A stretch of 64,000 nt of DNA from a virus. Positions 1 through 64,000 of this stretch are shown here, one piece after another. The notes under the pieces were generated by a model. That model did not search any database. It was not told the origin of the DNA and saw only the letters and a list, made by a program, of their open reading frames with translations. Position numbers and translations under genes: made by a program. Each line of letters starts with the position of its first letter. Position 1 is the first letter of the stretch. The stretch lies in the UHGV virus genome UHGV-0343432. One strand, 5' to 3'.

Positions 1-157
1 TATCTATTTCCTCAGACCTGCAATTTGTTCTGAAATACTGCCTGAATATATTTATCACGGCAGTATTAATAATTGATTGTATTAAACCCGGTTCTAATAC
101 TCCGGCTTCTATCAGGGTTTGGAGTTTATTCAATTCCTTTACATCTTCCAATGTCAT
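1..157 (-). CDS. partial hypothetical protein. It starts at the ATG at 157 and runs off the window start
   Basis: An open minus-strand frame from the ATG at 155-157 continues to position 1 (MTLEDVKELNKLQTLIEAGV...). No motif recognised. Confidence 0.3.
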   Translation of the reverse strand, partial: MTLEDVKELNKLQTLIEAGVLEPGLIQSIINTAVINIFRQYFRTNCRSEEID

Positions 158-191
158 GGATTCTCCTAGCATTTTCCCTACCAATTGTTTT

Positions 192-437
192 TTATCGCTC
201 ATCTCTTTTGGCTTTTAATTTAATGTAATCTTCTTCGGTTACCTCTGAGCAACCTGTAATCTCAACTCTATTACTCACCGGAGCAAACTTGGTTGTGGTT
301 TCCAACATAATCTCGTTCTCCACATCCTTAACGTTTACCATTGGATGTTCTCCATCCGTCTCAGTGTAAAACACGTGCATTGATTTAACTCCCTTGTAGG
401 TGATAACCCTAGCGAAAATCATAAAATACCGTTTCAT
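192..437 (-). CDS. hypothetical early protein
   Basis: 81-aa ORF packed end-to-end with neighbours on the same strand. Confidence 0.45.
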   Translation of the reverse strand: MKRYFMIFARVITYKGVKSMHVFYTETDGEHPMVNVKDVENEIMLETTTKFAPVSNRVEITGCSEVTEEDYIKLKAKRDER

Positions 438-841
438 AATCCTTTCTCTTGTTCTTCTTCTATTGTGGTGAATACTTTAGTCTGTGTTCTCAATACTGTC
501 CATTCAATGGGCATACCCTTAGTATCTAGCATGAACCTAGCCCAATACTGGTTTATCAGTAATATATCCATGGGCTCAATCTTCGAGAACTTCTCCATAA
601 ATTCTTCGAAGTTGTTCATGATATTCTGGGATAGCTCCTCGTTCTTTCCAAAGTGCTTATGTAACTCTTGTTTAAGGAGTTTCATAGCCTGAATCTGGAA
701 CTGTTTCCCAGTTGCCTTCAATTGACCATTCCAGATGTTCGTGTTTTTCAGGTCATCCAACTTATCCATTAATAAACTGGATACCAGAACAAGCACCATG
801 TAAGACGATGCTTGTTCCATTGATATTTTCTCAGTTGCCAT
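434..841 (-). CDS. hypothetical early protein
   Basis: 135-aa ORF with a 4-nt overlap with its neighbours, typical of a phage operon. Confidence 0.5.
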   Translation of the reverse strand: MATEKISMEQASSYMVLVLVSSLLMDKLDDLKNTNIWNGQLKATGKQFQIQAMKLLKQELHKHFGKNEELSQNIMNNFEEFMEKFSKIEPMDILLINQYWARFMLDTKGMPIEWTVLRTQTKVFTTIEEEQEKGL

Positions 842-1187
842 AAGATTTGCCTTTCTTTTGCATATTCTTCTTTTGGCCCTCTACCATTTCCGGGTCATAA
901 TTCTTAACCTTCTCTCTCAAAACCACTATATGAGTTTTGTACAGTGACTTCCATAAGCACTCTGGTAATGGCCTGAAAGAGTTCTCGGAGATTTTCTCCC
1001 ATTTAGCCCTCAATGAGTTAATGCAAAACCTATATGTACTCATATCCTGCATAGCATCAAAGTTTCTCACCAGGTCATCAAAATCCTTCTTTAAATCATC
1101 CACGAAATTGTTATACGGGAAATGTTCTGTGTTCTCTAAATTGTACTTCCCTAAATACTCTCTAACTTCCATGTACCTTACCTCCAT
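831..1187 (-). CDS. hypothetical early protein
   Basis: 118-aa ORF in the operon downstream of the 1520..1572 promoter. Confidence 0.5.
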   Translation of the reverse strand: MEVRYMEVREYLGKYNLENTEHFPYNNFVDDLKKDFDDLVRNFDAMQDMSTYRFCINSLRAKWEKISENSFRPLPECLWKSLYKTHIVVLREKVKNYDPEMVEGQKKNMQKKGKSYGN

Positions 1188-1483
1188 TAAGCTAAATATT
1201 TCTCTTGCAATTCTTTTAACTCCTTTTTCGCCAAACGTAACTCTTTTGCATCCTCTCCTCCTGAAGCCCGGAATACCCTGAGTTCAGCCTTCTCAATTTT
1301 ATTCCGAACCTTTTGCCGGTAAGACTTCCTTTGAACCGTGTCAATCATACCCTTTGGGTACTTGTACCGGAGTTCTTTTCTCACCATAACTTCCTTAACC
1401 ACTTCGAGTTCCATCTTCTCTTTTGCATTCTCAGGTTGTTTAACCTCTTTAACTTCCTTTTGTTCTTTAACCTTTGTCTTCAT
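1187..1483 (-). CDS. Lys/Glu-rich charged small protein, paralog of 4620..5135
   Basis: 98 aa, roughly 45% K/E/R. It shares the block YKYPKGMIDTVQRKSYRQKVRNK with YTYPEGMDDKAERKKYRAKMRRE in ORF 4620..5135. It is the first gene after a conserved promoter. Confidence 0.55.
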   Translation of the reverse strand: MKTKVKEQKEVKEVKQPENAKEKMELEVVKEVMVRKELRYKYPKGMIDTVQRKSYRQKVRNKIEKAELRVFRASGGEDAKELRLAKKELKELQEKYLA

Positions 1484-1519
1484 AACTAACTCATTTTTAA
1501 TTATTAATATTTATTATTA

Positions 1520-1572
1520 AAATGCAATGCAAATATATATTCCCATTTGAACAAATGCAAATCTTTAATTTC
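1520..1572 (-). promoter_or_regulatory. conserved phage early promoter cassette (Bacteroidetes sigma-A type -33 TTTG / -7 TAnnTTTG)
   Basis: The plus strand reads aaatgcaatgcaaatatatat...acaaatgcaaatc. On the minus strand this is GATTTGCATTTGT-N-ATATATATTTGCATTGCATTT. The same cassette recurs 5 more times upstream of minus-strand gene blocks. Confidence 0.6.
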
Positions 1573-1576
1573 CCGA

Positions 1577-1786
1577 TTAACCCTCCTTGAAGAAGGATGC
1601 AATTATATAAAATATAGTCCCCAATACAAAAACGATTATTGTCAGGATACATCCAAGTTTGTCATCTGCCTTTTGCTTTTCTCTTTTGGCTCTCTGTTCT
1701 GGAGTATCGAAGAACCCATCTCTTTTTCCCTTAAGTATTTGGATAAGAATCCAAGCTACTACTATCGCTATTATTAATATAAACAT
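1577..1786 (-). CDS. small membrane protein (two predicted TM segments)
   Basis: 69 aa with hydrophobic stretches IIAIVVAWILIQIL and ILTIIVFVLGTIFYIIASFF. Confidence 0.4.
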   Translation of the reverse strand: MFILIIAIVVAWILIQILKGKRDGFFDTPEQRAKREKQKADDKLGCILTIIVFVLGTIFYIIASFFKEG

Positions 1787-1797
1787 GGTCTTTGTTT

Positions 1798-2088
1798 TTA
1801 ACGTTCTGCAAATTCTACCTGTGTTATGGCCAGGGTTCTATTCTCTTTATCCCAAGCCCAAGCTAATTCCCTGAATAACCCATTGTCCCTCAATTTGATT
1901 CTTAAAACATTTTCTTGAACCCCATTTAGTTTCTTGAATTTAATCAGGTTGGTCACTACCTCTACATCAACTATTTCCCCATCCAAACAGGTAATCATAC
2001 CATGTTTAAATTCTGATGTATCAATTATCTCATCGAGTAAACTACTCAATATTTCATCCAATACTGCGTTTCCAGTTGTCCCTTTCAT
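1798..2088 (-). CDS. hypothetical protein
   Basis: 96-aa ORF in the operon. Confidence 0.45.
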   Translation of the reverse strand: MKGTTGNAVLDEILSSLLDEIIDTSEFKHGMITCLDGEIVDVEVVTNLIKFKKLNGVQENVLRIKLRDNGLFRELAWAWDKENRTLAITQVEFAER

Positions 2089-2444
2089 AAGCCTAGGTAT
2101 TTTTCTAGTTCTTCTTGTTCTTTTAACTCACGTAATTGCTTTCGAGTTGTAACTCGTTTACTTTGAAGCTCTTTAATTTGCCGTTGCAAATCCTCAATTC
2201 CAGCCTCAATATCGTAGGGGTCATTACCATCAACTGAAACTCCGGTGTAAGTTTGACCCTTCGGAACCTTGATACCATAATCTGATAAACTCTTATCTCG
2301 GTAATCATAGGGGAGTGTGATTCTCCCGTACTTTGGAGGATTATCCCTTCTCTCTGCTTTCTTGTTCTCATGCACTCCATTTATTACGGTTATACCTGTG
2401 GCTATAGTTAATACTATAGCCCATTTCAAAACTAATTTTCCCAT
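2085..2444 (-). CDS. N-terminally membrane-anchored or secreted protein with a C-terminal coiled coil
   Basis: The N-terminus MGKLVLKWAIVLTIATGITVING looks like a signal peptide or anchor. The C-terminus QRQIKELQSKRVTTRKQLRELKEQEELEK is coiled-coil-like. Confidence 0.45.
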   Translation of the reverse strand: MGKLVLKWAIVLTIATGITVINGVHENKKAERRDNPPKYGRITLPYDYRDKSLSDYGIKVPKGQTYTGVSVDGNDPYDIEAGIEDLQRQIKELQSKRVTTRKQLRELKEQEELEKYLGL

Positions 2445-2869
2445 CTCTCAACTACCAAGATTAAATCTCCGGCAAATACTACGTCAACCCCGAGTTCAAA
2501 GAAATCTGATATCCCCCTTTGACAATAACTCTCATCAAAACCCAATAACTCATCTCCGGCAAATTTATCATCTGTTGCCATAAAAGCCCAGACGTGGCAA
2601 CCCGTGTAATTGTCAACCGTTACAAAGGAGTTGAAGTTACAGAGTTCCCAATCTTTTTCTTTGAACCACTTATAAAACTGCCTCCATTTGGGGTTTACCT
2701 GTTGCAACCTCCCTTCAATGAGAGCCCAACCTGTAATGTATTCCCATAACCCAGTTCGATTCTGAGAATCATTCATGATAAAACTCCTAATAGCCTGTAC
2801 AGGAGCTTTTTGTGCCTGTTTTAACCTTAACTCGTGTAAATTCTCTAGTTCCTTACTCATTGTACTCAT
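2432..2869 (-). CDS. hypothetical early protein
   Basis: 145-aa ORF, first gene after the promoter cassette at 2882..2938. Confidence 0.5.
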   Translation of the reverse strand: MSTMSKELENLHELRLKQAQKAPVQAIRSFIMNDSQNRTGLWEYITGWALIEGRLQQVNPKWRQFYKWFKEKDWELCNFNSFVTVDNYTGCHVWAFMATDDKFAGDELLGFDESYCQRGISDFFELGVDVVFAGDLILVVERWEN

Positions 2870-2881
2870 TTTTAATTATTA

Positions 2882-2938
2882 TTAAATGCAATGCAAATAT
2901 AATATTCTCTGATTTCCCAAGCAAATCCTTAATTACCA
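2882..2938 (-). promoter_or_regulatory. conserved phage early promoter cassette
   Basis: aaatgcaatgcaaatataat...agcaaatccttaattacc. On the minus strand: GGTAATTAAGGATTTGCT-N20-TATATTTGCATTGCATTTAAT. Confidence 0.65.
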
Positions 2939-2962
2939 GATTAACATGAAAAGAGGCCCATT

Positions 2963-3373
2963 TTACTGGGCCTCCGGTTTTAAACCAAGTTTAAAGTCAA
3001 AAGTCAAAAGCTTATCCCTGGCCCTCTCTGGTAAGAAGATTTTCTCCCACCATTTCAGTTTCGTGTGGAAGTAATCTAGTATTGGTTTTTGGTTTTTCAA
3101 TATAACTTTATGTAATAGTGAAAATTCTTTACTAGATAAGTCATGCATTATATTTGCCATAGCCCCAGTATTGATTCCCAATTTAGTGTATAAACTGATA
3201 GAGTCAAGGTTGAGGTCTGTCCAATCATCTATCGTTATTCCCGGGATCATTATCGTTACTGATTTACCCAAAACTTTCTTGTTGGCTGCAGCTATGGCCT
3301 GAGCGAGTGTCTTTATTATAGTGAGTTCATCTTTATCAAATGGAGCTCTACTCTTCATCTTCGTCATTGGCAT
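2963..3373 (-). CDS. hypothetical protein
   Basis: 136-aa ORF. Confidence 0.5.
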   Translation of the reverse strand: MPMTKMKSRAPFDKDELTIIKTLAQAIAAANKKVLGKSVTIMIPGITIDDWTDLNLDSISLYTKLGINTGAMANIMHDLSSKEFSLLHKVILKNQKPILDYFHTKLKWWEKIFLPERARDKLLTFDFKLGLKPEAQ

Positions 3374-4154
3374 AATTCTCGAGTTGTTTTAGTGGTTGTG
3401 ATGTCTGTACCCATTTGTACCATCTCAGGTAGAACGGAGTGGGTTCTTTCTCGGGATCTCTCTCCATATCCCTGTATTCCCTACGGAATCTCTCTTTCTC
3501 TTTCTCACTCATGAATTCCGGGAATATATGGAGTTTCTGAGTGGTGAATGATTCTTTGGCTTTTCCTGGTACTGGTATATCTAGGTTGTTGGTTAGCTCT
3601 CCGAACTTGTAGAATTTCACTTCATCCGACCTTTTCTTATAGATTTTAATACCCACTATGAGAGTCGGGTCAAATTTATCCAGCATGGGATTCTTAGACT
3701 CTTTGATTAACCGAACCATGTATTGGTATTTATCGGTTCTCCAATCCTCTTCTTCCCAGTTCACTTTCTCAAACCTTTCCATGTTATGGAGAAGGTCTCT
3801 GGTTACGAATACAAATCCCTGATTCCTTAGGTTTGAGATTAACTCATCCTGGTCTTTGCATTCAGTGATCATGTCCATCATTGACTCAACGTAGTCGTCT
3901 GAGTCAGATTCAATTTTCCCCACTTTTTTCTTTTCCTTCTTTGCTTCTAGTGGGAGCATACCGGATAACTTCTTGATATATGTTATCGCCCTTTCTACAT
4001 CCTCTTGATTATCCATCGTAACCTCGATTCTCATGGGGCCATTGTGAGTAAACTTGGGTCCAGAGATTAATTCTGAACCCTGTTTGTATAGCTTATCTGA
4101 GATAAGCCTTGACTCTTCATCGAAAAGTTGAACTCTTATCTTTTTCTCTTCCAT
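3348..4154 (-). CDS. hypothetical protein
   Basis: 268-aa ORF with a charged C-terminus. No motif recognised. Confidence 0.5.
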   Translation of the reverse strand: MEEKKIRVQLFDEESRLISDKLYKQGSELISGPKFTHNGPMRIEVTMDNQEDVERAITYIKKLSGMLPLEAKKEKKKVGKIESDSDDYVESMMDMITECKDQDELISNLRNQGFVFVTRDLLHNMERFEKVNWEEEDWRTDKYQYMVRLIKESKNPMLDKFDPTLIVGIKIYKKRSDEVKFYKFGELTNNLDIPVPGKAKESFTTQKLHIFPEFMSEKEKERFRREYRDMERDPEKEPTPFYLRWYKWVQTSQPLKQLENYANDEDEE

Positions 4155-4157
4155 ATC

Positions 4158-4532
4158 TTAATACTTTTTCTTGTTAATCACTTTGAAATCTTTAGAACAT
4201 CCCTCTCTCCATATGATAAATATGGCCTGGTCCTGGATCTCTGTCTCTATTATCCTAAACCATTTAGGATCATCCAAAGCTCCTCCCTTTTTCACACTGT
4301 AGGGAATTACCCATTCTCTTATAGGGTTTTTCTGAAATAATGGGTGGTTGGGTTTTATGGTATCAACTACCACTTCTTCCTTAACCTCATTATCTGACAT
4401 AGAAGGGGACCATATCACATATCCCATTGTTAGTCCAATAATTAGGGATATTATCATCCCAATCGTTAATCCTGTTTTGTAACTCATGACTTTTGAAATT
4501 TGGTTTTGTAGACTGGTGAGAATCGAACTCAT
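4158..4532 (-). CDS. membrane protein (single TM)
   Basis: TM segment LTIGMIISLIIGLTMGYVIW near the N-terminus. Confidence 0.45.
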   Translation of the reverse strand: MSSILTSLQNQISKVMSYKTGLTIGMIISLIIGLTMGYVIWSPSMSDNEVKEEVVVDTIKPNHPLFQKNPIREWVIPYSVKKGGALDDPKWFRIIETEIQDQAIFIIWREGCSKDFKVINKKKY

Positions 4533-4560
4533 CTTTTAATCCAATCAGCCTTAGTATCAT

Positions 4561-4596
4561 GAATGGCCAGTTCATTAATAAAATCCCTGGCCATTC
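4561..4596. terminator. perfect 10-bp inverted repeat hairpin (GAATGGCCAG...CTGGCCATTC) downstream of the K/E-rich protein gene
   Basis: gaatggccag / ctggccattc are exact reverse complements with a 16-nt loop. The plus strand continues TTTTGAATT. On the minus strand it follows the stop of ORF 4620..5135. Confidence 0.4.
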
Positions 4597-4619
4597 TTTT
4601 GAATTATGAAGTTACCTAA

Positions 4620-5135
4620 TTAATCTTCTTCTCCCTCTTCCTCTTCAACCTCTTTGTTTTCCTTTTTGGCTTTTTTCTTAGCCTTCTTATCGGCTTTGGT
4701 CTCTTTCGGTTGTTCTACCGGTTTCTCCTCTTTTTTAGCCTTTTTGGTTTTCTTCTCCTCTTTTTCCCCTTCTCCCTCTCCGGCTTCTGCCTTTGCAGCT
4801 TGAGCAGCTTCTCTTCTCATTTTAGCCCGGTATTTTTTACGTTCTGCTTTGTCATCCATCCCTTCCGGATAAGTGTATTTCTGAGCGAATGCAGATGAAG
4901 CCGGTTTCAATTCCTTGCAAGCTTCGTTGATTGCATCCAGGTTTTCTGAAGCGGCATCTACTGCCTTTTGCAATTTGTCGTGCTCTTTACGGATTTTCTT
5001 GTCTTCGATTTCTTCCGGGTCTTTGATACCGTTCTCTTTCTTAAACGTTCTCAACTCTGCTTTTGCAGTTTTCAGGGTTTCTTTTGCTTCTTCTTTAGCG
5101 GCTTTAGCCTCGTCGTAACTTTCAAACTTTTTCAT
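4620..5135 (-). CDS. Lys/Glu/Ala-rich highly charged protein, paralog of 1187..1483
   Basis: 171 aa. It has KAKKEEK/KKAKKKAKKENKEVEEEEGEED low-complexity tails and shares a YxYP-GM-D...RK-YR-K block with ORF 1187..1483. Confidence 0.55.
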   Translation of the reverse strand: MKKFESYDEAKAAKEEAKETLKTAKAELRTFKKENGIKDPEEIEDKKIRKEHDKLQKAVDAASENLDAINEACKELKPASSAFAQKYTYPEGMDDKAERKKYRAKMRREAAQAAKAEAGEGEGEKEEKKTKKAKKEEKPVEQPKETKADKKAKKKAKKENKEVEEEEGEED

Positions 5136-5230
5136 GGTATTAAAATTTAAATTAATTAATATTTCCTATCCTTTGTATTAACCATTAGTCCTTGACCTGG
5201 TTTTCGGTGTTCTAGATTCAATAAATTATT

Positions 5231-5473
5231 TTAGTTTACCCATTTTAATGTTTTGGAATCAATATTACCCTTCTCTATTTGGAGATTTACCCATTCTGAT
5301 GCTAAGTCAAATACTATATCCTCGTCATCTTCATCAAGTTTACCCTCATGCTCATTGATAAAGTTCTCTGATAGAGCTGTTATATTAACATCAGCTGTTT
5401 TTGATAAATATAACTCGGGAAATTCTCTAATCTCCCTGTCAAAATATTTAAAAGCCTGGGTTCTAAGTTCCAT
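5231..5473 (-). CDS. small acidic hypothetical protein
   Basis: 80 aa, with a DEDDEDIVFDLASEW acidic patch. First gene after the promoter at 5497..5545. Confidence 0.45.
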   Translation of the reverse strand: MELRTQAFKYFDREIREFPELYLSKTADVNITALSENFINEHEGKLDEDDEDIVFDLASEWVNLQIEKGNIDSKTLKWVN

Positions 5474-5496
5474 AATCTCATTATTTTATTATTTTT

Positions 5497-5545
5497 ATTG
5501 CAATGCAAATATATAATCCTATTTGACTAAATGCAAATCTAATGT
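5497..5545 (-). promoter_or_regulatory. conserved phage early promoter cassette (overlaps the 3' end of the upstream ORF)
   Basis: ttgcaatgcaaatatataat...taaatgcaaatct. Confidence 0.6.
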
Positions 5546-5899
5546 TTCTGAGGTTTCTATTTTAACTATCTTATAGCTAAGTATTCCCAACCTATTCAAG
5601 AGATACCTAATCTCTGATTCTTTAAGGTGGTAAATATACATAACTCTCGGTTCTGCAGTAGTTCGAGGGATAATAACTTTATACAGGTCGCGTAGTGAGA
5701 TTAATTTAACAAACTCATCTGTATATTGTTTCATCATTCTCAAGTACTGGTTACGCCGTTTCTGATAAGCCTCTCCACGAGTTCTTTGTCTCGGGTACTC
5801 CTCTTCAAGAGCTTTTATATTAGCTCTGATTTGTTGGATTTTACCAGCGATAATATCGGCTCGGTTAAATTCATTTAGCTCTAGTTCTTTTATTCCCAT
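5519..5899 (-). CDS. hypothetical protein
   Basis: 126-aa ORF. Confidence 0.5.
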   Translation of the reverse strand: MGIKELELNEFNRADIIAGKIQQIRANIKALEEEYPRQRTRGEAYQKRRNQYLRMMKQYTDEFVKLISLRDLYKVIIPRTTAEPRVMYIYHLKESEIRYLLNRLGILSYKIVKIETSETLDLHLVK

Positions 5900-6489
5900 T
5901 TTAAAATCCTCCTATGTTTATATTCGTTAGTCAGGGAACACTTGATGAGTTTTTTAGGTGTGTGGTCCTTCAAAACGTATTTCTTGAAATCCAGTTTCTC
6001 CAGAACAATCACGTTCTCACACATCTGGTAGAGATAAGACCCTTTCATCTTTGGTGTCCTACCTATTAGATTAGAAGGTCTAGAATCCCTTAGCTCTTTG
6101 ATTTTCTCCGAGATGAGATTATATACACGTTTCTCAGCTAAAGCAATGGGATTACCCTTGACGAGTTTGTAGTTCTCCACCCTGTTTTTAATCTGAGTAA
6201 CTACCTTGTATATACCTCTGAAATATTTGAGAAAATAGCCCACATAATCGGGTTTACCGTAAACCCTGAAAGTATGGGTTATCTCCTTATTCCCCTTGTA
6301 TGATATCCTATCAATACAAACTATCACCACTCCCAACTGAGAAGAGAGAAAGCTGGCTAACTCCACTTCTTTCAGGGTTAACCCATGCTTTAGCTCTATC
6401 TCTTTATAGAGTATATTTTGAGGGACTATCAACTCATCCCACTTAATGGATGATACATCCTTCATGAACTGTTCATCTAATTTTTTCAT
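5890..6489 (-). CDS. hypothetical protein
   Basis: 199-aa ORF. Confidence 0.5.
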   Translation of the reverse strand: MKKLDEQFMKDVSSIKWDELIVPQNILYKEIELKHGLTLKEVELASFLSSQLGVVIVCIDRISYKGNKEITHTFRVYGKPDYVGYFLKYFRGIYKVVTQIKNRVENYKLVKGNPIALAEKRVYNLISEKIKELRDSRPSNLIGRTPKMKGSYLYQMCENVIVLEKLDFKKYVLKDHTPKKLIKCSLTNEYKHRRILKWE

Positions 6490-6895
6490 AATCTGGTTCC
6501 ATTAATTCCCGTTGCCAGGCTTTTATAGTTTTCTTATAGCCCCAGTCAGTTGCCATTAAAATTACATCTTCTCTATGAGCTTCATAATCTTTGTGATCTT
6601 CTGTAAAATCAGGGTCATCTTCTTCTACGCCCTCATCATCACAATATTTCACATCGCAGATAGTAATGGGTTTCTCAGCTCCAACCTTAGTCATGTTGTA
6701 GAATAACTTATACAATAACCTTAATCCTGGATCATTACCGCAGGTATCATCTATTACCTCTTCATTACCATCAAATATAGTGCCCAAGAAATCTAGGAAT
6801 AATACTCTATATCTGAAGAACTTGGGTAATCTTGGTACCAAGTAATCATAGGCCTCGTAAAATTCTTTTCTACCGTAAAATGATTTCGTATCCAT
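6473..6895 (-). CDS. hypothetical acidic protein
   Basis: 140-aa ORF, first after the promoter cassette at 6897..6962. Confidence 0.5.
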   Translation of the reverse strand: MDTKSFYGRKEFYEAYDYLVPRLPKFFRYRVLFLDFLGTIFDGNEEVIDDTCGNDPGLRLLYKLFYNMTKVGAEKPITICDVKYCDDEGVEEDDPDFTEDHKDYEAHREDVILMATDWGYKKTIKAWQRELMEPDYEKIR

Positions 6896-6896
6896 A

Positions 6897-6962
6897 ATAT
6901 TGCATTTTTAATTTATGCAAATATAATATCCTATTATCCTATTTGCAAATCCTTAATTACCA
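6897..6962 (-). promoter_or_regulatory. conserved phage early promoter cassette (with a partially duplicated -7 element)
   Basis: ttgcatttttaatttatgcaaatataatatcc...atttgcaaatccttaattacc. Confidence 0.6.
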
Positions 6963-7030
6963 AAATAGGGAGGATTTTACCCTCCCTACCAAACATAAAA
7001 TTCTAAGGCTGAATTAGTATGAAACCGGCA

Positions 7031-7483
7031 TTACTTTTTACCTTTCTTACCTTTTTTCGGGACTTCGATATCGAGCTCTTTTGCAATGGCAACCCGGAGT
7101 TTCTCAACTTCGTCGTCATCGTCCTCGTCGTAGTCTTCGACATCAATATCTTCGAGTTCCTCGTCGTCAACCAATTCGGAGAGCTCATCGTAATCCATGT
7201 CTTTCAGGTCATCCCAATTGTATTCTTCACCTTCTTCTTCCTCCTCTTCTTCGTCGTCATCTTCTGGTTCTTCCTTTTTAGCCGGCTTTTTGGTTTCTTT
7301 TTTCTCTTCTTTTTTGGCTTCCTTCTTTGCAGGTTTTTTATCCTCCTCTTCTTCATCGTCATCCTCGTCTGCAATAGCCTCAGCCAATTTTTCCAGGTCC
7401 AAATCTTTCTTTACCAAAAGAACCTTTTCACCATCTTCTTCACCCAAGAAGTGTTTCTCATCGATTTGTTTTACAATTTTCAT
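7031..7483 (-). CDS. poly-acidic protein (candidate DNA mimic or histone-chaperone-like)
   Basis: 150 aa containing runs such as DEDDDEEEED, EDDDEEEEEEEGEE and DYDEDDDDE, interspersed with KKPAKKEAKK and a basic C-terminus KKGKKGKK. Confidence 0.5.
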   Translation of the reverse strand: MKIVKQIDEKHFLGEEDGEKVLLVKKDLDLEKLAEAIADEDDDEEEEDKKPAKKEAKKEEKKETKKPAKKEEPEDDDEEEEEEEGEEYNWDDLKDMDYDELSELVDDEELEDIDVEDYDEDDDDEVEKLRVAIAKELDIEVPKKGKKGKK

Positions 7484-7556
7484 CTTTCTCTGTTTTTAGT
7501 TATTAATTAAATTAACCTTATTTCATAAATTCAAGGTATATTAGTTCATCCAGTAT

Positions 7557-8222
7557 TTAAAACCGCTTAGAAGTAAGTTCCCTAGTTACATCCACTGCCC
7601 CAATAAATTCGGTTGAGAACCGGGTCCAAAGGGACAGAGCCATGTGATATCTGTAAAAAGGTCCATTGTCATACTTCCAATCTATTAATGTTTTTAGGAT
7701 ATTAGTTCCATAAACAAAGTCTTTGACAGGGACCTTAGTGTAATCTCTCTTCCCTGGCCTTCCCCCACCTAGAAATTCAATGATATGTTGAGCCCCTTTC
7801 ACCTGATTCAGGATTATCTTGTCAGTAGTAAAGCTCTGTTTAAACCTATCCAAGAACTTGGGTAGGTCATCCTCTACACATCTAAGTAACCATACATCCT
7901 TTTGTAATTTCTCGGTATTGGCTCTCTTTATCCTGTTTCCCATCCTTTTCCTAGTCCTGTGGGCATGTCTCTTATCGATGATATTAGCTGGTTTGATATC
8001 ATTTATAGCTTCACTAATAAGGGGTAATTTCCTTGGCTCAAACAAAGCTTGGTCTAGGGTAGATATCTTACAACCCATCTTTACCTTAAACTCATGTGGC
8101 TGAAAATAAACCTTTGCTATCTCTTCAGCCTCTACCTTAAACTGAAAAGGTTTATTGATAATCCCAGGCTTCAGAACATCTCTGAAGTCTAGGATATAAT
8201 AATGCAAGTAAAGTATTTTCAT
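7557..8222 (-). CDS. hypothetical protein
   Basis: 221-aa ORF. No confident motif. Confidence 0.5.
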   Translation of the reverse strand: MKILYLHYYILDFRDVLKPGIINKPFQFKVEAEEIAKVYFQPHEFKVKMGCKISTLDQALFEPRKLPLISEAINDIKPANIIDKRHAHRTRKRMGNRIKRANTEKLQKDVWLLRCVEDDLPKFLDRFKQSFTTDKIILNQVKGAQHIIEFLGGGRPGKRDYTKVPVKDFVYGTNILKTLIDWKYDNGPFYRYHMALSLWTRFSTEFIGAVDVTRELTSKRF

Positions 8223-8425
8223 TTCTTTTTGAATTTCTCTTTGAATTTCTCTTCCATTTCCTTGTTAAATCTCTCTCCCTGTCTTTTTAGATTTTCTCCA
8301 TAAAGATCCCAAATATCACCAGCTCGGTGTAGGTCTATTCTAGATGGACTTGACCTATACTTATCAAGGTCAACCTCTATGTATTTCCTTATCCCTTCGA
8401 TTTCCTTTTTGCCTTGTTGTACCAT
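8219..8425 (-). CDS. small basic hypothetical protein
   Basis: 68 aa. It overlaps its neighbour by 37 nt, so the true start may lie downstream. Confidence 0.3.
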   Translation of the reverse strand: MVQQGKKEIEGIRKYIEVDLDKYRSSPSRIDLHRAGDIWDLYGENLKRQGERFNKEMEEKFKEKFKKK

Positions 8426-8925
8426 ATTCCAATAGATTTAGGTGAAGCATCTGGGAAACTCTCCAATACAGTTTTCTCAGCTTCTTGTTTTGATAATCCC
8501 ATTCTGAAACACTCAAAGGTTTTGGCTTTTGCAGTTCCAGCCATAACCCCATCAGTTGTTTTCTCCTTTTTCTTTCTCGGTGGTTTTTTACTCATCCCGG
8601 CAATCCTCTTCATCTTTACCACCATACCATCATCATCTCTCTCACCAATAAAACCCAACCGGAGTGAAGGATGTATGAGCTCTTCTGCATCATCTCCCAT
8701 TGTCATTCGAAGTTTCTTCTCCACGTAATCATCAAACTCATCCAGTAATTGTGGGTTCTTGGGTTTATGCAAGTTCTCTATCCAAAAGGAGTACATCGTG
8801 GGGACATCTGCCTCAATTACATCATCGAAAGGCATACCCCTTACAACACATTCTCTTTTAAAATCCCTTATGCTCATCTTATCCGCCTTGGAATAAGCAT
8901 GAGCTCTTCCCTTATCCTTTGCCAT
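8389..8925 (-). CDS. hypothetical protein
   Basis: 178-aa ORF. Confidence 0.5.
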   Translation of the reverse strand: MAKDKGRAHAYSKADKMSIRDFKRECVVRGMPFDDVIEADVPTMYSFWIENLHKPKNPQLLDEFDDYVEKKLRMTMGDDAEELIHPSLRLGFIGERDDDGMVVKMKRIAGMSKKPPRKKKEKTTDGVMAGTAKAKTFECFRMGLSKQEAEKTVLESFPDASPKSIGIWYNKAKRKSKG

Positions 8926-9266
8926 TATTCAAAATCTTCTATGTCAATATCCTCAACCTCTATTTTATCATCTGGGAATTTATAATTCCAAAAATCCCGG
9001 TAAACTCTTTTAAAATCCTCGTTCTCTGGTCCCGCTTGGCCCATGTAAACGTATAACACCCAACTAATCTTGGGACAAGGTATCTTATGTACTATCTTAT
9101 CCACTAACCATTCCCAAAACTCTTTCTGTGTGTTAGGGAATCTGGGAAAACTTGGAGTTGTGTTCTCCAATACATCTTTAAACAGGTGAGAGAACATAAA
9201 CACCAGGTCATCCCTGTTTAATTCTCTAATCCCATTGTAATGCTCTAATAATACTTTACTTGCCAT
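8925..9266 (-). CDS. hypothetical protein
   Basis: 113-aa ORF, first after the promoter at 9288..9340. Confidence 0.5.
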   Translation of the reverse strand: MASKVLLEHYNGIRELNRDDLVFMFSHLFKDVLENTTPSFPRFPNTQKEFWEWLVDKIVHKIPCPKISWVLYVYMGQAGPENEDFKRVYRDFWNYKFPDDKIEVEDIDIEDFE

Positions 9267-9287
9267 GTTTTTATTTATTATTAATTA

Positions 9288-9340
9288 TTAAATGCAATGC
9301 AAATATAAGTTCTTTTTTAATCCCATGCAAATCCTATGTT
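9288..9340 (-). promoter_or_regulatory. conserved phage early promoter cassette
   Basis: aaatgcaatgcaaatataag...cccatgcaaatcc. Confidence 0.6.
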
Positions 9341-10244
9341 ACCTTTTTTGCCCCTGTATTCGGGATATAACGTGTTTTCTGAAAACGTTAACGTTCTCTA
9401 TTTCCTGGAAGTTGATAGCGTACTGTCTCGTGTCCCTAAACTTGGGCCAGAACTTTTGCCCCGACTTGGCTGACTTATCTTCACTCGTCAGATACTCAAC
9501 TACCAGGTCAGCAAAGCTGTTTGCTAGTGTCTCGTTATCAAATACATATAAGTATAGATGTGTGAGTGCTTTTATATTCTTCTGAGAATACCTAACAGTG
9601 ATAATTTTGTATCCCTTTTCAAACTCTAAATGAATGAGTGGTAGATACATTTTCTGGTACTTCCCATTATACTCGTATAGCTCTCGAATAAACTCTATGG
9701 ATTCCATTGGTATCCGAGATATATTTCTTAGATGTTTTGCTTCTCTCGCTTTATTCCTTCTCTTGTACGCTGAGGGTTCTTGTAGGTTATCAGGTAAAAC
9801 CCGGAAATTGTTCCAAGCATCAAATTCCTTGATAAGGTTAAATATATCCCTATCACATTCATTCCTAGAATCTAGAAGCTTATCCATCCCTTCAGTGATT
9901 AACCTAACTCGGGATTCCTTTATACTCCACACGGTAGAGTTATACATCCTACTGATAGCCTCTTTCGGTGTTAACCTTTGTTCTATCACTCCCTGAAAAT
10001 ATTCCCTGAAGTCCTTACCCACTACAGACTCATCAGGGAATAATACACCATAAGTCTCATAATGTGTTGTGAACATCTCAAAGAACTTAACACATCTCTT
10101 CTGAATCTCCAGTAATTTGAAATGGGCTTTTTGTACTATCTCCCCGATTTCCCATGAGGATTTCCCATGAACAGCTGAAAGGTTGAGTACCAGCCTTTCT
10201 TCATCTGTAAGAATGTTCCAAGCTTTGTCGTTTTTACTCTTCAT
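9339..10244 (-). CDS. putative transcription regulator with an N-terminal sigma-70 region-4 / LuxR-like HTH
   Basis: Residues 12-50, LTDEERLVLNLSAVHGKSSWEIGEIVQKAHFKLLEIQKR, follow the region-4 pattern (LTxrErxVlxLxxxxGxSxxEIaexlgxsxxxVk). The rest of the protein is unrecognised. Confidence 0.4.
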   Translation of the reverse strand: MKSKNDKAWNILTDEERLVLNLSAVHGKSSWEIGEIVQKAHFKLLEIQKRCVKFFEMFTTHYETYGVLFPDESVVGKDFREYFQGVIEQRLTPKEAISRMYNSTVWSIKESRVRLITEGMDKLLDSRNECDRDIFNLIKEFDAWNNFRVLPDNLQEPSAYKRRNKAREAKHLRNISRIPMESIEFIRELYEYNGKYQKMYLPLIHLEFEKGYKIITVRYSQKNIKALTHLYLYVFDNETLANSFADLVVEYLTSEDKSAKSGQKFWPKFRDTRQYAINFQEIENVNVFRKHVISRIQGQKR

Positions 10245-10908
10245 AATCTTCCATTTCTAATGATATGGTGGCATAAGCCTTATTCAATTTACTCTCTCCC
10301 ACCTCTTCATAACCTTCTTCAAGGTAATCTGTACTGTTCATGTCGAAGTGGTACATGGTATAGTATATATTAAAGAAAGGTACTGTGATTTTTAGTGGAG
10401 TACCGTTTGACACTTCCACTGAAATAACCATGTTCTCCTTTTCCTTGTTTATCTTCTCAACCTTTCCGTATAAACCTTCAAATGGATAACCACTTAGTTT
10501 TATACTATCCCCTATCTTTATATTCTCTTCTTGGTTATCACTGTATATGGATGACTGGCCAGCATCCTTGATTATACGGTTGACCTCTTTAGATGATACC
10601 ATGGCGAAGTTAAATCCCTGGCTTGGTTTTGTACTATCTCTCAGATACCCAATAAGTAGGGGAATCTCTCTTTTCAGTTTTGTCAGGTAATCAATATCAT
10701 ATCTCCTAAACTTGGGTACTCTCATAAACCCAAAATTAAATAGGTAGGGAACATCCTCGTAGTTATTTCTCCCCCTGTGTTTCCCTTTTAAAACTCGAGT
10801 TACTGGTACCACTATCTCTATCCCATACTCCCTTTCTATCCTAGTAATATCAGTCTCAAGGAATTTATTCCTATCTATGTATATTATCATCCATGGCCAG
10901 TTTTTCAT
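10234..10908 (-). CDS. NusG/Spt5-like transcription antitermination factor (NGN domain + KOW motif), comparable to Bacteroides UpxY
   Basis: N-terminal NGN-like segment: IEIVVPVTRVLKGKHRGRNNYEDVPYLFNFGFMRV. C-terminal KOW-like segment: KIGDSIKLSGYPFEGLYGKVEKINKEKENMVISVEVSNG, matching the pattern GDxVxVxxGPFxGxxGxV. Confidence 0.5.
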   Translation of the reverse strand: MKNWPWMIIYIDRNKFLETDITRIEREYGIEIVVPVTRVLKGKHRGRNNYEDVPYLFNFGFMRVPKFRRYDIDYLTKLKREIPLLIGYLRDSTKPSQGFNFAMVSSKEVNRIIKDAGQSSIYSDNQEENIKIGDSIKLSGYPFEGLYGKVEKINKEKENMVISVEVSNGTPLKITVPFFNIYYTMYHFDMNSTDYLEEGYEEVGESKLNKAYATISLEMEDYEE

Positions 10909-10909
10909 A

Positions 10910-11482
10910 CTATTCGGTTTTGTAGATTATTTTACAGTAAGGTTTAAATACCTTCTTATGTAGGTCTTTGTAGTTAATTTGTTTCAGGTCCTCTGAGTTA
11001 AGGATTACTATCCCACGATATTGAGATAGGTAAGAGATACACCCATATAAAACCGGGTAGAAGTTGAGTTCTCTTGCGATTTCGTTATAAACCTCGTTGT
11101 TCATCACCACGAAGAAGGTACCCTTTGCCATCCCGTTCCTATGGATAAAAAGCATGGGTACCTTCTTAACAGCCTTGGCATCTGAAGTACATTGGTCCCA
11201 GTAATGGTTTAACTTATCTGTATTCTTACCTTTAGTAGGGAGTAGGAGGTGTTCAAAAGCTATCTCTTTGGGGGCTTTCACCTCTATACTTATCCTACAA
11301 TTTCTCTCGTGTTTTTTATCTGTACAGATAACATCACCAGCTATAGATGTCCTATTTTGCCATCTAAGTCCTCCAGATTGAGGAACTCTTGAGAACTCAT
11401 ACCCAGTCCACTCTTTCATGAACTGAGTAACGGCTAATTCTAACCTGTTTCCTTTCTTTTTACTATTAATCCTGTCAGCCAT
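10910..11482 (-). CDS. PD-(D/E)xK nuclease, Hjc-like Holliday-junction resolvase candidate
   Basis: KKKGNRLELAVTQFMKEW...RVPQSGG...IAGDVICTDKK...CRISIEVKA matches the archaeal Hjc pattern G-x-E-R-E...SGG...D(I/V)..xxx-E-V-K. Confidence 0.45.
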   Translation of the reverse strand: MADRINSKKKGNRLELAVTQFMKEWTGYEFSRVPQSGGLRWQNRTSIAGDVICTDKKHERNCRISIEVKAPKEIAFEHLLLPTKGKNTDKLNHYWDQCTSDAKAVKKVPMLFIHRNGMAKGTFFVVMNNEVYNEIARELNFYPVLYGCISYLSQYRGIVILNSEDLKQINYKDLHKKVFKPYCKIIYKTE

Positions 11483-11521
11483 ATTGTCTTGTCTTTGTTT
11501 ACTATACCAGGTAGCATCATG

Positions 11522-13399
11522 CTAGCTGAGTAAGGTTGTAAAACCATTAACATTTTCCAACCTCACTATGGCTGAATTCTGAATATTAAAGTCTAAAAGG
11601 TGGGTTACTAGGAATATATTTTTCTCTTGAGCCTTGTCTTGCAAGATGTTAGCAACAACTTCCACGTTGGTAGTGTCTAGGGATTCAAATAACTCATCTC
11701 CTATAAATAACGCACATGGTTTAGTTTCTTGAACCACTTCATTTATGGCGAAGATAGTTGTCAGGTTTATGAGTTGTTGTTGACCCCCAGATAAGTCTTC
11801 ATAGGGGACTTCAGTACCATACCTGTTCACCAATACTCTGATATCTCCATTGGCTGATTCCATGTCTACCCAGAAGACTACCTTAAATCCAGATAGATTC
11901 TCGTAATCCCCCAATCTCGAATTAACCTGTTCCAGTAACATATTGAATAACCAGGGTTTTATTCCCTTGTTAGAGAATGTTTCCTTAGCGAAATTAACCC
12001 GATTTATTTCTACCTGCAATTTCACCAATTTTTTCCTGATAACCTTGATTTTCTTGGTAAAGCTATCAAGCTTACTCTGGAGGTCCTCGATTTTGGTACC
12101 TGGCTCTGGTTTGTATTTCTCGAGTTTTACCTTGGCCAACTTCTCTTTCTCTCGCTCTATCTTACTCTTCAGGGATTCAGCTAATTTGGTGTCCTTTTTA
12201 GCTTCCAGGATTTTGTTTTCTAGTGCACTAATTTTGGAGAGTAAGTCTAAATACTCTTTCTTCATTTGATTTAAGCTAGAAAGATTTTCTATCTTAGCCA
12301 AAAGCTGTTTTTCATGTTGCTCCATTGCAAGGGTGTAAGCTTTAATATCCCTGTTGAACCCGTCAATACGAGCCCTGAATGTCTCAGTAGCCTTTTCCTT
12401 ATCTTTTTTAGAGTAAGGTCTACCACACTCTTCACATACATCCGGGAAAGTCTCAATGTTTTTCGTGTATACAGCTATAGGTTTCTTACAGCCCTTAATG
12501 GCAGCTTCATCCAAACTGATATCAGTCCTTAACCTGGATATATCACTTTGACATTCATTATACTCTTTCTCCACGTTCTTGTAACACCCCCTCTCTTCTA
12601 CCAGTTTTTTGAGTTGGTCCTCATATTCCCATATACTGTCATTTTTGGAATCTTCACTATCCTCTAACTCTTGCTCTAAATCTTGGATATTCTCCAACAT
12701 GGATTTTATCTTTTCCTTATGAGCCTTGTGCCATGACCTCTCTAGGTTTTTAGATATCTCAATCCTTTCCTTGTAATTAGCGATATCACGTTTAAGCGCC
12801 TTTTCCTCTGATTGTAGAGAATTGAATTCTCCACTGATTTTACTCAATAGGTTATTAGCCCGAGTATAAGCATCCTGAAATATAGTGACTTCAAAGGCCT
12901 CCTCAAAGAATTTCTTCTTGTTAGAGGATTTATCATCCATTAGTCGTTGTTGCTTCTGACCAAAAATGACCGTGTTGAGAAATAACTCCTTAGAGTATGA
13001 GATAAGTCTATTAATCCTTGACTGTACCCCTTTCTTATCTCTTCCCGGGTCAAGTTTACCCCCCGAGTAGAAGAACAATCCATTTTTTCCAGCTCTTCCC
13101 TCGACCTTGCCTTTGTATTCGAAACATCGTATGATTTTGTACTCTTCTCCATCTTTTTCAAAGTTAATTTCAACTAAGGTACCATTATACTCTTTGGGTC
13201 TGATATGCTCCCACATACCTACAGCTCCAGATATAGAATCACCGAATAAAGCCCAATACAGGGCATTTATCAGCTTACTCTTACCACTACCATTTCTGGC
13301 AGATATGATAGTTATCCCCATTTCTCTGGCTCCCCAATCAAATTCTAAGTATTTAATTGAGGCAAACCCCTCTATTCTCATTTTATGAAAGCTCAGCAT
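11522..13399 (-). CDS. Rad50/SbcC-like ATPase (T4 gp46 analog)
   Basis: Walker A at SARNGSGKSKLINAL. A long coiled-coil middle with the zinc-hook CEECGRP. ABC signature at LSGGQQQLINLT. Walker B/D-loop at ALFIGDELFESLD. Confidence 0.8.
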   Translation of the reverse strand: MLSFHKMRIEGFASIKYLEFDWGAREMGITIISARNGSGKSKLINALYWALFGDSISGAVGMWEHIRPKEYNGTLVEINFEKDGEEYKIIRCFEYKGKVEGRAGKNGLFFYSGGKLDPGRDKKGVQSRINRLISYSKELFLNTVIFGQKQQRLMDDKSSNKKKFFEEAFEVTIFQDAYTRANNLLSKISGEFNSLQSEEKALKRDIANYKERIEISKNLERSWHKAHKEKIKSMLENIQDLEQELEDSEDSKNDSIWEYEDQLKKLVEERGCYKNVEKEYNECQSDISRLRTDISLDEAAIKGCKKPIAVYTKNIETFPDVCEECGRPYSKKDKEKATETFRARIDGFNRDIKAYTLAMEQHEKQLLAKIENLSSLNQMKKEYLDLLSKISALENKILEAKKDTKLAESLKSKIEREKEKLAKVKLEKYKPEPGTKIEDLQSKLDSFTKKIKVIRKKLVKLQVEINRVNFAKETFSNKGIKPWLFNMLLEQVNSRLGDYENLSGFKVVFWVDMESANGDIRVLVNRYGTEVPYEDLSGGQQQLINLTTIFAINEVVQETKPCALFIGDELFESLDTTNVEVVANILQDKAQEKNIFLVTHLLDFNIQNSAIVRLENVNGFTTLLS

Positions 13400-14354
13400 C
13401 GTTCAGTAAGTCTTTAAGTAATTTCCTTCTTTTCTTTCTCTTTTCCCCGATGTAGTCAGAGTAATCGTCTATCATACCTGACCAATCGTTCATTTTAATC
13501 TCATTAGTTGCTTTCCCATCCCTAGACTTAGTCTTGACGACTTTTCTTTTAATGTAACAGTCAAAATTTTTTCCGGGATCACCTTCGTATCGAAATTCCG
13601 GGAGTTCTGCCTTATGAAACTCAAACCCATGTTTACCCAGTACCCAATACCCCATATCTGTACCCATATCACATACTCTCATTTGCATGGGTGACCCACA
13701 CATTAAAATATTTTTACGGAGGAGTTGTGGTTTATGGATATGTCCACATACTACGTAATCGAAATTCTGGAAGAAGGTGCTCAGTTTACTCTGGTCTCCT
13801 TTCCTTTCACATCTCATACCATTTGTGTCTTCAGCTCCAGCCAATTCTTTGTGAATCAGTAAAACTCTCGGTGCATCATGTTTACTTTGGGAGCATACTC
13901 TCATTGCATTCTCTAATCCTACATCATCTCTGAGATAAGGTATACCGAATACTCTGCAACCATTTACTTCTACCACTGAAAAATCAATACACTTCATAAA
14001 ATGGTATATCTCTGAAAAGGTTTTCACCCAACTTGGAGATTTTATTGGGTCATCACCATCCCTATCGTGATTACCTGAAATACAGTATACCATTTCTCCA
14101 CAGATATGGTCTATCTCTGAAAAAGTTTGGTTCACTAACCTAAATAGCTCGTTAGATATGTGGCTTGGGTTATGAAAAAGGTCCCCAGCGATGAGGACCT
14201 TGTTACCATTTGAATGGGCTTTAAAAACCAACTCTTTAAACCATGTTAGGAGCATCTTTGTCCTGTACAAGTCTTGGTTGAAAGTATTCCAATCATGGAT
14301 ATGTAAATCACCAAGACAATAAAACTTACCGGTAATCTTCATGGTTAAAATCAT
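13383..14354 (-). CDS. Mre11/SbcD-like nuclease (calcineurin-like metallophosphoesterase, T4 gp47 analog)
   Basis: Phosphoesterase motifs CLGDLHIHD, LIAGDLFHN, ISGNHD and GHIHKPQ. It directly follows the Rad50-like gene. Confidence 0.8.
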   Translation of the reverse strand: MILTMKITGKFYCLGDLHIHDWNTFNQDLYRTKMLLTWFKELVFKAHSNGNKVLIAGDLFHNPSHISNELFRLVNQTFSEIDHICGEMVYCISGNHDRDGDDPIKSPSWVKTFSEIYHFMKCIDFSVVEVNGCRVFGIPYLRDDVGLENAMRVCSQSKHDAPRVLLIHKELAGAEDTNGMRCERKGDQSKLSTFFQNFDYVVCGHIHKPQLLRKNILMCGSPMQMRVCDMGTDMGYWVLGKHGFEFHKAELPEFRYEGDPGKNFDCYIKRKVVKTKSRDGKATNEIKMNDWSGMIDDYSDYIGEKRKKRRKLLKDLLNDAELS

Positions 14355-15063
14355 TGTAGGTTATATACTCGTATAATTCTGAGAACTCATCTCCCTCGAA
14401 CCCTCCTATATTCTCAATAATTTGAGCCACTGCCTTAAATCTCTTCTTAAACTCGGAGATATGGATGGTAGCTTCTTTGATAATGTTCTTCCTACCCAGG
14501 AATCTTAAATTACCCCACTCGAAAGGGATATTTTGTTCATGGTAGTAATGTTTCACGTTCTCCATGAAATACCGGAAGTCAAACCCTTTGAATAACAGGT
14601 TGGATTTTATCTGATACCCTTCATCTGCTATACGTTTACCATCATTCTCGGTTTCCCATGAGAATGGTCGTATTAACCTGATAAATACTACGTTGTAATT
14701 CTCCAAATCATGTTGTAGCATTTCTATGCAGGTTTTGTTATATTCTCTTTGTAGTTGGTAGGGTTTATTACCATCCATGTAATATATCAGGTTATCAATG
14801 ATTGACCTATCTGTTACGAAATTATCATTATCCCCTAATACTTTTCTCCTGTTCTCAAGTATAGCTAACTGATATTTATGGGCCCAATTATAATCCCCTA
14901 ATAACTGGAGTGCGTGTTCATGGGATTTTACTCCAAACTCATCCCACACATTACTCGCTGATGTATTTATATAGGGTAAACCCAATTCTTTGGATATCAG
15001 TTTAGCTAAGGTTGTTTTTCCTAGACCTGATGCTCCGCTGAGATAAACTCTTAAATGTTTCAT
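14326..15063 (-). CDS. P-loop nucleotide kinase, dNMP-kinase-like (T4 gp1-like)
   Basis: An N-terminal Walker A at MKHLRVYLSGASGLGKTTLAKLI resembles the dNMP kinase N-terminus (MKLIFLSG..SGKDT). About 245 aa. Confidence 0.5.
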   Translation of the reverse strand: MKHLRVYLSGASGLGKTTLAKLISKELGLPYINTSASNVWDEFGVKSHEHALQLLGDYNWAHKYQLAILENRRKVLGDNDNFVTDRSIIDNLIYYMDGNKPYQLQREYNKTCIEMLQHDLENYNVVFIRLIRPFSWETENDGKRIADEGYQIKSNLLFKGFDFRYFMENVKHYYHEQNIPFEWGNLRFLGRKNIIKEATIHISEFKKRFKAVAQIIENIGGFEGDEFSELYEYITYNDFNHEDYR

Positions 15064-15937
15064 AGAATCCTTTATCTTTTAAGAATGATTTTAATGTAAA
15101 AGCTCCACAATAATTCTCGAACAATGACTTGTTCGGAGTTGGGAATGGTTGATTCTTATACCAATTGATTTTCACATCCCGCATATACTTTAAGTGATAT
15201 GCTCTCAATGATATCAAAAAGTGGTTCTTCTTATATATCTTCTGTAATGCGTTCTTGCTCACTACTGAGCTTATCTCTGACCCTCTTAAGAAGGCTTTGA
15301 TTGACCCATACTTTTCAAGGAATTGTTGTGCTCTCTTCTCACCCACTAAAGGATATCCCTTAATATTATCCGAGTCATCACCGACCAAAGTAAGGTAATC
15401 CACAGTTTGCTTAGCTTCATACCCCTTAAAATGTTTGCAAGTGTTCACGGTTATTTTCTCTTGGCTATGTGGGTTATAAATAACTACATCCTTTGTCGTA
15501 GCCAACTGGTTGAAGTCTTTATCTGATGAGATGATTATGATTGTTCCCACTCTCTGTTTTTGCAGGAGTTTAACCACCGAGTAAATCATATCATCAGCTT
15601 CCTGGTCTGGGTTATGTACTACTGATACACCCAAATTGTAGAGTCCTTCCATTACCTCTTCCTTTTGCCTTAGGAAATCTTCCTTATCAAAATCCAATTT
15701 CTGTACCCTAGAACCCTTATAATCTGGGCATATCTTTAACCGGTGTTTACTCCTGGCTCCATCGAATACCGCTATTACCAAATCGGGTTGAAATTTCCTT
15801 ACCTGAGCCTCTACCACGAAAGGTACTCCATATATAGCAGACGTGGGCCTACCACTCACGTCTGTAAATGAATTGAACCTGTGGTAAGCCCTGTGCATAA
15901 GGTTGTTTGCGTCAAATATTAATGCTGTTTCTACCAT
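15002..15937 (-). CDS. 5'-3' exonuclease / flap endonuclease (T4 RNase H / Pol I 5'-exo family)
   Basis: Motifs LIFDANNLMHRAYH, VFDG..S.R, EADDMI and the H3TH region LVGDDSDNIKGYPLVGEKRAQQFLEKYGS. Confidence 0.8.
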   Translation of the reverse strand: MVETALIFDANNLMHRAYHRFNSFTDVSGRPTSAIYGVPFVVEAQVRKFQPDLVIAVFDGARSKHRLKICPDYKGSRVQKLDFDKEDFLRQKEEVMEGLYNLGVSVVHNPDQEADDMIYSVVKLLQKQRVGTIIIISSDKDFNQLATTKDVVIYNPHSQEKITVNTCKHFKGYEAKQTVDYLTLVGDDSDNIKGYPLVGEKRAQQFLEKYGSIKAFLRGSEISSVVSKNALQKIYKKNHFLISLRAYHLKYMRDVKINWYKNQPFPTPNKSLFENYCGAFTLKSFLKDKGFYETFKSLSQRSIRSRKNNLS

Positions 15938-15938
15938 T

Positions 15939-17057
15939 TTATTCCTCCTCTTCTCCCACTGGGAATAGGTTTATCTCTTTCTCATTGAGATCTTCTAGTA
16001 CCTTTTTAGTATTACTAAAAGTGTTTATTCCAGCAAGTTTAATAAGTTTACTTCTAATGTCTTTGTTCTCCTCCAAAAGTGATTGGAATGCGTCTTCTCC
16101 CCGTGCAATTTTATTCCCCTCCTTATCGTAATAAATCGATGACCCCTTCTCCCTCTTAACTGCACCAGAGGATTCAAGTACCTCGGCTAACCCGGCATAC
16201 CTTGAGAATCCAGGTTGGCAGTAATCAGCCAGGAAATATACTTCAGTCTCCATTGTTGGCCTTGGTGGGGCTACCTTGTTTTTCTTCATCCTCAAGGAAA
16301 CATAGTTACCAACCCAAGTCTCTTTCCCATGTACCTTTTCCTTGATTTGTTTTTTACGATAAAAACCCATACGAATATGGGCAAAGAATTTCATTGCTTC
16401 TCCACCTGGTGTTGTCTCGGGATCCTCGAACATGGTACCCAGTTTCTTCCTGAGTTGGTTAATGAATATGCAGGTGACTCCCAAATCTGCAAGCTCCTTG
16501 CTTCTCTTCCGGAGAAAGTTACCCATTGCTTTAGCTCTGATACCCATCTCTGCCTTCTCATCTGTTTGTTCCATCTCCAACCTCTCTATTGTATCCAATG
16601 CTGCAATGGAATCCAACACATATAGAATAGGTTCATTGTGAGTTAACTTCTTTCTCAAAGCCCTGGCAGTTTCTATTGTCCAATCTGATATAACCTCTAT
16701 GGCGTTCTCATGGAATACCAGAACCTTATCCAAATCAATCCCATTTGTTGTCCACCAATCCTTCGAGTAAGAACTCTCAGCATCTACCCACATTCCCCAA
16801 CCTCCAAGCTTTTGGCATATAGCTAAGAAGTCCAACGCTACCAGAGATTTACCCGAGCTCTCCTGACCAAATAACTCGAGTACTTTACCAAATGGTATAC
16901 CCCCTCCAGTTACCCAGTTCATCACTAAACTCCTTGACGGTAGCCATGGCATATTCTCCACTTCTCCATACATCTCAGAAGCCAGTGATACTTGAGAGTA
17001 TTTATTCATGATACTCTGCAAGCTCTTTGTCTTTTTACTTTTCGCTTTCTTTGCCAT
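15939..17057 (-). CDS. RecA/UvsX-family recombinase
   Basis: Walker A at FGQESSGKSLVALDF (RecA: GPESSGKTT). Walker B-like at ILYVLDSIAAL. About 370 aa. Confidence 0.75.
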   Translation of the reverse strand: MAKKAKSKKTKSLQSIMNKYSQVSLASEMYGEVENMPWLPSRSLVMNWVTGGGIPFGKVLELFGQESSGKSLVALDFLAICQKLGGWGMWVDAESSYSKDWWTTNGIDLDKVLVFHENAIEVISDWTIETARALRKKLTHNEPILYVLDSIAALDTIERLEMEQTDEKAEMGIRAKAMGNFLRKRSKELADLGVTCIFINQLRKKLGTMFEDPETTPGGEAMKFFAHIRMGFYRKKQIKEKVHGKETWVGNYVSLRMKKNKVAPPRPTMETEVYFLADYCQPGFSRYAGLAEVLESSGAVKREKGSSIYYDKEGNKIARGEDAFQSLLEENKDIRSKLIKLAGINTFSNTKKVLEDLNEKEINLFPVGEEEE

Positions 17058-17311
17058 CAGTCATTTCTTTCAAATACAACCACTATACCGGTATTGGTAT
17101 GTACCATTGTTTTTACAAACCAACCTCTCTTTAGCCATACCTCTATCCCCTCTCCATAATCATAGGTAATATCTACTGCCATTTGCCTGTATTTTGGTAT
17201 ATTCACTTTAGATGCTTCCCAAATACCACCCTTGGCTATAATGTTGTCCTTATCTATGAAGAGAGGTCCATCCATTGGACCCCCTTCTACGTTCTCTTTC
17301 TCTTTACTCAT
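17057..17311 (-). CDS. hypothetical small protein
   Basis: 84-aa ORF overlapping its neighbours by a few nt. Confidence 0.45.
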   Translation of the reverse strand: MSKEKENVEGGPMDGPLFIDKDNIIAKGGIWEASKVNIPKYRQMAVDITYDYGEGIEVWLKRGWFVKTMVHTNTGIVVVFERND

Positions 17312-18095
17312 CGTCTTCGTGTTTATGTTTTTTGAGTTTCTTAGCCTTCTTCAAGGTTGATTTCTCTTTCTTATCCTTTTTGGATTTCTTTGATGAACCC
17401 ATATCGTCATCCTCTTCCTCTGGTTCATCACTGCTGGAAGAAGCATTACCCATGTACTGTTCAATGTATTCCTGAGTTTTCTCATAAGAAGGAATAACCT
17501 CTCTTACTAAGGCCTCGATATCAACTCCCTCTTTAGGTCTGCAATTCTTGGGTATGGAGTTGTTCTTGCAAGGCTTAACCGTGTACTCAGTATCGTTTTT
17601 ACCTGTCCCCGTTCTCTTGAGTTTAAGGTCATAACCTTCATCTAGGTCAGTCATATCCCCCCACTCTTCTTCGTCAAGGTATAGGTCAATAATCTCTGAG
17701 TATTGAGACTGAGCCAACTGCAACAGTTTGGGTTCAGGGTCATAGTCTTTTCCTTTCTCATCCTTGCAAAGGAGAACAGCAACCATGTATTTTTTCTTCG
17801 GAGAAAGATCTTTAGCCAACTCCTTATCATCTGGGTCTTTGGATTTCTTTAGCTCCTCGTACTTCTCGTAGATAGCACAAGGCTCATCATAAGTCATGGG
17901 AGAATAAACTCCCTTGATATCTCCACCCAAGTAGAATTGAACTACCTCTTTTATAAACTCTTCTTCATCTCCAGCAGAGAGTAAACGAACCCTCAGCTCT
18001 TCATCTGCTTTCTGGAAAAGTACTTTACCATTTCCTTTTGTTTTGAGAGCCTTTTGTTTATCTCTCAACCTGTCTTTTAAACTTTTCTTTGCCAT
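17304..18095 (-). CDS. putative ssDNA-binding protein (gp32-like architecture: basic N-terminus, Cys cluster, acidic C-tail)
   Basis: N-terminus MAKKSLKDRLRDKQKALKTKGNGK resembles the gp32 basic LAST region. It has Cys residues in CAIYEKY, LLCKDEKG and KPCKNNSIPKNC, and a C-terminal SSSDEPEEEDDDMG acidic tail followed by a K-rich end. Adjacent to the UvsX-like gene. Confidence 0.3.
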   Translation of the reverse strand: MAKKSLKDRLRDKQKALKTKGNGKVLFQKADEELRVRLLSAGDEEEFIKEVVQFYLGGDIKGVYSPMTYDEPCAIYEKYEELKKSKDPDDKELAKDLSPKKKYMVAVLLCKDEKGKDYDPEPKLLQLAQSQYSEIIDLYLDEEEWGDMTDLDEGYDLKLKRTGTGKNDTEYTVKPCKNNSIPKNCRPKEGVDIEALVREVIPSYEKTQEYIEQYMGNASSSSDEPEEEDDDMGSSKKSKKDKKEKSTLKKAKKLKKHKHEDDE

Positions 18096-18109
18096 AACAT
18101 AAAATTAAA

Positions 18110-18574
18110 TTATACTTTATCCCGCCTAATATTAGCGGATACTGTTTGCATTAACATAGATCTTTGCTCGAAAGCTCGTACACATACTTCAAGTATGTCA
18201 ACATCTGCACTCACTGCTAAGAATTTCTTGTAATCATCCTGATACTCCTTGCTTTTATATACCATGGCTTCAGCTAAATCATTGGCCATTTTCTCTTGGC
18301 TTTTGTATTGGGAGAAGAGTCGGGACCTTGTCTTCTCAAGAATCCTTTCTCTCTCCCTCTTTAATACTAAAGCTTTTTTATGTAACATGGCAATAAAGGC
18401 ATAGTGATTAGGCTGATCCTTCAACTCCGAGTTAACTGAGTCATTATCGAATGAGAGTTCATCTTTGAGATTAAAAACTATCCTCTCATCTCCCAAGTTA
18501 ATATCCACTACAGTTATACTCGTGTTTGTTTCCCAATATTTTAACTTCTTTATCTTCCTTAGGTTAACAGCCAT
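18110..18574 (-). CDS. hypothetical protein (position is compatible with a recombination mediator or helicase loader)
   Basis: 154-aa ORF between the SSB-like and ligase genes. No motif recognised. Confidence 0.4.
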   Translation of the reverse strand: MAVNLRKIKKLKYWETNTSITVVDINLGDERIVFNLKDELSFDNDSVNSELKDQPNHYAFIAMLHKKALVLKRERERILEKTRSRLFSQYKSQEKMANDLAEAMVYKSKEYQDDYKKFLAVSADVDILEVCVRAFEQRSMLMQTVSANIRRDKV

Positions 18575-18606
18575 ACCATTTTTATTTTAATTAGTACCAG
18601 ACCAAG

Positions 18607-19959
18607 TTATAAATCCCTCTTTTCCTTGTAGATAGTTTTTATGGTTGGGAATCTCAAACTTATGTTACCCAACTTATTGGTCGTCTCCTCGAAATACTTA
18701 ACAGTAGCCCATTTCCCAATAATCAATTTAGGATTCTTAAACCACTTCTTCCTATCTTCAATGGTATACCCAGAACCAACTGATACCCTGAAACCCTTAT
18801 GCTCAATGATAAGGTTAGTTACCATGTCTTCCACTCTCCTTTTCTTAATGGGTCTACCCTGGTTATCTAAGGAATCATAGTAATAAGTGAATGGTCCTGT
18901 CTCCACATCAAGTATTTGGTACTCAGCGTCATCAAATTTCTTCATCTTTAGAACTACATCGGTTTTTATTCCCTTGTACCCGGCATTTTTATGGATTACT
19001 AATCCCTCCCATCCCTTACTGTTGGCATCTTCAAACTCTTTCAAAAGAGAATCCATATCCTCTACTTTATGTTGTTCAAGCATAAAGATATGTGGGTATT
19101 CCATCATCTTCAAATCCTCTTCTAATTGAGCTAACCTCTCAGTAAATGGCCTGGTTCCCTTAGCTGAGTTGTGTTCTTCCCAAGTAACATAATCGTATAC
19201 TGCATAATGGGGTTCAGGGATAGTGTAATCCTTTTTCTTTACATCTCCAACTACCTTTTGAAAATCCTCGTTACCATCTGAACCAATTAAGAATACCTCT
19301 CCCACTAATACCATGTTACGGATACCAGATTCTTTAATGGCATCCTTCAATACTTGTAGAGTTGTAAACTCATTACCCTCTCTTGAGTATGTCCTTGCAA
19401 CTCCTTTCCCATCCACGAAAGTTTCACATCTAACTCCATCCAATTTTCTTGACCAAAGCCAAAGATCTTTCTTGAAGTCCAATTTATTCTGGTAGTCAAA
19501 GAAATTCTTGGCTCTGGTTATAGAGAATTGTGGAATGAGGTTTCTCTTCATCGTGGTGAAGTATGCAGCATTTATATTGGCTACGTTAATTCCCTGTTTC
19601 AACCCCTTGTCAAGGATACATAATAGAGTATCTGCATAAGCTGGATACTTATCCAACATATTAATGCACCTGTAAAGTGCATTGTGACCAGTTAATCTCC
19701 TACTACATAAATCTCTAAACAAGTCGTATATAGAGTAATCTTCTGGTAAATCTCCATTCGGGTCATGAGTATATTTAAACTTCTCTATCCCTTTCTTGGT
19801 AACTCCAAATTTTTTGAAAGGGTTGTAGGTCCACCAGAGTAGTTTCCTACATTCTGGATACCTTAACAGGACATTGGTTTTGACCGAGGCAGTATTTGTC
19901 TGCCTTAGGTCATCCACCAATCCTTCCAAACTATCTAATAATTTCTCATTGTAATCCAT
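18607..19959 (-). CDS. ATP-dependent DNA ligase
   Basis: Motif I at SRKLDGVRC (KxDG). Motif IV-like at EGLVIHK. Motif V-like at MVLVGEVF. A K-rich motif at VVLKMKKF. Confidence 0.7.
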   Translation of the reverse strand: MDYNEKLLDSLEGLVDDLRQTNTASVKTNVLLRYPECRKLLWWTYNPFKKFGVTKKGIEKFKYTHDPNGDLPEDYSIYDLFRDLCSRRLTGHNALYRCINMLDKYPAYADTLLCILDKGLKQGINVANINAAYFTTMKRNLIPQFSITRAKNFFDYQNKLDFKKDLWLWSRKLDGVRCETFVDGKGVARTYSREGNEFTTLQVLKDAIKESGIRNMVLVGEVFLIGSDGNEDFQKVVGDVKKKDYTIPEPHYAVYDYVTWEEHNSAKGTRPFTERLAQLEEDLKMMEYPHIFMLEQHKVEDMDSLLKEFEDANSKGWEGLVIHKNAGYKGIKTDVVLKMKKFDDAEYQILDVETGPFTYYYDSLDNQGRPIKKRRVEDMVTNLIIEHKGFRVSVGSGYTIEDRKKWFKNPKLIIGKWATVKYFEETTNKLGNISLRFPTIKTIYKEKRDL

Positions 19960-19974
19960 GATAAATATTTTATT

Positions 19975-20015
19975 TATTGCAAATATAATATCCCATTATC
20001 TCCCATGCAATTCTC
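19975..20015 (-). promoter_or_regulatory. conserved promoter cassette variant upstream of the ligase, overlapping the 3' end of the polymerase gene
   Basis: ttgcaaatataatatccc...cccatgcaattc. The -7 element is TATATTTGCAA. The -33 element is degenerate (TTGC). Confidence 0.45.
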
Positions 20016-23000
20016 GAGTTTCCTTATTTTCCCACCAGTATGGAGTGTAACATTCCTTGTATACTTCTGAGTAATCAGTACCCCTCTCATATCCCCTCAA
20101 CTTTGACCATCTTAAACCCAACTCGAAATCAACTGCCATAGTAATACCTTTCAACTTAAACCCAAAGTATTTTTGAGTATCTGGGTCCCTACATATATCG
20201 AATAACTGGTCTACCACTTTGTCATTCATATCTTTCGGGTCAAGATAGAACATAAGAGAGTCATGTATTGTCCCAATTTGCTCGATAGAAGATGGAAGTT
20301 CTCCCCTCATGATTTTCTCCCTAATAAGTATACTAGAAAACAATGCGAAATCCGAAGCAGTTCCTTGGATAGGAGCATTTATGGCATCTCGTAACGCTTT
20401 TGCGTGTTTACCTCTATCTCTCTTATTTTTAGCATCTGGTAACCTTCTTTTCCTACCAAACGGAGATAATACATATCCATGTTTCTCAGCAAACTTCATT
20501 TGTTTATTGACAAACCTTTTAACGCCCGGGAAAATCTCAAACCATTCTTCCAAGAACTCAAGAGCTTCTTCCTTCGTAGCTTTATGTTTATCGGTTGATA
20601 GGGATTCTTTCAAATGATTTGGTCCCTGTTGATACAAGATACCAAATCCAATTGTCTTGGCTTGTTTTCTCTTCACTTTCCACTCCTTGTAATTTGGGTC
20701 ATCCTCGTTAGAGTAAATCTTATTTATCTCATCGTAATCCTCTCCATATTTCTTACAAGCAGTAGCCAAGTGTATGTCATGACCAACTCTAAACCATTCC
20801 AACATCTGCTTATCCTGAGACCAACCTGCAACTACCCGGAACTCTGCTGCTGAATAGTCAAGCTGCATCATAACCTTTCCTGGAGGGCATACAAACATTT
20901 GCTTAATGTCACTTGCCGTAGTATCTCGTGGCATATTCTGCAAGTTCGGATTCCGACTGCTAAGTCTCCCCGTGACCGTATTGCAACTCACATAATTAGA
21001 GCGAGTTACATAACTATGCTTATCATTTACTGATAAATCCATGATGGTCTTCTTACCTATATACTCTACCCTAATCTTAGTTAAGTATATGTATTTCCAT
21101 GATTCACCATTTATAACCCTTCTTACTTGAGCTTGTGATATCCCATACTTTTCAACTATTTGCCCTTGTGTCAATCCCTCTCTATGGTCTAACAATATTT
21201 GTCCAACAGTTTGAGTATCCAATACTGTCTTCCCATTGATAGCTCCGTTAGTAAATGCAGTTCTGGTATTCTTATAGGCACGTTTTGTATTCTCTGAGTA
21301 AGTGATACATTGTAAGTTCTCTGGGATATTATTTAGCGGGTTACAATCTATGTGGTCTATCACATACCCATCTGGTATACTGGCATTATTAAATGCTGAC
21401 CATACTAACCTTGATACTGGTAACATCTTTTTTATCCCAGTGCCATTCCTTAACCCCACTCTACTATGTAACCTATTACCAGATTTCTGTACCCTAGGTA
21501 CCATCTCATGTGGGTTGTTATAGTCTAACATACCTTGAGCACCTGGTATTTTTACTGAGAATATTTTACCTTCAGACGATGCTAAATAACCAGGCCAATT
21601 TGGGATTTCTTTAAATACCACTTCTCCATATTTCTTACCCACTTCTACAGGCTGTATATCTAACCTGGATACATCATGCATGATAACATCCAAGTCATAT
21701 TTAGCTATCTTCCAAATGGGTTTAAAACCACGTGGAGTAAGTAATTTATGGTATTTCGTACACTCAAGAACATCTCCCCTATCTGTAGTTACCCTGTAAG
21801 TATCCAGTACTCCCTTGTTTATAGTATGAGTTACCTGTTCCCAAGTTCCAGCATGAGTTAATACATAGATATTATCTTTTACCACATCTTTTACCCCCAC
21901 CTCTTTTGGAGCTATATCACCTATAACTATATCCCTTTCTTTTCCTACCAAAACCGTATCCTCAGTTACGCAACCATGGATAAGGAATGAACCATGAAGA
22001 GTGTTATCTGGGTTAAGTACATCCCTTATACCTACAATATAAGTGGAGTATAACTTGGTCATCTCTCGATACTTTAACAGAGTATCTATAAACCCAGTCT
22101 CATCCTTCTCCCTTAACTCGAGTAATACATCTTCACTCGTTGCTGGGTTATTGGTTGGTTTCTTGGTTTTCTTATCCTCTGTATACTTTATTATTGGTAG
22201 CTTCAACCCATACCTGTTATAATATAAAAAGTCAATGAGTTGTTTCACTGACTTTAGATTTAGTGGTTCAAGGGTTTTCTGGTCACTCTTGGTTATACCA
22301 ACTCCGGCTGAGTAATTATCATACTTCTTTTGTAGGTTAGCGATACTCCTTTGCAAGCTGCTAGCTTTACGTTTATCTTCAGTCTCATCTAACTCGTTGG
22401 TCTTTATTTCAATTTGTTCTAGAAGGTTACCCAATAGAGCTTTTTTAGCAGCCTTTAGTCTCTTCTTATTATACTTAACGAGAGATGGTACTGAGTACAT
22501 CTTCTTCTCAGCTTCCTCAATCTTTATTTTATAACTCTCCACTAACCCATCAAGGTATGGTCTATCAACCCAGTATCCCCTACTCTCAACTTCTGATAAG
22601 TTATATGAAGCCATCTCCAACAGGTTTCTATACAACTGGTAGAATCCCAGTTCTCTTACCCTACTCTCAAGGTATATAGCTAACCTAAGACAAAGGTCAG
22701 AGTCCAAAGCATTATAGGGTGCAAGTGTTTCAAGAGGTACGTTTGTCCAAAACTTAACCGTATCTTCTGGGGTCCTCTCTGTCTCCTCTCCCTTGATTGA
22801 GTAGTTTGCATACTCGGGAAAAAACGAATAAGCCAGAGATTTCAAATCGTGTGGTCTCTGCTCATTCAATAGGTATTTTAATAACATGGTATCCAAGATA
22901 ACTCCTCTCGGTTTTATACCATATTTAAGCCACCAACCATGCTCGAATTTAAAGTTGTGTGCTACCTTAGTTATCCTATCATTCTGGATTAATTCCCTAC

Positions 23001-23265
23001 CTATATACTTAAGGATCTTCAACCACTTATTCCCCTTTTTATTTGGTGAATCTTTGTGGGCTAAAGGTATAACATAGGCATACCCAGGTTGAAAAGCTAT
23101 AGATATACAAGTAGGGAACCCATTAGGATTTGAACTATGGTGACCAGATGTCTCATAGTCATGAGCACAATACCCAGTCACCTTGCAGTACTCGACAACT
23201 TTCTTCACATCAGCCATGGTAATGGCATAACTGAAGTGATAATTATCTAGTACCGACTTGTTCAT
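19996..23265 (-). CDS. family-A DNA polymerase (Pol I-like, with 3'-5' exonuclease) interrupted by an intein
   Basis: Exo I motif at AHDYETSG. Pol A motifs TGRLSSRNPNLQNMP, DYSAAEFRV and the motif-C region GTIHDS. The total is 1089 aa including an insert of about 330 aa. Confidence 0.85.
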   Translation of the reverse strand: MNKSVLDNYHFSYAITMADVKKVVEYCKVTGYCAHDYETSGHHSSNPNGFPTCISIAFQPGYAYVIPLAHKDSPNKKGNKWLKILKYIGRELIQNDRITKVAHNFKFEHGWWLKYGIKPRGVILDTMLLKYLLNEQRPHDLKSLAYSFFPEYANYSIKGEETERTPEDTVKFWTNVPLETLAPYNALDSDLCLRLAIYLESRVRELGFYQLYRNLLEMASYNLSEVESRGYWVDRPYLDGLVESYKIKIEEAEKKMYSVPSLVKYNKKRLKAAKKALLGNLLEQIEIKTNELDETEDKRKASSLQRSIANLQKKYDNYSAGVGITKSDQKTLEPLNLKSVKQLIDFLYYNRYGLKLPIIKYTEDKKTKKPTNNPATSEDVLLELREKDETGFIDTLLKYREMTKLYSTYIVGIRDVLNPDNTLHGSFLIHGCVTEDTVLVGKERDIVIGDIAPKEVGVKDVVKDNIYVLTHAGTWEQVTHTINKGVLDTYRVTTDRGDVLECTKYHKLLTPRGFKPIWKIAKYDLDVIMHDVSRLDIQPVEVGKKYGEVVFKEIPNWPGYLASSEGKIFSVKIPGAQGMLDYNNPHEMVPRVQKSGNRLHSRVGLRNGTGIKKMLPVSRLVWSAFNNASIPDGYVIDHIDCNPLNNIPENLQCITYSENTKRAYKNTRTAFTNGAINGKTVLDTQTVGQILLDHREGLTQGQIVEKYGISQAQVRRVINGESWKYIYLTKIRVEYIGKKTIMDLSVNDKHSYVTRSNYVSCNTVTGRLSSRNPNLQNMPRDTTASDIKQMFVCPPGKVMMQLDYSAAEFRVVAGWSQDKQMLEWFRVGHDIHLATACKKYGEDYDEINKIYSNEDDPNYKEWKVKRKQAKTIGFGILYQQGPNHLKESLSTDKHKATKEEALEFLEEWFEIFPGVKRFVNKQMKFAEKHGYVLSPFGRKRRLPDAKNKRDRGKHAKALRDAINAPIQGTASDFALFSSILIREKIMRGELPSSIEQIGTIHDSLMFYLDPKDMNDKVVDQLFDICRDPDTQKYFGFKLKGITMAVDFELGLRWSKLRGYERGTDYSEVYKECYTPYWWENKETRELHGR
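20980..21972 (-). mobile_element. HNH-type intein inside the polymerase (residues ~432-762)
   Basis: The insert begins with Cys (CVTEDTVLV, intein block A) immediately before the conserved T(V)TGRLSS segment. It contains HNH motifs HIDCNPLNN...NL and an HTH (GLTQGQIVEKYGISQAQVRR). Intein block F is at MDLSVNDKHSYV and the terminal residues are ...SCN followed by +1 Thr. Confidence 0.55.
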
Positions 23266-24028
23266 CTCTTATACAATTTTTAAGTATGTTCCAATCTTTC
23301 CTGTACGAGTGGAGAGATGCAATGTTATGGTATAAGTAACCCTGTTTGAGTTCTCTTAAACCTTTTGACCTGAGTACTTCTCGTATGTACTCTTTCAGTT
23401 GCCAAGCTAACCATACATCATTCCCGAAATGAGTTACTACATCGGCTGAACGTTGGTTGTATATCAGGTGTACCTGTTGGTTACGGATAATTACCTGATA
23501 ATACATGGAGCAAGGTACTCTCTTCCTTCCACCTATATATGCTCCATCCTTCTCCAAATCCCATACAGGAATAATTCCCTGACGAGTATCAGGGTTTCTG
23601 AGTAACTCATTGATGACTCTCTGTAAATTACCAATGGCATCTTCTGACTCATCACCTGGACAGAAGTTCAATCTCTCCCCATAGGCGTAATCAAACTTAC
23701 CATTTACCAAGAACTCTTCCCAAATCTCTTTTCGGATTTTCCAAGCTTCACCAGGATTTAAACCTTTCGGGTCAACTCTCTCGTTAAACTCTGCAATAGC
23801 CCATTTCTTTGTTGACTCGATAGCAGTCTGGGTACCATTGAATAGATACTCTTCCTGGCCCAATGTCAATAGGCAATACGAGTAATTTAATATCTCCTTT
23901 GTCTCATAGTTAATGTCCCCCTCGATATTCTTGTTTTGCATGGATTTGGGAGTAACTATAGCACTCATCTCGTAGACATCCCTCCTTACCTCTGACATCA
24001 ATTCATAACAGTCGTCAAATACTCTCAT
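23243..24028 (-). CDS. thymidylate synthase-fold protein, probably a pyrimidine (dCMP/dUMP) hydroxymethylase rather than a canonical ThyA
   Basis: LLRNPDTRQGIIPVWD matches ThyA LKNDPDSRRIIVSAWN. The catalytic-Cys segment is VPCSMYYQ, where the His of the PCH motif is replaced by Ser. The downstream segment is YNQRSADVVTHFGNDVW, with Asp at or next to the specificity Asn position. Confidence 0.5.
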   Translation of the reverse strand: MRVFDDCYELMSEVRRDVYEMSAIVTPKSMQNKNIEGDINYETKEILNYSYCLLTLGQEEYLFNGTQTAIESTKKWAIAEFNERVDPKGLNPGEAWKIRKEIWEEFLVNGKFDYAYGERLNFCPGDESEDAIGNLQRVINELLRNPDTRQGIIPVWDLEKDGAYIGGRKRVPCSMYYQVIIRNQQVHLIYNQRSADVVTHFGNDVWLAWQLKEYIREVLRSKGLRELKQGYLYHNIASLHSYRKDWNILKNCIRDEQVGTR

Positions 24029-24560
24029 TTACATTTTGTTTTAGTGTTCTTAAATATCTTTCATTTTCCCTAATTTTCTTATAGGTTTTCTTTACACACC
24101 CACTTGATACTCCCCAATCCCTAGCTATCTGAGCCATACTTATACCTTGTTTTACTAATTCTGGTATCATCAGCCTCTGTTTATCTGATAACCTTGATAC
24201 CTTACTCTTCTCCCCAAACTTATTATATCCCGGGTGTTCTTCTCCAAATACTTTCTTCTCAAGTCCTAATTTATAAGCATGAGTAGTATTCTGAGAATAC
24301 GTTACCCATTCAAGGTTAGTGGATACATTATTTTTCTTATTACCATCCTTGTGATTTACACAAGGATAATTATTGGGATTAGGTATAAATGCTAAGGCAA
24401 CTAACCTATGAACAAATACCCTTACTTTACCCTTAAAACTAACACGTAGATATCCACATGAATTTTCTTTAGGTACCATCAACTCCCCCTTATCCTTATT
24501 AAATACTTTACCAGTATCTGATATCTCTAAGTTAGGATATTTGTCCAAGGTTCTCCACAT
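24015..24560 (-). mobile_element. free-standing HNH homing endonuclease (HNH_3 + HTH)
   Basis: HNH motifs VHRLVALAF...NHKDGNKKNNVSTNLEW...SQN. C-terminal HTH at GISMAQIARDWGVSSGCVKK. Wedged between the ThyA-fold and GroES genes. Confidence 0.65.
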
Positions 24561-24563
24561 GGC

Positions 24564-24908
24564 TTACTCCTCCACTTTTTCGATTGTCCCCCAAACATCA
24601 ATGTCAGAGATAAGTTTAAAAGCTTTAGCTTCCTTTACCTCTTCATTAACCCTTGTCTTCATTTTCAGGTTCATCTCGCAACCTGAGAAGTGAGAGAAGA
24701 TAACTGTATCACCGATGTTGTAATCAGTTACAGCATCTCCTTTTCTCACTACCTCTCCAATAACTGGTTTACCATCTTGAGTATTACCCGGGATAATGAT
24801 ACCAGATTTTAATTTCTCATCTCCCCCGATAACCTCTACAAGGAGCTTACTCGCTCCCACCTTTGTAATGTTTACATTGTCTCTGATTAATGAAATTTTC
24901 TTTTCCAT
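24564..24908 (-). CDS. GroES-like co-chaperonin (T4 gp31 analog)
   Basis: 114 aa. KSGIIIPGNTQDGKPVIGEVVRKGDAV...IGDTVIF matches the GroES mobile-loop/beta-barrel pattern (SAGGIVLTGSAA..GEVLAVG...GD.V.F). Confidence 0.6.
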   Translation of the reverse strand: MEKKISLIRDNVNITKVGASKLLVEVIGGDEKLKSGIIIPGNTQDGKPVIGEVVRKGDAVTDYNIGDTVIFSHFSGCEMNLKMKTRVNEEVKEAKAFKLISDIDVWGTIEKVEE

Positions 24909-24956
24909 ATCTTTAGTATTAATTTTAATTGAATAGTACTCAACATGTTAGTGGGT

Positions 24957-25769
24957 TTATTGACCTGGTAGTTTGCAATCCTTAGCAAGTGTTTTCAATT
25001 TTGCTTTAAAACCAATGAACCCATCCTTAGCTATTAACTGCCTACATATCCTTATATGGACCTTATATTTCAGGCTCTCTGCATAATCGGGGTCAGAGAA
25101 TTTTTCTAATAGCTCCAACATTTTTTTGGTTACGTCATTCTCTTTCCCTTTCAATAGCTTATGGAGATCTTTGTGGATATGATATCCAGTTAATAACTCG
25201 ATAGATGACCACATATTCCCACAGAATAAAGTAACTGCCAGGTCTACTCCCTCTCCATAGATATACTCACCCATTCTCTGGATAAGTAAGAAGTCAAATA
25301 TCAACCTCTTGGTTACTTCTGATGACCTGATGTTAACGACCATCCTTCTAGTATCATCCTTGTGTCTCCTTTGGAATACCACTGAAAGTAAGCAACCTTT
25401 TCCCGAGTCATGTTGGTTAGTGAACTTATAGGCTATATTATATGAACCAGCATTAGCCCTTTCTTTTGCCTGTATTTGAGATTTTACAAGGTCAAGTTGA
25501 TTAAGGCTAAGGTAGTTCGCTATAAGACGGGTCCATTTTTGCAAGTGGTACCCGAAGAGTTTTGCAAAATCAAATTCAGGGTCTATCCAAGCCTTGTTAA
25601 TATCTATCACCACATTGTATGCAATGAGTTGGGATGATACCCTTATCCCACTTTCCGGTAGTTTATCTGCGTTTAGGAAAAGATACTCATTGATCTTTTC
25701 CCAAGCGTGTTGTGTTGTAGGTGCTGTTAAATAAATCATATTAATATTTTGAGCGGATCCTAAACTCAT
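24957..25769 (-). CDS. divergent second ThyA-fold paralog (non-canonical active-site motifs)
   Basis: SGKGCLLSVVFQ parallels PCHAFFQF. VVNIRSSEV parallels LYQRSCDV. LIFDFLL parallels LPFNIAS. YHIHKD parallels HLYSNH. Collinear with ThyA but with Gly-Cys instead of Pro-Cys. Confidence 0.35.
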   Translation of the reverse strand: MSLGSAQNINMIYLTAPTTQHAWEKINEYLFLNADKLPESGIRVSSQLIAYNVVIDINKAWIDPEFDFAKLFGYHLQKWTRLIANYLSLNQLDLVKSQIQAKERANAGSYNIAYKFTNQHDSGKGCLLSVVFQRRHKDDTRRMVVNIRSSEVTKRLIFDFLLIQRMGEYIYGEGVDLAVTLFCGNMWSSIELLTGYHIHKDLHKLLKGKENDVTKKMLELLEKFSDPDYAESLKYKVHIRICRQLIAKDGFIGFKAKLKTLAKDCKLPGQ

Positions 25770-26526
25770 TTATCTTGTTCTTCTTATAGTAGATATGGTA
25801 AATGCTTCTTGCTGTCATACCCACGAATGCAAAGAACCCAAACATGAACAAGGTACCCTCCATAAGTTTTACCCTGTAAGTTACCTCGTCTGTCATCATC
25901 TGAGTTTGTTTCCAGGGTTTATTCTTCAAGCAATTCCTTGCTATCTGGAATTTGTAGGTTGATCTCCACAATAGTTGGCACATCTTTTGGTCTCTCTCGA
26001 TACCCAGTTGATTACCACCTCTCATGAACTCATCAGTGATTGGTCCATTAATTACCTTGTACCCAGGACAATATACCTTTCCTAGTACTGCCTTCGCCAT
26101 CTGAGCACCCCTTCTCAATAACAGGTCAAGAGTATCATCTTCTGGTTCTGCCTCACAATATTTCCGGATATCTTCTTCCTCTATACCCGAGTAAATCAAT
26201 AACTCAAGCCAGAAGTGAAGAGCATCTGCACATTCTTCATTGAAGTTCTGAAGGAATGGCATCATGTTTGAACGGCTATCCCCTTTTGAGAACATCTCCA
26301 TCAGCTCATCGTAGGACTCATACCCCTCTCCCAGTTCCTCAATCACTCTTCCCACAAAATCCTTGATTAGGGATTGAGATACTTTTAAATTCACATTTAC
26401 CGGGTACTGTGGTAGACCCTCTATCTTGATATAAGAATCAAGCAACACTTTCTGTAACCGATACATCTCAGTTAACCCTTTTCCCAGTGGGTAAACCACT
26501 TCTTCTTTTATGTCCCTTATGTCCAT
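25741..26526 (-). CDS. MazG-like all-alpha NTP pyrophosphohydrolase (candidate dCTPase/dUTPase) with a C-terminal hydrophobic extension
   Basis: ExxE at VIEELGEGYE and E..D at FNEECADALHFWLELL, matching the MazG EExxE / EExxD metal-binding helices. The C-terminus has a hydrophobic segment LFMFGFFAFVGM. Confidence 0.5.
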   Translation of the reverse strand: MDIRDIKEEVVYPLGKGLTEMYRLQKVLLDSYIKIEGLPQYPVNVNLKVSQSLIKDFVGRVIEELGEGYESYDELMEMFSKGDSRSNMMPFLQNFNEECADALHFWLELLIYSGIEEEDIRKYCEAEPEDDTLDLLLRRGAQMAKAVLGKVYCPGYKVINGPITDEFMRGGNQLGIERDQKMCQLLWRSTYKFQIARNCLKNKPWKQTQMMTDEVTYRVKLMEGTLFMFGFFAFVGMTARSIYHIYYKKNKINEFRIRSKY

Positions 26527-26529
26527 AAC

Positions 26530-26928
26530 CTATTTGTTAGATTTATAATACTTTTTAATTAACTCTTTTAACCTATCTGAATCCAGGTTTAAATCCTGTC
26601 TCAATTTAGCTTTAATCTTTAATTTCGAATAGCCCTTTGATTTGTACTTCTCAATCAACCTCTTTGCTTCCTTAGCATCTTTCTCATTTAAATACTTGGC
26701 TTCATCCAAATCTTTAAAATCTTTCTCCTTTGCTAAGAGCTCTCGTTGAATTTTGTTATTTTGCATCTGAGCTATGGCACATATTTCAATATCCCCACAT
26801 ATCTTACAATCCTTATCCCGTGGGTCATATTGTGTCCCGAAACATGGGTCATCTGGAGTACCTATCTTGCTCAAATCTATAGGTTTAGATAAATCAATGG
26901 TTTCCTCTGGTTTTTTCTTCTTTGCCAT
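26530..26928 (-). CDS. Cys-rich small protein (putative zinc-binding) with a K-rich tail
   Basis: DPCFGTQYDPRDKDCKICGDIEIC cysteine cluster. Confidence 0.45.
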   Translation of the reverse strand: MAKKKKPEETIDLSKPIDLSKIGTPDDPCFGTQYDPRDKDCKICGDIEICAIAQMQNNKIQRELLAKEKDFKDLDEAKYLNEKDAKEAKRLIEKYKSKGYSKLKIKAKLRQDLNLDSDRLKELIKKYYKSNK

Positions 26929-26944
26929 GTCTTGTTAATTTTTA

Positions 26945-28363
26945 CTATAATAGTTTTCCCTTGTAATCTTCAATTACATTGAGCCCCTCATCCTTGTAAT
27001 ATTTAAGCCTGTGTTTTGAATGTCTTTTCAGGTAAGTTCCTTCATCAAAGAAGTCATCAAAGTAGGTTACTTTCTTAGATTCATGAGAACGAAGAGCCCT
27101 ACCCAGTAACTGGAGTGCCTGTATAGCTGAGTCTCCAGATGCTAGGTTTTGCATATATTGGATTAAGGGCATATTCTGGCCAACCTTAATGATGAGTGAC
27201 GCTATGAGAATATTGGTCTCACCTCTCTTGAACCTATCAAGCTTCTCTTTCCTGTCAGATACGTTGTGATGTATATACTCTATCTTTAGATAAGGGAATT
27301 CTTTCTTATACCTTTCGTATGTTTCCTCTACCTGAGCTATATACTTACATACTACCAAGATAGGTATATGTCCTTCTCTCACGTGATATTTAGCAGCATC
27401 TATAGCCCTGTCTAACCTTTCCACTCCATAGGTGATAGCAGCATCAAATTCTGATTTATAGTCAGAAGCTCCAACTGGTTTGGTATTCCCCTTTCTCATC
27501 GTAATAATGATGTTAGAAGATACTCCCATCTCCACTAATTCCTTGTTCTTTATCACGAACGTTTCCTGCCCAAAGAAAGATTCGACAGTGATGTTCTTTA
27601 CCTTATCCTTGTGTCTTAATGCAGTACCACTCAAACCAACTCTAATGGGGATTAGGTATAGCTTATTTAATACCTTTCTAGCGGTTTTACTCGTAGCAAG
27701 ATGACATTCATCATATATGAGTACATTGTATTGACTTAGATACTTCCAATAATTCTCTATATTTCTCACCAGAGTGGGCAACATACATACCATGATGTCA
27801 CCCCATTGAACTTCTTTCCCCTGCATATAACCCCAACTATCAAACATATCTGGTAAGTCATCCTTGAATTGGTTATATAGCTCGGTACCATTCACGATAA
27901 CTAAGGATTTAGCCTTATACACTGAAGCATGGATTAGCCCAGCTATTAAAGTTTTCCCAGCATTCGTTGCTGCTCCCACTATACCTCTCGGGAATGGTAC
28001 TCCCCCACATGAGTTTTTAAGTATACTCCATGCTGCCTTTCTCTGGTAAGGTCTTCTCTTCAAATCTCCAATATGAACTGGCATAGCTTGGATTTGTGGT
28101 AGATTCCTGTTATCCTCTATATCATAGGGTACTCCATGATTCTCAATCCACTCTATCACTCTGGGTAATAGGCCAGTCTCACAATAACCCCTATCACTTA
28201 CCATGTGTACTAAACCATCCCAACCATGTGGCATACTCGCTCTCATGTAAAAAGCTTGTGGGTGCCGGAAGGATAACTCCTTATAAAGTTTTTGGAGGAC
28301 TTTTATATCCCCCTCCACTTTAAACTTATTGTTATTCAGTTTGATTGTTACCATTTGTCCCAC
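26945..28363 (-). CDS. SF2 DNA/RNA helicase (DExH-box, UvsW-like position)
   Basis: Walker A at GAATNAGKT. DECH box at LIYDECH. Motif III at LSGT. Motif VI at QALQLLGRALR. Confidence 0.7.
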   Translation of the reverse strand: MGQMVTIKLNNNKFKVEGDIKVLQKLYKELSFRHPQAFYMRASMPHGWDGLVHMVSDRGYCETGLLPRVIEWIENHGVPYDIEDNRNLPQIQAMPVHIGDLKRRPYQRKAAWSILKNSCGGVPFPRGIVGAATNAGKTLIAGLIHASVYKAKSLVIVNGTELYNQFKDDLPDMFDSWGYMQGKEVQWGDIMVCMLPTLVRNIENYWKYLSQYNVLIYDECHLATSKTARKVLNKLYLIPIRVGLSGTALRHKDKVKNITVESFFGQETFVIKNKELVEMGVSSNIIITMRKGNTKPVGASDYKSEFDAAITYGVERLDRAIDAAKYHVREGHIPILVVCKYIAQVEETYERYKKEFPYLKIEYIHHNVSDRKEKLDRFKRGETNILIASLIIKVGQNMPLIQYMQNLASGDSAIQALQLLGRALRSHESKKVTYFDDFFDEGTYLKRHSKHRLKYYKDEGLNVIEDYKGKLL

Positions 28364-28587
28364 TCTTTAATAGCAATGATTACCAAGAAAAAACCAATAC
28401 AGGTTATGGTCAAGGCAGGTGGTACCCATATAGGTGATAAACAGGTACCATAAGAAATGTCTTCATAACCTAACCCGAAATACTTTACCAAGGTTAAAAA
28501 TAACCCCATTACTATACAGGTAGAATACGTTACTACCATAAATTTTAGGAACCAGTTCCTACTCTTTCTGTCTTCATTCTTCTCCAT
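28348..28587 (-). CDS. small membrane protein
   Basis: 79 aa with two hydrophobic segments. Confidence 0.35.
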   Translation of the reverse strand: MEKNEDRKSRNWFLKFMVVTYSTCIVMGLFLTLVKYFGLGYEDISYGTCLSPIWVPPALTITCIGFFLVIIAIKEWDKW

Positions 28588-29452
28588 TATCTAGTGATTT
28601 TAATCTATCCAAGTTTAACCATGACATTGATTTAGGTTTCTTAGCACTCACCCCATTCTTCTTCATATACCTGTATAACCTTTCCACTGCCTTATCTCCA
28701 ACAAACTGGGATGGAAAAGGTATACCTCCTGTAAACGCTAACCCATCAAACTGAGCGTTCATATATAGCTCTGGTTTTACTTTCACCTCTGCAATATATT
28801 CAGCTGCTTTCACGAACCATATCTTTGATTCTGGTTTCTTTGAGACATCATCCACAATCCCTGTACTATCTAATACAGCCTTGTTATATATCTTGCAAAG
28901 AGTGTCAGTTATATCTTTATTCTTATCTTGTTTCTCAGCCTGTAAAGCTTCATACTCAGTACATATCCTGGAATGTAATGGTAAGAATTTATTTAACCCG
29001 TACACTCTCATCATCTTCAATCCCAGTGTACAGTACTGTATAAATGCTTCTCTGTTATCTAATTCAAAATCCTCAGCGAAGTCAACCGCATTAGAGGCTA
29101 CATCTTTTAGTGTTGCCCATTCCTTACTTGTAGAAGTAATCAGGTTTATACCTCTATGCTTCATCTGTTTCCTTACCTTAAAAAGTATGGATGCAAATAG
29201 AACTGCACTATCCTTGGATGTTAAGGTTACCTTCTCCACCTTCTCTTGTATCTTCTTATTGCTAACTACTACTGCTCTATTTGATATCGAGTAGGGGCTG
29301 GCAAATTTTAATAATTGGTCAACTAGATTTTCTTTATTTGTGTTAATTGTAATTACTCCTTGCTTTTGTAATTTTTCTACTACTAAGAGCAAATTACTCT
29401 TCCTAATGTGGATGCTCGGTTCATTTCTTGAGGATACTGTATTTTCTTCCAT
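28574..29452 (-). CDS. hypothetical replication-module protein
   Basis: 292-aa ORF between the helicase and the primase. No motif recognised. Confidence 0.5.
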   Translation of the reverse strand: MEENTVSSRNEPSIHIRKSNLLLVVEKLQKQGVITINTNKENLVDQLLKFASPYSISNRAVVVSNKKIQEKVEKVTLTSKDSAVLFASILFKVRKQMKHRGINLITSTSKEWATLKDVASNAVDFAEDFELDNREAFIQYCTLGLKMMRVYGLNKFLPLHSRICTEYEALQAEKQDKNKDITDTLCKIYNKAVLDSTGIVDDVSKKPESKIWFVKAAEYIAEVKVKPELYMNAQFDGLAFTGGIPFPSQFVGDKAVERLYRYMKKNGVSAKKPKSMSWLNLDRLKSLDNGEE

Positions 29453-30434
29453 GATTAATTGCCATTTTATAATTAATGAGTTCTCCGTAAGTTAAGAATT
29501 TATGCTTCCTTATCCTCCGTATGGTTTCTTTTTTACCAAGGTCATTTACATCTAAATAAGTCCCATTCGATTTCTTATCTTCCCAATACACTACCCTCAC
29601 TTTCTTAAAGTTCACCAACTTTAATGCAAGGTTAACACTCTCCACTAAAGCATCTGGGTCAAGTAGTAAATCTATAGCCTCGACTGGAGAAGAAAGTATA
29701 GTGTTAATCTGCCACTCAGTTAGTAATTTCCCAGCTGTAGCTATGGCAGAATCTCCTATTGTCTCAGCGTTGAAAGCCCCCTCACATAATTGAACCCTCT
29801 TATATAGGTATAGAGCTTCCATATTATATATCACGTATGCTTTCCCTAACCCTGTCTCATTCGCTACTGGGTTTTTGTATTTGGTTGTTCCAGCTCCCAT
29901 CACTTTCCTAGCATTAAAATATACCAACTGGTCATGCATGATATAGGGGATTATTACATAGCCCTTGTATGGTCCTGTATCACAATAACCAAATCCCTTT
30001 TGAGATAGAGCTGCAATGGAGAATCCCCTATTCTTAAGGTATTGTCTACATACCTTGGCTATATGATTGGTACCGAATATAATGTTATGGTACCCCTCTG
30101 GGAGTTCTAAGCCCTTTACTTTATTATTTATCTTTAGCTCTGACTCTGGTACCTTAACATCAAGGAAGTCCCAATCACCAGAAAAAACCTGTTCCCAGGC
30201 TTTTTTCTCAGTTTCAGAATTGGTTAACTCCATGATGGCTTGTATTGGTGGTTTATCATACCCACACCTAAAGCAATGTGTGTTGCCTGTTAAGGGTTTT
30301 ACTCCAAACTTCCCCACTGCTCCACAAAATGGACAGTTACAATTTATCCAACCCCTAGACTTAGGTACTGCATGAAGGTTATGTATAAACCACCCATATA
30401 AATATTTTACTGTTCTCTTACTATACCTCGCCAT
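29421..30434 (-). CDS. DnaG-type DNA primase (CHC2 zinc finger + Toprim)
   Basis: Zinc finger at NCPFCGAVGKFGVKPLTGNTHCFRCGYD. Toprim glutamate at CEGAFNAETIGD and DxD at LLLDPDAL. Confidence 0.7.
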   Translation of the reverse strand: MARYSKRTVKYLYGWFIHNLHAVPKSRGWINCNCPFCGAVGKFGVKPLTGNTHCFRCGYDKPPIQAIMELTNSETEKKAWEQVFSGDWDFLDVKVPESELKINNKVKGLELPEGYHNIIFGTNHIAKVCRQYLKNRGFSIAALSQKGFGYCDTGPYKGYVIIPYIMHDQLVYFNARKVMGAGTTKYKNPVANETGLGKAYVIYNMEALYLYKRVQLCEGAFNAETIGDSAIATAGKLLTEWQINTILSSPVEAIDLLLDPDALVESVNLALKLVNFKKVRVVYWEDKKSNGTYLDVNDLGKKETIRRIRKHKFLTYGELINYKMAINHGRKYSILKK

Positions 30435-30969
30435 AATGTGTATAACTTAATACTCGATATATAGTTCTTTTAGACACCCCGAATCTTTTGGCTAACTCTT
30501 TTCTTTGTAACCCAGATTCCCTTATGAACTTTACTTCTTCTCTTGTCAATTTACTATTAGGATGTTTTACTCCCTTCTTTGGGAATATACCATCTTCTAT
30601 AGCCTGGTGTATGTTCTCTTTTTGAGTTCCCCAGTATAAGTTATCTAAGCTTAAATTCATGGGGTTATTATCTCTGTGACAAACATACTCTTTCCCATCT
30701 GGGTTAGGTATATATGTTATGGCTAATAACCTATAAAGAGATTTTAACCTGTTATATACATTTACATAAGGCCTATAAATTTTTACACCGGCTGAAGTCA
30801 CATTACTCAACTTCTTTACCAATGCTACTCTAACCCAATTACCCGATCTGTTAGAATATACTTTAGCATCCCTAGTTATCCTGTAATTAGGATAACCTGG
30901 AATAACCTCACCATATTTCTTACAAATCTCCTGCATTATTTTTTCCTTCTGATTCTCCAGTTTCTTCAT
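30421..30969 (-). mobile_element. free-standing HNH homing endonuclease between the primase and helicase genes
   Basis: HNH motifs YVCHRDNNPMNLSLDNLYWGTQKENIHQA. C-terminal HTH at LTREEVKFIRESGLQRKELAKRFGVSKRTIYRVL. Overlaps both flanking genes. Confidence 0.65.
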
Positions 30970-32320
30970 CCATCAAATAACTTTCGAATTGTTTATTAAA
31001 TTCCATTGCCTGTTCTTTATTCAGTTCTCTAAACTTTTGCCTGTCCATATCCACATTAAATATAGCTCTCCCTCTAGGTACCCCATCACGATGTTCTATA
31101 ATCTCTAGCCTTTGTAGCCCAGATTCCTCCTCCTCTTGGGTACGATTTAAACCAAAAGCCGCGTTCACGTGTCTTATCACGTCGATTGCACCCGCTATAT
31201 CTTCTCCAACATACCTTGACCTCTCATGTTTAGCTCCGGTACGAGTAACATGGTTAGCTGACCAGTGTATCTCTATATTATGTTTGAGCATAACATTAGA
31301 TATGTCTGTGTATGCTTCTGATATACGTTCTGATAGAGCTTCTTTCCCAGTGTTAGAACCCATCTTACCCATGTAATCAGTGATTAATACATTGGGATAG
31401 AATCCAAAGTTCTCCTCAAGTTCACAGATTAATTTATCTACAGAGTTACCATTTGTTATTAACGCGGGCATACGCCTAACAACAACCTCTCCACCTAACC
31501 TTTTATACTTTCTAAAGGTTTTCTTCACATCTCTATCGTAATCTCCAGAAAGGATTTCCATTTTGGTTTTGTTACTCATACACTGTTCCAGACGAGCCAT
31601 GTATTCTTCTTCACCATTCTCAAGATCAACCACCAAAACCTTCTTCCCCATTTTAAGATATCCCACTATCACGTTAACAAGGAAAGCCGTTTTCTTTTTC
31701 TTTGGCCTATCCACTATTACTATGGTGGCTCCCTTTGGATACCCACCTGCATTGGTTAACTTGTTAATTTGCCTGAATGGTGTTGGGAATATAGTTTGTA
31801 CATCCCTTCTCATTAATTGTCTATCAGACAAACCCCCAATAAGAAAGGACCTTGTTAGGTCCTCTACTATTACTCTTGGTGATATTGCTTTACTTACTTT
31901 CTCTGAGAAGTTATGGTATTTATTGAAATCAAGGATATCCATATTCTCAATGGTATCCTTCAAATCTAAATACTGGGCGAATTTCTCTGTTTGATTTACT
32001 ATATACTCGGGATCTTTAATCGCTCCCTTGAATAAATCTCTGGCTAAATCCCTCACGTTATTTAACTCAGATTCCAATAAAGAAGAAGTTACAGATGTAT
32101 CCTGTAAAGTCTTTCTCAACTCCTCCATGTAAACTGCTTTCCCGGGAACTTTCCTGAATGACTTGTAGTAATCTTTTATGACCTTTGCCAGGATAGCGTG
32201 CTCAATCAAAGTGAAATACTCCTCTGAGTACAAGTTAACTATCTTGTATCCCTCTGGATGCTGCAAAGTGTATTTTAATATCTCGAACTGAAAGTCTGTA
32301 TCAAACTCAAACTTAGCCAT
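30920..32320 (-). CDS. DnaB-family replicative helicase with a non-canonical Walker A (KKT)
   Basis: A DnaB N-domain-like helix bundle, then GATIVIVDRPKKKKTAFLVNVIV (DnaB: LIIVAARPSMGKTAFALN). H2 motif at VLITDYMGKM. The C-terminus has RecA-like motifs. Confidence 0.6.
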   Translation of the reverse strand: MAKFEFDTDFQFEILKYTLQHPEGYKIVNLYSEEYFTLIEHAILAKVIKDYYKSFRKVPGKAVYMEELRKTLQDTSVTSSLLESELNNVRDLARDLFKGAIKDPEYIVNQTEKFAQYLDLKDTIENMDILDFNKYHNFSEKVSKAISPRVIVEDLTRSFLIGGLSDRQLMRRDVQTIFPTPFRQINKLTNAGGYPKGATIVIVDRPKKKKTAFLVNVIVGYLKMGKKVLVVDLENGEEEYMARLEQCMSNKTKMEILSGDYDRDVKKTFRKYKRLGGEVVVRRMPALITNGNSVDKLICELEENFGFYPNVLITDYMGKMGSNTGKEALSERISEAYTDISNVMLKHNIEIHWSANHVTRTGAKHERSRYVGEDIAGAIDVIRHVNAAFGLNRTQEEEESGLQRLEIIEHRDGVPRGRAIFNVDMDRQKFRELNKEQAMEFNKQFESYLMDEETGESEGKNNAGDL

Positions 32321-32399
32321 ACATATTTTATGTTTGTTATATTAACCATTAGTTCCCCTTGTTAATTAAGCACTTAGGGCATAATTTATAATCTAATAG

Positions 32400-32460
32400 C
32401 ATATTTTGTGCCTTAGATTGTCAACTTATTAAATATTTATATTTATATTTGCACTACCAA
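32400..32460 (+). promoter_or_regulatory. plus-strand promoter of the sigma-like gene within the divergent regulatory region 32321..32482
   Basis: TATATTTGCAC at 32444..32454 is the same -7 element as the minus-strand cassettes but in plus orientation, 29 nt before the ATG at 32483. Confidence 0.5.
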
Positions 32461-32482
32461 ACTATATAATAAAATCAGAGAT

Positions 32483-33121
32483 ATGGAAATTCACAGGCTA
32501 AAGGAAATGCAAGATGACTACGATGAAGAGTTATTCAACAAAATCTACAAGGATTGCAGTAAACTTATGGACAAACTCACTTTTGGTATTAACCCCCTCT
32601 ACTATGGAGTTACAACAGATATTATCCGGAGCTGGTTTGATGATAAGTTTATTTATGTTTATAATAAGTATTATGGTGAGATGTCGGATAAATCGCTCAA
32701 GTCACATATCATCAAGGCATTGCAACAATTCAGATGCAGGATTCTCAGAGGAGCATACACCCAACATTCTGAAAAGAATATTGAGATGGTTCGGTTAGAT
32801 GATGAAGAGTATCAGAGATATAACATGGATGTTATAGATGAGATAGAACCAGAAGTTGATGAAGAGCTCCTCTCTAAAATCAAGGACTTCATGAAACAAA
32901 CATTAAGTGAGGATGCTTACTTCTTATTTAATTTACAACTCAACCCTCCCCCAATGGTTCTATCACATGACAAAGAATCCCAAGATGCTAAATGGGCAGC
33001 ATTCTTAAATCTCCCACAAGAAGAATCCACCTACATTTATTTTGATAAACTCCGAGAAGAGATACAAAGAGGGACCAAACGATGTAGGAACAAATTCAAG
33101 GACCAAGTAACTACAAAATAA
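32483..33121 (+). CDS. phage-encoded sigma-70-family (ECF-like) sigma factor candidate
   Basis: Region-2-like segments DEELFNKIYKDCSKLMDKL...DIIRSWFDDKFIYVYNKY...SLKSHIIKALQQFRCRILRG. Possible region 4 at AAFLNLPQEESTYIYFDKLREEI. The only plus-strand gene in the window. Confidence 0.45.
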   Translation: MEIHRLKEMQDDYDEELFNKIYKDCSKLMDKLTFGINPLYYGVTTDIIRSWFDDKFIYVYNKYYGEMSDKSLKSHIIKALQQFRCRILRGAYTQHSEKNIEMVRLDDEEYQRYNMDVIDEIEPEVDEELLSKIKDFMKQTLSEDAYFLFNLQLNPPPMVLSHDKESQDAKWAAFLNLPQEESTYIYFDKLREEIQRGTKRCRNKFKDQVTTK

Positions 33122-33150
33122 AAGGGAGAGGAATTAACCTCTCCCTTTCT
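33121..33150. terminator. bidirectional intrinsic terminator between convergent genes
   Basis: AAGGGAGAGG-aattaa-CCTCTCCCTT forms a perfect 10-bp stem. It is followed by TTATTTTGTAG on the minus strand and TCTTCTC on the plus strand. Confidence 0.7.
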
Positions 33151-33189
33151 TCTCACCATTAATTACCAAATATAATAAGAGAAAACACG

Positions 33190-35814
33190 TTAATAATTCT
33201 TTGGAGCATCTTGGTAAATTGTCCATGAATAACACCCAGCTCCCATCATTAATGGCATAGTTCCTTCCCAATTAAATACCCCATTATCTATATCATTAAT
33301 TATTACCTCATTCCTGTACCCATACCTTGACTCATTAAATCTACCATGGATATACCATTGTAACCCAGAACCTCCTCTTGAATCACAGAATTGAAGGTAT
33401 TTATCTCCTGCTACTGGAGGTATACATGGGTTAAACCAGTAACTTCCTGATGATGATGGACCACCCCAACATTGTACTGATAGCTGCATGTGGAGAACAT
33501 CATCTTTTACGAAGAGTCCCATACCATTACCCCAGGCATTTTTGTAAGCGTTATATGTATTACCCACTATATATTGTAACCTACCAACAGTTCCTCCAGA
33601 TTGTGGTGTTAGGATATTATAAGTATCTAGGCCAAACCCACCTTTACCAGTATTCATACCCAACGAGCTAAAAAGTAATTGGATTGGGCTTGCAAAACCA
33701 TTATCTACTAATACCCATTTCATAGACCCATTCCAATTCATAGCTTTAACTCTAACCCAGTCACCCACATATTTTAGGTATGGCCTATGTGGACCATTAT
33801 TAGCGCTACTCAAATCAAATGATGGGTCAACTATGGAATTAGGTAAAGCTATATGAAATAATAACCTTGTCCAGCCTTCTAGATATTGTTCTCTCGCCCA
33901 TAATGAGTTTGATATATTACCTATCAACTTGATTACCTTCTCATACCCCTCCATCTCTTCTGTAGGAGGGTCAAGCAACAAACAACTCCTATGGTTACCA
34001 TACCTTTGATTACCATTAGTTATATTACCTGACCACCCAAAATTATTTCTTGCTGCATCATATAACGGTTGGTAATCCAAGTAACTTATACCCACTGTGT
34101 TGCTAATTCTAATCCATTGGGTGTTACTACTATAGTCATGGATATTATTACCGTTTATTATCTCAGTTCCAGCCATTAACCCAGGTGTAACGTTAGCAGC
34201 AGGTACAGAACCCTTATTCCATGAATGTACTCTCCAGAACCCTTCTCCCTTTTGTTTAGAGGCTAGGATATACCCATTCACATATATGGGAAGTGATACT
34301 GTCTGGTCACCAGAACGTAATGCACCCACTCTAATATTTCTCCCATCCACTTTAGCTCCACCCTCTGTAGCCCCAAACGTGATAATGATAACCTGGTTGT
34401 GGTCATTCCGAGTATCTGTGGGTAATGTGACATTCCCTGATTTGGCAGTAGTGGCTCCAGAAGACCAAACCATGTTACTCAAATCTACTACCATGGCTTT
34501 GTATATATCAGCTGCAGGTAAAGCTGCTGAACTGGGAGAAGCTGGTAGGTTCAGAGTGGGCATGTATACCTTGAAGTCATTACTCTGATTTAGGTCATCA
34601 TACTTGGTTTGAAGTTCATTCTGAAGAGCTACAAGGTTTGTCCATATAGATTTCGTCTTTGCCACTGATGTCATGGCTGGCTCAGTTTGACTCCCGTTGA
34701 GTTTGTATCCCATTGTTGAGTAGATAGTACTCAAATCTTGAGCAAGTGGCCCATCTATGTAGTCATGTATGCCCTTCAAATCAGCATCTGTTTGTACTTC
34801 ATATCTCTTTAGCTCAGTGTCAAGGCTCAAGAGATTTTGCCAGATAGTTTTGGATATAGATATCCAGTTGATATTACTCGGGTTTTTGTCTGGGTAACCT
34901 ATCCTATTCCAAATCTTAGTATCTCCATCGTTCAGGTACTTCTTCAAAGCTACGAAGTTCTCCCATACCGTTTTCAGGGTATTCAGAACTGTTTCCCCCT
35001 CAGGTTGTTTTTCCGGGAACCCAAGTTTATCCCACAACTTCTTTAACTGGTCATCAATGATGTACAGGTTATACCACATCGTGTACACTGCATTAATGAA
35101 GTTGTAGGTGTTTGGTAACTCACCTGGATTAGCTGGATCCTCTGCACCTGTGTAGTTAGGTATACCCAGCTTAGCCAGCATGTTAAGGTCTACTCTGTCT
35201 TTCTCTTTTAACCAGTTATCCAAGTATTTGAGGATACTACCAAGCTCAGCGAATTTACCAAGTCCCCCTCTTACTCCAGCTGACTCCACATCATCTAATG
35301 ACAATTTATCTGATGACTTCATATCTGCGGAACCAGGAACTGCCCCCATTTGGTAGGTTCTTGCAGCTCCTGTTCCAGAGATACGGATTGTCATTAGAGG
35401 TGTGTCGTATTGATTTAATCTAGAGAGGTCAGATGAACTCTCAGCTGCTCTCAACGTGTATGTTATCTCAAACCTTACTGGTAGTGTTGTTCCCACGTAT
35501 GGTCTTTGATAGTAAGCTACCAAGATATATAACCCCTCTTTAGTCTCACCTGGAACATTCACGTTAATGGGTTGTTCCTCATGTACCAAAGTACCATACT
35601 TGTTCATATACACTCCAGTGGGTGCTGATACTTCCCAGTTCTCTAGGGTTTTCAAAATCCCCGTTTTATCATGAGATACTGTAAACCCAGTTGAGGTTTT
35701 AGCCAATGTATCAAAACCACAATAGATGCCTGGGTTTATTATCCCAAGCATCGCTTCCCTTAATTCATAAGATAGAACTAGGGCCCTATGATCTGTAAAT
35801 GTCTTTGCTGCCAT
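33190..35814 (-). CDS. tail fibre / side-fibre protein with four internal ~40-aa tandem repeats
   Basis: 874 aa. It is the last gene of the baseplate cluster. Repeats of the form TxWxNLxxLxxELxxx..D.L..IGYP occur four times: VYTMWYNLYIIDDQLKKLWDKLGFP, KTVWENFVALKKYLNDGDTKIWNRIGYP, KTIWQNLLSLDTELKRY and KSIWTNLVALQNELQTKY. Confidence 0.55.
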   Translation of the reverse strand: MAAKTFTDHRALVLSYELREAMLGIINPGIYCGFDTLAKTSTGFTVSHDKTGILKTLENWEVSAPTGVYMNKYGTLVHEEQPINVNVPGETKEGLYILVAYYQRPYVGTTLPVRFEITYTLRAAESSSDLSRLNQYDTPLMTIRISGTGAARTYQMGAVPGSADMKSSDKLSLDDVESAGVRGGLGKFAELGSILKYLDNWLKEKDRVDLNMLAKLGIPNYTGAEDPANPGELPNTYNFINAVYTMWYNLYIIDDQLKKLWDKLGFPEKQPEGETVLNTLKTVWENFVALKKYLNDGDTKIWNRIGYPDKNPSNINWISISKTIWQNLLSLDTELKRYEVQTDADLKGIHDYIDGPLAQDLSTIYSTMGYKLNGSQTEPAMTSVAKTKSIWTNLVALQNELQTKYDDLNQSNDFKVYMPTLNLPASPSSAALPAADIYKAMVVDLSNMVWSSGATTAKSGNVTLPTDTRNDHNQVIIITFGATEGGAKVDGRNIRVGALRSGDQTVSLPIYVNGYILASKQKGEGFWRVHSWNKGSVPAANVTPGLMAGTEIINGNNIHDYSSNTQWIRISNTVGISYLDYQPLYDAARNNFGWSGNITNGNQRYGNHRSCLLLDPPTEEMEGYEKVIKLIGNISNSLWAREQYLEGWTRLLFHIALPNSIVDPSFDLSSANNGPHRPYLKYVGDWVRVKAMNWNGSMKWVLVDNGFASPIQLLFSSLGMNTGKGGFGLDTYNILTPQSGGTVGRLQYIVGNTYNAYKNAWGNGMGLFVKDDVLHMQLSVQCWGGPSSSGSYWFNPCIPPVAGDKYLQFCDSRGGSGLQWYIHGRFNESRYGYRNEVIINDIDNGVFNWEGTMPLMMGAGCYSWTIYQDAPKNY

Positions 35815-35815
35815 A

Positions 35816-36637
35816 TTATTGATTTCTTGTGTCTGTGAATTGGTGTAGTACAGTGATGTAATTTGTTTCTCTTGTTTTGATGTAACGGAGTAACCTAGTC
35901 ACTAATCCTCTAGGCAGTGTAAACGTAATATCTAGCTTCACATTTACGGGCGTGAGATAATCTTCAATGACACTCGCTAGATTCTCCCTAAAATCTTCTG
36001 GGTATTCAGTATAGTCATTTCCAGGTACTACCGTAATATTTATTTGCTCGATAGCACAATCTGTACACCCATTACGATATTCCGAGTTATAATCATACCT
36101 GATACCATCCTTCCTATCCTGAGTGTAGAGAGTGTCATACCTTAACCCTACATCATACCTTGTTGTACTCTTCCTATAAGATTTGTGGTCCTCTGGTTTA
36201 ACTCTCAACCCAAACAATCCCAAGAACATGTTCAACCCATTAATGGTTCCCCTGTTCCTATGTATGTGTACTGCATAAGCAAGGTAGTCCTTGTATTGCT
36301 CATAAGTTTGGAAGGTCTCATATCTCACGTCTCCCCATAGCCAAGCTATGTAACGAAGTAATCCCAGATGGTCTACTTCTGGGATTTTATCTATATTCTG
36401 CGGGTCATTAAGATACTTTAACCCCTCAATCTTGGGAATTAACTTCTCATCCCAATCATTCATGAAAGCTTCTGTAAACCTCTCCAATGGTCCCGCATCT
36501 CCCATTTTCTCTTTTACCTCTTCAGATAATTGAGGTGAGAAGTTAGGGTCATTTTGGTCATTTTGTTTGAACCCACTTGGTAGGCTCTCCATAAACCAGT
36601 TAAGTTTATGGAGAATATTATCCCTAGATAGTTTCAT
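35816..36637 (-). CDS. baseplate assembly protein (gpI-like position)
   Basis: 273-aa ORF between the J-like gene and the fibre gene. Assigned by synteny only. Confidence 0.4.
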   Translation of the reverse strand: MKLSRDNILHKLNWFMESLPSGFKQNDQNDPNFSPQLSEEVKEKMGDAGPLERFTEAFMNDWDEKLIPKIEGLKYLNDPQNIDKIPEVDHLGLLRYIAWLWGDVRYETFQTYEQYKDYLAYAVHIHRNRGTINGLNMFLGLFGLRVKPEDHKSYRKSTTRYDVGLRYDTLYTQDRKDGIRYDYNSEYRNGCTDCAIEQINITVVPGNDYTEYPEDFRENLASVIEDYLTPVNVKLDITFTLPRGLVTRLLRYIKTRETNYITVLHQFTDTRNQ

Positions 36638-38429
36638 TTGCGTACTCGTGAATAGTTAATTGAATGTTCTCCACTTTTAAAACAGGAACTGAGTTGTCAG
36701 ATACTGGAATATCTACGTTGTTCTTGTAGGTTTGGAACTCCCAAGAATCACCCTCCTGTATACCTGGGTTGTTGAGTTGTAACTTGAATATGAATACATC
36801 ATACTCGAGTGTAGTATACCCATCTGAACCAGGTGTAGTAGATACTCCCTCGAATGTTTTCACTTGGGCTCCATTCTTAGTTATGATTATCGTCATGGTA
36901 GAACCAGAGATTCTTGAGATAATCAAAGCCCAATAAGCATTCTCCGTGGGTACATACCTACTCTCACCCCCCACTACTTCTTTCTTAAAGTCAATGTATC
37001 CAGGGAATGTGATTTGAGCTGCGTTGGGATTTTCTGTTGTGATTGCCTTTCTCCCGTAAGGTAATAAGTAAAGTTCATCCAACGTAAGATGGTCAACAGC
37101 ATCCAGGTTATCTACCAACGCAATGATATCTGAAGTGTATATGGGTCTGTTGATATCTGAGTTGTTGTAGCTGTACTCGTTTACAAGGGCTGTCTCAACC
37201 AAAAGCTGGATATCTTGGGCTCTCTTCCCATACTTACCCCAGACAGTCAAACCTATATAGATTTGAGTTTCTCCAGCAGGGAAAGCCTGAACAGGTACTC
37301 CCAATACCTTTCTCATGTCAACATAATCCTCTAGTTTCTTTAACAGTAACTCGTTGGCTTCTCCACCATTGTCAGGAGTGATATAGTAAGAGATACCTGT
37401 CTCGCATGAGAAATCAGCTCCTACTTTATCAACACCTGGACAAAGTTTGGCTATATCAATGAAATCCTTGAAAGTTACCGCTCTATCTAAAGTTCTGAGA
37501 GAACAGCCAAGATGCTCCCTCATATCTTCTATGTTCTCCCTATCTGAACCACCAGTTGCAGCATTTGGGTTAGTTATTAATAATGTATAACCCTCTAATG
37601 CGTTTGAAGGTTCAATAGTTGGGTTACCCTGAAAAGCCGTGATAGTACCTGAATCCAAGTTACCGTTAACTCCTTGAGTTATGTTGTAGGATAACTTAGC
37701 TTCAGCTCCTGCCCTCGGTATGGCTCCCCTGATTCCATCTCCAAACTTAGCTACGAATAATCCCTCATTCACGTACTCAACCACAAATACCTGATCATAG
37801 GGACTTGAGAACCCAAGTGTCTCAACCAAATCCCATTGTTCACTGTCAATGTATATTGTACCTGAACCATCTGCGTAATTTGTGGGTAATGGTAATACTG
37901 GATTCTTACCTTCTGGTACAAGGCCAAGGTCTGTGTACTCATCTGGAGTAGTGGCACTCTTCACTGATTGTTCAAGGTCTAAAACTATTAAGTTAGAACC
38001 CTTTCTCATTACCACATCTCCCATTTGCCTGAATGGTACTCCATTAGAACCCAATAGAATGTTCTCTCCCTTGAATATAATATCTTGTTGGGCTTCTGCT
38101 GGGTTACCTTCTGAATCCATGAGTTGTACTGTTACCCTTGCAGTCGATGGGATACGGGCTTTAATCCTGTAATCAATCAACCTTGATAACTGAATCATGG
38201 AAGAGATGTGTTTGGCTGTGTAAACATATAACTCCCTTGCAGAAGTATCTACATAATAATTCAACAACTCAGTCAGAGCAGCCATGTAATCAAGAATGAT
38301 CATAAAGATATTGCTCTGACTATAATCTGTCATCTCTGGCAGTAGTGTCTTCACCCTATTAACTAGGGTTGTTTTAATGGCTCTGTATCCCCTGTCGAGA
38401 TACCCTACCCATGGATTCTCTAATTTCAT
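36624..38429 (-). CDS. baseplate wedge protein (gpJ / gp6-like)
   Basis: 601 aa, immediately after the gp25/W-like gene, which is the typical order. Confidence 0.45.
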   Translation of the reverse strand: MKLENPWVGYLDRGYRAIKTTLVNRVKTLLPEMTDYSQSNIFMIILDYMAALTELLNYYVDTSARELYVYTAKHISSMIQLSRLIDYRIKARIPSTARVTVQLMDSEGNPAEAQQDIIFKGENILLGSNGVPFRQMGDVVMRKGSNLIVLDLEQSVKSATTPDEYTDLGLVPEGKNPVLPLPTNYADGSGTIYIDSEQWDLVETLGFSSPYDQVFVVEYVNEGLFVAKFGDGIRGAIPRAGAEAKLSYNITQGVNGNLDSGTITAFQGNPTIEPSNALEGYTLLITNPNAATGGSDRENIEDMREHLGCSLRTLDRAVTFKDFIDIAKLCPGVDKVGADFSCETGISYYITPDNGGEANELLLKKLEDYVDMRKVLGVPVQAFPAGETQIYIGLTVWGKYGKRAQDIQLLVETALVNEYSYNNSDINRPIYTSDIIALVDNLDAVDHLTLDELYLLPYGRKAITTENPNAAQITFPGYIDFKKEVVGGESRYVPTENAYWALIISRISGSTMTIIITKNGAQVKTFEGVSTTPGSDGYTTLEYDVFIFKLQLNNPGIQEGDSWEFQTYKNNVDIPVSDNSVPVLKVENIQLTIHEYANETI

Positions 38430-38788
38430 AATGTATTGTTATTTAATGGTGTTATAAAGTTGATGTTGATGGCTATAGAACCATCTTGTTTTCTCTTGTA
38501 TTCCACCACATCAACCTCACATCTGGTCTCTAACTGAACTACCTTGTCTATCACTGTTTTCTTTATTAGAGCCTCTAACACTAAGTCATTTGGCTCCTTG
38601 ATAGTTTGGTATAACCCAGTACCAAACTGTGGGTTGTATGGTCTCTTGTTCAAAGGGAAAAGGAGTATGTTATTTATTGAACTCCTTAACACTTTGCTTG
38701 TTCCCTTTAGTTGGGGTCTTACCTCTCCTGAACTGTTTTGTTCAAAAGTGATTGGGAAACATAACCCCGTAATATTTCTTGTTGCCAT
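38426..38788 (-). CDS. baseplate wedge protein gp25/GPW-like
   Basis: 120 aa. GLCFPITFEQNSSGEV...LLFPLNKRPYNPQFGTGL...EPND...ETR matches the GPW/gp25 family pattern. Confidence 0.6.
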   Translation of the reverse strand: MATRNITGLCFPITFEQNSSGEVRPQLKGTSKVLRSSINNILLFPLNKRPYNPQFGTGLYQTIKEPNDLVLEALIKKTVIDKVVQLETRCEVDVVEYKRKQDGSIAININFITPLNNNTL

Positions 38789-38789
38789 G

Positions 38790-39692
38790 TTATTTATGTG
38801 CTGGGTGTGTTAACGTCTTATCATCATATTCACTAGATGCAAATTCTGAGATTGTACCTGCATAAGGTACTGTTGGTGCTGAGGGAGAACCCATTCCCGC
38901 AGTAGGATGCGTATGAACTTTATAATCATTTATCAAAGACATTAATTCTTTTTGTAATTTGTTCAACCTATCTGTTAGAGCTCCAATAGCTACTGAATTC
39001 TCCCCTCCACCATTTATAATGGTTTTACCTTGTCCATCTAACTCAACTGAATCACCTCCACTACCAATTAGCTTGATTTGTCCTTGGCCATTCATCTCAA
39101 CCTTAGATATGGTACCATCTTCCTCTATCTCCATAGTCAAGGAGGGTACTCCCAAATCTATGTTTATAGAACTTATGGTCTTCATGTCTTCATTTTGGAA
39201 GAGAAATTCAAGGTTTGAGTTGAACTCATCTAGTTTAAATGAATTTCCTTTTGGAGTAGTTATTTCTATATAACTATTTTCTTTACTAGTATTTGATTCA
39301 GGCTGCTCAGAAATTAATAATTGGTACCCCTTTGGAGTTCTAAATCTATAAACCCCCTTTTTAAAGTTTATGACATCCTCTCCTTGAGAACCCTTCGAAG
39401 GGATATAAGGTCCAAAACTCCATATTGGCAAGTGGTAATCCCCATTCACAAACTCTATTAAAACGTTGTCACCAACGTTAGGTATAATAAATGAACCATA
39501 GGTTGCTCCCATCCATTGACCTTTGGGTACAGCTTGTACTGGTAATATACCTTTACACACTGACGGTACTGATACAGAAATACGACCCCTACCTGTTGGG
39601 TCGTCATTCCTAAACACTACTCCAGAATAGGTACCATAAAATTTACCTCTCCTCTCGAGTCCCTCTTCTATAATATCTCTTAATCGTCCCAT
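38790..39692 (-). CDS. baseplate central spike (gpV/gp5 OB-fold family)
   Basis: YSGVVFRNDDPTGRGRISVSVP...KGQWMGATYGSFIIPNVGDNVLIEFVNGDYHLPIW matches the phage_base_V pattern. Confidence 0.65.
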   Translation of the reverse strand: MGRLRDIIEEGLERRGKFYGTYSGVVFRNDDPTGRGRISVSVPSVCKGILPVQAVPKGQWMGATYGSFIIPNVGDNVLIEFVNGDYHLPIWSFGPYIPSKGSQGEDVINFKKGVYRFRTPKGYQLLISEQPESNTSKENSYIEITTPKGNSFKLDEFNSNLEFLFQNEDMKTISSINIDLGVPSLTMEIEEDGTISKVEMNGQGQIKLIGSGGDSVELDGQGKTIINGGGENSVAIGALTDRLNKLQKELMSLINDYKVHTHPTAGMGSPSAPTVPYAGTISEFASSEYDDKTLTHPAHK

Positions 39693-41830
39693 TACTTTAA
39701 TTGGCTTTGATCAATTCCCCTAGCTCTCGCAGCATCTATATAAGCCTGTTGGAATTTAGGGTCATTTGGTTTAACGTAATTAACTCCAGCTTCTCCAACA
39801 GCTATACTACCATCTGTTGGTACATTGTATTTGTCCACTCCCTCTTGTCCCATATCTGTAGGCCAAGCTTGAGGGTTAGAAGGACCATTCCAGATAAACC
39901 TGGTGTTTACTCCAAATATAACTGAATCAATGAACCTTCTTCTTATATCCTCTGGGTCATAGTTCGTGAACTCCCTTACCTCATTCAACATGACAGTAGA
40001 AGTATCACCTACTTGCCTACACATCTCCATAGTAGTTTTATATCCCCCAGAACCAGAGATTGAATGTCTCACAGATTTAATGTAATAATTCCCAGTATCA
40101 GCCCCCAAACCTGTTAGTTTTACTACCATACCATCCATGATAGTTGGGTCTCCCTCTATGGTAACAGTAGCAGTTACTCCATTCATAGATGCTGCCATCA
40201 ATTTATTGGCTACATTCCAAACTGCGTCACTCGAGATTTGTGGTTGTATATAAAACAAATGACCTGAGAACTCATTGGGTTTCTTGGTTTTCTTGTTTAT
40301 AGAATCTATCGTGTAAAACGTATTGTGTTTCACTTTTGTGATAGGCTCATATTGTGGTAGTTTAGCATTTGCTCCTGCATTACCATGAGCTGTACCTGAA
40401 CCAAGTTGGTCTATGATTTTTGCAAACCCAGACCTATATACTGGGTTACCTTCTTTGTCTTCTTCAGCCTCATACTCGTAAAGATATACTTTCTCAATAC
40501 CCACATCTTTCTGTAAAGATTGGGCTGTGGCATAAGCTGCTCTGAAAGCATCATAATCCTCTAAGCTTACCTTCATACCATCTAACGTGTAAACAGTATT
40601 CTGATTAAGCATTAACCCTTGCCTATTAGCTTCTACTACTCCTTGACCTACATATGGTCCCTCAGTGTATTTACTATCATACTCATAATAAGGTTTAGCC
40701 TCTATGTATAGTGATGATGGAGTGTTAAACGCTTTTGGATTATTGTTCAAAACCCTGTTGTATATATCCTCCATAGTTTTCAGAGCTGTATTGTATTGTA
40801 CAACCTTACTCACTGTACGGAGGGTTGGGTCCTGTCCACTTGATTCAGCCTTATCCTTGTCTAAATCATCTGCATTGTATTTGATAGTACAATTAAGGAT
40901 AGTGTTATCATCTGAATAGAAGTTGAACTGTCTTTGGTGGTTCCCAGTTATACCCCTACCATGAATCAAGAAAAGGTTACCTCTTCTCGTAACATACCAA
41001 GGTCCTTCTGGCATGAAAGATAGTATTTGGTTTATTACAGCCATGATTTTATTGGCCGTGGTATTTATAATCCTTGGTGTTAACAAGAACTCTTTCACTG
41101 AATCAGGTAAATCACCCAAATCTTTGGCAGTTACTTTCTTATCTTCTTCTGGTCTTTCAAGGATAGAGTTATCCCTATATGGTCCAAGGTATACCTGCTC
41201 ATCTGGATCCATACCAGGTGCATAAGGAGCCTTCGAACCACCACCCAGAAACCTTACTATAACGTTGTATGAATCCCATACAAATTGAGGTGGTATATAA
41301 CCATTCCCTTTCTTCACTTTATTACTCTTAAACCCAACTTTACCCTTATGAGTGATAACAAGTTCAAGGTTTTCTCCACATACCCCCATAATGTATTCAA
41401 GTGGAGACTGCATGATAGTTGTGGTTTGGTTATCTTCTTGAGGTCCATACTCATCTGTTTCATTCTCATCCATTATGGCATCACTATCTGGTGACATTAT
41501 ATCTAGTGGAGAGGATAAAGATGATAGGGTTATATTTGTAGATAATCCCTTCTCAGTATATTTTCTTGTAACATCTCTGATAATGTAAGGGATTGTATCA
41601 GACATATTACCGTCTGTATACCCGAATGACATATACACTAAACCCTCATAAACAAAACCACAGGAATGTAATAAAGCTACATTCCTGGATTCAAAACCTA
41701 ATTCTATGTCATCCTTACCGTCATCTTTCCACTTACAATCAAACATCGTTAACCGTATGTTTGACCCATCAGGACATATCTCTAGCCCTGTTGGAGTGGT
41801 TAAACGTACTGTAGGTATCCTAGTTCCCAT
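39692..41830 (-). CDS. baseplate hub / late-control gpD-like tail protein
   Basis: 712 aa, positioned between the LysM protein and the spike. Assigned by synteny plus weak N-terminal similarity to the gpD family. Confidence 0.4.
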   Translation of the reverse strand: MGTRIPTVRLTTPTGLEICPDGSNIRLTMFDCKWKDDGKDDIELGFESRNVALLHSCGFVYEGLVYMSFGYTDGNMSDTIPYIIRDVTRKYTEKGLSTNITLSSLSSPLDIMSPDSDAIMDENETDEYGPQEDNQTTTIMQSPLEYIMGVCGENLELVITHKGKVGFKSNKVKKGNGYIPPQFVWDSYNVIVRFLGGGSKAPYAPGMDPDEQVYLGPYRDNSILERPEEDKKVTAKDLGDLPDSVKEFLLTPRIINTTANKIMAVINQILSFMPEGPWYVTRRGNLFLIHGRGITGNHQRQFNFYSDDNTILNCTIKYNADDLDKDKAESSGQDPTLRTVSKVVQYNTALKTMEDIYNRVLNNNPKAFNTPSSLYIEAKPYYEYDSKYTEGPYVGQGVVEANRQGLMLNQNTVYTLDGMKVSLEDYDAFRAAYATAQSLQKDVGIEKVYLYEYEAEEDKEGNPVYRSGFAKIIDQLGSGTAHGNAGANAKLPQYEPITKVKHNTFYTIDSINKKTKKPNEFSGHLFYIQPQISSDAVWNVANKLMAASMNGVTATVTIEGDPTIMDGMVVKLTGLGADTGNYYIKSVRHSISGSGGYKTTMEMCRQVGDTSTVMLNEVREFTNYDPEDIRRRFIDSVIFGVNTRFIWNGPSNPQAWPTDMGQEGVDKYNVPTDGSIAVGEAGVNYVKPNDPKFQQAYIDAARARGIDQSQLK

Positions 41831-42122
41831 AGTTCATTGTTTCAAGGTTATCCCTATTAGGGAAAATAAACTCTTTACCAACTGGTAATTCTAAGGGGTC
41901 TGTGAATTTGTCTTGGTTGTATGCGGCTATGATAAACCATAAGTTATGATTACCATAGTATTTCAAAGATATATCCATCAGAGTTTCTCCAGAAATAACA
42001 GTATGGTATATTGGATTACTCATCGTAAAGATAGGTACGTAGGATAAAAGAGCATCTGGTTGATTAGTATCTTCATTCCTATATAACCTACCTAAATCGT
42101 ATAGGTTAGTGTTTATGTTCAT
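41820..42122 (-). CDS. LysM-domain tail protein (P2 gpX-like)
   Basis: YHTVISGETLMDISLKYYGNHNLWFIIAAYN...LPVGKEFIFP matches the LysM consensus. Confidence 0.6.
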   Translation of the reverse strand: MNINTNLYDLGRLYRNEDTNQPDALLSYVPIFTMSNPIYHTVISGETLMDISLKYYGNHNLWFIIAAYNQDKFTDPLELPVGKEFIFPNRDNLETMNYGN

Positions 42123-43111
42123 CTCTGTGTGGTATTAATCACCTTGTATTGGATATCTCCCCAAGTGGGATTAAATTTAGATACCCTTTGCAAGGTTATG
42201 GTTTGAATGATATGTAAAGGAACTATCTTACTCTCACCCGCTACTCCCGTGAATTGTTTAATCACGTATGGTGCTGATATGATAGTGTAATCTACATCCT
42301 CTACTCCAAGAACTCCTATGAGGTTTATCACTGGGGGTTGTCTCTTATACCCATCGGCTTTCGAGTAAGATTCAATCTTCTTACATAAAGCGAATACTCC
42401 AGTATAATCTCCTTTTGTAGAGTACCAATCAATATCAAAGGATACTGTATCCTTACCACCCAAGTACTGTAATGGTGGTGAGTTTCTTCCGAATGCACTT
42501 ATGTTAACCCAAGTTGATTCTGGTTTAAAGTCCATATCACTGGGTATGAATGGTAACTCTATCTTGTCAAAAGAATCTCCCTTGTCAAGGTCATAGAATG
42601 CAAGGATGTATAATTTCCTACCGGTAACTGGTGTTTGTTGATTCTGCTCTTCTAGTGCATTTTTAATGGTTGAAGCTGCATCTATATAAAACGTCATTCC
42701 AGTTTGGTTATACCCATTATGGGCTTGCTCAAAATCTCCATTATTGATTAATGCAATTACTTTACTTTTATTCGTAGTTGGACCAATCTCTAATGGAGTT
42801 TTCTTATTTATAGCCTGGTCTCGGTTTCTGATTATAGCTGCATTGGTTTCTGGTATACCTCCTGCCTGTGGTCTCAACTCAGATTTCACGTATGGGAATC
42901 CCCTCTTAACATACCCATACCCCAAACCAGTGGGTCCAGTAGTAGTACCCAAATCCCCAACAAGAGTCTGAGTACCGTAAGATAGTCCCAAATGTCCCAA
43001 CGCTCTCCCAGCAAAACCACCAGGTACTGGGACATTCTTTAAAGCGTATGACCTAGCAACGTCTATCGTTTTCTTCGCTGTAGGTACAAATTCAAATTTT
43101 AACTTTGCCAT
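42119..43111 (-). CDS. tail-associated protein (gpU / DNA-circulation-like position)
   Basis: 330-aa ORF immediately downstream of the tape measure gene. Confidence 0.4.
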   Translation of the reverse strand: MAKLKFEFVPTAKKTIDVARSYALKNVPVPGGFAGRALGHLGLSYGTQTLVGDLGTTTGPTGLGYGYVKRGFPYVKSELRPQAGGIPETNAAIIRNRDQAINKKTPLEIGPTTNKSKVIALINNGDFEQAHNGYNQTGMTFYIDAASTIKNALEEQNQQTPVTGRKLYILAFYDLDKGDSFDKIELPFIPSDMDFKPESTWVNISAFGRNSPPLQYLGGKDTVSFDIDWYSTKGDYTGVFALCKKIESYSKADGYKRQPPVINLIGVLGVEDVDYTIISAPYVIKQFTGVAGESKIVPLHIIQTITLQRVSKFNPTWGDIQYKVINTTQR

Positions 43112-43114
43112 ATC

Positions 43115-45514
43115 TTAATCTCCCAGTTGTTCGTTAATAGTGTCTACTACCATTTTTTGCATACTTGCCTTGTAAACCCTTTGGAATGTTTCATCCCCTA
43201 TCGTAAAATTCAAGTGGATTATGGGGTCTATATTAGTCCTGTTTGAAGTGACTTCAGCCGGTGTAACATCTGAACCAAACTTACTTGCGGCAGCGTTTAC
43301 CCCATACAGATTCTTTATAATCCCAGGGTCTAAGGCTGATTTCATAGCTTCAGCTTGAAAAGACCTTAGCTCTCCTTGGTGAGTATTCACCCATTGGTCA
43401 AATACCCTTATGGGACTACCATTATCTATTAGGCCCTCTGCATCTTTCTGAGCCAAGTTTTTGAGTATCTCTGTTTGTTTTTTCTCCTCTTCATTATTCC
43501 CGGATAACCAAGACCAAAGAGAAGTTCCTATCGAAACTAACATGGTTATAGCTAATCCCCAAGGACCAGTTAAGAACCCAACCACTCTACCAAGTAATCC
43601 CCCAATCCGTGTAATCCAGGGTAAAGCCTTACTGAACCAACCTCCTATTCTGCCTAACCATGGCATCCAACCTAATAGCTTAGACCAGAATCCCACTTTA
43701 CCAACATTCTTTGCTGCTTGAGCTGCTTTCTCAGCTTTAGTTGTACCAGGTGCAGTACCAAACCAAGATACTCCCCAACCCTTCTTTATCTCCTCTGCTG
43801 TAGCTGGTCTATAATTCTCTGGGGTGTATTGTCTTCTGAATTGTCTGGCTGCTTCTCTAGTTTCAAATACCTTATTACCTTGTTGTGGGTTATAGATAAC
43901 CCATTGCCCGTTCATCTTTTGTGGGGCTGTCCATGGATTCTTCCCCTTTGTTGCTTTCACGTATCCAGCCCAACCGTCTGGCATTGTTTTCTTCCCTCTT
44001 GAGTTGGTGTAAACCATTGGTCCCATACCAGCTCCTCCCATTGCCATAACTCCAGCAGCTCCTTGAGCTTGATAAGCTCTGGTAGTACCCATTACTGCAG
44101 CAGTAAGTCCTTGCTGAGCAGCTGTAGCTCCAAAGATGGCCTTAGTAAGAGATGACATAACTCCCGTGGCTTTTGTTCCCCCAGCAGTAGCCTCTCCAGT
44201 TGCAAGGTTAGATTTTATCTTTAGGATGTCCATACCCATACCAGCAATACGTATAGCCATTCTCCATAGCCTCCATGCAAGTAACACAGAACCCATTGGG
44301 ATTATGATAGATTTCACAAACCCATTTTGAGCTAAAGACACTAACCCTCTTAATACTCCATTTATACCTTTTAATAAGAATTTCAAGGTTGGGGTTATAG
44401 CATCAGTGAATACAATCCCTAAGTGTTTCACCACAGTGATGAACTGGAGTATGTGTCCATATAGTGACTCCATCCTCATGTCCATGATTTCCTGTGATTT
44501 ACCAGCGGAATTGTTCAGGTCATTTATGAAACCTTTTAATTGGTCTCCATCACGTACTAGCAATGTAGCAGCCCGTTTACCACGAACTCCAAAAAGATTA
44601 TCCAATATATTTTGTCCTGCAATGGTACCAGTACCCACTCTCTTCATAGCTGCTTGGAGTTTCTCAAACACAACTGGTAGTGAAAGCATTCTACCCTGTT
44701 TGTCCATGAAGTCCTCAGTAGATAATCCAAGTTGTTGTAACGCTTTTACCTGCCTACCAGTTGCTTGTGGTCCTAAAGCCCTAGCAAAATATCTCATGGC
44801 ATTCTCCATAGCAACACCAGCCATAGAACCTTGAATACCAGCATTAGATAACAACATCAACCCAGCAGTTAATTCTTGCAGGGGTATATTTAACGAGTTG
44901 GCAGTAGAACCAGCGTACTTAATACCTTGGGCTAAGTCAGTCAAGTTCGTATTAGCCTTAACAGTGGCAACAGTAAGAATATCCCCAACTGAGGCAGCAT
45001 GTTCTACCCCAAGCTGGAAAGTCTTCATTATGTTGGTCATGATATCGGCAGTACCTAACTTACCTTGCAAAGCTGAGTCAGTGGCTCCCGCTAAATTTAC
45101 AGCAGCTGGAATAGAACCCATAATCTCGGCATACTTCATACCAGCCATACCCATATACTTCATAGCATCTGCAACTTGGTCAGAATGGAAAATCGTATTC
45201 TGTCCTAACTCCATTGCTAGCTTATCCATTCGAGCAAGCTCTGCATTGGTAGATTCTGTTACCGCTTGTACAGAAATAAGGGTATATTTGTATCTTGCTC
45301 CAGCTTCTATCACTCTACTTAAACCATACCAGGCTGAAGCCATGGCAACAGAAGTAAATCCTAGATTCCTGTAGAATTGTGATTGTGCTGAAGCCAAAGC
45401 AGCCAAGTTCTGTTTAAGGTATTGAGACTGTTGGTTAATACGAGTTGCGGGGCCTGAGAATTGGTCCCGCAACATAACCGCTAATCCTACTCCTAAAAGG
45501 GTGTTCGCAGCCAT
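43115..45514 (-). CDS. tail tape measure protein
   Basis: 799 aa, with Gly/Ala-rich helical and hydrophobic segments. It sits after the tube and chaperone genes, and its size fits a contractile tail. Confidence 0.7.
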   Translation of the reverse strand: MAANTLLGVGLAVMLRDQFSGPATRINQQSQYLKQNLAALASAQSQFYRNLGFTSVAMASAWYGLSRVIEAGARYKYTLISVQAVTESTNAELARMDKLAMELGQNTIFHSDQVADAMKYMGMAGMKYAEIMGSIPAAVNLAGATDSALQGKLGTADIMTNIMKTFQLGVEHAASVGDILTVATVKANTNLTDLAQGIKYAGSTANSLNIPLQELTAGLMLLSNAGIQGSMAGVAMENAMRYFARALGPQATGRQVKALQQLGLSTEDFMDKQGRMLSLPVVFEKLQAAMKRVGTGTIAGQNILDNLFGVRGKRAATLLVRDGDQLKGFINDLNNSAGKSQEIMDMRMESLYGHILQFITVVKHLGIVFTDAITPTLKFLLKGINGVLRGLVSLAQNGFVKSIIIPMGSVLLAWRLWRMAIRIAGMGMDILKIKSNLATGEATAGGTKATGVMSSLTKAIFGATAAQQGLTAAVMGTTRAYQAQGAAGVMAMGGAGMGPMVYTNSRGKKTMPDGWAGYVKATKGKNPWTAPQKMNGQWVIYNPQQGNKVFETREAARQFRRQYTPENYRPATAEEIKKGWGVSWFGTAPGTTKAEKAAQAAKNVGKVGFWSKLLGWMPWLGRIGGWFSKALPWITRIGGLLGRVVGFLTGPWGLAITMLVSIGTSLWSWLSGNNEEEKKQTEILKNLAQKDAEGLIDNGSPIRVFDQWVNTHQGELRSFQAEAMKSALDPGIIKNLYGVNAAASKFGSDVTPAEVTSNRTNIDPIIHLNFTIGDETFQRVYKASMQKMVVDTINEQLGD

Positions 45515-45520
45515 AATCTA

Positions 45521-45622
45521 TTATTTTTTCAATTTATCTTGAAGCTCTTTATTCTTAGCTTCCATCTCATCTATCGCTTTGTTTAGTTTCTTTAAAAGGC
45601 TAACCCTCCTTTTTGATGGCAT
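45521..45622 (-). CDS. 33-aa coiled-coil micro-ORF immediately upstream of the tape measure gene
   Basis: MPSKRRVSLLKKLNKAIDEMEAKNKELQDKLKK, stop 6 nt before the TMP ATG. In the slot where a tail-chaperone frameshift product usually lies. Confidence 0.2.
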   Translation of the reverse strand: MPSKRRVSLLKKLNKAIDEMEAKNKELQDKLKK

Positions 45623-45687
45623 CCTTAAAAAGTCTTCAAAACTCCCCACGTTAACATGGTTGACGGATAGGAATAGAAAGTCATTCT

Positions 45688-46452
45688 CTATGTCAACCGT
45701 GGAGATAAAAAATCCTCCAACTGAATTAAGGGGATATCCAACTCTTCATCCGGGTTATAAGGGTTTATGATTTTAGTTGTAATGCTTGAATTACCATCAT
45801 CAAAATCTGCCATAACCTTTCTCAAGAAAGCCATGTCCTTCGGTGTAAATTGTTTGAATGAAGTTACCGGTACATAACTCCCGTTAAACTCTTGAGCCAA
45901 TTCTCTACCCTTCAAAAGGGAGTTTGAGTTGATGTCATCTCCCAATTCCATCAAGTAATGTTCTAACCTACCATCTGGAATACGGAGTCTGAAATTCTTC
46001 CCTTCCATTTGGAAGTAAATAAAATTGTAGTCATGTACTTCTCCAGTTGCTGGAAAAGGTTTGATGTGTGACTCGTTATACCCTTCATCTTCTGGAGTAG
46101 CCGGGAAAGGCTTGGAGTAATCAAACAAATAATTGTTCAGATCTTCTTTGTAATGTACTGGTTCTGTTTTCTTATCCCATTGGTATTCGAATTCCATCTC
46201 AGCCCCCAATGAGAATACTCGAGATTGTATCAACAGATAATACTTATCTGACAACCTCATATCTATAATGTCCTGTAATTTGGGTTTACCCTTACCGAAA
46301 AGGTCTACCACTATATTACAGAGAAAAGCGTTTATGTGGTTACCAGCCTTGTTCAAACGAATGCTTGAGAGTAACTCTTCATCCTCTCCATTCTGCATTC
46401 TTATGATACAAGGTAACCCACTCGGTAATAAAAATTCTAATGTGTTTTCCAT
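45688..46452 (-). CDS. tail assembly chaperone candidate
   Basis: 254-aa ORF between the tube and TMP genes. Assigned by synteny only. Confidence 0.35.
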   Translation of the reverse strand: MENTLEFLLPSGLPCIIRMQNGEDEELLSSIRLNKAGNHINAFLCNIVVDLFGKGKPKLQDIIDMRLSDKYYLLIQSRVFSLGAEMEFEYQWDKKTEPVHYKEDLNNYLFDYSKPFPATPEDEGYNESHIKPFPATGEVHDYNFIYFQMEGKNFRLRIPDGRLEHYLMELGDDINSNSLLKGRELAQEFNGSYVPVTSFKQFTPKDMAFLRKVMADFDDGNSSITTKIINPYNPDEELDIPLIQLEDFLSPRLT

Positions 46453-46518
46453 ATCTCTTTAGTTTATATTGGGTAATAGTATAAGAACAAGTAAACCCAG
46501 GCCTAAGCCTGGGATACT

Positions 46519-46998
46519 TTAAACTATACCACCTGTACCGGAGGGAGAAGAGTAATAATCTACTGCGAACTCAATAGTTTCGATTACGTTGTCAGAACTC
46601 ATACGGTCAAGCTCCAACCCGTTAATCTTGCATGGCCAGATACCATCGACTATGTGTTTCTCAGTAGTGATACCCAACTCATCTACCAATTCAATGGTAG
46701 CCGAGTCTTTTGCAACATCGATTGGTAACCCAACTCCAAGCATAGCATTCTGGATAGAATGTATCCATACTCGAAGAGCGTTATCATTCGCGTTGTTGGG
46801 TTTCAGCTTCTCGCAAACCAAGTTGGAGAAGTGTACCATACCTGGTGTTTTCACCGGAGAGTTTATCTCTCCATGTTCTACTACATCGAGTTCAATATCT
46901 GGAAGAGTTACTCTCTGGAACTCAAATTCATTTCCTTTTAAGGAAGAGAAAGAAATCCTCCATTGGAATTTCTTTCTAGGGTTACTAAAATTTGCCAT
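46519..46998 (-). CDS. tail tube protein
   Basis: 159 aa directly after the sheath gene. N-terminus FQWRISF...FQRVTLPDIELDVVE is typical of contractile-tail tube proteins. Confidence 0.6.
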   Translation of the reverse strand: MANFSNPRKKFQWRISFSSLKGNEFEFQRVTLPDIELDVVEHGEINSPVKTPGMVHFSNLVCEKLKPNNANDNALRVWIHSIQNAMLGVGLPIDVAKDSATIELVDELGITTEKHIVDGIWPCKINGLELDRMSSDNVIETIEFAVDYYSSPSGTGGIV

Positions 46999-47005
46999 AT
47001 CGTTT

Positions 47006-48625
47006 TTATGCTATTTCGATTCCTACTTCACCATCACCCTGTACGAGCATGATGTTTAATGTTACCTCAATCATGGGTACAATCAACCAAAGTTTCAGGT
47101 AAGCTTTGTATTTACCCATTTGAACGTCGTTCTTCTGGTTCACGGTTAGTGTATTAAGAGAACTTGCATCCTGATCACCCATGTACTCATACTTCCAAAG
47201 AGCTCTAGTGGATGTTCTTGCCAGGTTATCCAAGAAAGGTCTAATCTGGTTCCACATGGCTTTGAAAGTTACGGTATCACAAGGTTCTTTCAAGTAAGAA
47301 CGGTATACCGGAATCATTGTATTCTTGATGTAGAATACCAAGAACATGGATGATACAAATGAAAGGGCTGAATTCGTCTTCTGAGAAGTGTATGAAGAAG
47401 TCCACTCAATTGAACCATCACGGTAAACCATCGCATTGATACCATGGTTAGCCAAGATGTTCAACTCAGAAAGTCTGGCTGGAGTACCGAAATTCTGGAC
47501 TACTCCCAATGCGTTGAGAACTGTAGCACTCTGTTTTGATGCAGGGTCGAACCAAGCTCCACGGTTGTTGTGAGTCCATACTGTCAAACCGATTGTATCT
47601 GCAATCTCATCCAACTCAATCTCCATATCGGATGCAGTGTCATAGTGACGAATACCGCCGGTTGAGATTTGAGCAAACTCAGAATCTCCTATGGCTTCAT
47701 CCTTTGCAGTTGCAGCTTCTTCAGCTTTTCCAGGAACAGCCAAGACAGAACCATAGTAAACCATATCCTGTCTCAACGTTGCATAGGCAACACCTGCTGT
47801 ATGGATTGCATCTATTCTGGCACCAGGAACTGCAACAATCATTGAATCTGATACAGTGTCAAAGGCATGAAATCCATTATCTGTACCATCTCCAATGAAG
47901 TCGGAATCAGTTACGGGAGCTCCATCAGAACCACCAGCAAATACCGTGGTTGCAGGTACAATCTCTACCTTGGTAGCTCCAGTTAGAGTAGGTGCAGTTG
48001 CAGCTTTTCTGAAATTGAAGGTTGATGATAACTTGTTAAGGTTATTCAAGAACGTTTGTTTCTCCCACTCAAGATTCGGATCAGGCATGGGTACTGCCGA
48101 GTATGACTCACTTCCATCAGGATTTGAAGGCCAAGTCAACTTGATATCAAAAGCATTGGGATTACCATTTGTGGCAGCTTTCACTTCTACTTTGATACCA
48201 TTGTAATCAGCACCTGGGTATTTGGGTTCTACCACAAAAATCTCAGATACTGTAGGATCTGAATCAGTTGTGATGTTGGCTTTAACTGAAATGGCAGTTG
48301 CCTTCTTGGGTTCTACTTCAGAAGCCGTTTCACTTTGTCCCGCTCTATGAGTTACGCGGTTTATTCTCAATCTTGCTCCATAGGCTAACATCCGTTGAAC
48401 GTAGATATGGAACTTATCCAAACCCTTGGCATCAGATCCAAACATGCTCTTCGGAGCGGCACCACCATAGAGAGCCTCAAATTGATTCATTGTGGAAATA
48501 AGGATTGAAGGATCATTGATAGGTCCTCTTCTCGTAACTCCACTTACACAAACTATCCCTGTGGCAGGTACCGATGCCTGTTGGGTAAAGTCCTGTACGT
48601 TTACATTAACTACTGGAGTGTTCAT
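47006..48625 (-). CDS. tail sheath protein
   Basis: 539 aa. N-terminus PVVNVNVQDFTQQASVPATGIVCVSGVTRRGPINDPSILISTMNQFEALYGG matches the sheath consensus PGVY.eE.d..........t.vaafvG.t.rGP.n.P.litS..eF...fGG. Confidence 0.75.
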   Translation of the reverse strand: MNTPVVNVNVQDFTQQASVPATGIVCVSGVTRRGPINDPSILISTMNQFEALYGGAAPKSMFGSDAKGLDKFHIYVQRMLAYGARLRINRVTHRAGQSETASEVEPKKATAISVKANITTDSDPTVSEIFVVEPKYPGADYNGIKVEVKAATNGNPNAFDIKLTWPSNPDGSESYSAVPMPDPNLEWEKQTFLNNLNKLSSTFNFRKAATAPTLTGATKVEIVPATTVFAGGSDGAPVTDSDFIGDGTDNGFHAFDTVSDSMIVAVPGARIDAIHTAGVAYATLRQDMVYYGSVLAVPGKAEEAATAKDEAIGDSEFAQISTGGIRHYDTASDMEIELDEIADTIGLTVWTHNNRGAWFDPASKQSATVLNALGVVQNFGTPARLSELNILANHGINAMVYRDGSIEWTSSYTSQKTNSALSFVSSMFLVFYIKNTMIPVYRSYLKEPCDTVTFKAMWNQIRPFLDNLARTSTRALWKYEYMGDQDASSLNTLTVNQKNDVQMGKYKAYLKLWLIVPMIEVTLNIMLVQGDGEVGIEIA

Positions 48626-48670
48626 CGTTAAACTTTTTTAGGTTTTATAGATTAAATTAAAGTATTGTCA

Positions 48671-49387
48671 CTATTTCACTTGGAAATATAATTGTGTTTC
48701 GTTCACTTGTATAAGGTCCATGAAAAGGTTAACCTCAAGTAATGGAGATATCCCCTCTTCCTGAGCCCTTACTACAACTACATCCCAGGCATCTGGGATA
48801 TTGTATCTGTATACATCTTCTTGTGCATCATTCTCAGCATTCGGGTATAAGTTTGAGGTTAATAACTCACAAAAGAAAGTGGGTAGCTCATCTGGTAACT
48901 CTATACCGTCATATACCATCTTCGTTATTTTGTGATACCCTCTCCTTGGAATTGCCTTAGCCAGAATAGCATTTAGAACTCGTCCCTGGTTGATATTGTT
49001 ATAAACAAGGTGAATCTGCATGATATAGTTTACTGGCTGAGGTGGTAACTCGTACCTCGTGAATTTACCATCTGTACCCAATGTGTACTGTGTTCTTCCC
49101 CATTGTCCAAACTCGCCAGGTATACATTGTACTGTTCTCACTACCATACGAGCAAACTTCTTCTCACCCATCTCAACTGGAGCCAGGTTATTCAACACAT
49201 CAATACAGAACCCCTTCTCATCAGCTACCTTTCTTTGAGCTGCTTTGTAGGCTTCATATCCAGAAGTGGTTCTAGAGAATTTAGTGATATCAGGCATGTA
49301 TCCATAGTGGACAGCTTCTAGCCTTAAATTCTCAACTAAAGTTCTCTCTATTAATGTTTGAGTAATTGATAAACTAGTTTCGTTCAT
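48671..49387 (-). CDS. neck / tail-completion protein
   Basis: 238 aa, upstream of the sheath. Assigned by synteny. Confidence 0.4.
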   Translation of the reverse strand: MNETSLSITQTLIERTLVENLRLEAVHYGYMPDITKFSRTTSGYEAYKAAQRKVADEKGFCIDVLNNLAPVEMGEKKFARMVVRTVQCIPGEFGQWGRTQYTLGTDGKFTRYELPPQPVNYIMQIHLVYNNINQGRVLNAILAKAIPRRGYHKITKMVYDGIELPDELPTFFCELLTSNLYPNAENDAQEDVYRYNIPDAWDVVVVRAQEEGISPLLEVNLFMDLIQVNETQLYFQVK

Positions 49388-49395
49388 TGGGATGC

Positions 49396-50001
49396 TTATT
49401 TTTTAAATACTCGAATTCTCTGAGATATTGACCTACTTATAAAGTTAGCAAGTCCTACATTACCACCGAGTTTCTCGTACGTTCTACTAAAAAATGGTCT
49501 AGCTGGCGACCTACCAGTTCCACCCTCCAAAAATCTTACATATTCATCCACTGTAACCTGGTTAGCATATATCTCAGATATCATACTACTAGGTGGTATT
49601 ATATCACGTGGAGTGTTCTTCCTAATACCCACTGAAACTAACCCATATTTACCAGAATCCCTAAACTTCTGAACTGACCTGTAAAAGTTACCCATCATGT
49701 AACCAGCATGATCAGCCTTGTCATCTGTGATATAAGTTCTCTTCTTAGCTGCATATAGAGAAGAGTTCTCCACTATACCAATCTCAGCTCCCCCAGTTCT
49801 TATGTAATGTCTTAACCTAGTGTAATACCTATCTGCGAATGAGGATTGGGCTTCTCTAACTACTTGTTCTATCTCAGGACCCATGTTCATAAAACTATCA
49901 AGGGTATTGAGATCCCCCAATACCCTAATTTCTAGATTTCCAAAACCTAAGTTCCTATTTGATATTTTCCTATAATTAGGATTATCCCTTATGGTTGCCA
50001 T
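49396..50001 (-). CDS. neck / head-tail joining protein
   Basis: 201 aa. Assigned by synteny. Confidence 0.4.
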   Translation of the reverse strand: MATIRDNPNYRKISNRNLGFGNLEIRVLGDLNTLDSFMNMGPEIEQVVREAQSSFADRYYTRLRHYIRTGGAEIGIVENSSLYAAKKRTYITDDKADHAGYMMGNFYRSVQKFRDSGKYGLVSVGIRKNTPRDIIPPSSMISEIYANQVTVDEYVRFLEGGTGRSPARPFFSRTYEKLGGNVGLANFISRSISQRIRVFKK

Positions 50002-50558
50002 CAGATTTCTGTGTTTTCTTTTTCAGCTCTCTTCAAAATCAACCGGTAAAGTAAAGGGTTATCACCAGCCTGTGCAACTGGTTTATCTCCTGATGGTCTA
50101 TACTTGATACCATCAAGGTAGAAGAAATCCCTTACAGAGTCCATGTCCATAGATAAGTCCTCTTCACTACCACCACGTGTAAACCCTAGATCTTTCAGAT
50201 ACTTAAGGTTTATATAAACAACTACGTGTTCCTCGTCAAAAGTACCAGTAGTGGTTTCTGTATTCAAAGGCCAGTTCTTTATGGTATCATACATCACCAA
50301 CACTTTAATGGTCCTAATTTCCCACTTAGAGTTGTCATCTGTATTCTCCCCAAACTGGTTCATTGAAAACAGGTAGTGGTGCCAAGTCAACACGTTCCTG
50401 AAAGCATCATGTCTGAAACGGTTGATGATTGACTTATACCTGTTCCAATTATTAATACCTACGTAAGCCATGGAATCTCCTCCTATTTCCGGTGAACTTC
50501 TGGACTCTAGGTCCAGATACTCTGAATCGTTTATTATACAAGCTTCTATTATCATCAC
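50001..50558 (-). CDS. virion structural protein (start uncertain, possibly the Met at ~50471)
   Basis: 185-aa ORF. The listed start overlaps the upstream gene by 107 nt. An internal MAYVG start would reduce the overlap to about 20 nt. Confidence 0.35.
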   Translation of the reverse strand: MMIIEACIINDSEYLDLESRSSPEIGGDSMAYVGINNWNRYKSIINRFRHDAFRNVLTWHHYLFSMNQFGENTDDNSKWEIRTIKVLVMYDTIKNWPLNTETTTGTFDEEHVVVYINLKYLKDLGFTRGGSEEDLSMDMDSVRDFFYLDGIKYRPSGDKPVAQAGDNPLLYRLILKRAEKENTEI

Positions 50559-51024
50559 AGTATGGTACCTTAATTCCTATGCGACTTGCAAGAGAACAGA
50601 TACCAGCAAAGAGTACGTCCATCACTGAACCATTCTCACCCTGTGAAGACAACAAATCTTTTAATGCAGTAGAGGTAGAATAAAACTCAACCTTAGTCGG
50701 GCCAGTTGTAATACTCTTGATATTTCCCCCGTCAGGTGCAGATTCAGGGTCTACCTCTGTAGATTGATCCTTGGAATTGTTTCCCCCACCAATGAAAGCT
50801 ATGAATGAACCCATAGCTGCCATTTGGAAAGCGTCGTAAACTACTAACTTCGCGATTAATGAATTACACATATCCTCGAAGTTCTCGCAACGTAACTCTT
50901 TAGGGATTGATTCAAACCCGGGATTCATAAACAACTCCCAATATTTCTTCTTACCTTGAACCCATTTTGTATCAAGGGTTAAGTTACTAGGTAACTCAAG
51001 GTCTATGTATTCATTAACTGTCAT
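50452..51024 (-). CDS. virion structural protein
   Basis: 190-aa ORF. Confidence 0.4.
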   Translation of the reverse strand: MTVNEYIDLELPSNLTLDTKWVQGKKKYWELFMNPGFESIPKELRCENFEDMCNSLIAKLVVYDAFQMAAMGSFIAFIGGGNNSKDQSTEVDPESAPDGGNIKSITTGPTKVEFYSTSTALKDLLSSQGENGSVMDVLFAGICSLASRIGIKVPYCDDNRSLYNKRFRVSGPRVQKFTGNRRRFHGLRRY

Positions 51025-51431
51025 AGGTCAACTTCTATCCAAACTTGTTCTTTTCTATCTAAAGCTTCCTTAATCATCTCGTTCAGCTTATCCGAAGCCT
51101 TCCGAGAATTAAGAAGCTTCCCTTTCTCTTTGTTTTCTCCAACTAAGATACAACCTAATGTATCCTTAGCTGTGTTACCCGGGTGAATCATTATCCCTGT
51201 GAACTGGGGTACATTCTCCAAGTAGGGCATTACCCTTTTGAATTTAGAGGACATAGCCATAACTACTTTGTATTTCCCAGCCGGAATAGCTGTCTCACCA
51301 TAAATCTTCTTCTCCGAGTTTAAATCTCTCACTTTATCTTCCAACGTGTCGGAGAATTTTGTACCATCAACCATCAGAACTCCAATGGTATAGGTCTCTT
51401 TCTTGTATAATCTTTTAACTTCTAGCAGCAT
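51021..51431 (-). CDS. small putative cell-wall hydrolase with a YkuD-like (L,D-peptidase) His/Gly-Cys signature. Endolysin candidate
   Basis: GIMIHPGNTAKDTLGCILVG has a His 12 residues before an invariant-looking Gly-Cys-Ile, as in YkuD domains (..HG....SHGCIR). 136 aa. Confidence 0.3.
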   Translation of the reverse strand: MLLEVKRLYKKETYTIGVLMVDGTKFSDTLEDKVRDLNSEKKIYGETAIPAGKYKVVMAMSSKFKRVMPYLENVPQFTGIMIHPGNTAKDTLGCILVGENKEKGKLLNSRKASDKLNEMIKEALDRKEQVWIEVDL

Positions 51432-52152
51432 TTTTGTATATGTTATCTATGAATTCACTTCTAAATTGCTTGTAGAGTATCTCTATGTTATTTTTAGCAA
51501 CACGATATTGATACCCATCTTCACAATATATTTGTTTTAACATTGTGTCCTTCAATCTCTCTTTCCACTCAGTTGGGATAAAGAAGCTCAATGGAGATCC
51601 CTTGAACTTGAAGCTGAGTGCTCTTTCCCTATCATAAGATATCACGTTAGATGATAACATCTCCACTTTCTTCTCCACGTTTTCCCTGTTATCAATATGG
51701 TTATCCCTTATAATTTGCTCAAGATAGTTTATCACTCTAAGTTGACTCTTAGCAAAGAACATATCTGAAAGGTCATCTACCTGTCTGGAAGATATCTCAT
51801 CAGATACCCCTTCTACTAGAGTCTTCAGTAGTTGAGTATGACTTTGTAATAAGTTCCCTTGGTCTATGAGAGTATTTCTAAGTTCTACCATCTGACCTAA
51901 ATACTCCCTGTTAAAAGAGTCAGATTTCCTATTATCCCTTATCATGTTCAGGAACATTACTATGAACCCGATAAACAGAATTGCCATGGCAACTACCATG
52001 GCTGATTGTTCACTAATAAGGTTTGACATTTTATTGACAGCATCTACTGCTGATGTTATATCTCCAGGCGATGTTTGTAGTATCATATTTTTAAGGTTAT
52101 GAAAAGTAGGGAGAGGAGAGATAAACCAGGCTAAACCCCTCCCTATTGACAA
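51415..52152 (-). CDS. membrane protein adjacent to the hydrolase candidate (holin or lysis-accessory candidate)
   Basis: Strong TM segment at MVVAMAILFIGFIVMFLNMI. The coding regions overlap the hydrolase-like gene by 17 nt. Confidence 0.3.
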   Translation of the reverse strand: MSIGRGLAWFISPLPTFHNLKNMILQTSPGDITSAVDAVNKMSNLISEQSAMVVAMAILFIGFIVMFLNMIRDNRKSDSFNREYLGQMVELRNTLIDQGNLLQSHTQLLKTLVEGVSDEISSRQVDDLSDMFFAKSQLRVINYLEQIIRDNHIDNRENVEKKVEMLSSNVISYDRERALSFKFKGSPLSFFIPTEWKERLKDTMLKQIYCEDGYQYRVAKNNIEILYKQFRSEFIDNIYKNAARS

Positions 52153-52189
52153 TGATTAAAGAACTCATCTATTACAAATAAAGTCTCGA

Positions 52190-53482
52190 CTAAGATGTTA
52201 TGCTGATATTATACTCTTCCACAGACATTGTATCTAGAAGTGGTAATTTTATCCTCAAAACCCCCTTAATATTAGGAATAATAGCGTTAGTAAATGGGAT
52301 AAATGTCCCTGACCCGTCTACATTAAAGGCTAGGGTTGAAAGCATATTTGTTAAAGGCACTGGTACATTAGCCACAAGTAATTCTATACGATATTTATCA
52401 CGATTGTATATACCCTCAACCATACTGTTACAATTCATGATATCGACAGAATATGACCTACTTAAATATATCCCTCTTGGTAACCCATTTGCACCTGATT
52501 TAGATATCTCCAACAGAGTCCCAGTGGTGGAAGTAGTTTTGGGTTGTGCTGGTACCATGTTGGGTTTTACACTATCGTTTGTAGTACCTGTACCCCCTGT
52601 ACATACATATGAACTTTTCTTCATCAAATCTGCAATATATGGGCTTTTTGTAGTATTTGGTAACATATTACCCATGTACGTAAGAAATAGTTGATCCCTG
52701 AGTATATCACTGATAGTGTAGTCCCAATATGCAAAATCCTGTATATACCCATTCCACCAGTCATAGGGTTGAGTTATAGTTTGGAAACATCTACCAAGCC
52801 AAATATTCCCATCCCAACCTCTATCTCTACCAGAATAACTAATGGGTCCTGCATGTGGGTATTCACTTGGAGTTATAAGACCATTAAGTACACCATTCAA
52901 ATAAAATTCTACTGTTCTATTAGTCCCACTAAACCTCACTAAATAGTGATTCCACCCATTCTGAATAAAGGTACCTTTAGTTCCACTACAAAACTGGTTT
53001 CCCCCACCGTTATAAAATTGAAAACTTAAGGGGTCATCTGATAGTGGTACGTTTGACCTCTGTCCTATGGCATATCCTAACCCAAGTGAATGGTTACCCC
53101 CGATTACTCCTCCAAGTACACCATCTCTTGTAGTATTATTTTTACCCATAGAAAAAACACAAACGGATATAGTAAAATCCTTACCCTTTGTAATTGGGTC
53201 TAATTTTAGAGCAGCACCACCAGATATCAAATCCCAACATTTAGAGTGGTTAAATCCAGCTGTATAGGATTCTAATGTACCAACCATACCAATAGGGTTG
53301 TGGTTATTACCAGAATAATCTAAGGCATCACCATTTAATGGCATAAATATGGTGGGTTCATAGCCTAAGATAGGGCTATTGAAATCTGGCCAAACTTTCT
53401 CCCCATTTAGCCAAGCCTCTTTCACACTCTTACCACCCAAATACATAGATTTTATACTTTTACCACCTAATTTTATAGTCAT
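52190..53482 (-). CDS. tail fibre-associated protein with a concanavalin/LamG-like lectin domain
   Basis: 430 aa. GWNHYLVRFSGTNRTVEFYLNGVLNG is typical of a LamG/pentraxin jelly-roll. Immediately downstream of the long fibre gene. Confidence 0.4.
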   Translation of the reverse strand: MTIKLGGKSIKSMYLGGKSVKEAWLNGEKVWPDFNSPILGYEPTIFMPLNGDALDYSGNNHNPIGMVGTLESYTAGFNHSKCWDLISGGAALKLDPITKGKDFTISVCVFSMGKNNTTRDGVLGGVIGGNHSLGLGYAIGQRSNVPLSDDPLSFQFYNGGGNQFCSGTKGTFIQNGWNHYLVRFSGTNRTVEFYLNGVLNGLITPSEYPHAGPISYSGRDRGWDGNIWLGRCFQTITQPYDWWNGYIQDFAYWDYTISDILRDQLFLTYMGNMLPNTTKSPYIADLMKKSSYVCTGGTGTTNDSVKPNMVPAQPKTTSTTGTLLEISKSGANGLPRGIYLSRSYSVDIMNCNSMVEGIYNRDKYRIELLVANVPVPLTNMLSTLAFNVDGSGTFIPFTNAIIPNIKGVLRIKLPLLDTMSVEEYNISITS

Positions 53483-53493
53483 AATCCTGTAAT

Positions 53494-56400
53494 TTAAGAT
53501 TCAAGTATAATATATAATACACCTGCAGCCCCACCATCTGCTGTTGCTACCTGTATATCATTTACTCTTAGAGTAGAGGTTGATTTAACATACTTACTAT
53601 CATTCTCCAACTGACTCACTTTTGTAGGAACTGTTGGGATAGTGGGTTTATTAGTTAAATCATTATAACTTCCAGAAGTAGCTACAGTAGCCAAGTTTGG
53701 AGTACCTGACAAATCACTATATTTACCTGAGGTAGCAACTGTTGCAAATGTGGGTTTAGAACTTATCTCAGACCATGAATAAGCTGGCTTCTGAGCTTGC
53801 TTAGCCCAACTATAAACATCTGACGCAGGCATTGATGTTGGGAAGTCAGTGATTTGAGATTTAGTATGAGTATGTGAAGATGGTGGGAATGTAGTAGGCT
53901 TACCAGTAACTTCTCCCCATGAAACTGGGAACTTAGTTTGATCCGGCTCAGTCAATGCAATGACAGAACTTATGTCAGTAAGATATGATACAGTAACATT
54001 GGTTAGTACAGAACTGTAAGAATTATACCCCCTATCTACTTCATTAACCCAGACCTGGGGATATTTCCATGAAGTACTTACATCCCCAATTATGATAGAT
54101 AATTTACTATTATAATACCCTATCCTAACTTTTTGTGGTGACCCCAATACAACTACTGTTGGATTCACTATTCGTCCACTACCAGAATTATAATTATAGA
54201 CCCATACATGGATACGAGATGATGTTCCAGTCTGATAATTAAATAGAGTTATCAAGTAATGCGCCATTGTAGAGGTAGCCCCATAAGGTAATTGTATTGT
54301 CATTGCCCCCGTTACAGAACTCGTTTGAGTTGTATAACCTCCCAAATCATGGAATATAGCATTTGGATTAAAAAGTGTGGGGTTTATAGCTCTAATAGCT
54401 ATTAATTTCCCAGCTAAAAATCCCCTTACGTCTCCTGAAGATTTACTTACTTCAAAGTCAGGAGTTATACCCATCATTGAATTGGCAGTAACACCCTTAG
54501 TTAAATCCAACCCAGCGTGCCACCTTAACCTTGTTACAGATTGTTTTGCCCAAATTGCAACACATTCATTACCTTGAGAATCATACCCTATACCCCCACC
54601 ATAACTTGAGAAATTATTACCCCTAAAGTTTATGGTTTTACTATTCATAATATTAATATTTCCTTTCGAATATATACCATTTGTAGGTACTTTAGAATAA
54701 TCATCCCAAGAATCTGATATAAGTAAATCTTTAACATTAACACCCCTAGCAGTATTATAACCGGCAGCAATCCGACTCCCAGCGGCTAAATACCAACCAT
54801 AATCAGCTGTTGCCCCTATCTGTAATCCGTTTCTGGCTTGTATTAATCCAGCTGTTAATCCAGATAATGTATGAGCCTCATTACCAGAATAAAACGTTAT
54901 ATTGGTTATCCCATTAGTTAAATAACCACCAGAACCATTTCTATAGTTCCAAGCCATAGTTTGGGAACTTACATTAGCCCCAACCATATTAAACTCATTA
55001 CCATGAGATGTTAAGTTGTTATCATTTGCTCTAATAGCGAAATCTACATCTCGAGTTAACTCAGATACCTTACTCGGAATCGCTACTGATACAGCTGCAG
55101 AACCATTATAGGTTTTTGATTGGTATCCCGTAAATGTTAGAGCGTAAGGATTTGGTAAACTTCCAGGTATAGAGGGAATCGTTGGCTTATTGTTCAGGTC
55201 ATTGTAATTCCCTGATGTAGCTACAGTGGCAAATGTAGGTTTCCCAGATAATGTTGCCCATGTAGGATAAGCCGGTAGGTTTCCTTGGTGGTAAAAGGGT
55301 TGACCTTCTTCATTTAAAAGGTTAGACCTAATCATTACTGAACTAGGTTTCCAACCATTAACTGAACACCCTATTTTTAGGGTGTCTGCAGCCAACCACA
55401 TAATCTCTCTTGGGGTTCCTCCTTGGTCTTTTGTAGAGTATCCCTGATTGTATTGTACCACTGGTCTACCTAAGGCATCAAACCCAAAATAACCTTTCCC
55501 AGCTAACGGATAATATAACCCATCTGCTGTACCCTTCTCTAATGGGTTGGTTAAATTGTAAGCATCCCAAACCTTGTAGTTACTTGACCCTCTTACATGT
55601 ATAATGTCCTCAGCTGTACTCCTCAAGTGAAGTGGGAAATTTATAGTACCTACACCCACTCTTGTATTATTTCCAGAAGCTATAGTTCCCAATATAGTAT
55701 AAGCCGCAGTACCAGGAACATCATACCCTACAATCCCTTTATCTACAGGAAATGATACGTTCCCAGTCATTTTACCTCCTGCCAATGGGAGGTATTTTGC
55801 CAAGTCTGTTGTTTGTACAGGATTGGGAAGGTTGGCAGCATCCCACATCTTATAATAGGCACTTCCTTTCAAGTGCATCACATCCATAGAACCACCAGTC
55901 CTTGCCACTAATGGTAAAGCATTTGACCCAACGTTAACCCCATTATCATTACCGGATGAGATGATTCTTGCCAACAAGTAATTATTACTTGTTGTAGGTG
56001 CAGTACCTAAAACCCATGTTTTATTCTCTGGAACGTACAAGTTCCCAGTCATGGCATGGTCAGCTCCACCCGCTCTTGGGATATAGTCTGTTCTGATAGC
56101 AGTTAAGTCATTCAGAATGTTATCAATGATATCTGGGTTATTCTTCAAAGCTTCTGCCAACTCTTCGAGAGTATCCAACACATCTGGAGCATCTCCAATT
56201 AAATCTTGGATTTTCTGAAGTACGAAGTCCTCAGTAGCTTTAGCATCCCAGGTATCTTTATCCTGTTTTGTCACGTGAACGTTACCATCAGCTATATGAG
56301 TCAATATAGGTTGAATCCTACTCAACTCTGACTGAGTGACAACGTTTAAACTCGGGTCATCTATCGGTTCTACCGAGATACAGAGTTTATCTACCTTATT

Positions 56401-58239
56401 CACTGACCAGTTGGCTGGTTTTGTTGTTGAAGTTTCAGGTACATCCACATCAGGCATCTTAGCCGATGGTGTGAACGTTATCTCGATAGTGAGGAAATTA
56501 TTACTACTCGGGTCAAGAGTGGTAGATGTTATATCTATCTCATCACTTATCACTCCATTGATATCAGCTGCAGCCAAGGTTGTTTCTCCTATTACTGCAC
56601 CAGTTTTACCATTCTTAATTTGGATTTTTACAGAAGCCTGTTCATTCGCTAGTGTATTAAAATCCATCGAGTAATATAATTTGTTAGTTAGCTTAATTCT
56701 ATTAACTAGATCTCCAGTTAATATCACTGTCCCCTTGATTGAGTTTGTTGTCCCAGTCATCTGAGAACTCTGGTTGAGGAGTAAAGCGTTATTATCCCCA
56801 CCACAAGCAAAGGTTAAACCAACTCCGTAATTCCAATAAGGTGTCAAGGGTCTACCTGTTCCAGTACTACCTTGTACATACGTTGCATATATGGGGTTAC
56901 TGGTGTCAAGGATAGAGTAGTTGAATCCCTCTTTAGCCAAATCAAGGATTTGTTGTATCTGCTCGTAAATCAAAACCTCACCGGGTTTGTCACCAGTGTT
57001 GGATGAATTCAATTTTCCACTCTCGTTATACTTCGCTATTTTACCAGCAGTGGGAGTGGCAGTAGCTTCACTAACATCTTTGAAATGTTCTTTAGGGTAT
57101 AACCCATTCACTGAAGAAGTGGCAAGTGGTATCTCGAACCCATTACCAGCAGTGTTTGTGATTATGGCTTTCTTACCAGCTTCATTATACGTGTAATTGA
57201 GGTTTACCCACCACATAGTTTTACCGATGACTCTCCATTGAGAACCATCTTTCATGACTACATCACATGATTCAAATTCTTGTGATGTTATGGCGTCAGT
57301 AATAGTAGTGTTTGGTGTAGCTAATTTAGAAACGTAAAAGAAAGCCCCATCCTTATGTTCATTTATATTCGGTATCTGAGCTGAGTTGGAGGCTTCTCCG
57401 ATAAAGTGAGCCACTTTACCCATATCCCCAATCGCTGAATCTACCAAATCAAGGACAGCCTTCTGAATAGTTGCTCTGTAATATTTACCATCTGTACCCA
57501 ATACAAGTATCTGGTCATTGGCAACTACAGAGTTTTTACTTCCTTGTCTACCTATGATAGTATCAATATAGGCTTTCACTATCTTATTAGAGATAGCTTT
57601 TGCAGAAGTATCTGACATGGTTTGGTCCACTATCTCTGGGTGGGCGTTGGGATCAACCAAGTGTTCTTGAAACTCTTGAGATAATTCCTCTCCAGTTGTA
57701 CCAAGGTCATTGATTTGGTTCTGAAGGTCTTTGTCTTTGTCTTGCAACCTGGTGAACTCAGCATCATGTTTCGCTTCCAGGTCATCAAGAGCCTGTTGAG
57801 TAGCGTTTGATACTGGTTTATCCAAGTCAGAGGTGTTATCTACATTACCAAGACCCACATCAGCCTTAGTAAGGTTAATATCTTTATCTAACGTGTAACC
57901 GTTAATTTTTCTCGTGATAGGAACATATTTCAGTAACTCCTTGTATACCTGGTCTCCAGTTACAAAACCTTGTGAGTCCTGTACTACTGAGCCACTGAAA
58001 TACTCCTTGATTTGGTTAGGGGTCATTATCTCGGGTTCTTCGAGTTTACCCTGAACCATAAGTTGCTCATTTCCAGTTAGTGGCATCCCAATTAAGGGGA
58101 AACTATCTGGAAATATTACATAGTCTCTTCCACCAAGAGGTTCAGTAGCTTCTCTGCTACTTCTTAAGAAATAAGGAACGAACGGCTCATTGGAAGAAGG
58201 TTCTATGGGATATTTAGGATTATTCTTAAAATTACTCAT
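53494..58239 (-). CDS. long tail fibre protein (1581 aa) with phage-fibre repeats
   Basis: LTKADVGLGNVDNTSDLDKPVSNATQQAL is the conserved phage tail-fibre motif. KPTFATVATSGNYNDLNNKPTIP and KPTFATVATSGKYSDLSG...ATVATSGSYNDLTNKPTIP repeats occur. There is an internal duplication around GSAYYKMWDAANLPNP / GSSNYKVWDAYNLTNP. Confidence 0.75.
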   Translation of the reverse strand: MSNFKNNPKYPIEPSSNEPFVPYFLRSSREATEPLGGRDYVIFPDSFPLIGMPLTGNEQLMVQGKLEEPEIMTPNQIKEYFSGSVVQDSQGFVTGDQVYKELLKYVPITRKINGYTLDKDINLTKADVGLGNVDNTSDLDKPVSNATQQALDDLEAKHDAEFTRLQDKDKDLQNQINDLGTTGEELSQEFQEHLVDPNAHPEIVDQTMSDTSAKAISNKIVKAYIDTIIGRQGSKNSVVANDQILVLGTDGKYYRATIQKAVLDLVDSAIGDMGKVAHFIGEASNSAQIPNINEHKDGAFFYVSKLATPNTTITDAITSQEFESCDVVMKDGSQWRVIGKTMWWVNLNYTYNEAGKKAIITNTAGNGFEIPLATSSVNGLYPKEHFKDVSEATATPTAGKIAKYNESGKLNSSNTGDKPGEVLIYEQIQQILDLAKEGFNYSILDTSNPIYATYVQGSTGTGRPLTPYWNYGVGLTFACGGDNNALLLNQSSQMTGTTNSIKGTVILTGDLVNRIKLTNKLYYSMDFNTLANEQASVKIQIKNGKTGAVIGETTLAAADINGVISDEIDITSTTLDPSSNNFLTIEITFTPSAKMPDVDVPETSTTKPANWSVNKVDKLCISVEPIDDPSLNVVTQSELSRIQPILTHIADGNVHVTKQDKDTWDAKATEDFVLQKIQDLIGDAPDVLDTLEELAEALKNNPDIIDNILNDLTAIRTDYIPRAGGADHAMTGNLYVPENKTWVLGTAPTTSNNYLLARIISSGNDNGVNVGSNALPLVARTGGSMDVMHLKGSAYYKMWDAANLPNPVQTTDLAKYLPLAGGKMTGNVSFPVDKGIVGYDVPGTAAYTILGTIASGNNTRVGVGTINFPLHLRSTAEDIIHVRGSSNYKVWDAYNLTNPLEKGTADGLYYPLAGKGYFGFDALGRPVVQYNQGYSTKDQGGTPREIMWLAADTLKIGCSVNGWKPSSVMIRSNLLNEEGQPFYHQGNLPAYPTWATLSGKPTFATVATSGNYNDLNNKPTIPSIPGSLPNPYALTFTGYQSKTYNGSAAVSVAIPSKVSELTRDVDFAIRANDNNLTSHGNEFNMVGANVSSQTMAWNYRNGSGGYLTNGITNITFYSGNEAHTLSGLTAGLIQARNGLQIGATADYGWYLAAGSRIAAGYNTARGVNVKDLLISDSWDDYSKVPTNGIYSKGNINIMNSKTINFRGNNFSSYGGGIGYDSQGNECVAIWAKQSVTRLRWHAGLDLTKGVTANSMMGITPDFEVSKSSGDVRGFLAGKLIAIRAINPTLFNPNAIFHDLGGYTTQTSSVTGAMTIQLPYGATSTMAHYLITLFNYQTGTSSRIHVWVYNYNSGSGRIVNPTVVVLGSPQKVRIGYYNSKLSIIIGDVSTSWKYPQVWVNEVDRGYNSYSSVLTNVTVSYLTDISSVIALTEPDQTKFPVSWGEVTGKPTTFPPSSHTHTKSQITDFPTSMPASDVYSWAKQAQKPAYSWSEISSKPTFATVATSGKYSDLSGTPNLATVATSGSYNDLTNKPTIPTVPTKVSQLENDSKYVKSTSTLRVNDIQVATADGGAAGVLYIILES

Positions 58240-58251
58240 GGCTTTAAGACT

Positions 58252-58294
58252 TTTTAAACGAAAAGACCGAGTTAACTACAAGAGCAACTCGGTC
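58252..58294 (-). terminator. intrinsic terminator between the head-gene cluster and the long tail fibre gene
   Basis: GACCGAGTT-N12-AACTCGGTC forms a 9-bp perfect stem. On the minus strand it is followed by TTTTCGTTTAAAAAG. Confidence 0.6.
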
Positions 58295-58322
58295 CAGTGA
58301 CAACATATTGATAGTGTTTAAT

Positions 58323-58883
58323 TTACTTTTCCTCTTCGGTCTCCTCTTCAGAGTTTTTCTCGAGTTGATAAGCGTAATCACGTTTCTCTTCAAATGACAG
58401 AGCCTTGAAAGATTTTTGTTCTTTCTTCTCCAACTCGTATGTTTCAAGGACGTAATTCGTAAGCTCCTCTTCTGTTTTAGCAAAAACATCCTCTTTACCG
58501 GTAGAAAGCAACTCCACTCTCGCATTCAGAATCGTATTCTCTTGAGTGAGCTTCTTTACAGCCTCAGCTGCTTCTGCCATACCCTTGGTAAGGTTTTCGA
58601 TTTGTTCATTTGCGGTATTCAACTCCGCTAAAATTTGAGCAGCTTCTTCTTTCTCAACTTTTATACCGGTGGGAGCTTTTTGACCCATTTTCTCCATGTA
58701 AGCCTCTACCTCTTCCGGAGAAGCTATACGGATATGGCCATTACTGAGAGCAGTTACGAAGGTGTTATCCATCATAGCTCTATCAGGAAATTCTTTGATT
58801 TCACCTGGAACCAACTTAAACCTAAGGATAGGTGAGTAAAAGCTCAATGCTTTGGCCCCTAATCTAGCATATTGTTTTGCCAT
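58323..58883 (-). CDS. coiled-coil acidic protein downstream of the major capsid gene (head-associated)
   Basis: 186 aa with a long heptad region (LAELNTANEQIENLTKGMAEAAEAVKKLTQEN...). Confidence 0.4.
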   Translation of the reverse strand: MAKQYARLGAKALSFYSPILRFKLVPGEIKEFPDRAMMDNTFVTALSNGHIRIASPEEVEAYMEKMGQKAPTGIKVEKEEAAQILAELNTANEQIENLTKGMAEAAEAVKKLTQENTILNARVELLSTGKEDVFAKTEEELTNYVLETYELEKKEQKSFKALSFEEKRDYAYQLEKNSEEETEEEK

Positions 58884-58931
58884 AATTATAATTTTATTGT
58901 CCGTACTCTATATTTTTACTAGAAACGAGTA

Positions 58932-58957
58932 TGGGGAAGGTATTTTCCCTCCCCATT
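58932..58957 (-). terminator. possible attenuator hairpin after the major capsid gene
   Basis: ATGGGGAAGG-tatttt-CCCTCCCCAT forms a 10-bp stem with one mismatch and no clean U-tract. Confidence 0.3.
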
Positions 58958-58965
58958 AACTCATT

Positions 58966-60084
58966 TTAGTTTTTCAGCTCAACAATTTGTTTGGTGTCAA
59001 TATCGAAAGCTGGCGGGAAACCTGCAGTTGCAAAGTCTTTGGTCTTATCCAAGATAAGGACAGAGTCAGCCCAAAGTTTGGCGAATCCAACTTGCAGAGA
59101 AGCATAGAAGGCCTCAGTTTGGTTTGAAACGATTCTCTCAGATTCAACCTTCAATGGGAACCCGTTCAATTTCAAGAGAGCGGCTGCCTTGTCAATCATC
59201 AAGATTTGGTCGTCATCCACTGCACCATGGATAAAGAAATCCAAATTCTGCGGAATCGGAGTTTTAATGTTTAAGTTTGCACGAGTCGTACCTGATTCAC
59301 GTTGGCTGAACTCCGGTAAATCCAAGATGTCGATTGCCATATCTTCACCACCAATCAAGGTAGTCGGGATACGACCCAAACGAGACATCCGAACCAAAAT
59401 CTTCAGCAAATCACGGTAAGTAACTGTGTTCTGAGTTTTAACCCCGATAACCGGAGCAGCTTCAGAACCATCCTTCTGTTCTCCATTGATAGCACACTCG
59501 ATAGCCAATCCGTCAACTACATGTCCAAGCAATACTCCGAAATCCTCCAAGAAGATAGAAACAAGGTTCAGAGAAGAATACATCTTAATCTCATCAGTTA
59601 ATGAGATACCACGACCAATTTTGAACATGGTATATTCTTTCTGACCGAAAGAAACAGCTCCTAACGGAATTGTCTCAGCCTCATTCACTTTTCTCGGAGC
59701 AGCATCTGACATGTTGATGAAAGGTACTTTCATAACGGGACCAGACATTTGCTCTTCTCCCCGGATGATGTTCGGATAAATGGGTGCTCCACGATAACCT
59801 TTTCTCAAAGCTGCACGGAAAATCTCCGGTACAATCCAACGGATTTGGTCAACCTCTGCTTGGTTCAAAATCATGGATACAGTATCTTGGTTCGGGTTAA
59901 TACCCATCTTGTACAGATAGGAATCCCATTCCATATTATATCTCAATTTCACATAATCCTCAACAAGGACATCATTTGGTCTTTGAGGATCAAAACGCAA
60001 GGCATTCAACTCATCGAATACCGTTTTAACTTCCTGGCGGAGTTTGGTTCTCTCAGCCTTTTGTTCTGCTGTTAACTGAATCAT
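58966..60084 (-). CDS. major capsid protein
   Basis: 372 aa, immediately after the protease-scaffold and decoration-like genes. Size and position are typical of an HK97-fold MCP. Confidence 0.55.
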   Translation of the reverse strand: MIQLTAEQKAERTKLRQEVKTVFDELNALRFDPQRPNDVLVEDYVKLRYNMEWDSYLYKMGINPNQDTVSMILNQAEVDQIRWIVPEIFRAALRKGYRGAPIYPNIIRGEEQMSGPVMKVPFINMSDAAPRKVNEAETIPLGAVSFGQKEYTMFKIGRGISLTDEIKMYSSLNLVSIFLEDFGVLLGHVVDGLAIECAINGEQKDGSEAAPVIGVKTQNTVTYRDLLKILVRMSRLGRIPTTLIGGEDMAIDILDLPEFSQRESGTTRANLNIKTPIPQNLDFFIHGAVDDDQILMIDKAAALLKLNGFPLKVESERIVSNQTEAFYASLQVGFAKLWADSVLILDKTKDFATAGFPPAFDIDTKQIVELKN

Positions 60085-60115
60085 TTTATTTTCGTATTAT
60101 AAGTTTCACGTTTCT

Positions 60116-60613
60116 TTAGGCAACAGTTACACTGATAGGTGCATCCAATACAAGGATACGCATTTCAGGAGTGTTGTCGTTCTCACAAGGTTCCATAGCA
60201 ATGGCTACCGCTTCACCAGTTGCTGCCAACTTCGTTGCAATCAAGTGGGCATAGTGACCAAGAGCTGTTTCCGGGAATGTAGCCGGTACTCCGTCTTCTC
60301 TCATTACAGTTACTGCATCACCAGCTTTGAAAGCTCCGGATGATTCTGCATAAAGCATCACGTGTGAAATGAGGATTGATACCGTGGTAACTCCCCCTGC
60401 AACTGCTCCGTCCAAAAGGTTGATACCGATATATCTACCAGTTCCGTCATTCACGTATGATTTGATTGTACCTTCCGGCATCAGCATCACTGGTTCACCG
60501 GGAAGAATAGGTTTTGTCTGGGCTGTATCAACCACAAATTGGTTGGCCATTTTGTCCTGTTCTCTTTTGTAAATAGCGGTAAACGAAAGTCCACCGAATT
60601 GATCTCCGTACAT
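60116..60613 (-). CDS. head decoration / auxiliary capsid protein candidate
   Basis: 165 aa, Gly/Ala/Val-rich, between the protease-scaffold and MCP genes. Confidence 0.3.
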   Translation of the reverse strand: MYGDQFGGLSFTAIYKREQDKMANQFVVDTAQTKPILPGEPVMLMPEGTIKSYVNDGTGRYIGINLLDGAVAGGVTTVSILISHVMLYAESSGAFKAGDAVTVMREDGVPATFPETALGHYAHLIATKLAATGEAVAIAMEPCENDNTPEMRILVLDAPISVTVA

Positions 60614-60673
60614 AATATCGAATTTTTGATTGTTATTAATTTCCTGCAGTTAAATAAACTCGGGTCTAGAAGA

Positions 60674-62128
60674 TTACTTATTCTCTCCCTTAAAGTCTCT
60701 CTGGTAGATGAAATGTTCACGGATCTCATCCAGAGTTTTCACCCCCTCGTTCTTTTTGTCTTTGTCTTCCTGGTTGTCATTTCCCTTGAATGAAGCCCTA
60801 GAAATATCGTGACCTCCACAGGCTTGACATGTAAGCGGTGCATCTTTCTCAACTTGAGTCTGATACTGAGAAAGTAGAGCTTTTGCCTCCTTCACATCAG
60901 CCTTGTTGATAAGTGCAAGTATAGCTTCATCCTCTTCTTTACCTTCTTCCAAACTCAGTTTGTAGAAGTTTGTAGCCTCAGTTCTCAAGTTATTGAGATA
61001 CTCTTCACCGGCATTGATGAATGACTCTTTCTCTTTCAAAGCTCTCAACTCGGTTAACTCAGTAACCATAGTGGAGAATGATTCCTGGATTTTGTCCCAA
61101 CCAGTAATATCACCTAGCTTCAGAGAAGCAGGGTCTACCAGTTTGTCTTGATTAACCTTGTATTGTTCAAGGTTAGTCTTAATGTTCTCAGCTGTCAAAC
61201 CTGATAAACCAAGGGTTTGAGAAGCCAAATTAATGATCTCTTCTGGGGTCATAACTTTTTGATTATCCTGATTAATATTTAATTTGAACAAACCATTGAA
61301 GCTGTTCGTCTCCTCATTTAGAACAGACTTAAGATTCCTCCAATCTACATTGTAAGCAAAATTGGTCTGGTCTACTTTTACAGATTGTGATGATGCAAAG
61401 TTAGGTAACACGATTTTACCGTTCTCATCAAGTTTCTTCGCAAAGGGGTCTGCCCCATGAGATACCAAAGATAACTCCATGTAATACATAATCTCAGTGG
61501 CTATCTTACGAACCAATTGACCTTTCTCATCGTAAGTACCCATTTTCTCGTAGAACTCCCACTCTTTCTCAAACTGATGAGAAGGCTTCCACCTGTAAAC
61601 TACAGTACATGAAACTGAATGGATAGAAGGTGGATCCATGTTTATACCCCTTGCAATATTGGGGTGAGACTTAGCATCTATCTTCAAACGGGCATTGATT
61701 CCAGCCGGGATAGTTTTATCTCCAACTTTGTAGGCTTCTTGCCATACATTATCAACTACTGCCCCAAGCTCGTTACCAACCTGCATATCATGGTTGGGAT
61801 ATACAGACTGACCAACCATCAAACCCATTGATTTCTTCAGTACCTCAACAGGGAACTCTATCAGGCCTCTACCAGATATAACCACTGTGTTTGATAGCAT
61901 TCTGAATAGTGGTTGGATAAATTCCCCATCTTTAGCTGTAAAGTCATCCTCTTTAGCTTCTGGGTAATAGGTATTAAATGCAGGTGGGTCATTCCAGAAT
62001 CCGAAACTCGATTGGTCCTTCATGTTTTGACCCAACTCCTGTTTAAGTGGAAGTTGGGTCGGTATATTAGATGCAATCAGAGATCGAATTCCACAAAGTG
62101 TAACCTGCTCCTCGTAAAAATCTCTCAT
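60674..62128 (-). CDS. prohead protease (HK97/S78 family) fused to a C-terminal coiled-coil scaffolding domain
   Basis: MELSLVSHGADPFAKK matches the Peptidase_S78 signature IElSlVs.PAnp.A. The C-terminal ~200 aa are coiled-coil. Confidence 0.55.
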   Translation of the reverse strand: MRDFYEEQVTLCGIRSLIASNIPTQLPLKQELGQNMKDQSSFGFWNDPPAFNTYYPEAKEDDFTAKDGEFIQPLFRMLSNTVVISGRGLIEFPVEVLKKSMGLMVGQSVYPNHDMQVGNELGAVVDNVWQEAYKVGDKTIPAGINARLKIDAKSHPNIARGINMDPPSIHSVSCTVVYRWKPSHQFEKEWEFYEKMGTYDEKGQLVRKIATEIMYYMELSLVSHGADPFAKKLDENGKIVLPNFASSQSVKVDQTNFAYNVDWRNLKSVLNEETNSFNGLFKLNINQDNQKVMTPEEIINLASQTLGLSGLTAENIKTNLEQYKVNQDKLVDPASLKLGDITGWDKIQESFSTMVTELTELRALKEKESFINAGEEYLNNLRTEATNFYKLSLEEGKEEDEAILALINKADVKEAKALLSQYQTQVEKDAPLTCQACGGHDISRASFKGNDNQEDKDKKNEGVKTLDEIREHFIYQRDFKGENK

Positions 62129-62129
62129 A

Positions 62130-63569
62130 TCATTTCACTTTTGGTTGTGGTTTATTTTTCTCCCGAGTCCTCTTATCAGACTCATCTTTTTCTTTCTCTC
62201 TCGTTTGTTGAGCTCCATTCTCCTCAATGGGTGCTCTCGGTTCTTTTTGGGCTGGGGCATCATAACCTAACTCATCAGCAGCTTGCTCTTGAGATATAAT
62301 ACCCATCATGTATTTGTTAGATACATTCCTGATCTTGTATTCCTCTGCTTGCTCTGTTTTGAGTAAGTCTGTGATTGTAGAAGGATTAAACTCTACTCTC
62401 AAGGTTTTGAACTTGAATCCAGCCAACAATAGCTCATATTTATAACCAACCTCCAAGTCAGCTGCAACTATACTCTGGACAGCCCTTAGTTGAGATAACA
62501 TCTTGGTAAAGATAATACTCAACCCTGTTTCCGTACCTCCATTGGTTTTTAACCCCATGAATGTTCCAGGATATTTGAGAGAGTTAGCTACCTTACGTTG
62601 AGCTTCTGAATATAGGTCTGCAACACCATTCATATCCTTGGTTGTGGAATGGAACTCGAAATTGTGGTCATCATTGTAACCAGTTACCACTCCATTAGAT
62701 ACTCCCTTCATAATCTCAGCTTGAGTTTTACGTAGGAAAGCATCTAACTTACCGAGGTATGCAGAATCACTCTCACCGTCTTCTTGAGTAGGTTTCTCAA
62801 CTTTAACTTCAAGGAATCCAATAAGACCCATCAAAGTTAAGAGGTTGTCAACGTTCTCATCCATCCGGTATAACTTGGCTATGGTTCTCAATGCAGGTAA
62901 CCAAGGTGGAATCCCATAAGGTACTTCTGAGAACCCATTTATAGCGAAGTACTTGTAGGTTCTCTGGTTCAGTTTCAGGTAAAAGTCTTTAGGAAGTGTT
63001 ACTGGATTACCACCATTGGTACCCACTACATATTGGTACGGGAAATAACGTTGTTTTCTAGAATCATATACCCAACGTATATTCTCTGGAGCAACCATGA
63101 TACATGATTTAACTCCTTTCAAATCGTTGTCAATCACCCACTCATTTGAGATACAACCAGTAAGATAGGCCTGTGCTATAAGTTTACTGACAAAGTTATC
63201 CATGTTAGCAACTCCATCAACCCAAGTTTTACTTTTCTCAGAGAGGTGATCTCTCATTCTCTTCACTTGGTCTGCAGGTACCTGTGGGTCGAATTTGATT
63301 TTGTGGCCAGTGTTAGTTAATAACACCAAGTCATTTAACGCTAAAGAAAGGTTATCATCCATAATAGCCAGTTTCCTTATCTGGGGTAATACCTTCAATA
63401 GTAGGTCTGATACGATTAGTTTTTTGCTCGGAGATAACTCATTCACAAAAAATTCATTACCAAGCCCAATATCTAAATATGTAGACCTCCCTGTTGGGAG
63501 AGATCTGGGATTGGTAGTTACATCCATTACAGAACCTCCTGCAAAGGCTTTGTTTTTAAGCTTTACCAT
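62130..63569 (-). CDS. portal protein
   Basis: 479 aa, between the terminase and protease-scaffold genes, with a charged C-terminal tail. Assigned by synteny and size. Confidence 0.5.
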   Translation of the reverse strand: MVKLKNKAFAGGSVMDVTTNPRSLPTGRSTYLDIGLGNEFFVNELSPSKKLIVSDLLLKVLPQIRKLAIMDDNLSLALNDLVLLTNTGHKIKFDPQVPADQVKRMRDHLSEKSKTWVDGVANMDNFVSKLIAQAYLTGCISNEWVIDNDLKGVKSCIMVAPENIRWVYDSRKQRYFPYQYVVGTNGGNPVTLPKDFYLKLNQRTYKYFAINGFSEVPYGIPPWLPALRTIAKLYRMDENVDNLLTLMGLIGFLEVKVEKPTQEDGESDSAYLGKLDAFLRKTQAEIMKGVSNGVVTGYNDDHNFEFHSTTKDMNGVADLYSEAQRKVANSLKYPGTFMGLKTNGGTETGLSIIFTKMLSQLRAVQSIVAADLEVGYKYELLLAGFKFKTLRVEFNPSTITDLLKTEQAEEYKIRNVSNKYMMGIISQEQAADELGYDAPAQKEPRAPIEENGAQQTREKEKDESDKRTREKNKPQPKVK

Positions 63570-63570
63570 A

Positions 63571-64000
63571 TTAAATCGGATTTGTTACTAAGTTTTTCTT
63601 GCCTTTTCTGATATAATTAGTTATGGCTTTAGCCATTATGCAGTCATCTGTGTAAACCGCATCATCTTCATAGAGGTTATCATCGTTTGCCTTATCTTTA
63701 CCCATGGCAACTGGCCTGTTCCTTGAGTCAAAGATAAACGTATAAGACTCATCTACAAAGAATTTGTCGATTATGCTAACGTTGTCAAAACGAATATCTT
63801 CCTCTAACTCATCTATAATAATTGGTCTAGTAGAGGTGGTTGTATACCATCCTGGAATATCTTCTGCTTCAGGCTTGCTTTTACCCTTCTTTTTCAAGAG
63901 TTTTTTAGCGTAGTATAGATTAGGATAGCCATGGTCCTGAATCTTAGATGTTACTGCCAAACCAATATCGTTTGATTCTGGTGCTATCAAAGCATTATTG
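63571..64000 (-). CDS. terminase large subunit, C-terminal part (the gene continues beyond the window end)
   Basis: The C-terminus ...NLYEDDAVYTDDCIMAKAITNYI resembles the terminase RNase-H-like nuclease terminal acidic motif. The frame is open to position 64000. Confidence 0.45.
   Translation of the reverse strand, partial: NNALIAPESNDIGLAVTSKIQDHGYPNLYYAKKLLKKKGKSKPEAEDIPGWYTTTSTRPIIIDELEEDIRFDNVSIIDKFFVDESYTFIFDSRNRPVAMGKDKANDDNLYEDDAVYTDDCIMAKAITNYIRKGKKNLVTNPI

What the first reader, a model, noticed from the sequence alone, without database searches (positions are those of the whole stretch)
23243..26526. Candidate DNA hypermodification module: two non-canonical ThyA-fold proteins plus a MazG-type dNTPase (and a dNMP kinase at 14326..15063)
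ORF 23243..24028 is clearly thymidylate-synthase-fold (NPDTRQGIIPVWD aligns with NDPDSRRIIVSAWN). However, the invariant PCH is PCS, and the specificity region reads RSADVVTHFGNDVW, with Asp at or adjacent to the Asn that defines dUMP specificity. That is the pattern of dCMP/dUMP hydroxymethylases such as T4 gp42, not of true thymidylate synthases. A second, more divergent ThyA-fold paralog (24957..25769) is collinear with ThyA but carries GC...FQ, NIRSSEV and LIFDF. Immediately beside these is a MazG-like NTP pyrophosphatase (EELGE ... EECAD), comparable to the T4 gp56 dCTPase. Elsewhere in the module is a gp1-like dNMP kinase. Together this is the T-even logic for replacing a canonical pyrimidine with a hydroxymethylated and possibly further modified base, here in a phage of a Bacteroidota host. 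Two hydroxymethylase-like paralogs with no canonical ThyA could indicate two modified bases or a second-step modification.
Basis: partly seen in the sequence, partly recalled or inferred. Interest (0 to 1): 0.75.

Follow-up and report, generated by a model that had tools for sequence, protein, structure and literature searches.

The report
Phage cytosine-modification cassette with extra ThyA-fold enzyme
This gut phage carries a tightly linked gene set (a dCTPase-like enzyme, two thymidylate-synthase-fold enzymes built to bind cytosine, and a separate nucleotide kinase) that most likely replaces cytosine in its DNA with a modified base, and one of the two enzymes belongs to an uncharacterised family that recurs in over 100 cultured phages, including the therapeutic phage Muddy.

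Summary

E-D-A is a translationally coupled cassette next to the DNA polymerase. It is present in at least 80 related ~82-86 kb gut-phage contigs that resemble Flandersviridae. It also occurs in unrelated cultured phages such as Muddy, Gordonia phages, C. perfringens CPAS-15 and Yersinia P744.

The T4-like logic is supported: deplete dCTP, modify dCMP at C5, re-phosphorylate, incorporate. The product is not established. A is not a gp42 orthologue, because it has Arg at the Leu143 position and His at the Gly173 position. D retains only a Cys/Arg/Asp core and lacks the folate-contacting segment, so its reaction is unknown. No transferase for post-replicative decoration was found.

Verdict: a new variant of a known kind. 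It is worth testing, and cultured carriers make that easy.

The parts
25741..26526 (-). E: dimeric dUTPase/dCTPase-family nucleotide pyrophosphatase (all-alpha NTP-PPase superfamily). Proposed dCTPase (possibly also dUTPase) that supplies dCMP and depletes dCTP.
24957..25739 (-). D: divergent ThyA-fold protein of an uncharacterised family (phrog_34294/13667). It has a conserved Cys126/Arg148/Asp159 core and its reaction is unknown. The ORF extends to 25769, but homologues start at Met11, 1 nt after the E stop codon.
23243..24028 (-). A: ThyA-family enzyme of a distinct clade. Signature in E. coli numbering: Arg143, Ser/Thr147, Asp169, His173, Asp177, and a truncated C-terminus. Proposed dCMP-specific, folate-dependent C5 one-carbon transferase (hydroxymethylase-like).
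   Evidence: Pfam PF00303 at 2.4e-13. PDB matches. Family invariants R170, C173, S174, D196, H200, D204, H240, Y242. Position mapping. Far below all NCBIfam TS equivalog cut-offs: 50 bits against a cut-off of 174.55 for the best-matching model. Only 21 residues follow the His207 equivalent, against 57 in E. coli TS, 63 in the XP12 methylase and 30 in T4 dCH.
14326..15063 (-). P-loop nucleoside-monophosphate-kinase-like protein. Candidate kinase for the modified dNMP.
   Evidence: phrog_2107 'thymidylate kinase' at 7.6e-15. Pfam AAA_28 at 3.4e-9 and dNK at 0.003. Conserved at this position in 54 of 82 loci. Similarity to the cassette kinases of other phages is limited to the P-loop.
19996..23265 (-). 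Family A DNA polymerase immediately downstream of A (23-nt overlap). Presumed consumer of the modified dNTP. Interrupted by an intein-like HNH insert.
   Evidence: Pfam DNA_pol_A at 3e-71, with HNH_3 inside at aa 617-660. The order E-D-A-PolA is conserved in 78 of 82 loci.
24015..24908 (-). Insertions that split D from A in this lineage: an HNH homing endonuclease (24015-24560) and a GroES-like gene (24564-24908). They are not part of the conserved cassette.
   Evidence: Pfam HNH_3/NUMOD4 and Cpn10. The HNH gene sits at variable positions and GroES is present in only 18 of 82 loci. In most relatives D and A overlap by 4 nt.

Best explanation
The genes form a pre-replicative pathway that replaces or dilutes cytosine in phage DNA with a C5-modified cytosine, following T-even logic with one extra enzyme. 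All of the following steps are inferred.
1. E, a dimeric dUTPase/dCTPase-family enzyme like T4 gp56, hydrolyses dCTP (and probably dUTP) to the monophosphate. This removes the canonical triphosphate and feeds dCMP into the pathway.
2. In A, Cys173 attacks C6 of dCMP. Cytosine is selected by Asp204, the Asn177 equivalent. A one-carbon unit is transferred from methylene-tetrahydrofolate to C5. The active site is open because the C-terminal lid is missing, and it is lined by invariant Arg170 and His200. The exocyclic methylene is therefore resolved by water (giving 5-hydroxymethyl-dCMP) or by another nucleophile, not by hydride.
3. D is a ThyA-fold enzyme that keeps only the nucleophile Cys, the phosphate-binding Arg and the cytosine-reading Asp, and it has lost the folate-contacting segment. 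It acts on the same nucleotide pool. The most likely role is a second step on the product of A. Alternatively, D acts as an obligatory partner of A.
4. The P-loop kinase and host NDP kinase make the triphosphate, and the adjacent PolA incorporates it.

Shown here: the folds, the conserved residues, the gene linkage and the phyletic spread. Not shown: substrates, product and DNA content.
For: - A is in the ThyA family, with all mononucleotide-binding and catalytic residues kept and Asp invariant at the Asn177 position.
- Asn177Asp switches thymidylate synthase to dCMP, and this substitution is statistically associated with cytosine-modified phage contigs (PMC8670742; PMC13326640).
- A has a truncated C-terminus like T4 dCH. 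The XP12 dCMP methylase instead keeps the long TS tail and has an adjacent DHFR.
- A keeps Asp169, so it lacks the D169N signature of flavin 5-hydroxy-dCMP synthases.
- E shares Pfam PF08761 with T4 gp56 and has the dimeric dUTPase fold.
- Relatives carry a separate canonical trimeric dUTPase right beside E, so E is not simply the phage's dUTPase.
- D has the ThyA fold, with Cys/Arg/Asp invariant across the whole family.
- E-D-A are contiguous in ~80 loci, with E->D gaps mostly of -1 to +15 nt (a minority of computed overlaps up to -83 nt, plus insertions) and frequent 4-nt D/A overlaps.
- The same Kin-E-D-A order recurs on unrelated backbones: PolA siphoviruses, PolB phages, actinophages and clostridial phages.
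Against: - No chemistry was measured. The product of A cannot be read from sequence.
- The Leu143 position is Arg, a state not seen in any characterised family member. XP12 shows that this position is not a strict predictor.
- The A clade has Arg-Gln instead of the Arg-Arg phosphate clamp.
- D lacks the deoxyribose-binding His/Tyr and the Arg-Arg pair, so it may not bind a mononucleotide the way ThyA does.
- No host-DNA nucleases, glycosyltransferases or other downstream modifiers were recognised in the window or in 10 kb beyond it.
- GenBank annotators read the same cassette as an ordinary thymidylate kinase / dUTPase / thymidylate synthase set.
- In the held paper library, my searches (10 of 10 used) found no report that any carrier phage has modified DNA.
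Confidence: 0.6

Rival explanations
1. This is an ordinary thymidylate supply module. E is a dUTPase that makes dUMP, A is a divergent but genuine thymidylate synthase, the kinase is a thymidylate kinase, and D is a decayed, non-catalytic ThyA paralogue.
For: This is how the cassette is annotated in Muddy, JacoRen57, P744 and CPAS-15. E belongs to a family named for dUTPases. The window has no other thymidylate synthase.
Against: Asp is invariant at the Asn177 position in every A-clade member examined. His147 is replaced and the C-terminal lid needed for hydride transfer is absent. Scores are far below all NCBIfam TS equivalog cut-offs. Some carriers have an additional Asn177 ThyA, a dCMP deaminase and a canonical dUTPase alongside the cassette. 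D keeps Cys/Arg/Asp under strong conservation, which is not the pattern expected of a decaying paralogue.
Confidence: 0.12
2. D is not an independent enzyme. It is an obligatory partner of A, either in a heterodimer in place of the usual ThyA homodimer or as a scaffold of a dNTP-synthesis complex. It tunes A's specificity or channels its product.
For: ThyA enzymes are obligate dimers that share active-site arginines across the interface (established knowledge). A has lost one of the two (Arg-Gln) and D has lost both. The D and A genes overlap by 4 nt in many genomes and always co-occur.
Against: The nucleophile Cys, the phosphate Arg and the base-reading Asp of D are invariant down to 17% identity. 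This argues for catalysis in D itself. No multimer modelling could be run. One contig (L093) has two D paralogues and a single A.
Confidence: 0.15
3. The module makes 5-hydroxy-dCMP, or another flavin-dependent oxidation product. D would be the flavoenzyme, because its closest solved structure is the flavin-dependent dCMP monooxygenase of phage HY126.
Against: The diagnostic D169N substitution of 5hodCMP synthases is absent: D has Glu, or other residues in distant members, and A has Asp. No arabinosyl or glycosyl transfer genes accompany the cassette. The 9iqc match may only reflect that both proteins are compact versions of the fold. Hosts of the gut-phage carriers (inferred, not tested here) and of the C. 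perfringens phages are anaerobes, and an O2-dependent hydroxylase would be odd there (inference).
Confidence: 0.08
4. A is a dCMP methylase, and the phage DNA carries 5-methylcytosine made before replication, as in Xanthomonas phage XP12.
For: Asn177Asp alone converts TS into a dCMP methylase (references cited in PMC8670742). The folate-contacting Trp80 and Asp169 equivalents are kept in A.
Against: The XP12 enzyme keeps Gly173, a 63-residue C-terminal tail and an adjacent DHFR. A has His173, a 21-residue tail and no DHFR nearby. XP12 has no E or D homologue.
Confidence: 0.08

Closest known systems
T-even phage hydroxymethylcytosine pathway (T4 gp56 dCTPase/dUTPase, gp42 dCMP hydroxymethylase, gp1 dNMP kinase)
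   Same: The enzyme classes match. E and gp56 share Pfam PF08761. A and gp42 share the ThyA family, the Asp at the Asn177 position, a non-His residue after the Cys and a short C-terminus. A nucleotide kinase is present and the genes lie beside the replicative polymerase.
   Different: A is not closer to gp42 than to thymidylate synthases. It has Arg rather than Asp at the Leu143 position, His rather than Gly at position 173, and Arg-Gln rather than Arg-Arg. An extra ThyA-fold protein (D) is an invariant member of the cassette. No glucosyltransferase is present. The kinase is unrelated to what could be compared.
Flavin-dependent 5-hydroxy-dCMP synthases (RB69 gp48, DLP3 gp80, HY126 enzyme PDB 9iqc)
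   Different: They are recognisable by the Pfam TS profile and carry the D169N signature. D has no Pfam match and has Glu or another residue there. They come with arabinose-activation and transferase genes, which are absent here.
Xanthomonas phage XP12 dCMP methylase
   Same: A ThyA homologue with Asp at the Asn177 position that makes a modified dCMP before replication.
   Different: It has a long TS-type C-terminus, Gly173 and an adjacent DHFR and dCMP deaminase. It has no E or D homologues.
Dimeric dUTPases (Campylobacter jejuni 1w2y, staphylococcal phage 5myd, Leishmania 2yay)
   Same: They share the fold and the acidic metal-binding motifs of E.
   Different: E is longer (261 aa, with an inserted region at about residues 113-175). 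It is linked to cytosine-specific ThyA-fold enzymes. In relatives it coexists with a canonical trimeric dUTPase.
'Flandersviridae' gut phages (Benler et al. 2021, PMC8008677)
   Same: The genome is ~82-86 kb and collinear, with a contractile-tail structural block, then DnaB/DnaG/PolA, then a long block of unknown ORFs. Related contigs come from human gut samples.
   Different: Membership was not tested with marker phylogeny. That paper does not mention the ThyA-like or dUTPase-like genes.

Membership tests
ThyA / dCMP hydroxymethylase superfamily (Pfam PF00303): protein A | Profile match above the curated cut-off | tested here: met
   50.3 bits against a cut-off of 24.3, E 2.4e-13.
ThyA / dCMP hydroxymethylase superfamily: protein A | Catalytic Cys146, phosphate-binding Arg166/Ser167, Tyr94, and deoxyribose-binding His207/Tyr209 | tested here: met
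   C173, R193/S194, Y116 and H240/Y242 are invariant in the family.
Canonical thymidylate synthase (dUMP methylase): protein A | Asn177 reading uracil; His147; C-terminal lid; NCBIfam equivalog score | tested here: not met
   Asp204, Ser174, 21-residue tail versus 57 in E. coli TS, and 50 bits against a cut-off of 174.55 for the best-matching equivalog model.
T4 gp42-type dCMP hydroxymethylase: protein A | Asp at the Asn177 position and a short, open C-terminus | tested here: met
T4 gp42-type dCMP hydroxymethylase: protein A | Acidic residue (Asp/Glu) at the Leu143 position, and specific sequence affinity to gp42 | tested here: not met
   Arg170 is invariant. The family profile scores TS 6auj at 4e-15 and T4 dCH at 4e-14.
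T4 gp42-type dCMP hydroxymethylase: protein A | Product is 5-hydroxymethyl-dCMP | not testable with these tools
   Needs an enzyme assay or nucleoside LC-MS.
Flavin-dependent 5-hydroxy-dCMP synthase: proteins A and D | Asn at the Asp169 position (D169N signature, PMC13326640) | tested here: not met
   A has Asp196. D has Glu151, which is variable in distant members.
ThyA fold: protein D | Structural match to solved family members | tested here: met
ThyA family by sequence: protein D | Pfam/NCBIfam/PDB profile match, or profile-profile match to the A family | tested here: not met
   No hit. hhalign probability is 1.9%, although it aligns RSSEV..D with RSADV..D.
ThyA family active site: protein D | Folate-contacting segment (Trp80/Trp83/Tyr94), Arg126/Arg127, His207/Tyr209 | tested here: not met
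   About 40 fewer residues lie between the second sheet strand and the strand that precedes the Cys (secondary structure, compared with E. coli TS topology recalled from knowledge). Tyr110/Asn111 sit at the Arg-Arg position, and there is no conserved His/Tyr. Part of this is inferred from the model.
Dimeric dUTPase/dCTPase family PF08761: protein E | Profile match above cut-off, all-alpha fold, acidic metal-binding motifs | tested here: met
MazG (sensu stricto): protein E | MazG profile or structural match | tested here: not met
dCTPase activity: protein E | Hydrolyses dCTP | not testable with these tools
   Indirect evidence only: relatives have a separate trimeric dUTPase next to E.
T4 gp1-type dNMP kinase: ORF 14326-15063 | Homology to gp1, and activity on the modified dNMP | not tested
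   Only P-loop kinase and PHROG 'thymidylate kinase' matches were obtained. There is no similarity beyond the P-loop to the cassette kinases of other phages.

The most novel reading that the evidence does not exclude
The A/D pair makes a cytosine derivative that has not been described, at the mononucleotide level. A generates the C5 exocyclic methylene in a pocket lined by invariant Arg and His. The methylene is then captured by a nucleophile other than water or hydride, or the 5-hydroxymethyl product is further converted by D. On this reading D founds a folate-independent catalytic branch of the thymidylate-synthase fold. The resulting base would be present in abundant human-gut phages resembling Flandersviridae and in over 100 cultured phages, including the therapeutic mycobacteriophage Muddy.
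Probability: 0.3. Interest if true: 0.85.

Novelty: new variant of a known kind. Interest (0 to 1): 0.7.

Why it matters
If the cassette does what its parts imply, a common lineage of human-gut phages and many laboratory phages carry modified cytosine that nobody has looked for. Those laboratory phages include Muddy, the Gordonia GTE2 group, C. perfringens phages proposed for poultry biocontrol, and Serratia, Yersinia and Pseudomonas phages.

Such a modification would affect restriction and CRISPR evasion, host range, sequencing and amplification bias in viromes, and engineering of therapeutic phages.

The D family would be a new reaction type on the thymidylate-synthase scaffold. That scaffold has recently been shown to support unexpected chemistry, namely flavin-dependent hydroxylation. 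Because cultured carriers exist, the question can be settled with a nucleoside LC-MS run and a four-gene co-expression experiment.

Tried and rejected
- Sequence-only routes to place D failed: Pfam, NCBIfam, a single-sequence and profile search of PDB, and profile-profile comparison with the A family. Only structure prediction resolved it.
- The E family profile found nothing in PDB by sequence. Structure was needed here too.
- I looked for downstream modifiers (glycosyl-, aminoacyl- or carbamoyl-transferases, DNA kinases). I scanned the unassigned ORFs of the non-structural part of the window (1-10.9 kb), the (+)-strand ORF at 32483-33121 and the ORFs of the replication module. I also used precomputed Pfam for the 10 kb beyond the window start. 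Nothing was found. About 8 kb of the ~82 kb genome was not seen.
- I looked for gene fusions of D that might hint at function. Longer family members only carry low-complexity tails.
- I considered that CPAS-15 gene 0021, annotated as a 'colanic acid glycosyltransferase', was a real transferase. It is a D homologue with no Pfam match.
- A guessed accession for phage PMBT14 returned PMBT3, which is irrelevant. One malformed pattern call was made. An exact-match walk beyond the window gave only 2.4 kb.
- Literature searches for modification data on Flandersviridae, C. perfringens phages, P744, Muddy or actinophages found none.
- Heterodimer modelling of A with D could not be run with the tools available.

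Full report
**What is there.** All genes in the region lie on the minus strand. Read in the direction of transcription, the replication module is:
- DnaB helicase (30920-32320)
- an HNH endonuclease
- primase (29421-30434)
- two unknown ORFs
- an SF2 helicase (26945-28363)
- a small Cys-rich ORF (26530-26928)
- E (25741-26526)
- D (24957-25739/25769)
- a GroES-like gene (24564-24908)
- a second HNH endonuclease (24015-24560)
- A (23243-24028)
- a family A DNA polymerase (19996-23265)
- ligase, SSB, a UvsX-like recombinase and an exonuclease
- a P-loop kinase (14326-15063)
- SbcD, SbcC and RusA

**Protein A.**
- A matches Pfam Thymidylat_synt well above the curated cut-off and phrog_160 'thymidylate synthase'.
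- As a single sequence, its best solved relative is T4 dCMP hydroxymethylase (E 3.3e-10).
- A profile of 41 family members is about equally close to a bacterial thymidylate synthase (4e-15), T4 dCMP hydroxymethylase (4e-14), the flavin-dependent dCMP monooxygenase 9iqc (3e-12) and MilA (6.5e-12). A is therefore a separate branch and not a gp42 orthologue.
- Alignments to E. coli ThyA, T4 gp42 and the XP12 dCMP methylase give this map: Trp103=Trp80, Tyr116=Tyr94, Arg149-Gln150=Arg126-Arg127, Arg170=Leu143, Cys173=Cys146, Ser174=His147, Arg193/Ser194=Arg166/Ser167, Asp196=Asp169, His200=Gly173, Asp204=Asn177, His240/Tyr242=His207/Tyr209.
- Arg170, Cys173, Ser174, Asp196, His200 and Asp204 are invariant in the family.
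- According to the literature read here, Asn177Asp switches specificity from dUMP to dCMP and, together with changes at position 147, marks phage contigs with modified cytosine (PMC8670742).
- An acidic residue at 143 goes with hydroxymethyl or hydroxyl products, and Asp169Asn marks flavin-dependent 5-hydroxy-dCMP synthases (PMC13326640).
- A therefore reads as cytosine-specific and not a 5-hydroxylase. Its pair of basic residues (Arg143, His173) occupies two of the twelve positions within 6 Å of C5, a combination not seen in any characterised member.
- Only 21 residues follow the His207 equivalent, compared with 57 in E. coli TS, 63 in the XP12 methylase and 30 in T4 dCH. A thus lacks the C-terminal lid used for hydride transfer. 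This favours a hydroxymethylase-like outcome over methylation, but that is inference.
- A falls far below every NCBIfam thymidylate-synthase equivalog threshold.

**Protein D.**
- D has no Pfam, NCBIfam or PDB sequence match. Its only family hit is phrog_34294, of unknown function.
- It has 165 close homologues, none annotated.
- An AlphaFold2 model built on 47 sequences is confident (pLDDT 91.8, pTM 0.90).
- A search of viral models returns dCMP hydroxymethylases and thymidylate synthases after D's own family.
GKGC carries the nucleophile (Cys126). RSSEVTKRLIFD is the counterpart of RSCDVFLGLPFN, with Arg148=Arg166, Glu151=Asp169, Arg155=Gly173 and Asp159=Asn177.
- A full scan of 1.84 billion representative proteins finds only 203 relatives. 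In an alignment reaching 16-20% identity, the invariant residues are Tyr86, Cys126, Arg148 and Asp159. That pattern fits a working enzyme that attacks C6 of a cytosine nucleotide, not a decaying paralogue.
- D has about 40 fewer residues where ThyA carries the folate-contacting Trp80/Trp83 and Tyr94. It has Tyr-Asn in place of Arg126-Arg127 and no conserved His207/Tyr209. It probably does not use folate in the classical way.
- Its reaction cannot be deduced with these tools.

**Protein E.**
- E matches Pfam dUTPase_2 above the cut-off.
- T4 gp56 falls in the same Pfam family. It aligns with E over the C-terminal motif, and within the window it hits only E.
- 'gp56-like' is therefore fair, but 'MazG-type' holds only at superfamily level.
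- In relatives such as L045, a canonical trimeric dUTPase sits immediately upstream of E. This argues that E has a different job there, most simply dCTP hydrolysis.

**Gene linkage.**
- The window is 99% identical to an 82,387-bp IMG/VR contig (L003).
- Across the 82 loci then held (80 IMG/VR contigs recovered with the D profile plus two GenBank phage records), E was found in 81, A in 80 and PolA in 78. The order is always E-D-A-PolA.
- E and D are mostly separated by -1 to +15 nt, with a minority of computed overlaps up to -83 nt and of insertions. D and A often overlap by 4 nt.
- The GroES-like and HNH genes that separate D from A in the window are lineage-specific insertions.
- Size, collinearity, the contractile-tail block, DnaB/DnaG/PolA and the long block of unknown ORFs match the description of 'Flandersviridae' (PMC8008677). 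That paper does not mention these genes. I did not verify membership or the Bacteroidota host.

**Spread beyond this lineage.** This was the most informative result. Distant D homologues sit in the same arrangement on unrelated backbones:
- dUTPase_2, D and an A-clade ThyA beside a UDG-fused PolA (L089, L093)
- the same set beside a PolB, with a thymidylate-kinase-like gene directly upstream (L095)
- in short contigs (L092)

In cultured phages the same four genes are annotated 'thymidylate kinase, dUTPase, hypothetical protein, thymidylate synthase':
- Mycobacterium phage Muddy gp49-46 and JacoRen57 gp46-43
- Yersinia P744 ORF025-028, where D is labelled 'pyrimidine hmase synthase'
- C. perfringens CPAS-15 0023-0020, where D is labelled 'colanic acid glycosyltransferase'

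Profile comparison confirms the middle gene as a D homologue in three of these: 96.6%, 97.6% and 94.4% probability for CPAS-15, P744 and JacoRen57. For Muddy gp47 the evidence is 61.8% identity to JacoRen57 gp44 and the conserved Cys/Arg/Asp.

tblastn finds D-type genes in 85 actinophage records (about 68 of them Gordonia), 18 proteobacterial phage records and 3 uncultured records. The 10 clostridial phage records carry the flanking A and E homologues, but the D homologue was confirmed only in CPAS-15. The D-type genes usually lie next to the 'thymidylate synthase'.

Every A-type protein examined from these contexts carries Arg143, Ser/Thr147, Asp169, His173 and Asp177. The A clade, the D family and the E family thus form a mobile cassette whose parts have stayed together across very different phages. 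This is strong evidence that they work together.

**Mechanism.** The best-supported reading is a T-even-style pre-replicative pathway.
1. E removes dCTP and supplies dCMP.
2. A adds a one-carbon unit at C5 of dCMP.
3. D acts on the same nucleotide pool, either as a second step or as a partner of A.
4. A kinase and host NDP kinase regenerate the triphosphate.
5. The adjacent polymerase incorporates it.

The folds, residues and linkage are shown here. Substrates, product and the composition of virion DNA are not.

I found no glycosyl- or other transferase in the scanned unassigned ORFs of the window or in the next 10 kb. If there is a second modification step, D is the only visible candidate.

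The main rival, an ordinary dUTPase / thymidylate synthase / thymidylate kinase set, is contradicted by several observations: the invariant Asp177, the missing lid, the sub-threshold TS scores, and the coexistence in some carriers of a separate Asn177 ThyA, a dCMP deaminase and a trimeric dUTPase.

**Novelty.** The overall logic is known. Three things appear to be undescribed in the literature I could search: the specific A clade (Arg143/His173/Asp177), the D family, and their obligatory pairing. That library is incomplete, so prior work in subscription journals cannot be excluded.

Noticed in passing
window 19996-23265 (-), roughly aa 432-745 of the polymerase: The family A DNA polymerase is interrupted by an intein-like element. 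It begins after 'LIHG' with Cys ('CVTEDT...') and ends '...YVSCN' before 'TVTGRLSS'. It contains an HNH_3 domain and a helix-turn-helix. Relatives such as L045 have an uninterrupted 758-aa PolA.
   Followed up: partly
window 24015-24560 (-) and 30421-30969 (-): Two related HNH/NUMOD4 homing endonucleases. In related contigs their homologues sit at many different positions in the replication module, so they are mobile.
   Followed up: partly
window 24564-24908 (-): A phage-encoded GroES-like co-chaperonin (Cpn10, 3e-7) lies between D and A. It is detected in only 18 of 82 loci.
   Followed up: no
L045 7790-8344 and 8356-9075: Flandersviridae-like relatives carry a canonical trimeric dUTPase (PF00692) directly upstream of E. 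A second ORF follows it, with a coiled-coil N-terminus (weak coiled-coil Pfam matches) and a C-terminal region that by eye resembles the dUTPase ORF but has no Pfam match. A ferritin-like gene lies at 4682-5302. The window lacks all three.
   Followed up: partly
L089 4454-5098 and 8140-8595; L093 3596-4390: A 47-kb phage with a UDG-fused PolA has, besides the E-D-A set, a second Pfam ThyA with Asn177 and Asp at the Leu143 position (dUMP hydroxymethylase-like), plus a dCMP deaminase. Another contig (L093) has two D-family paralogues. These may be phages that modify two pyrimidines.
   Followed up: no
L100 (Mycobacterium phage Muddy, 35270-37942 of NC_022054.2): The therapeutic phage Muddy carries the full Kin-E-D-A cassette (gp49-gp46). 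Its 'thymidylate synthase' gp46 has the Arg143/His173/Asp177 signature, and gp47 keeps the D-family Cys/Arg/Asp.
   Followed up: partly
PMC8008677 (Flandersviridae description); not present in the window: Some Flandersviridae have ispD-like and licD-like nucleotidyltransferase genes inserted in the replication module. The authors interpreted them as cell-wall or isoprenoid functions. Given the adjacent cytosine-modification cassette, they could instead decorate a hydroxymethyl base. This was not examined.
   Followed up: no
window 26530-26928 (-): A small conserved ORF (132 aa) with a CxxxxxxxxxxCxxC motif and a basic C-terminus always lies immediately upstream of E (75 of 82 loci). It has no family match beyond an unknown-function PHROG.
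   Followed up: no
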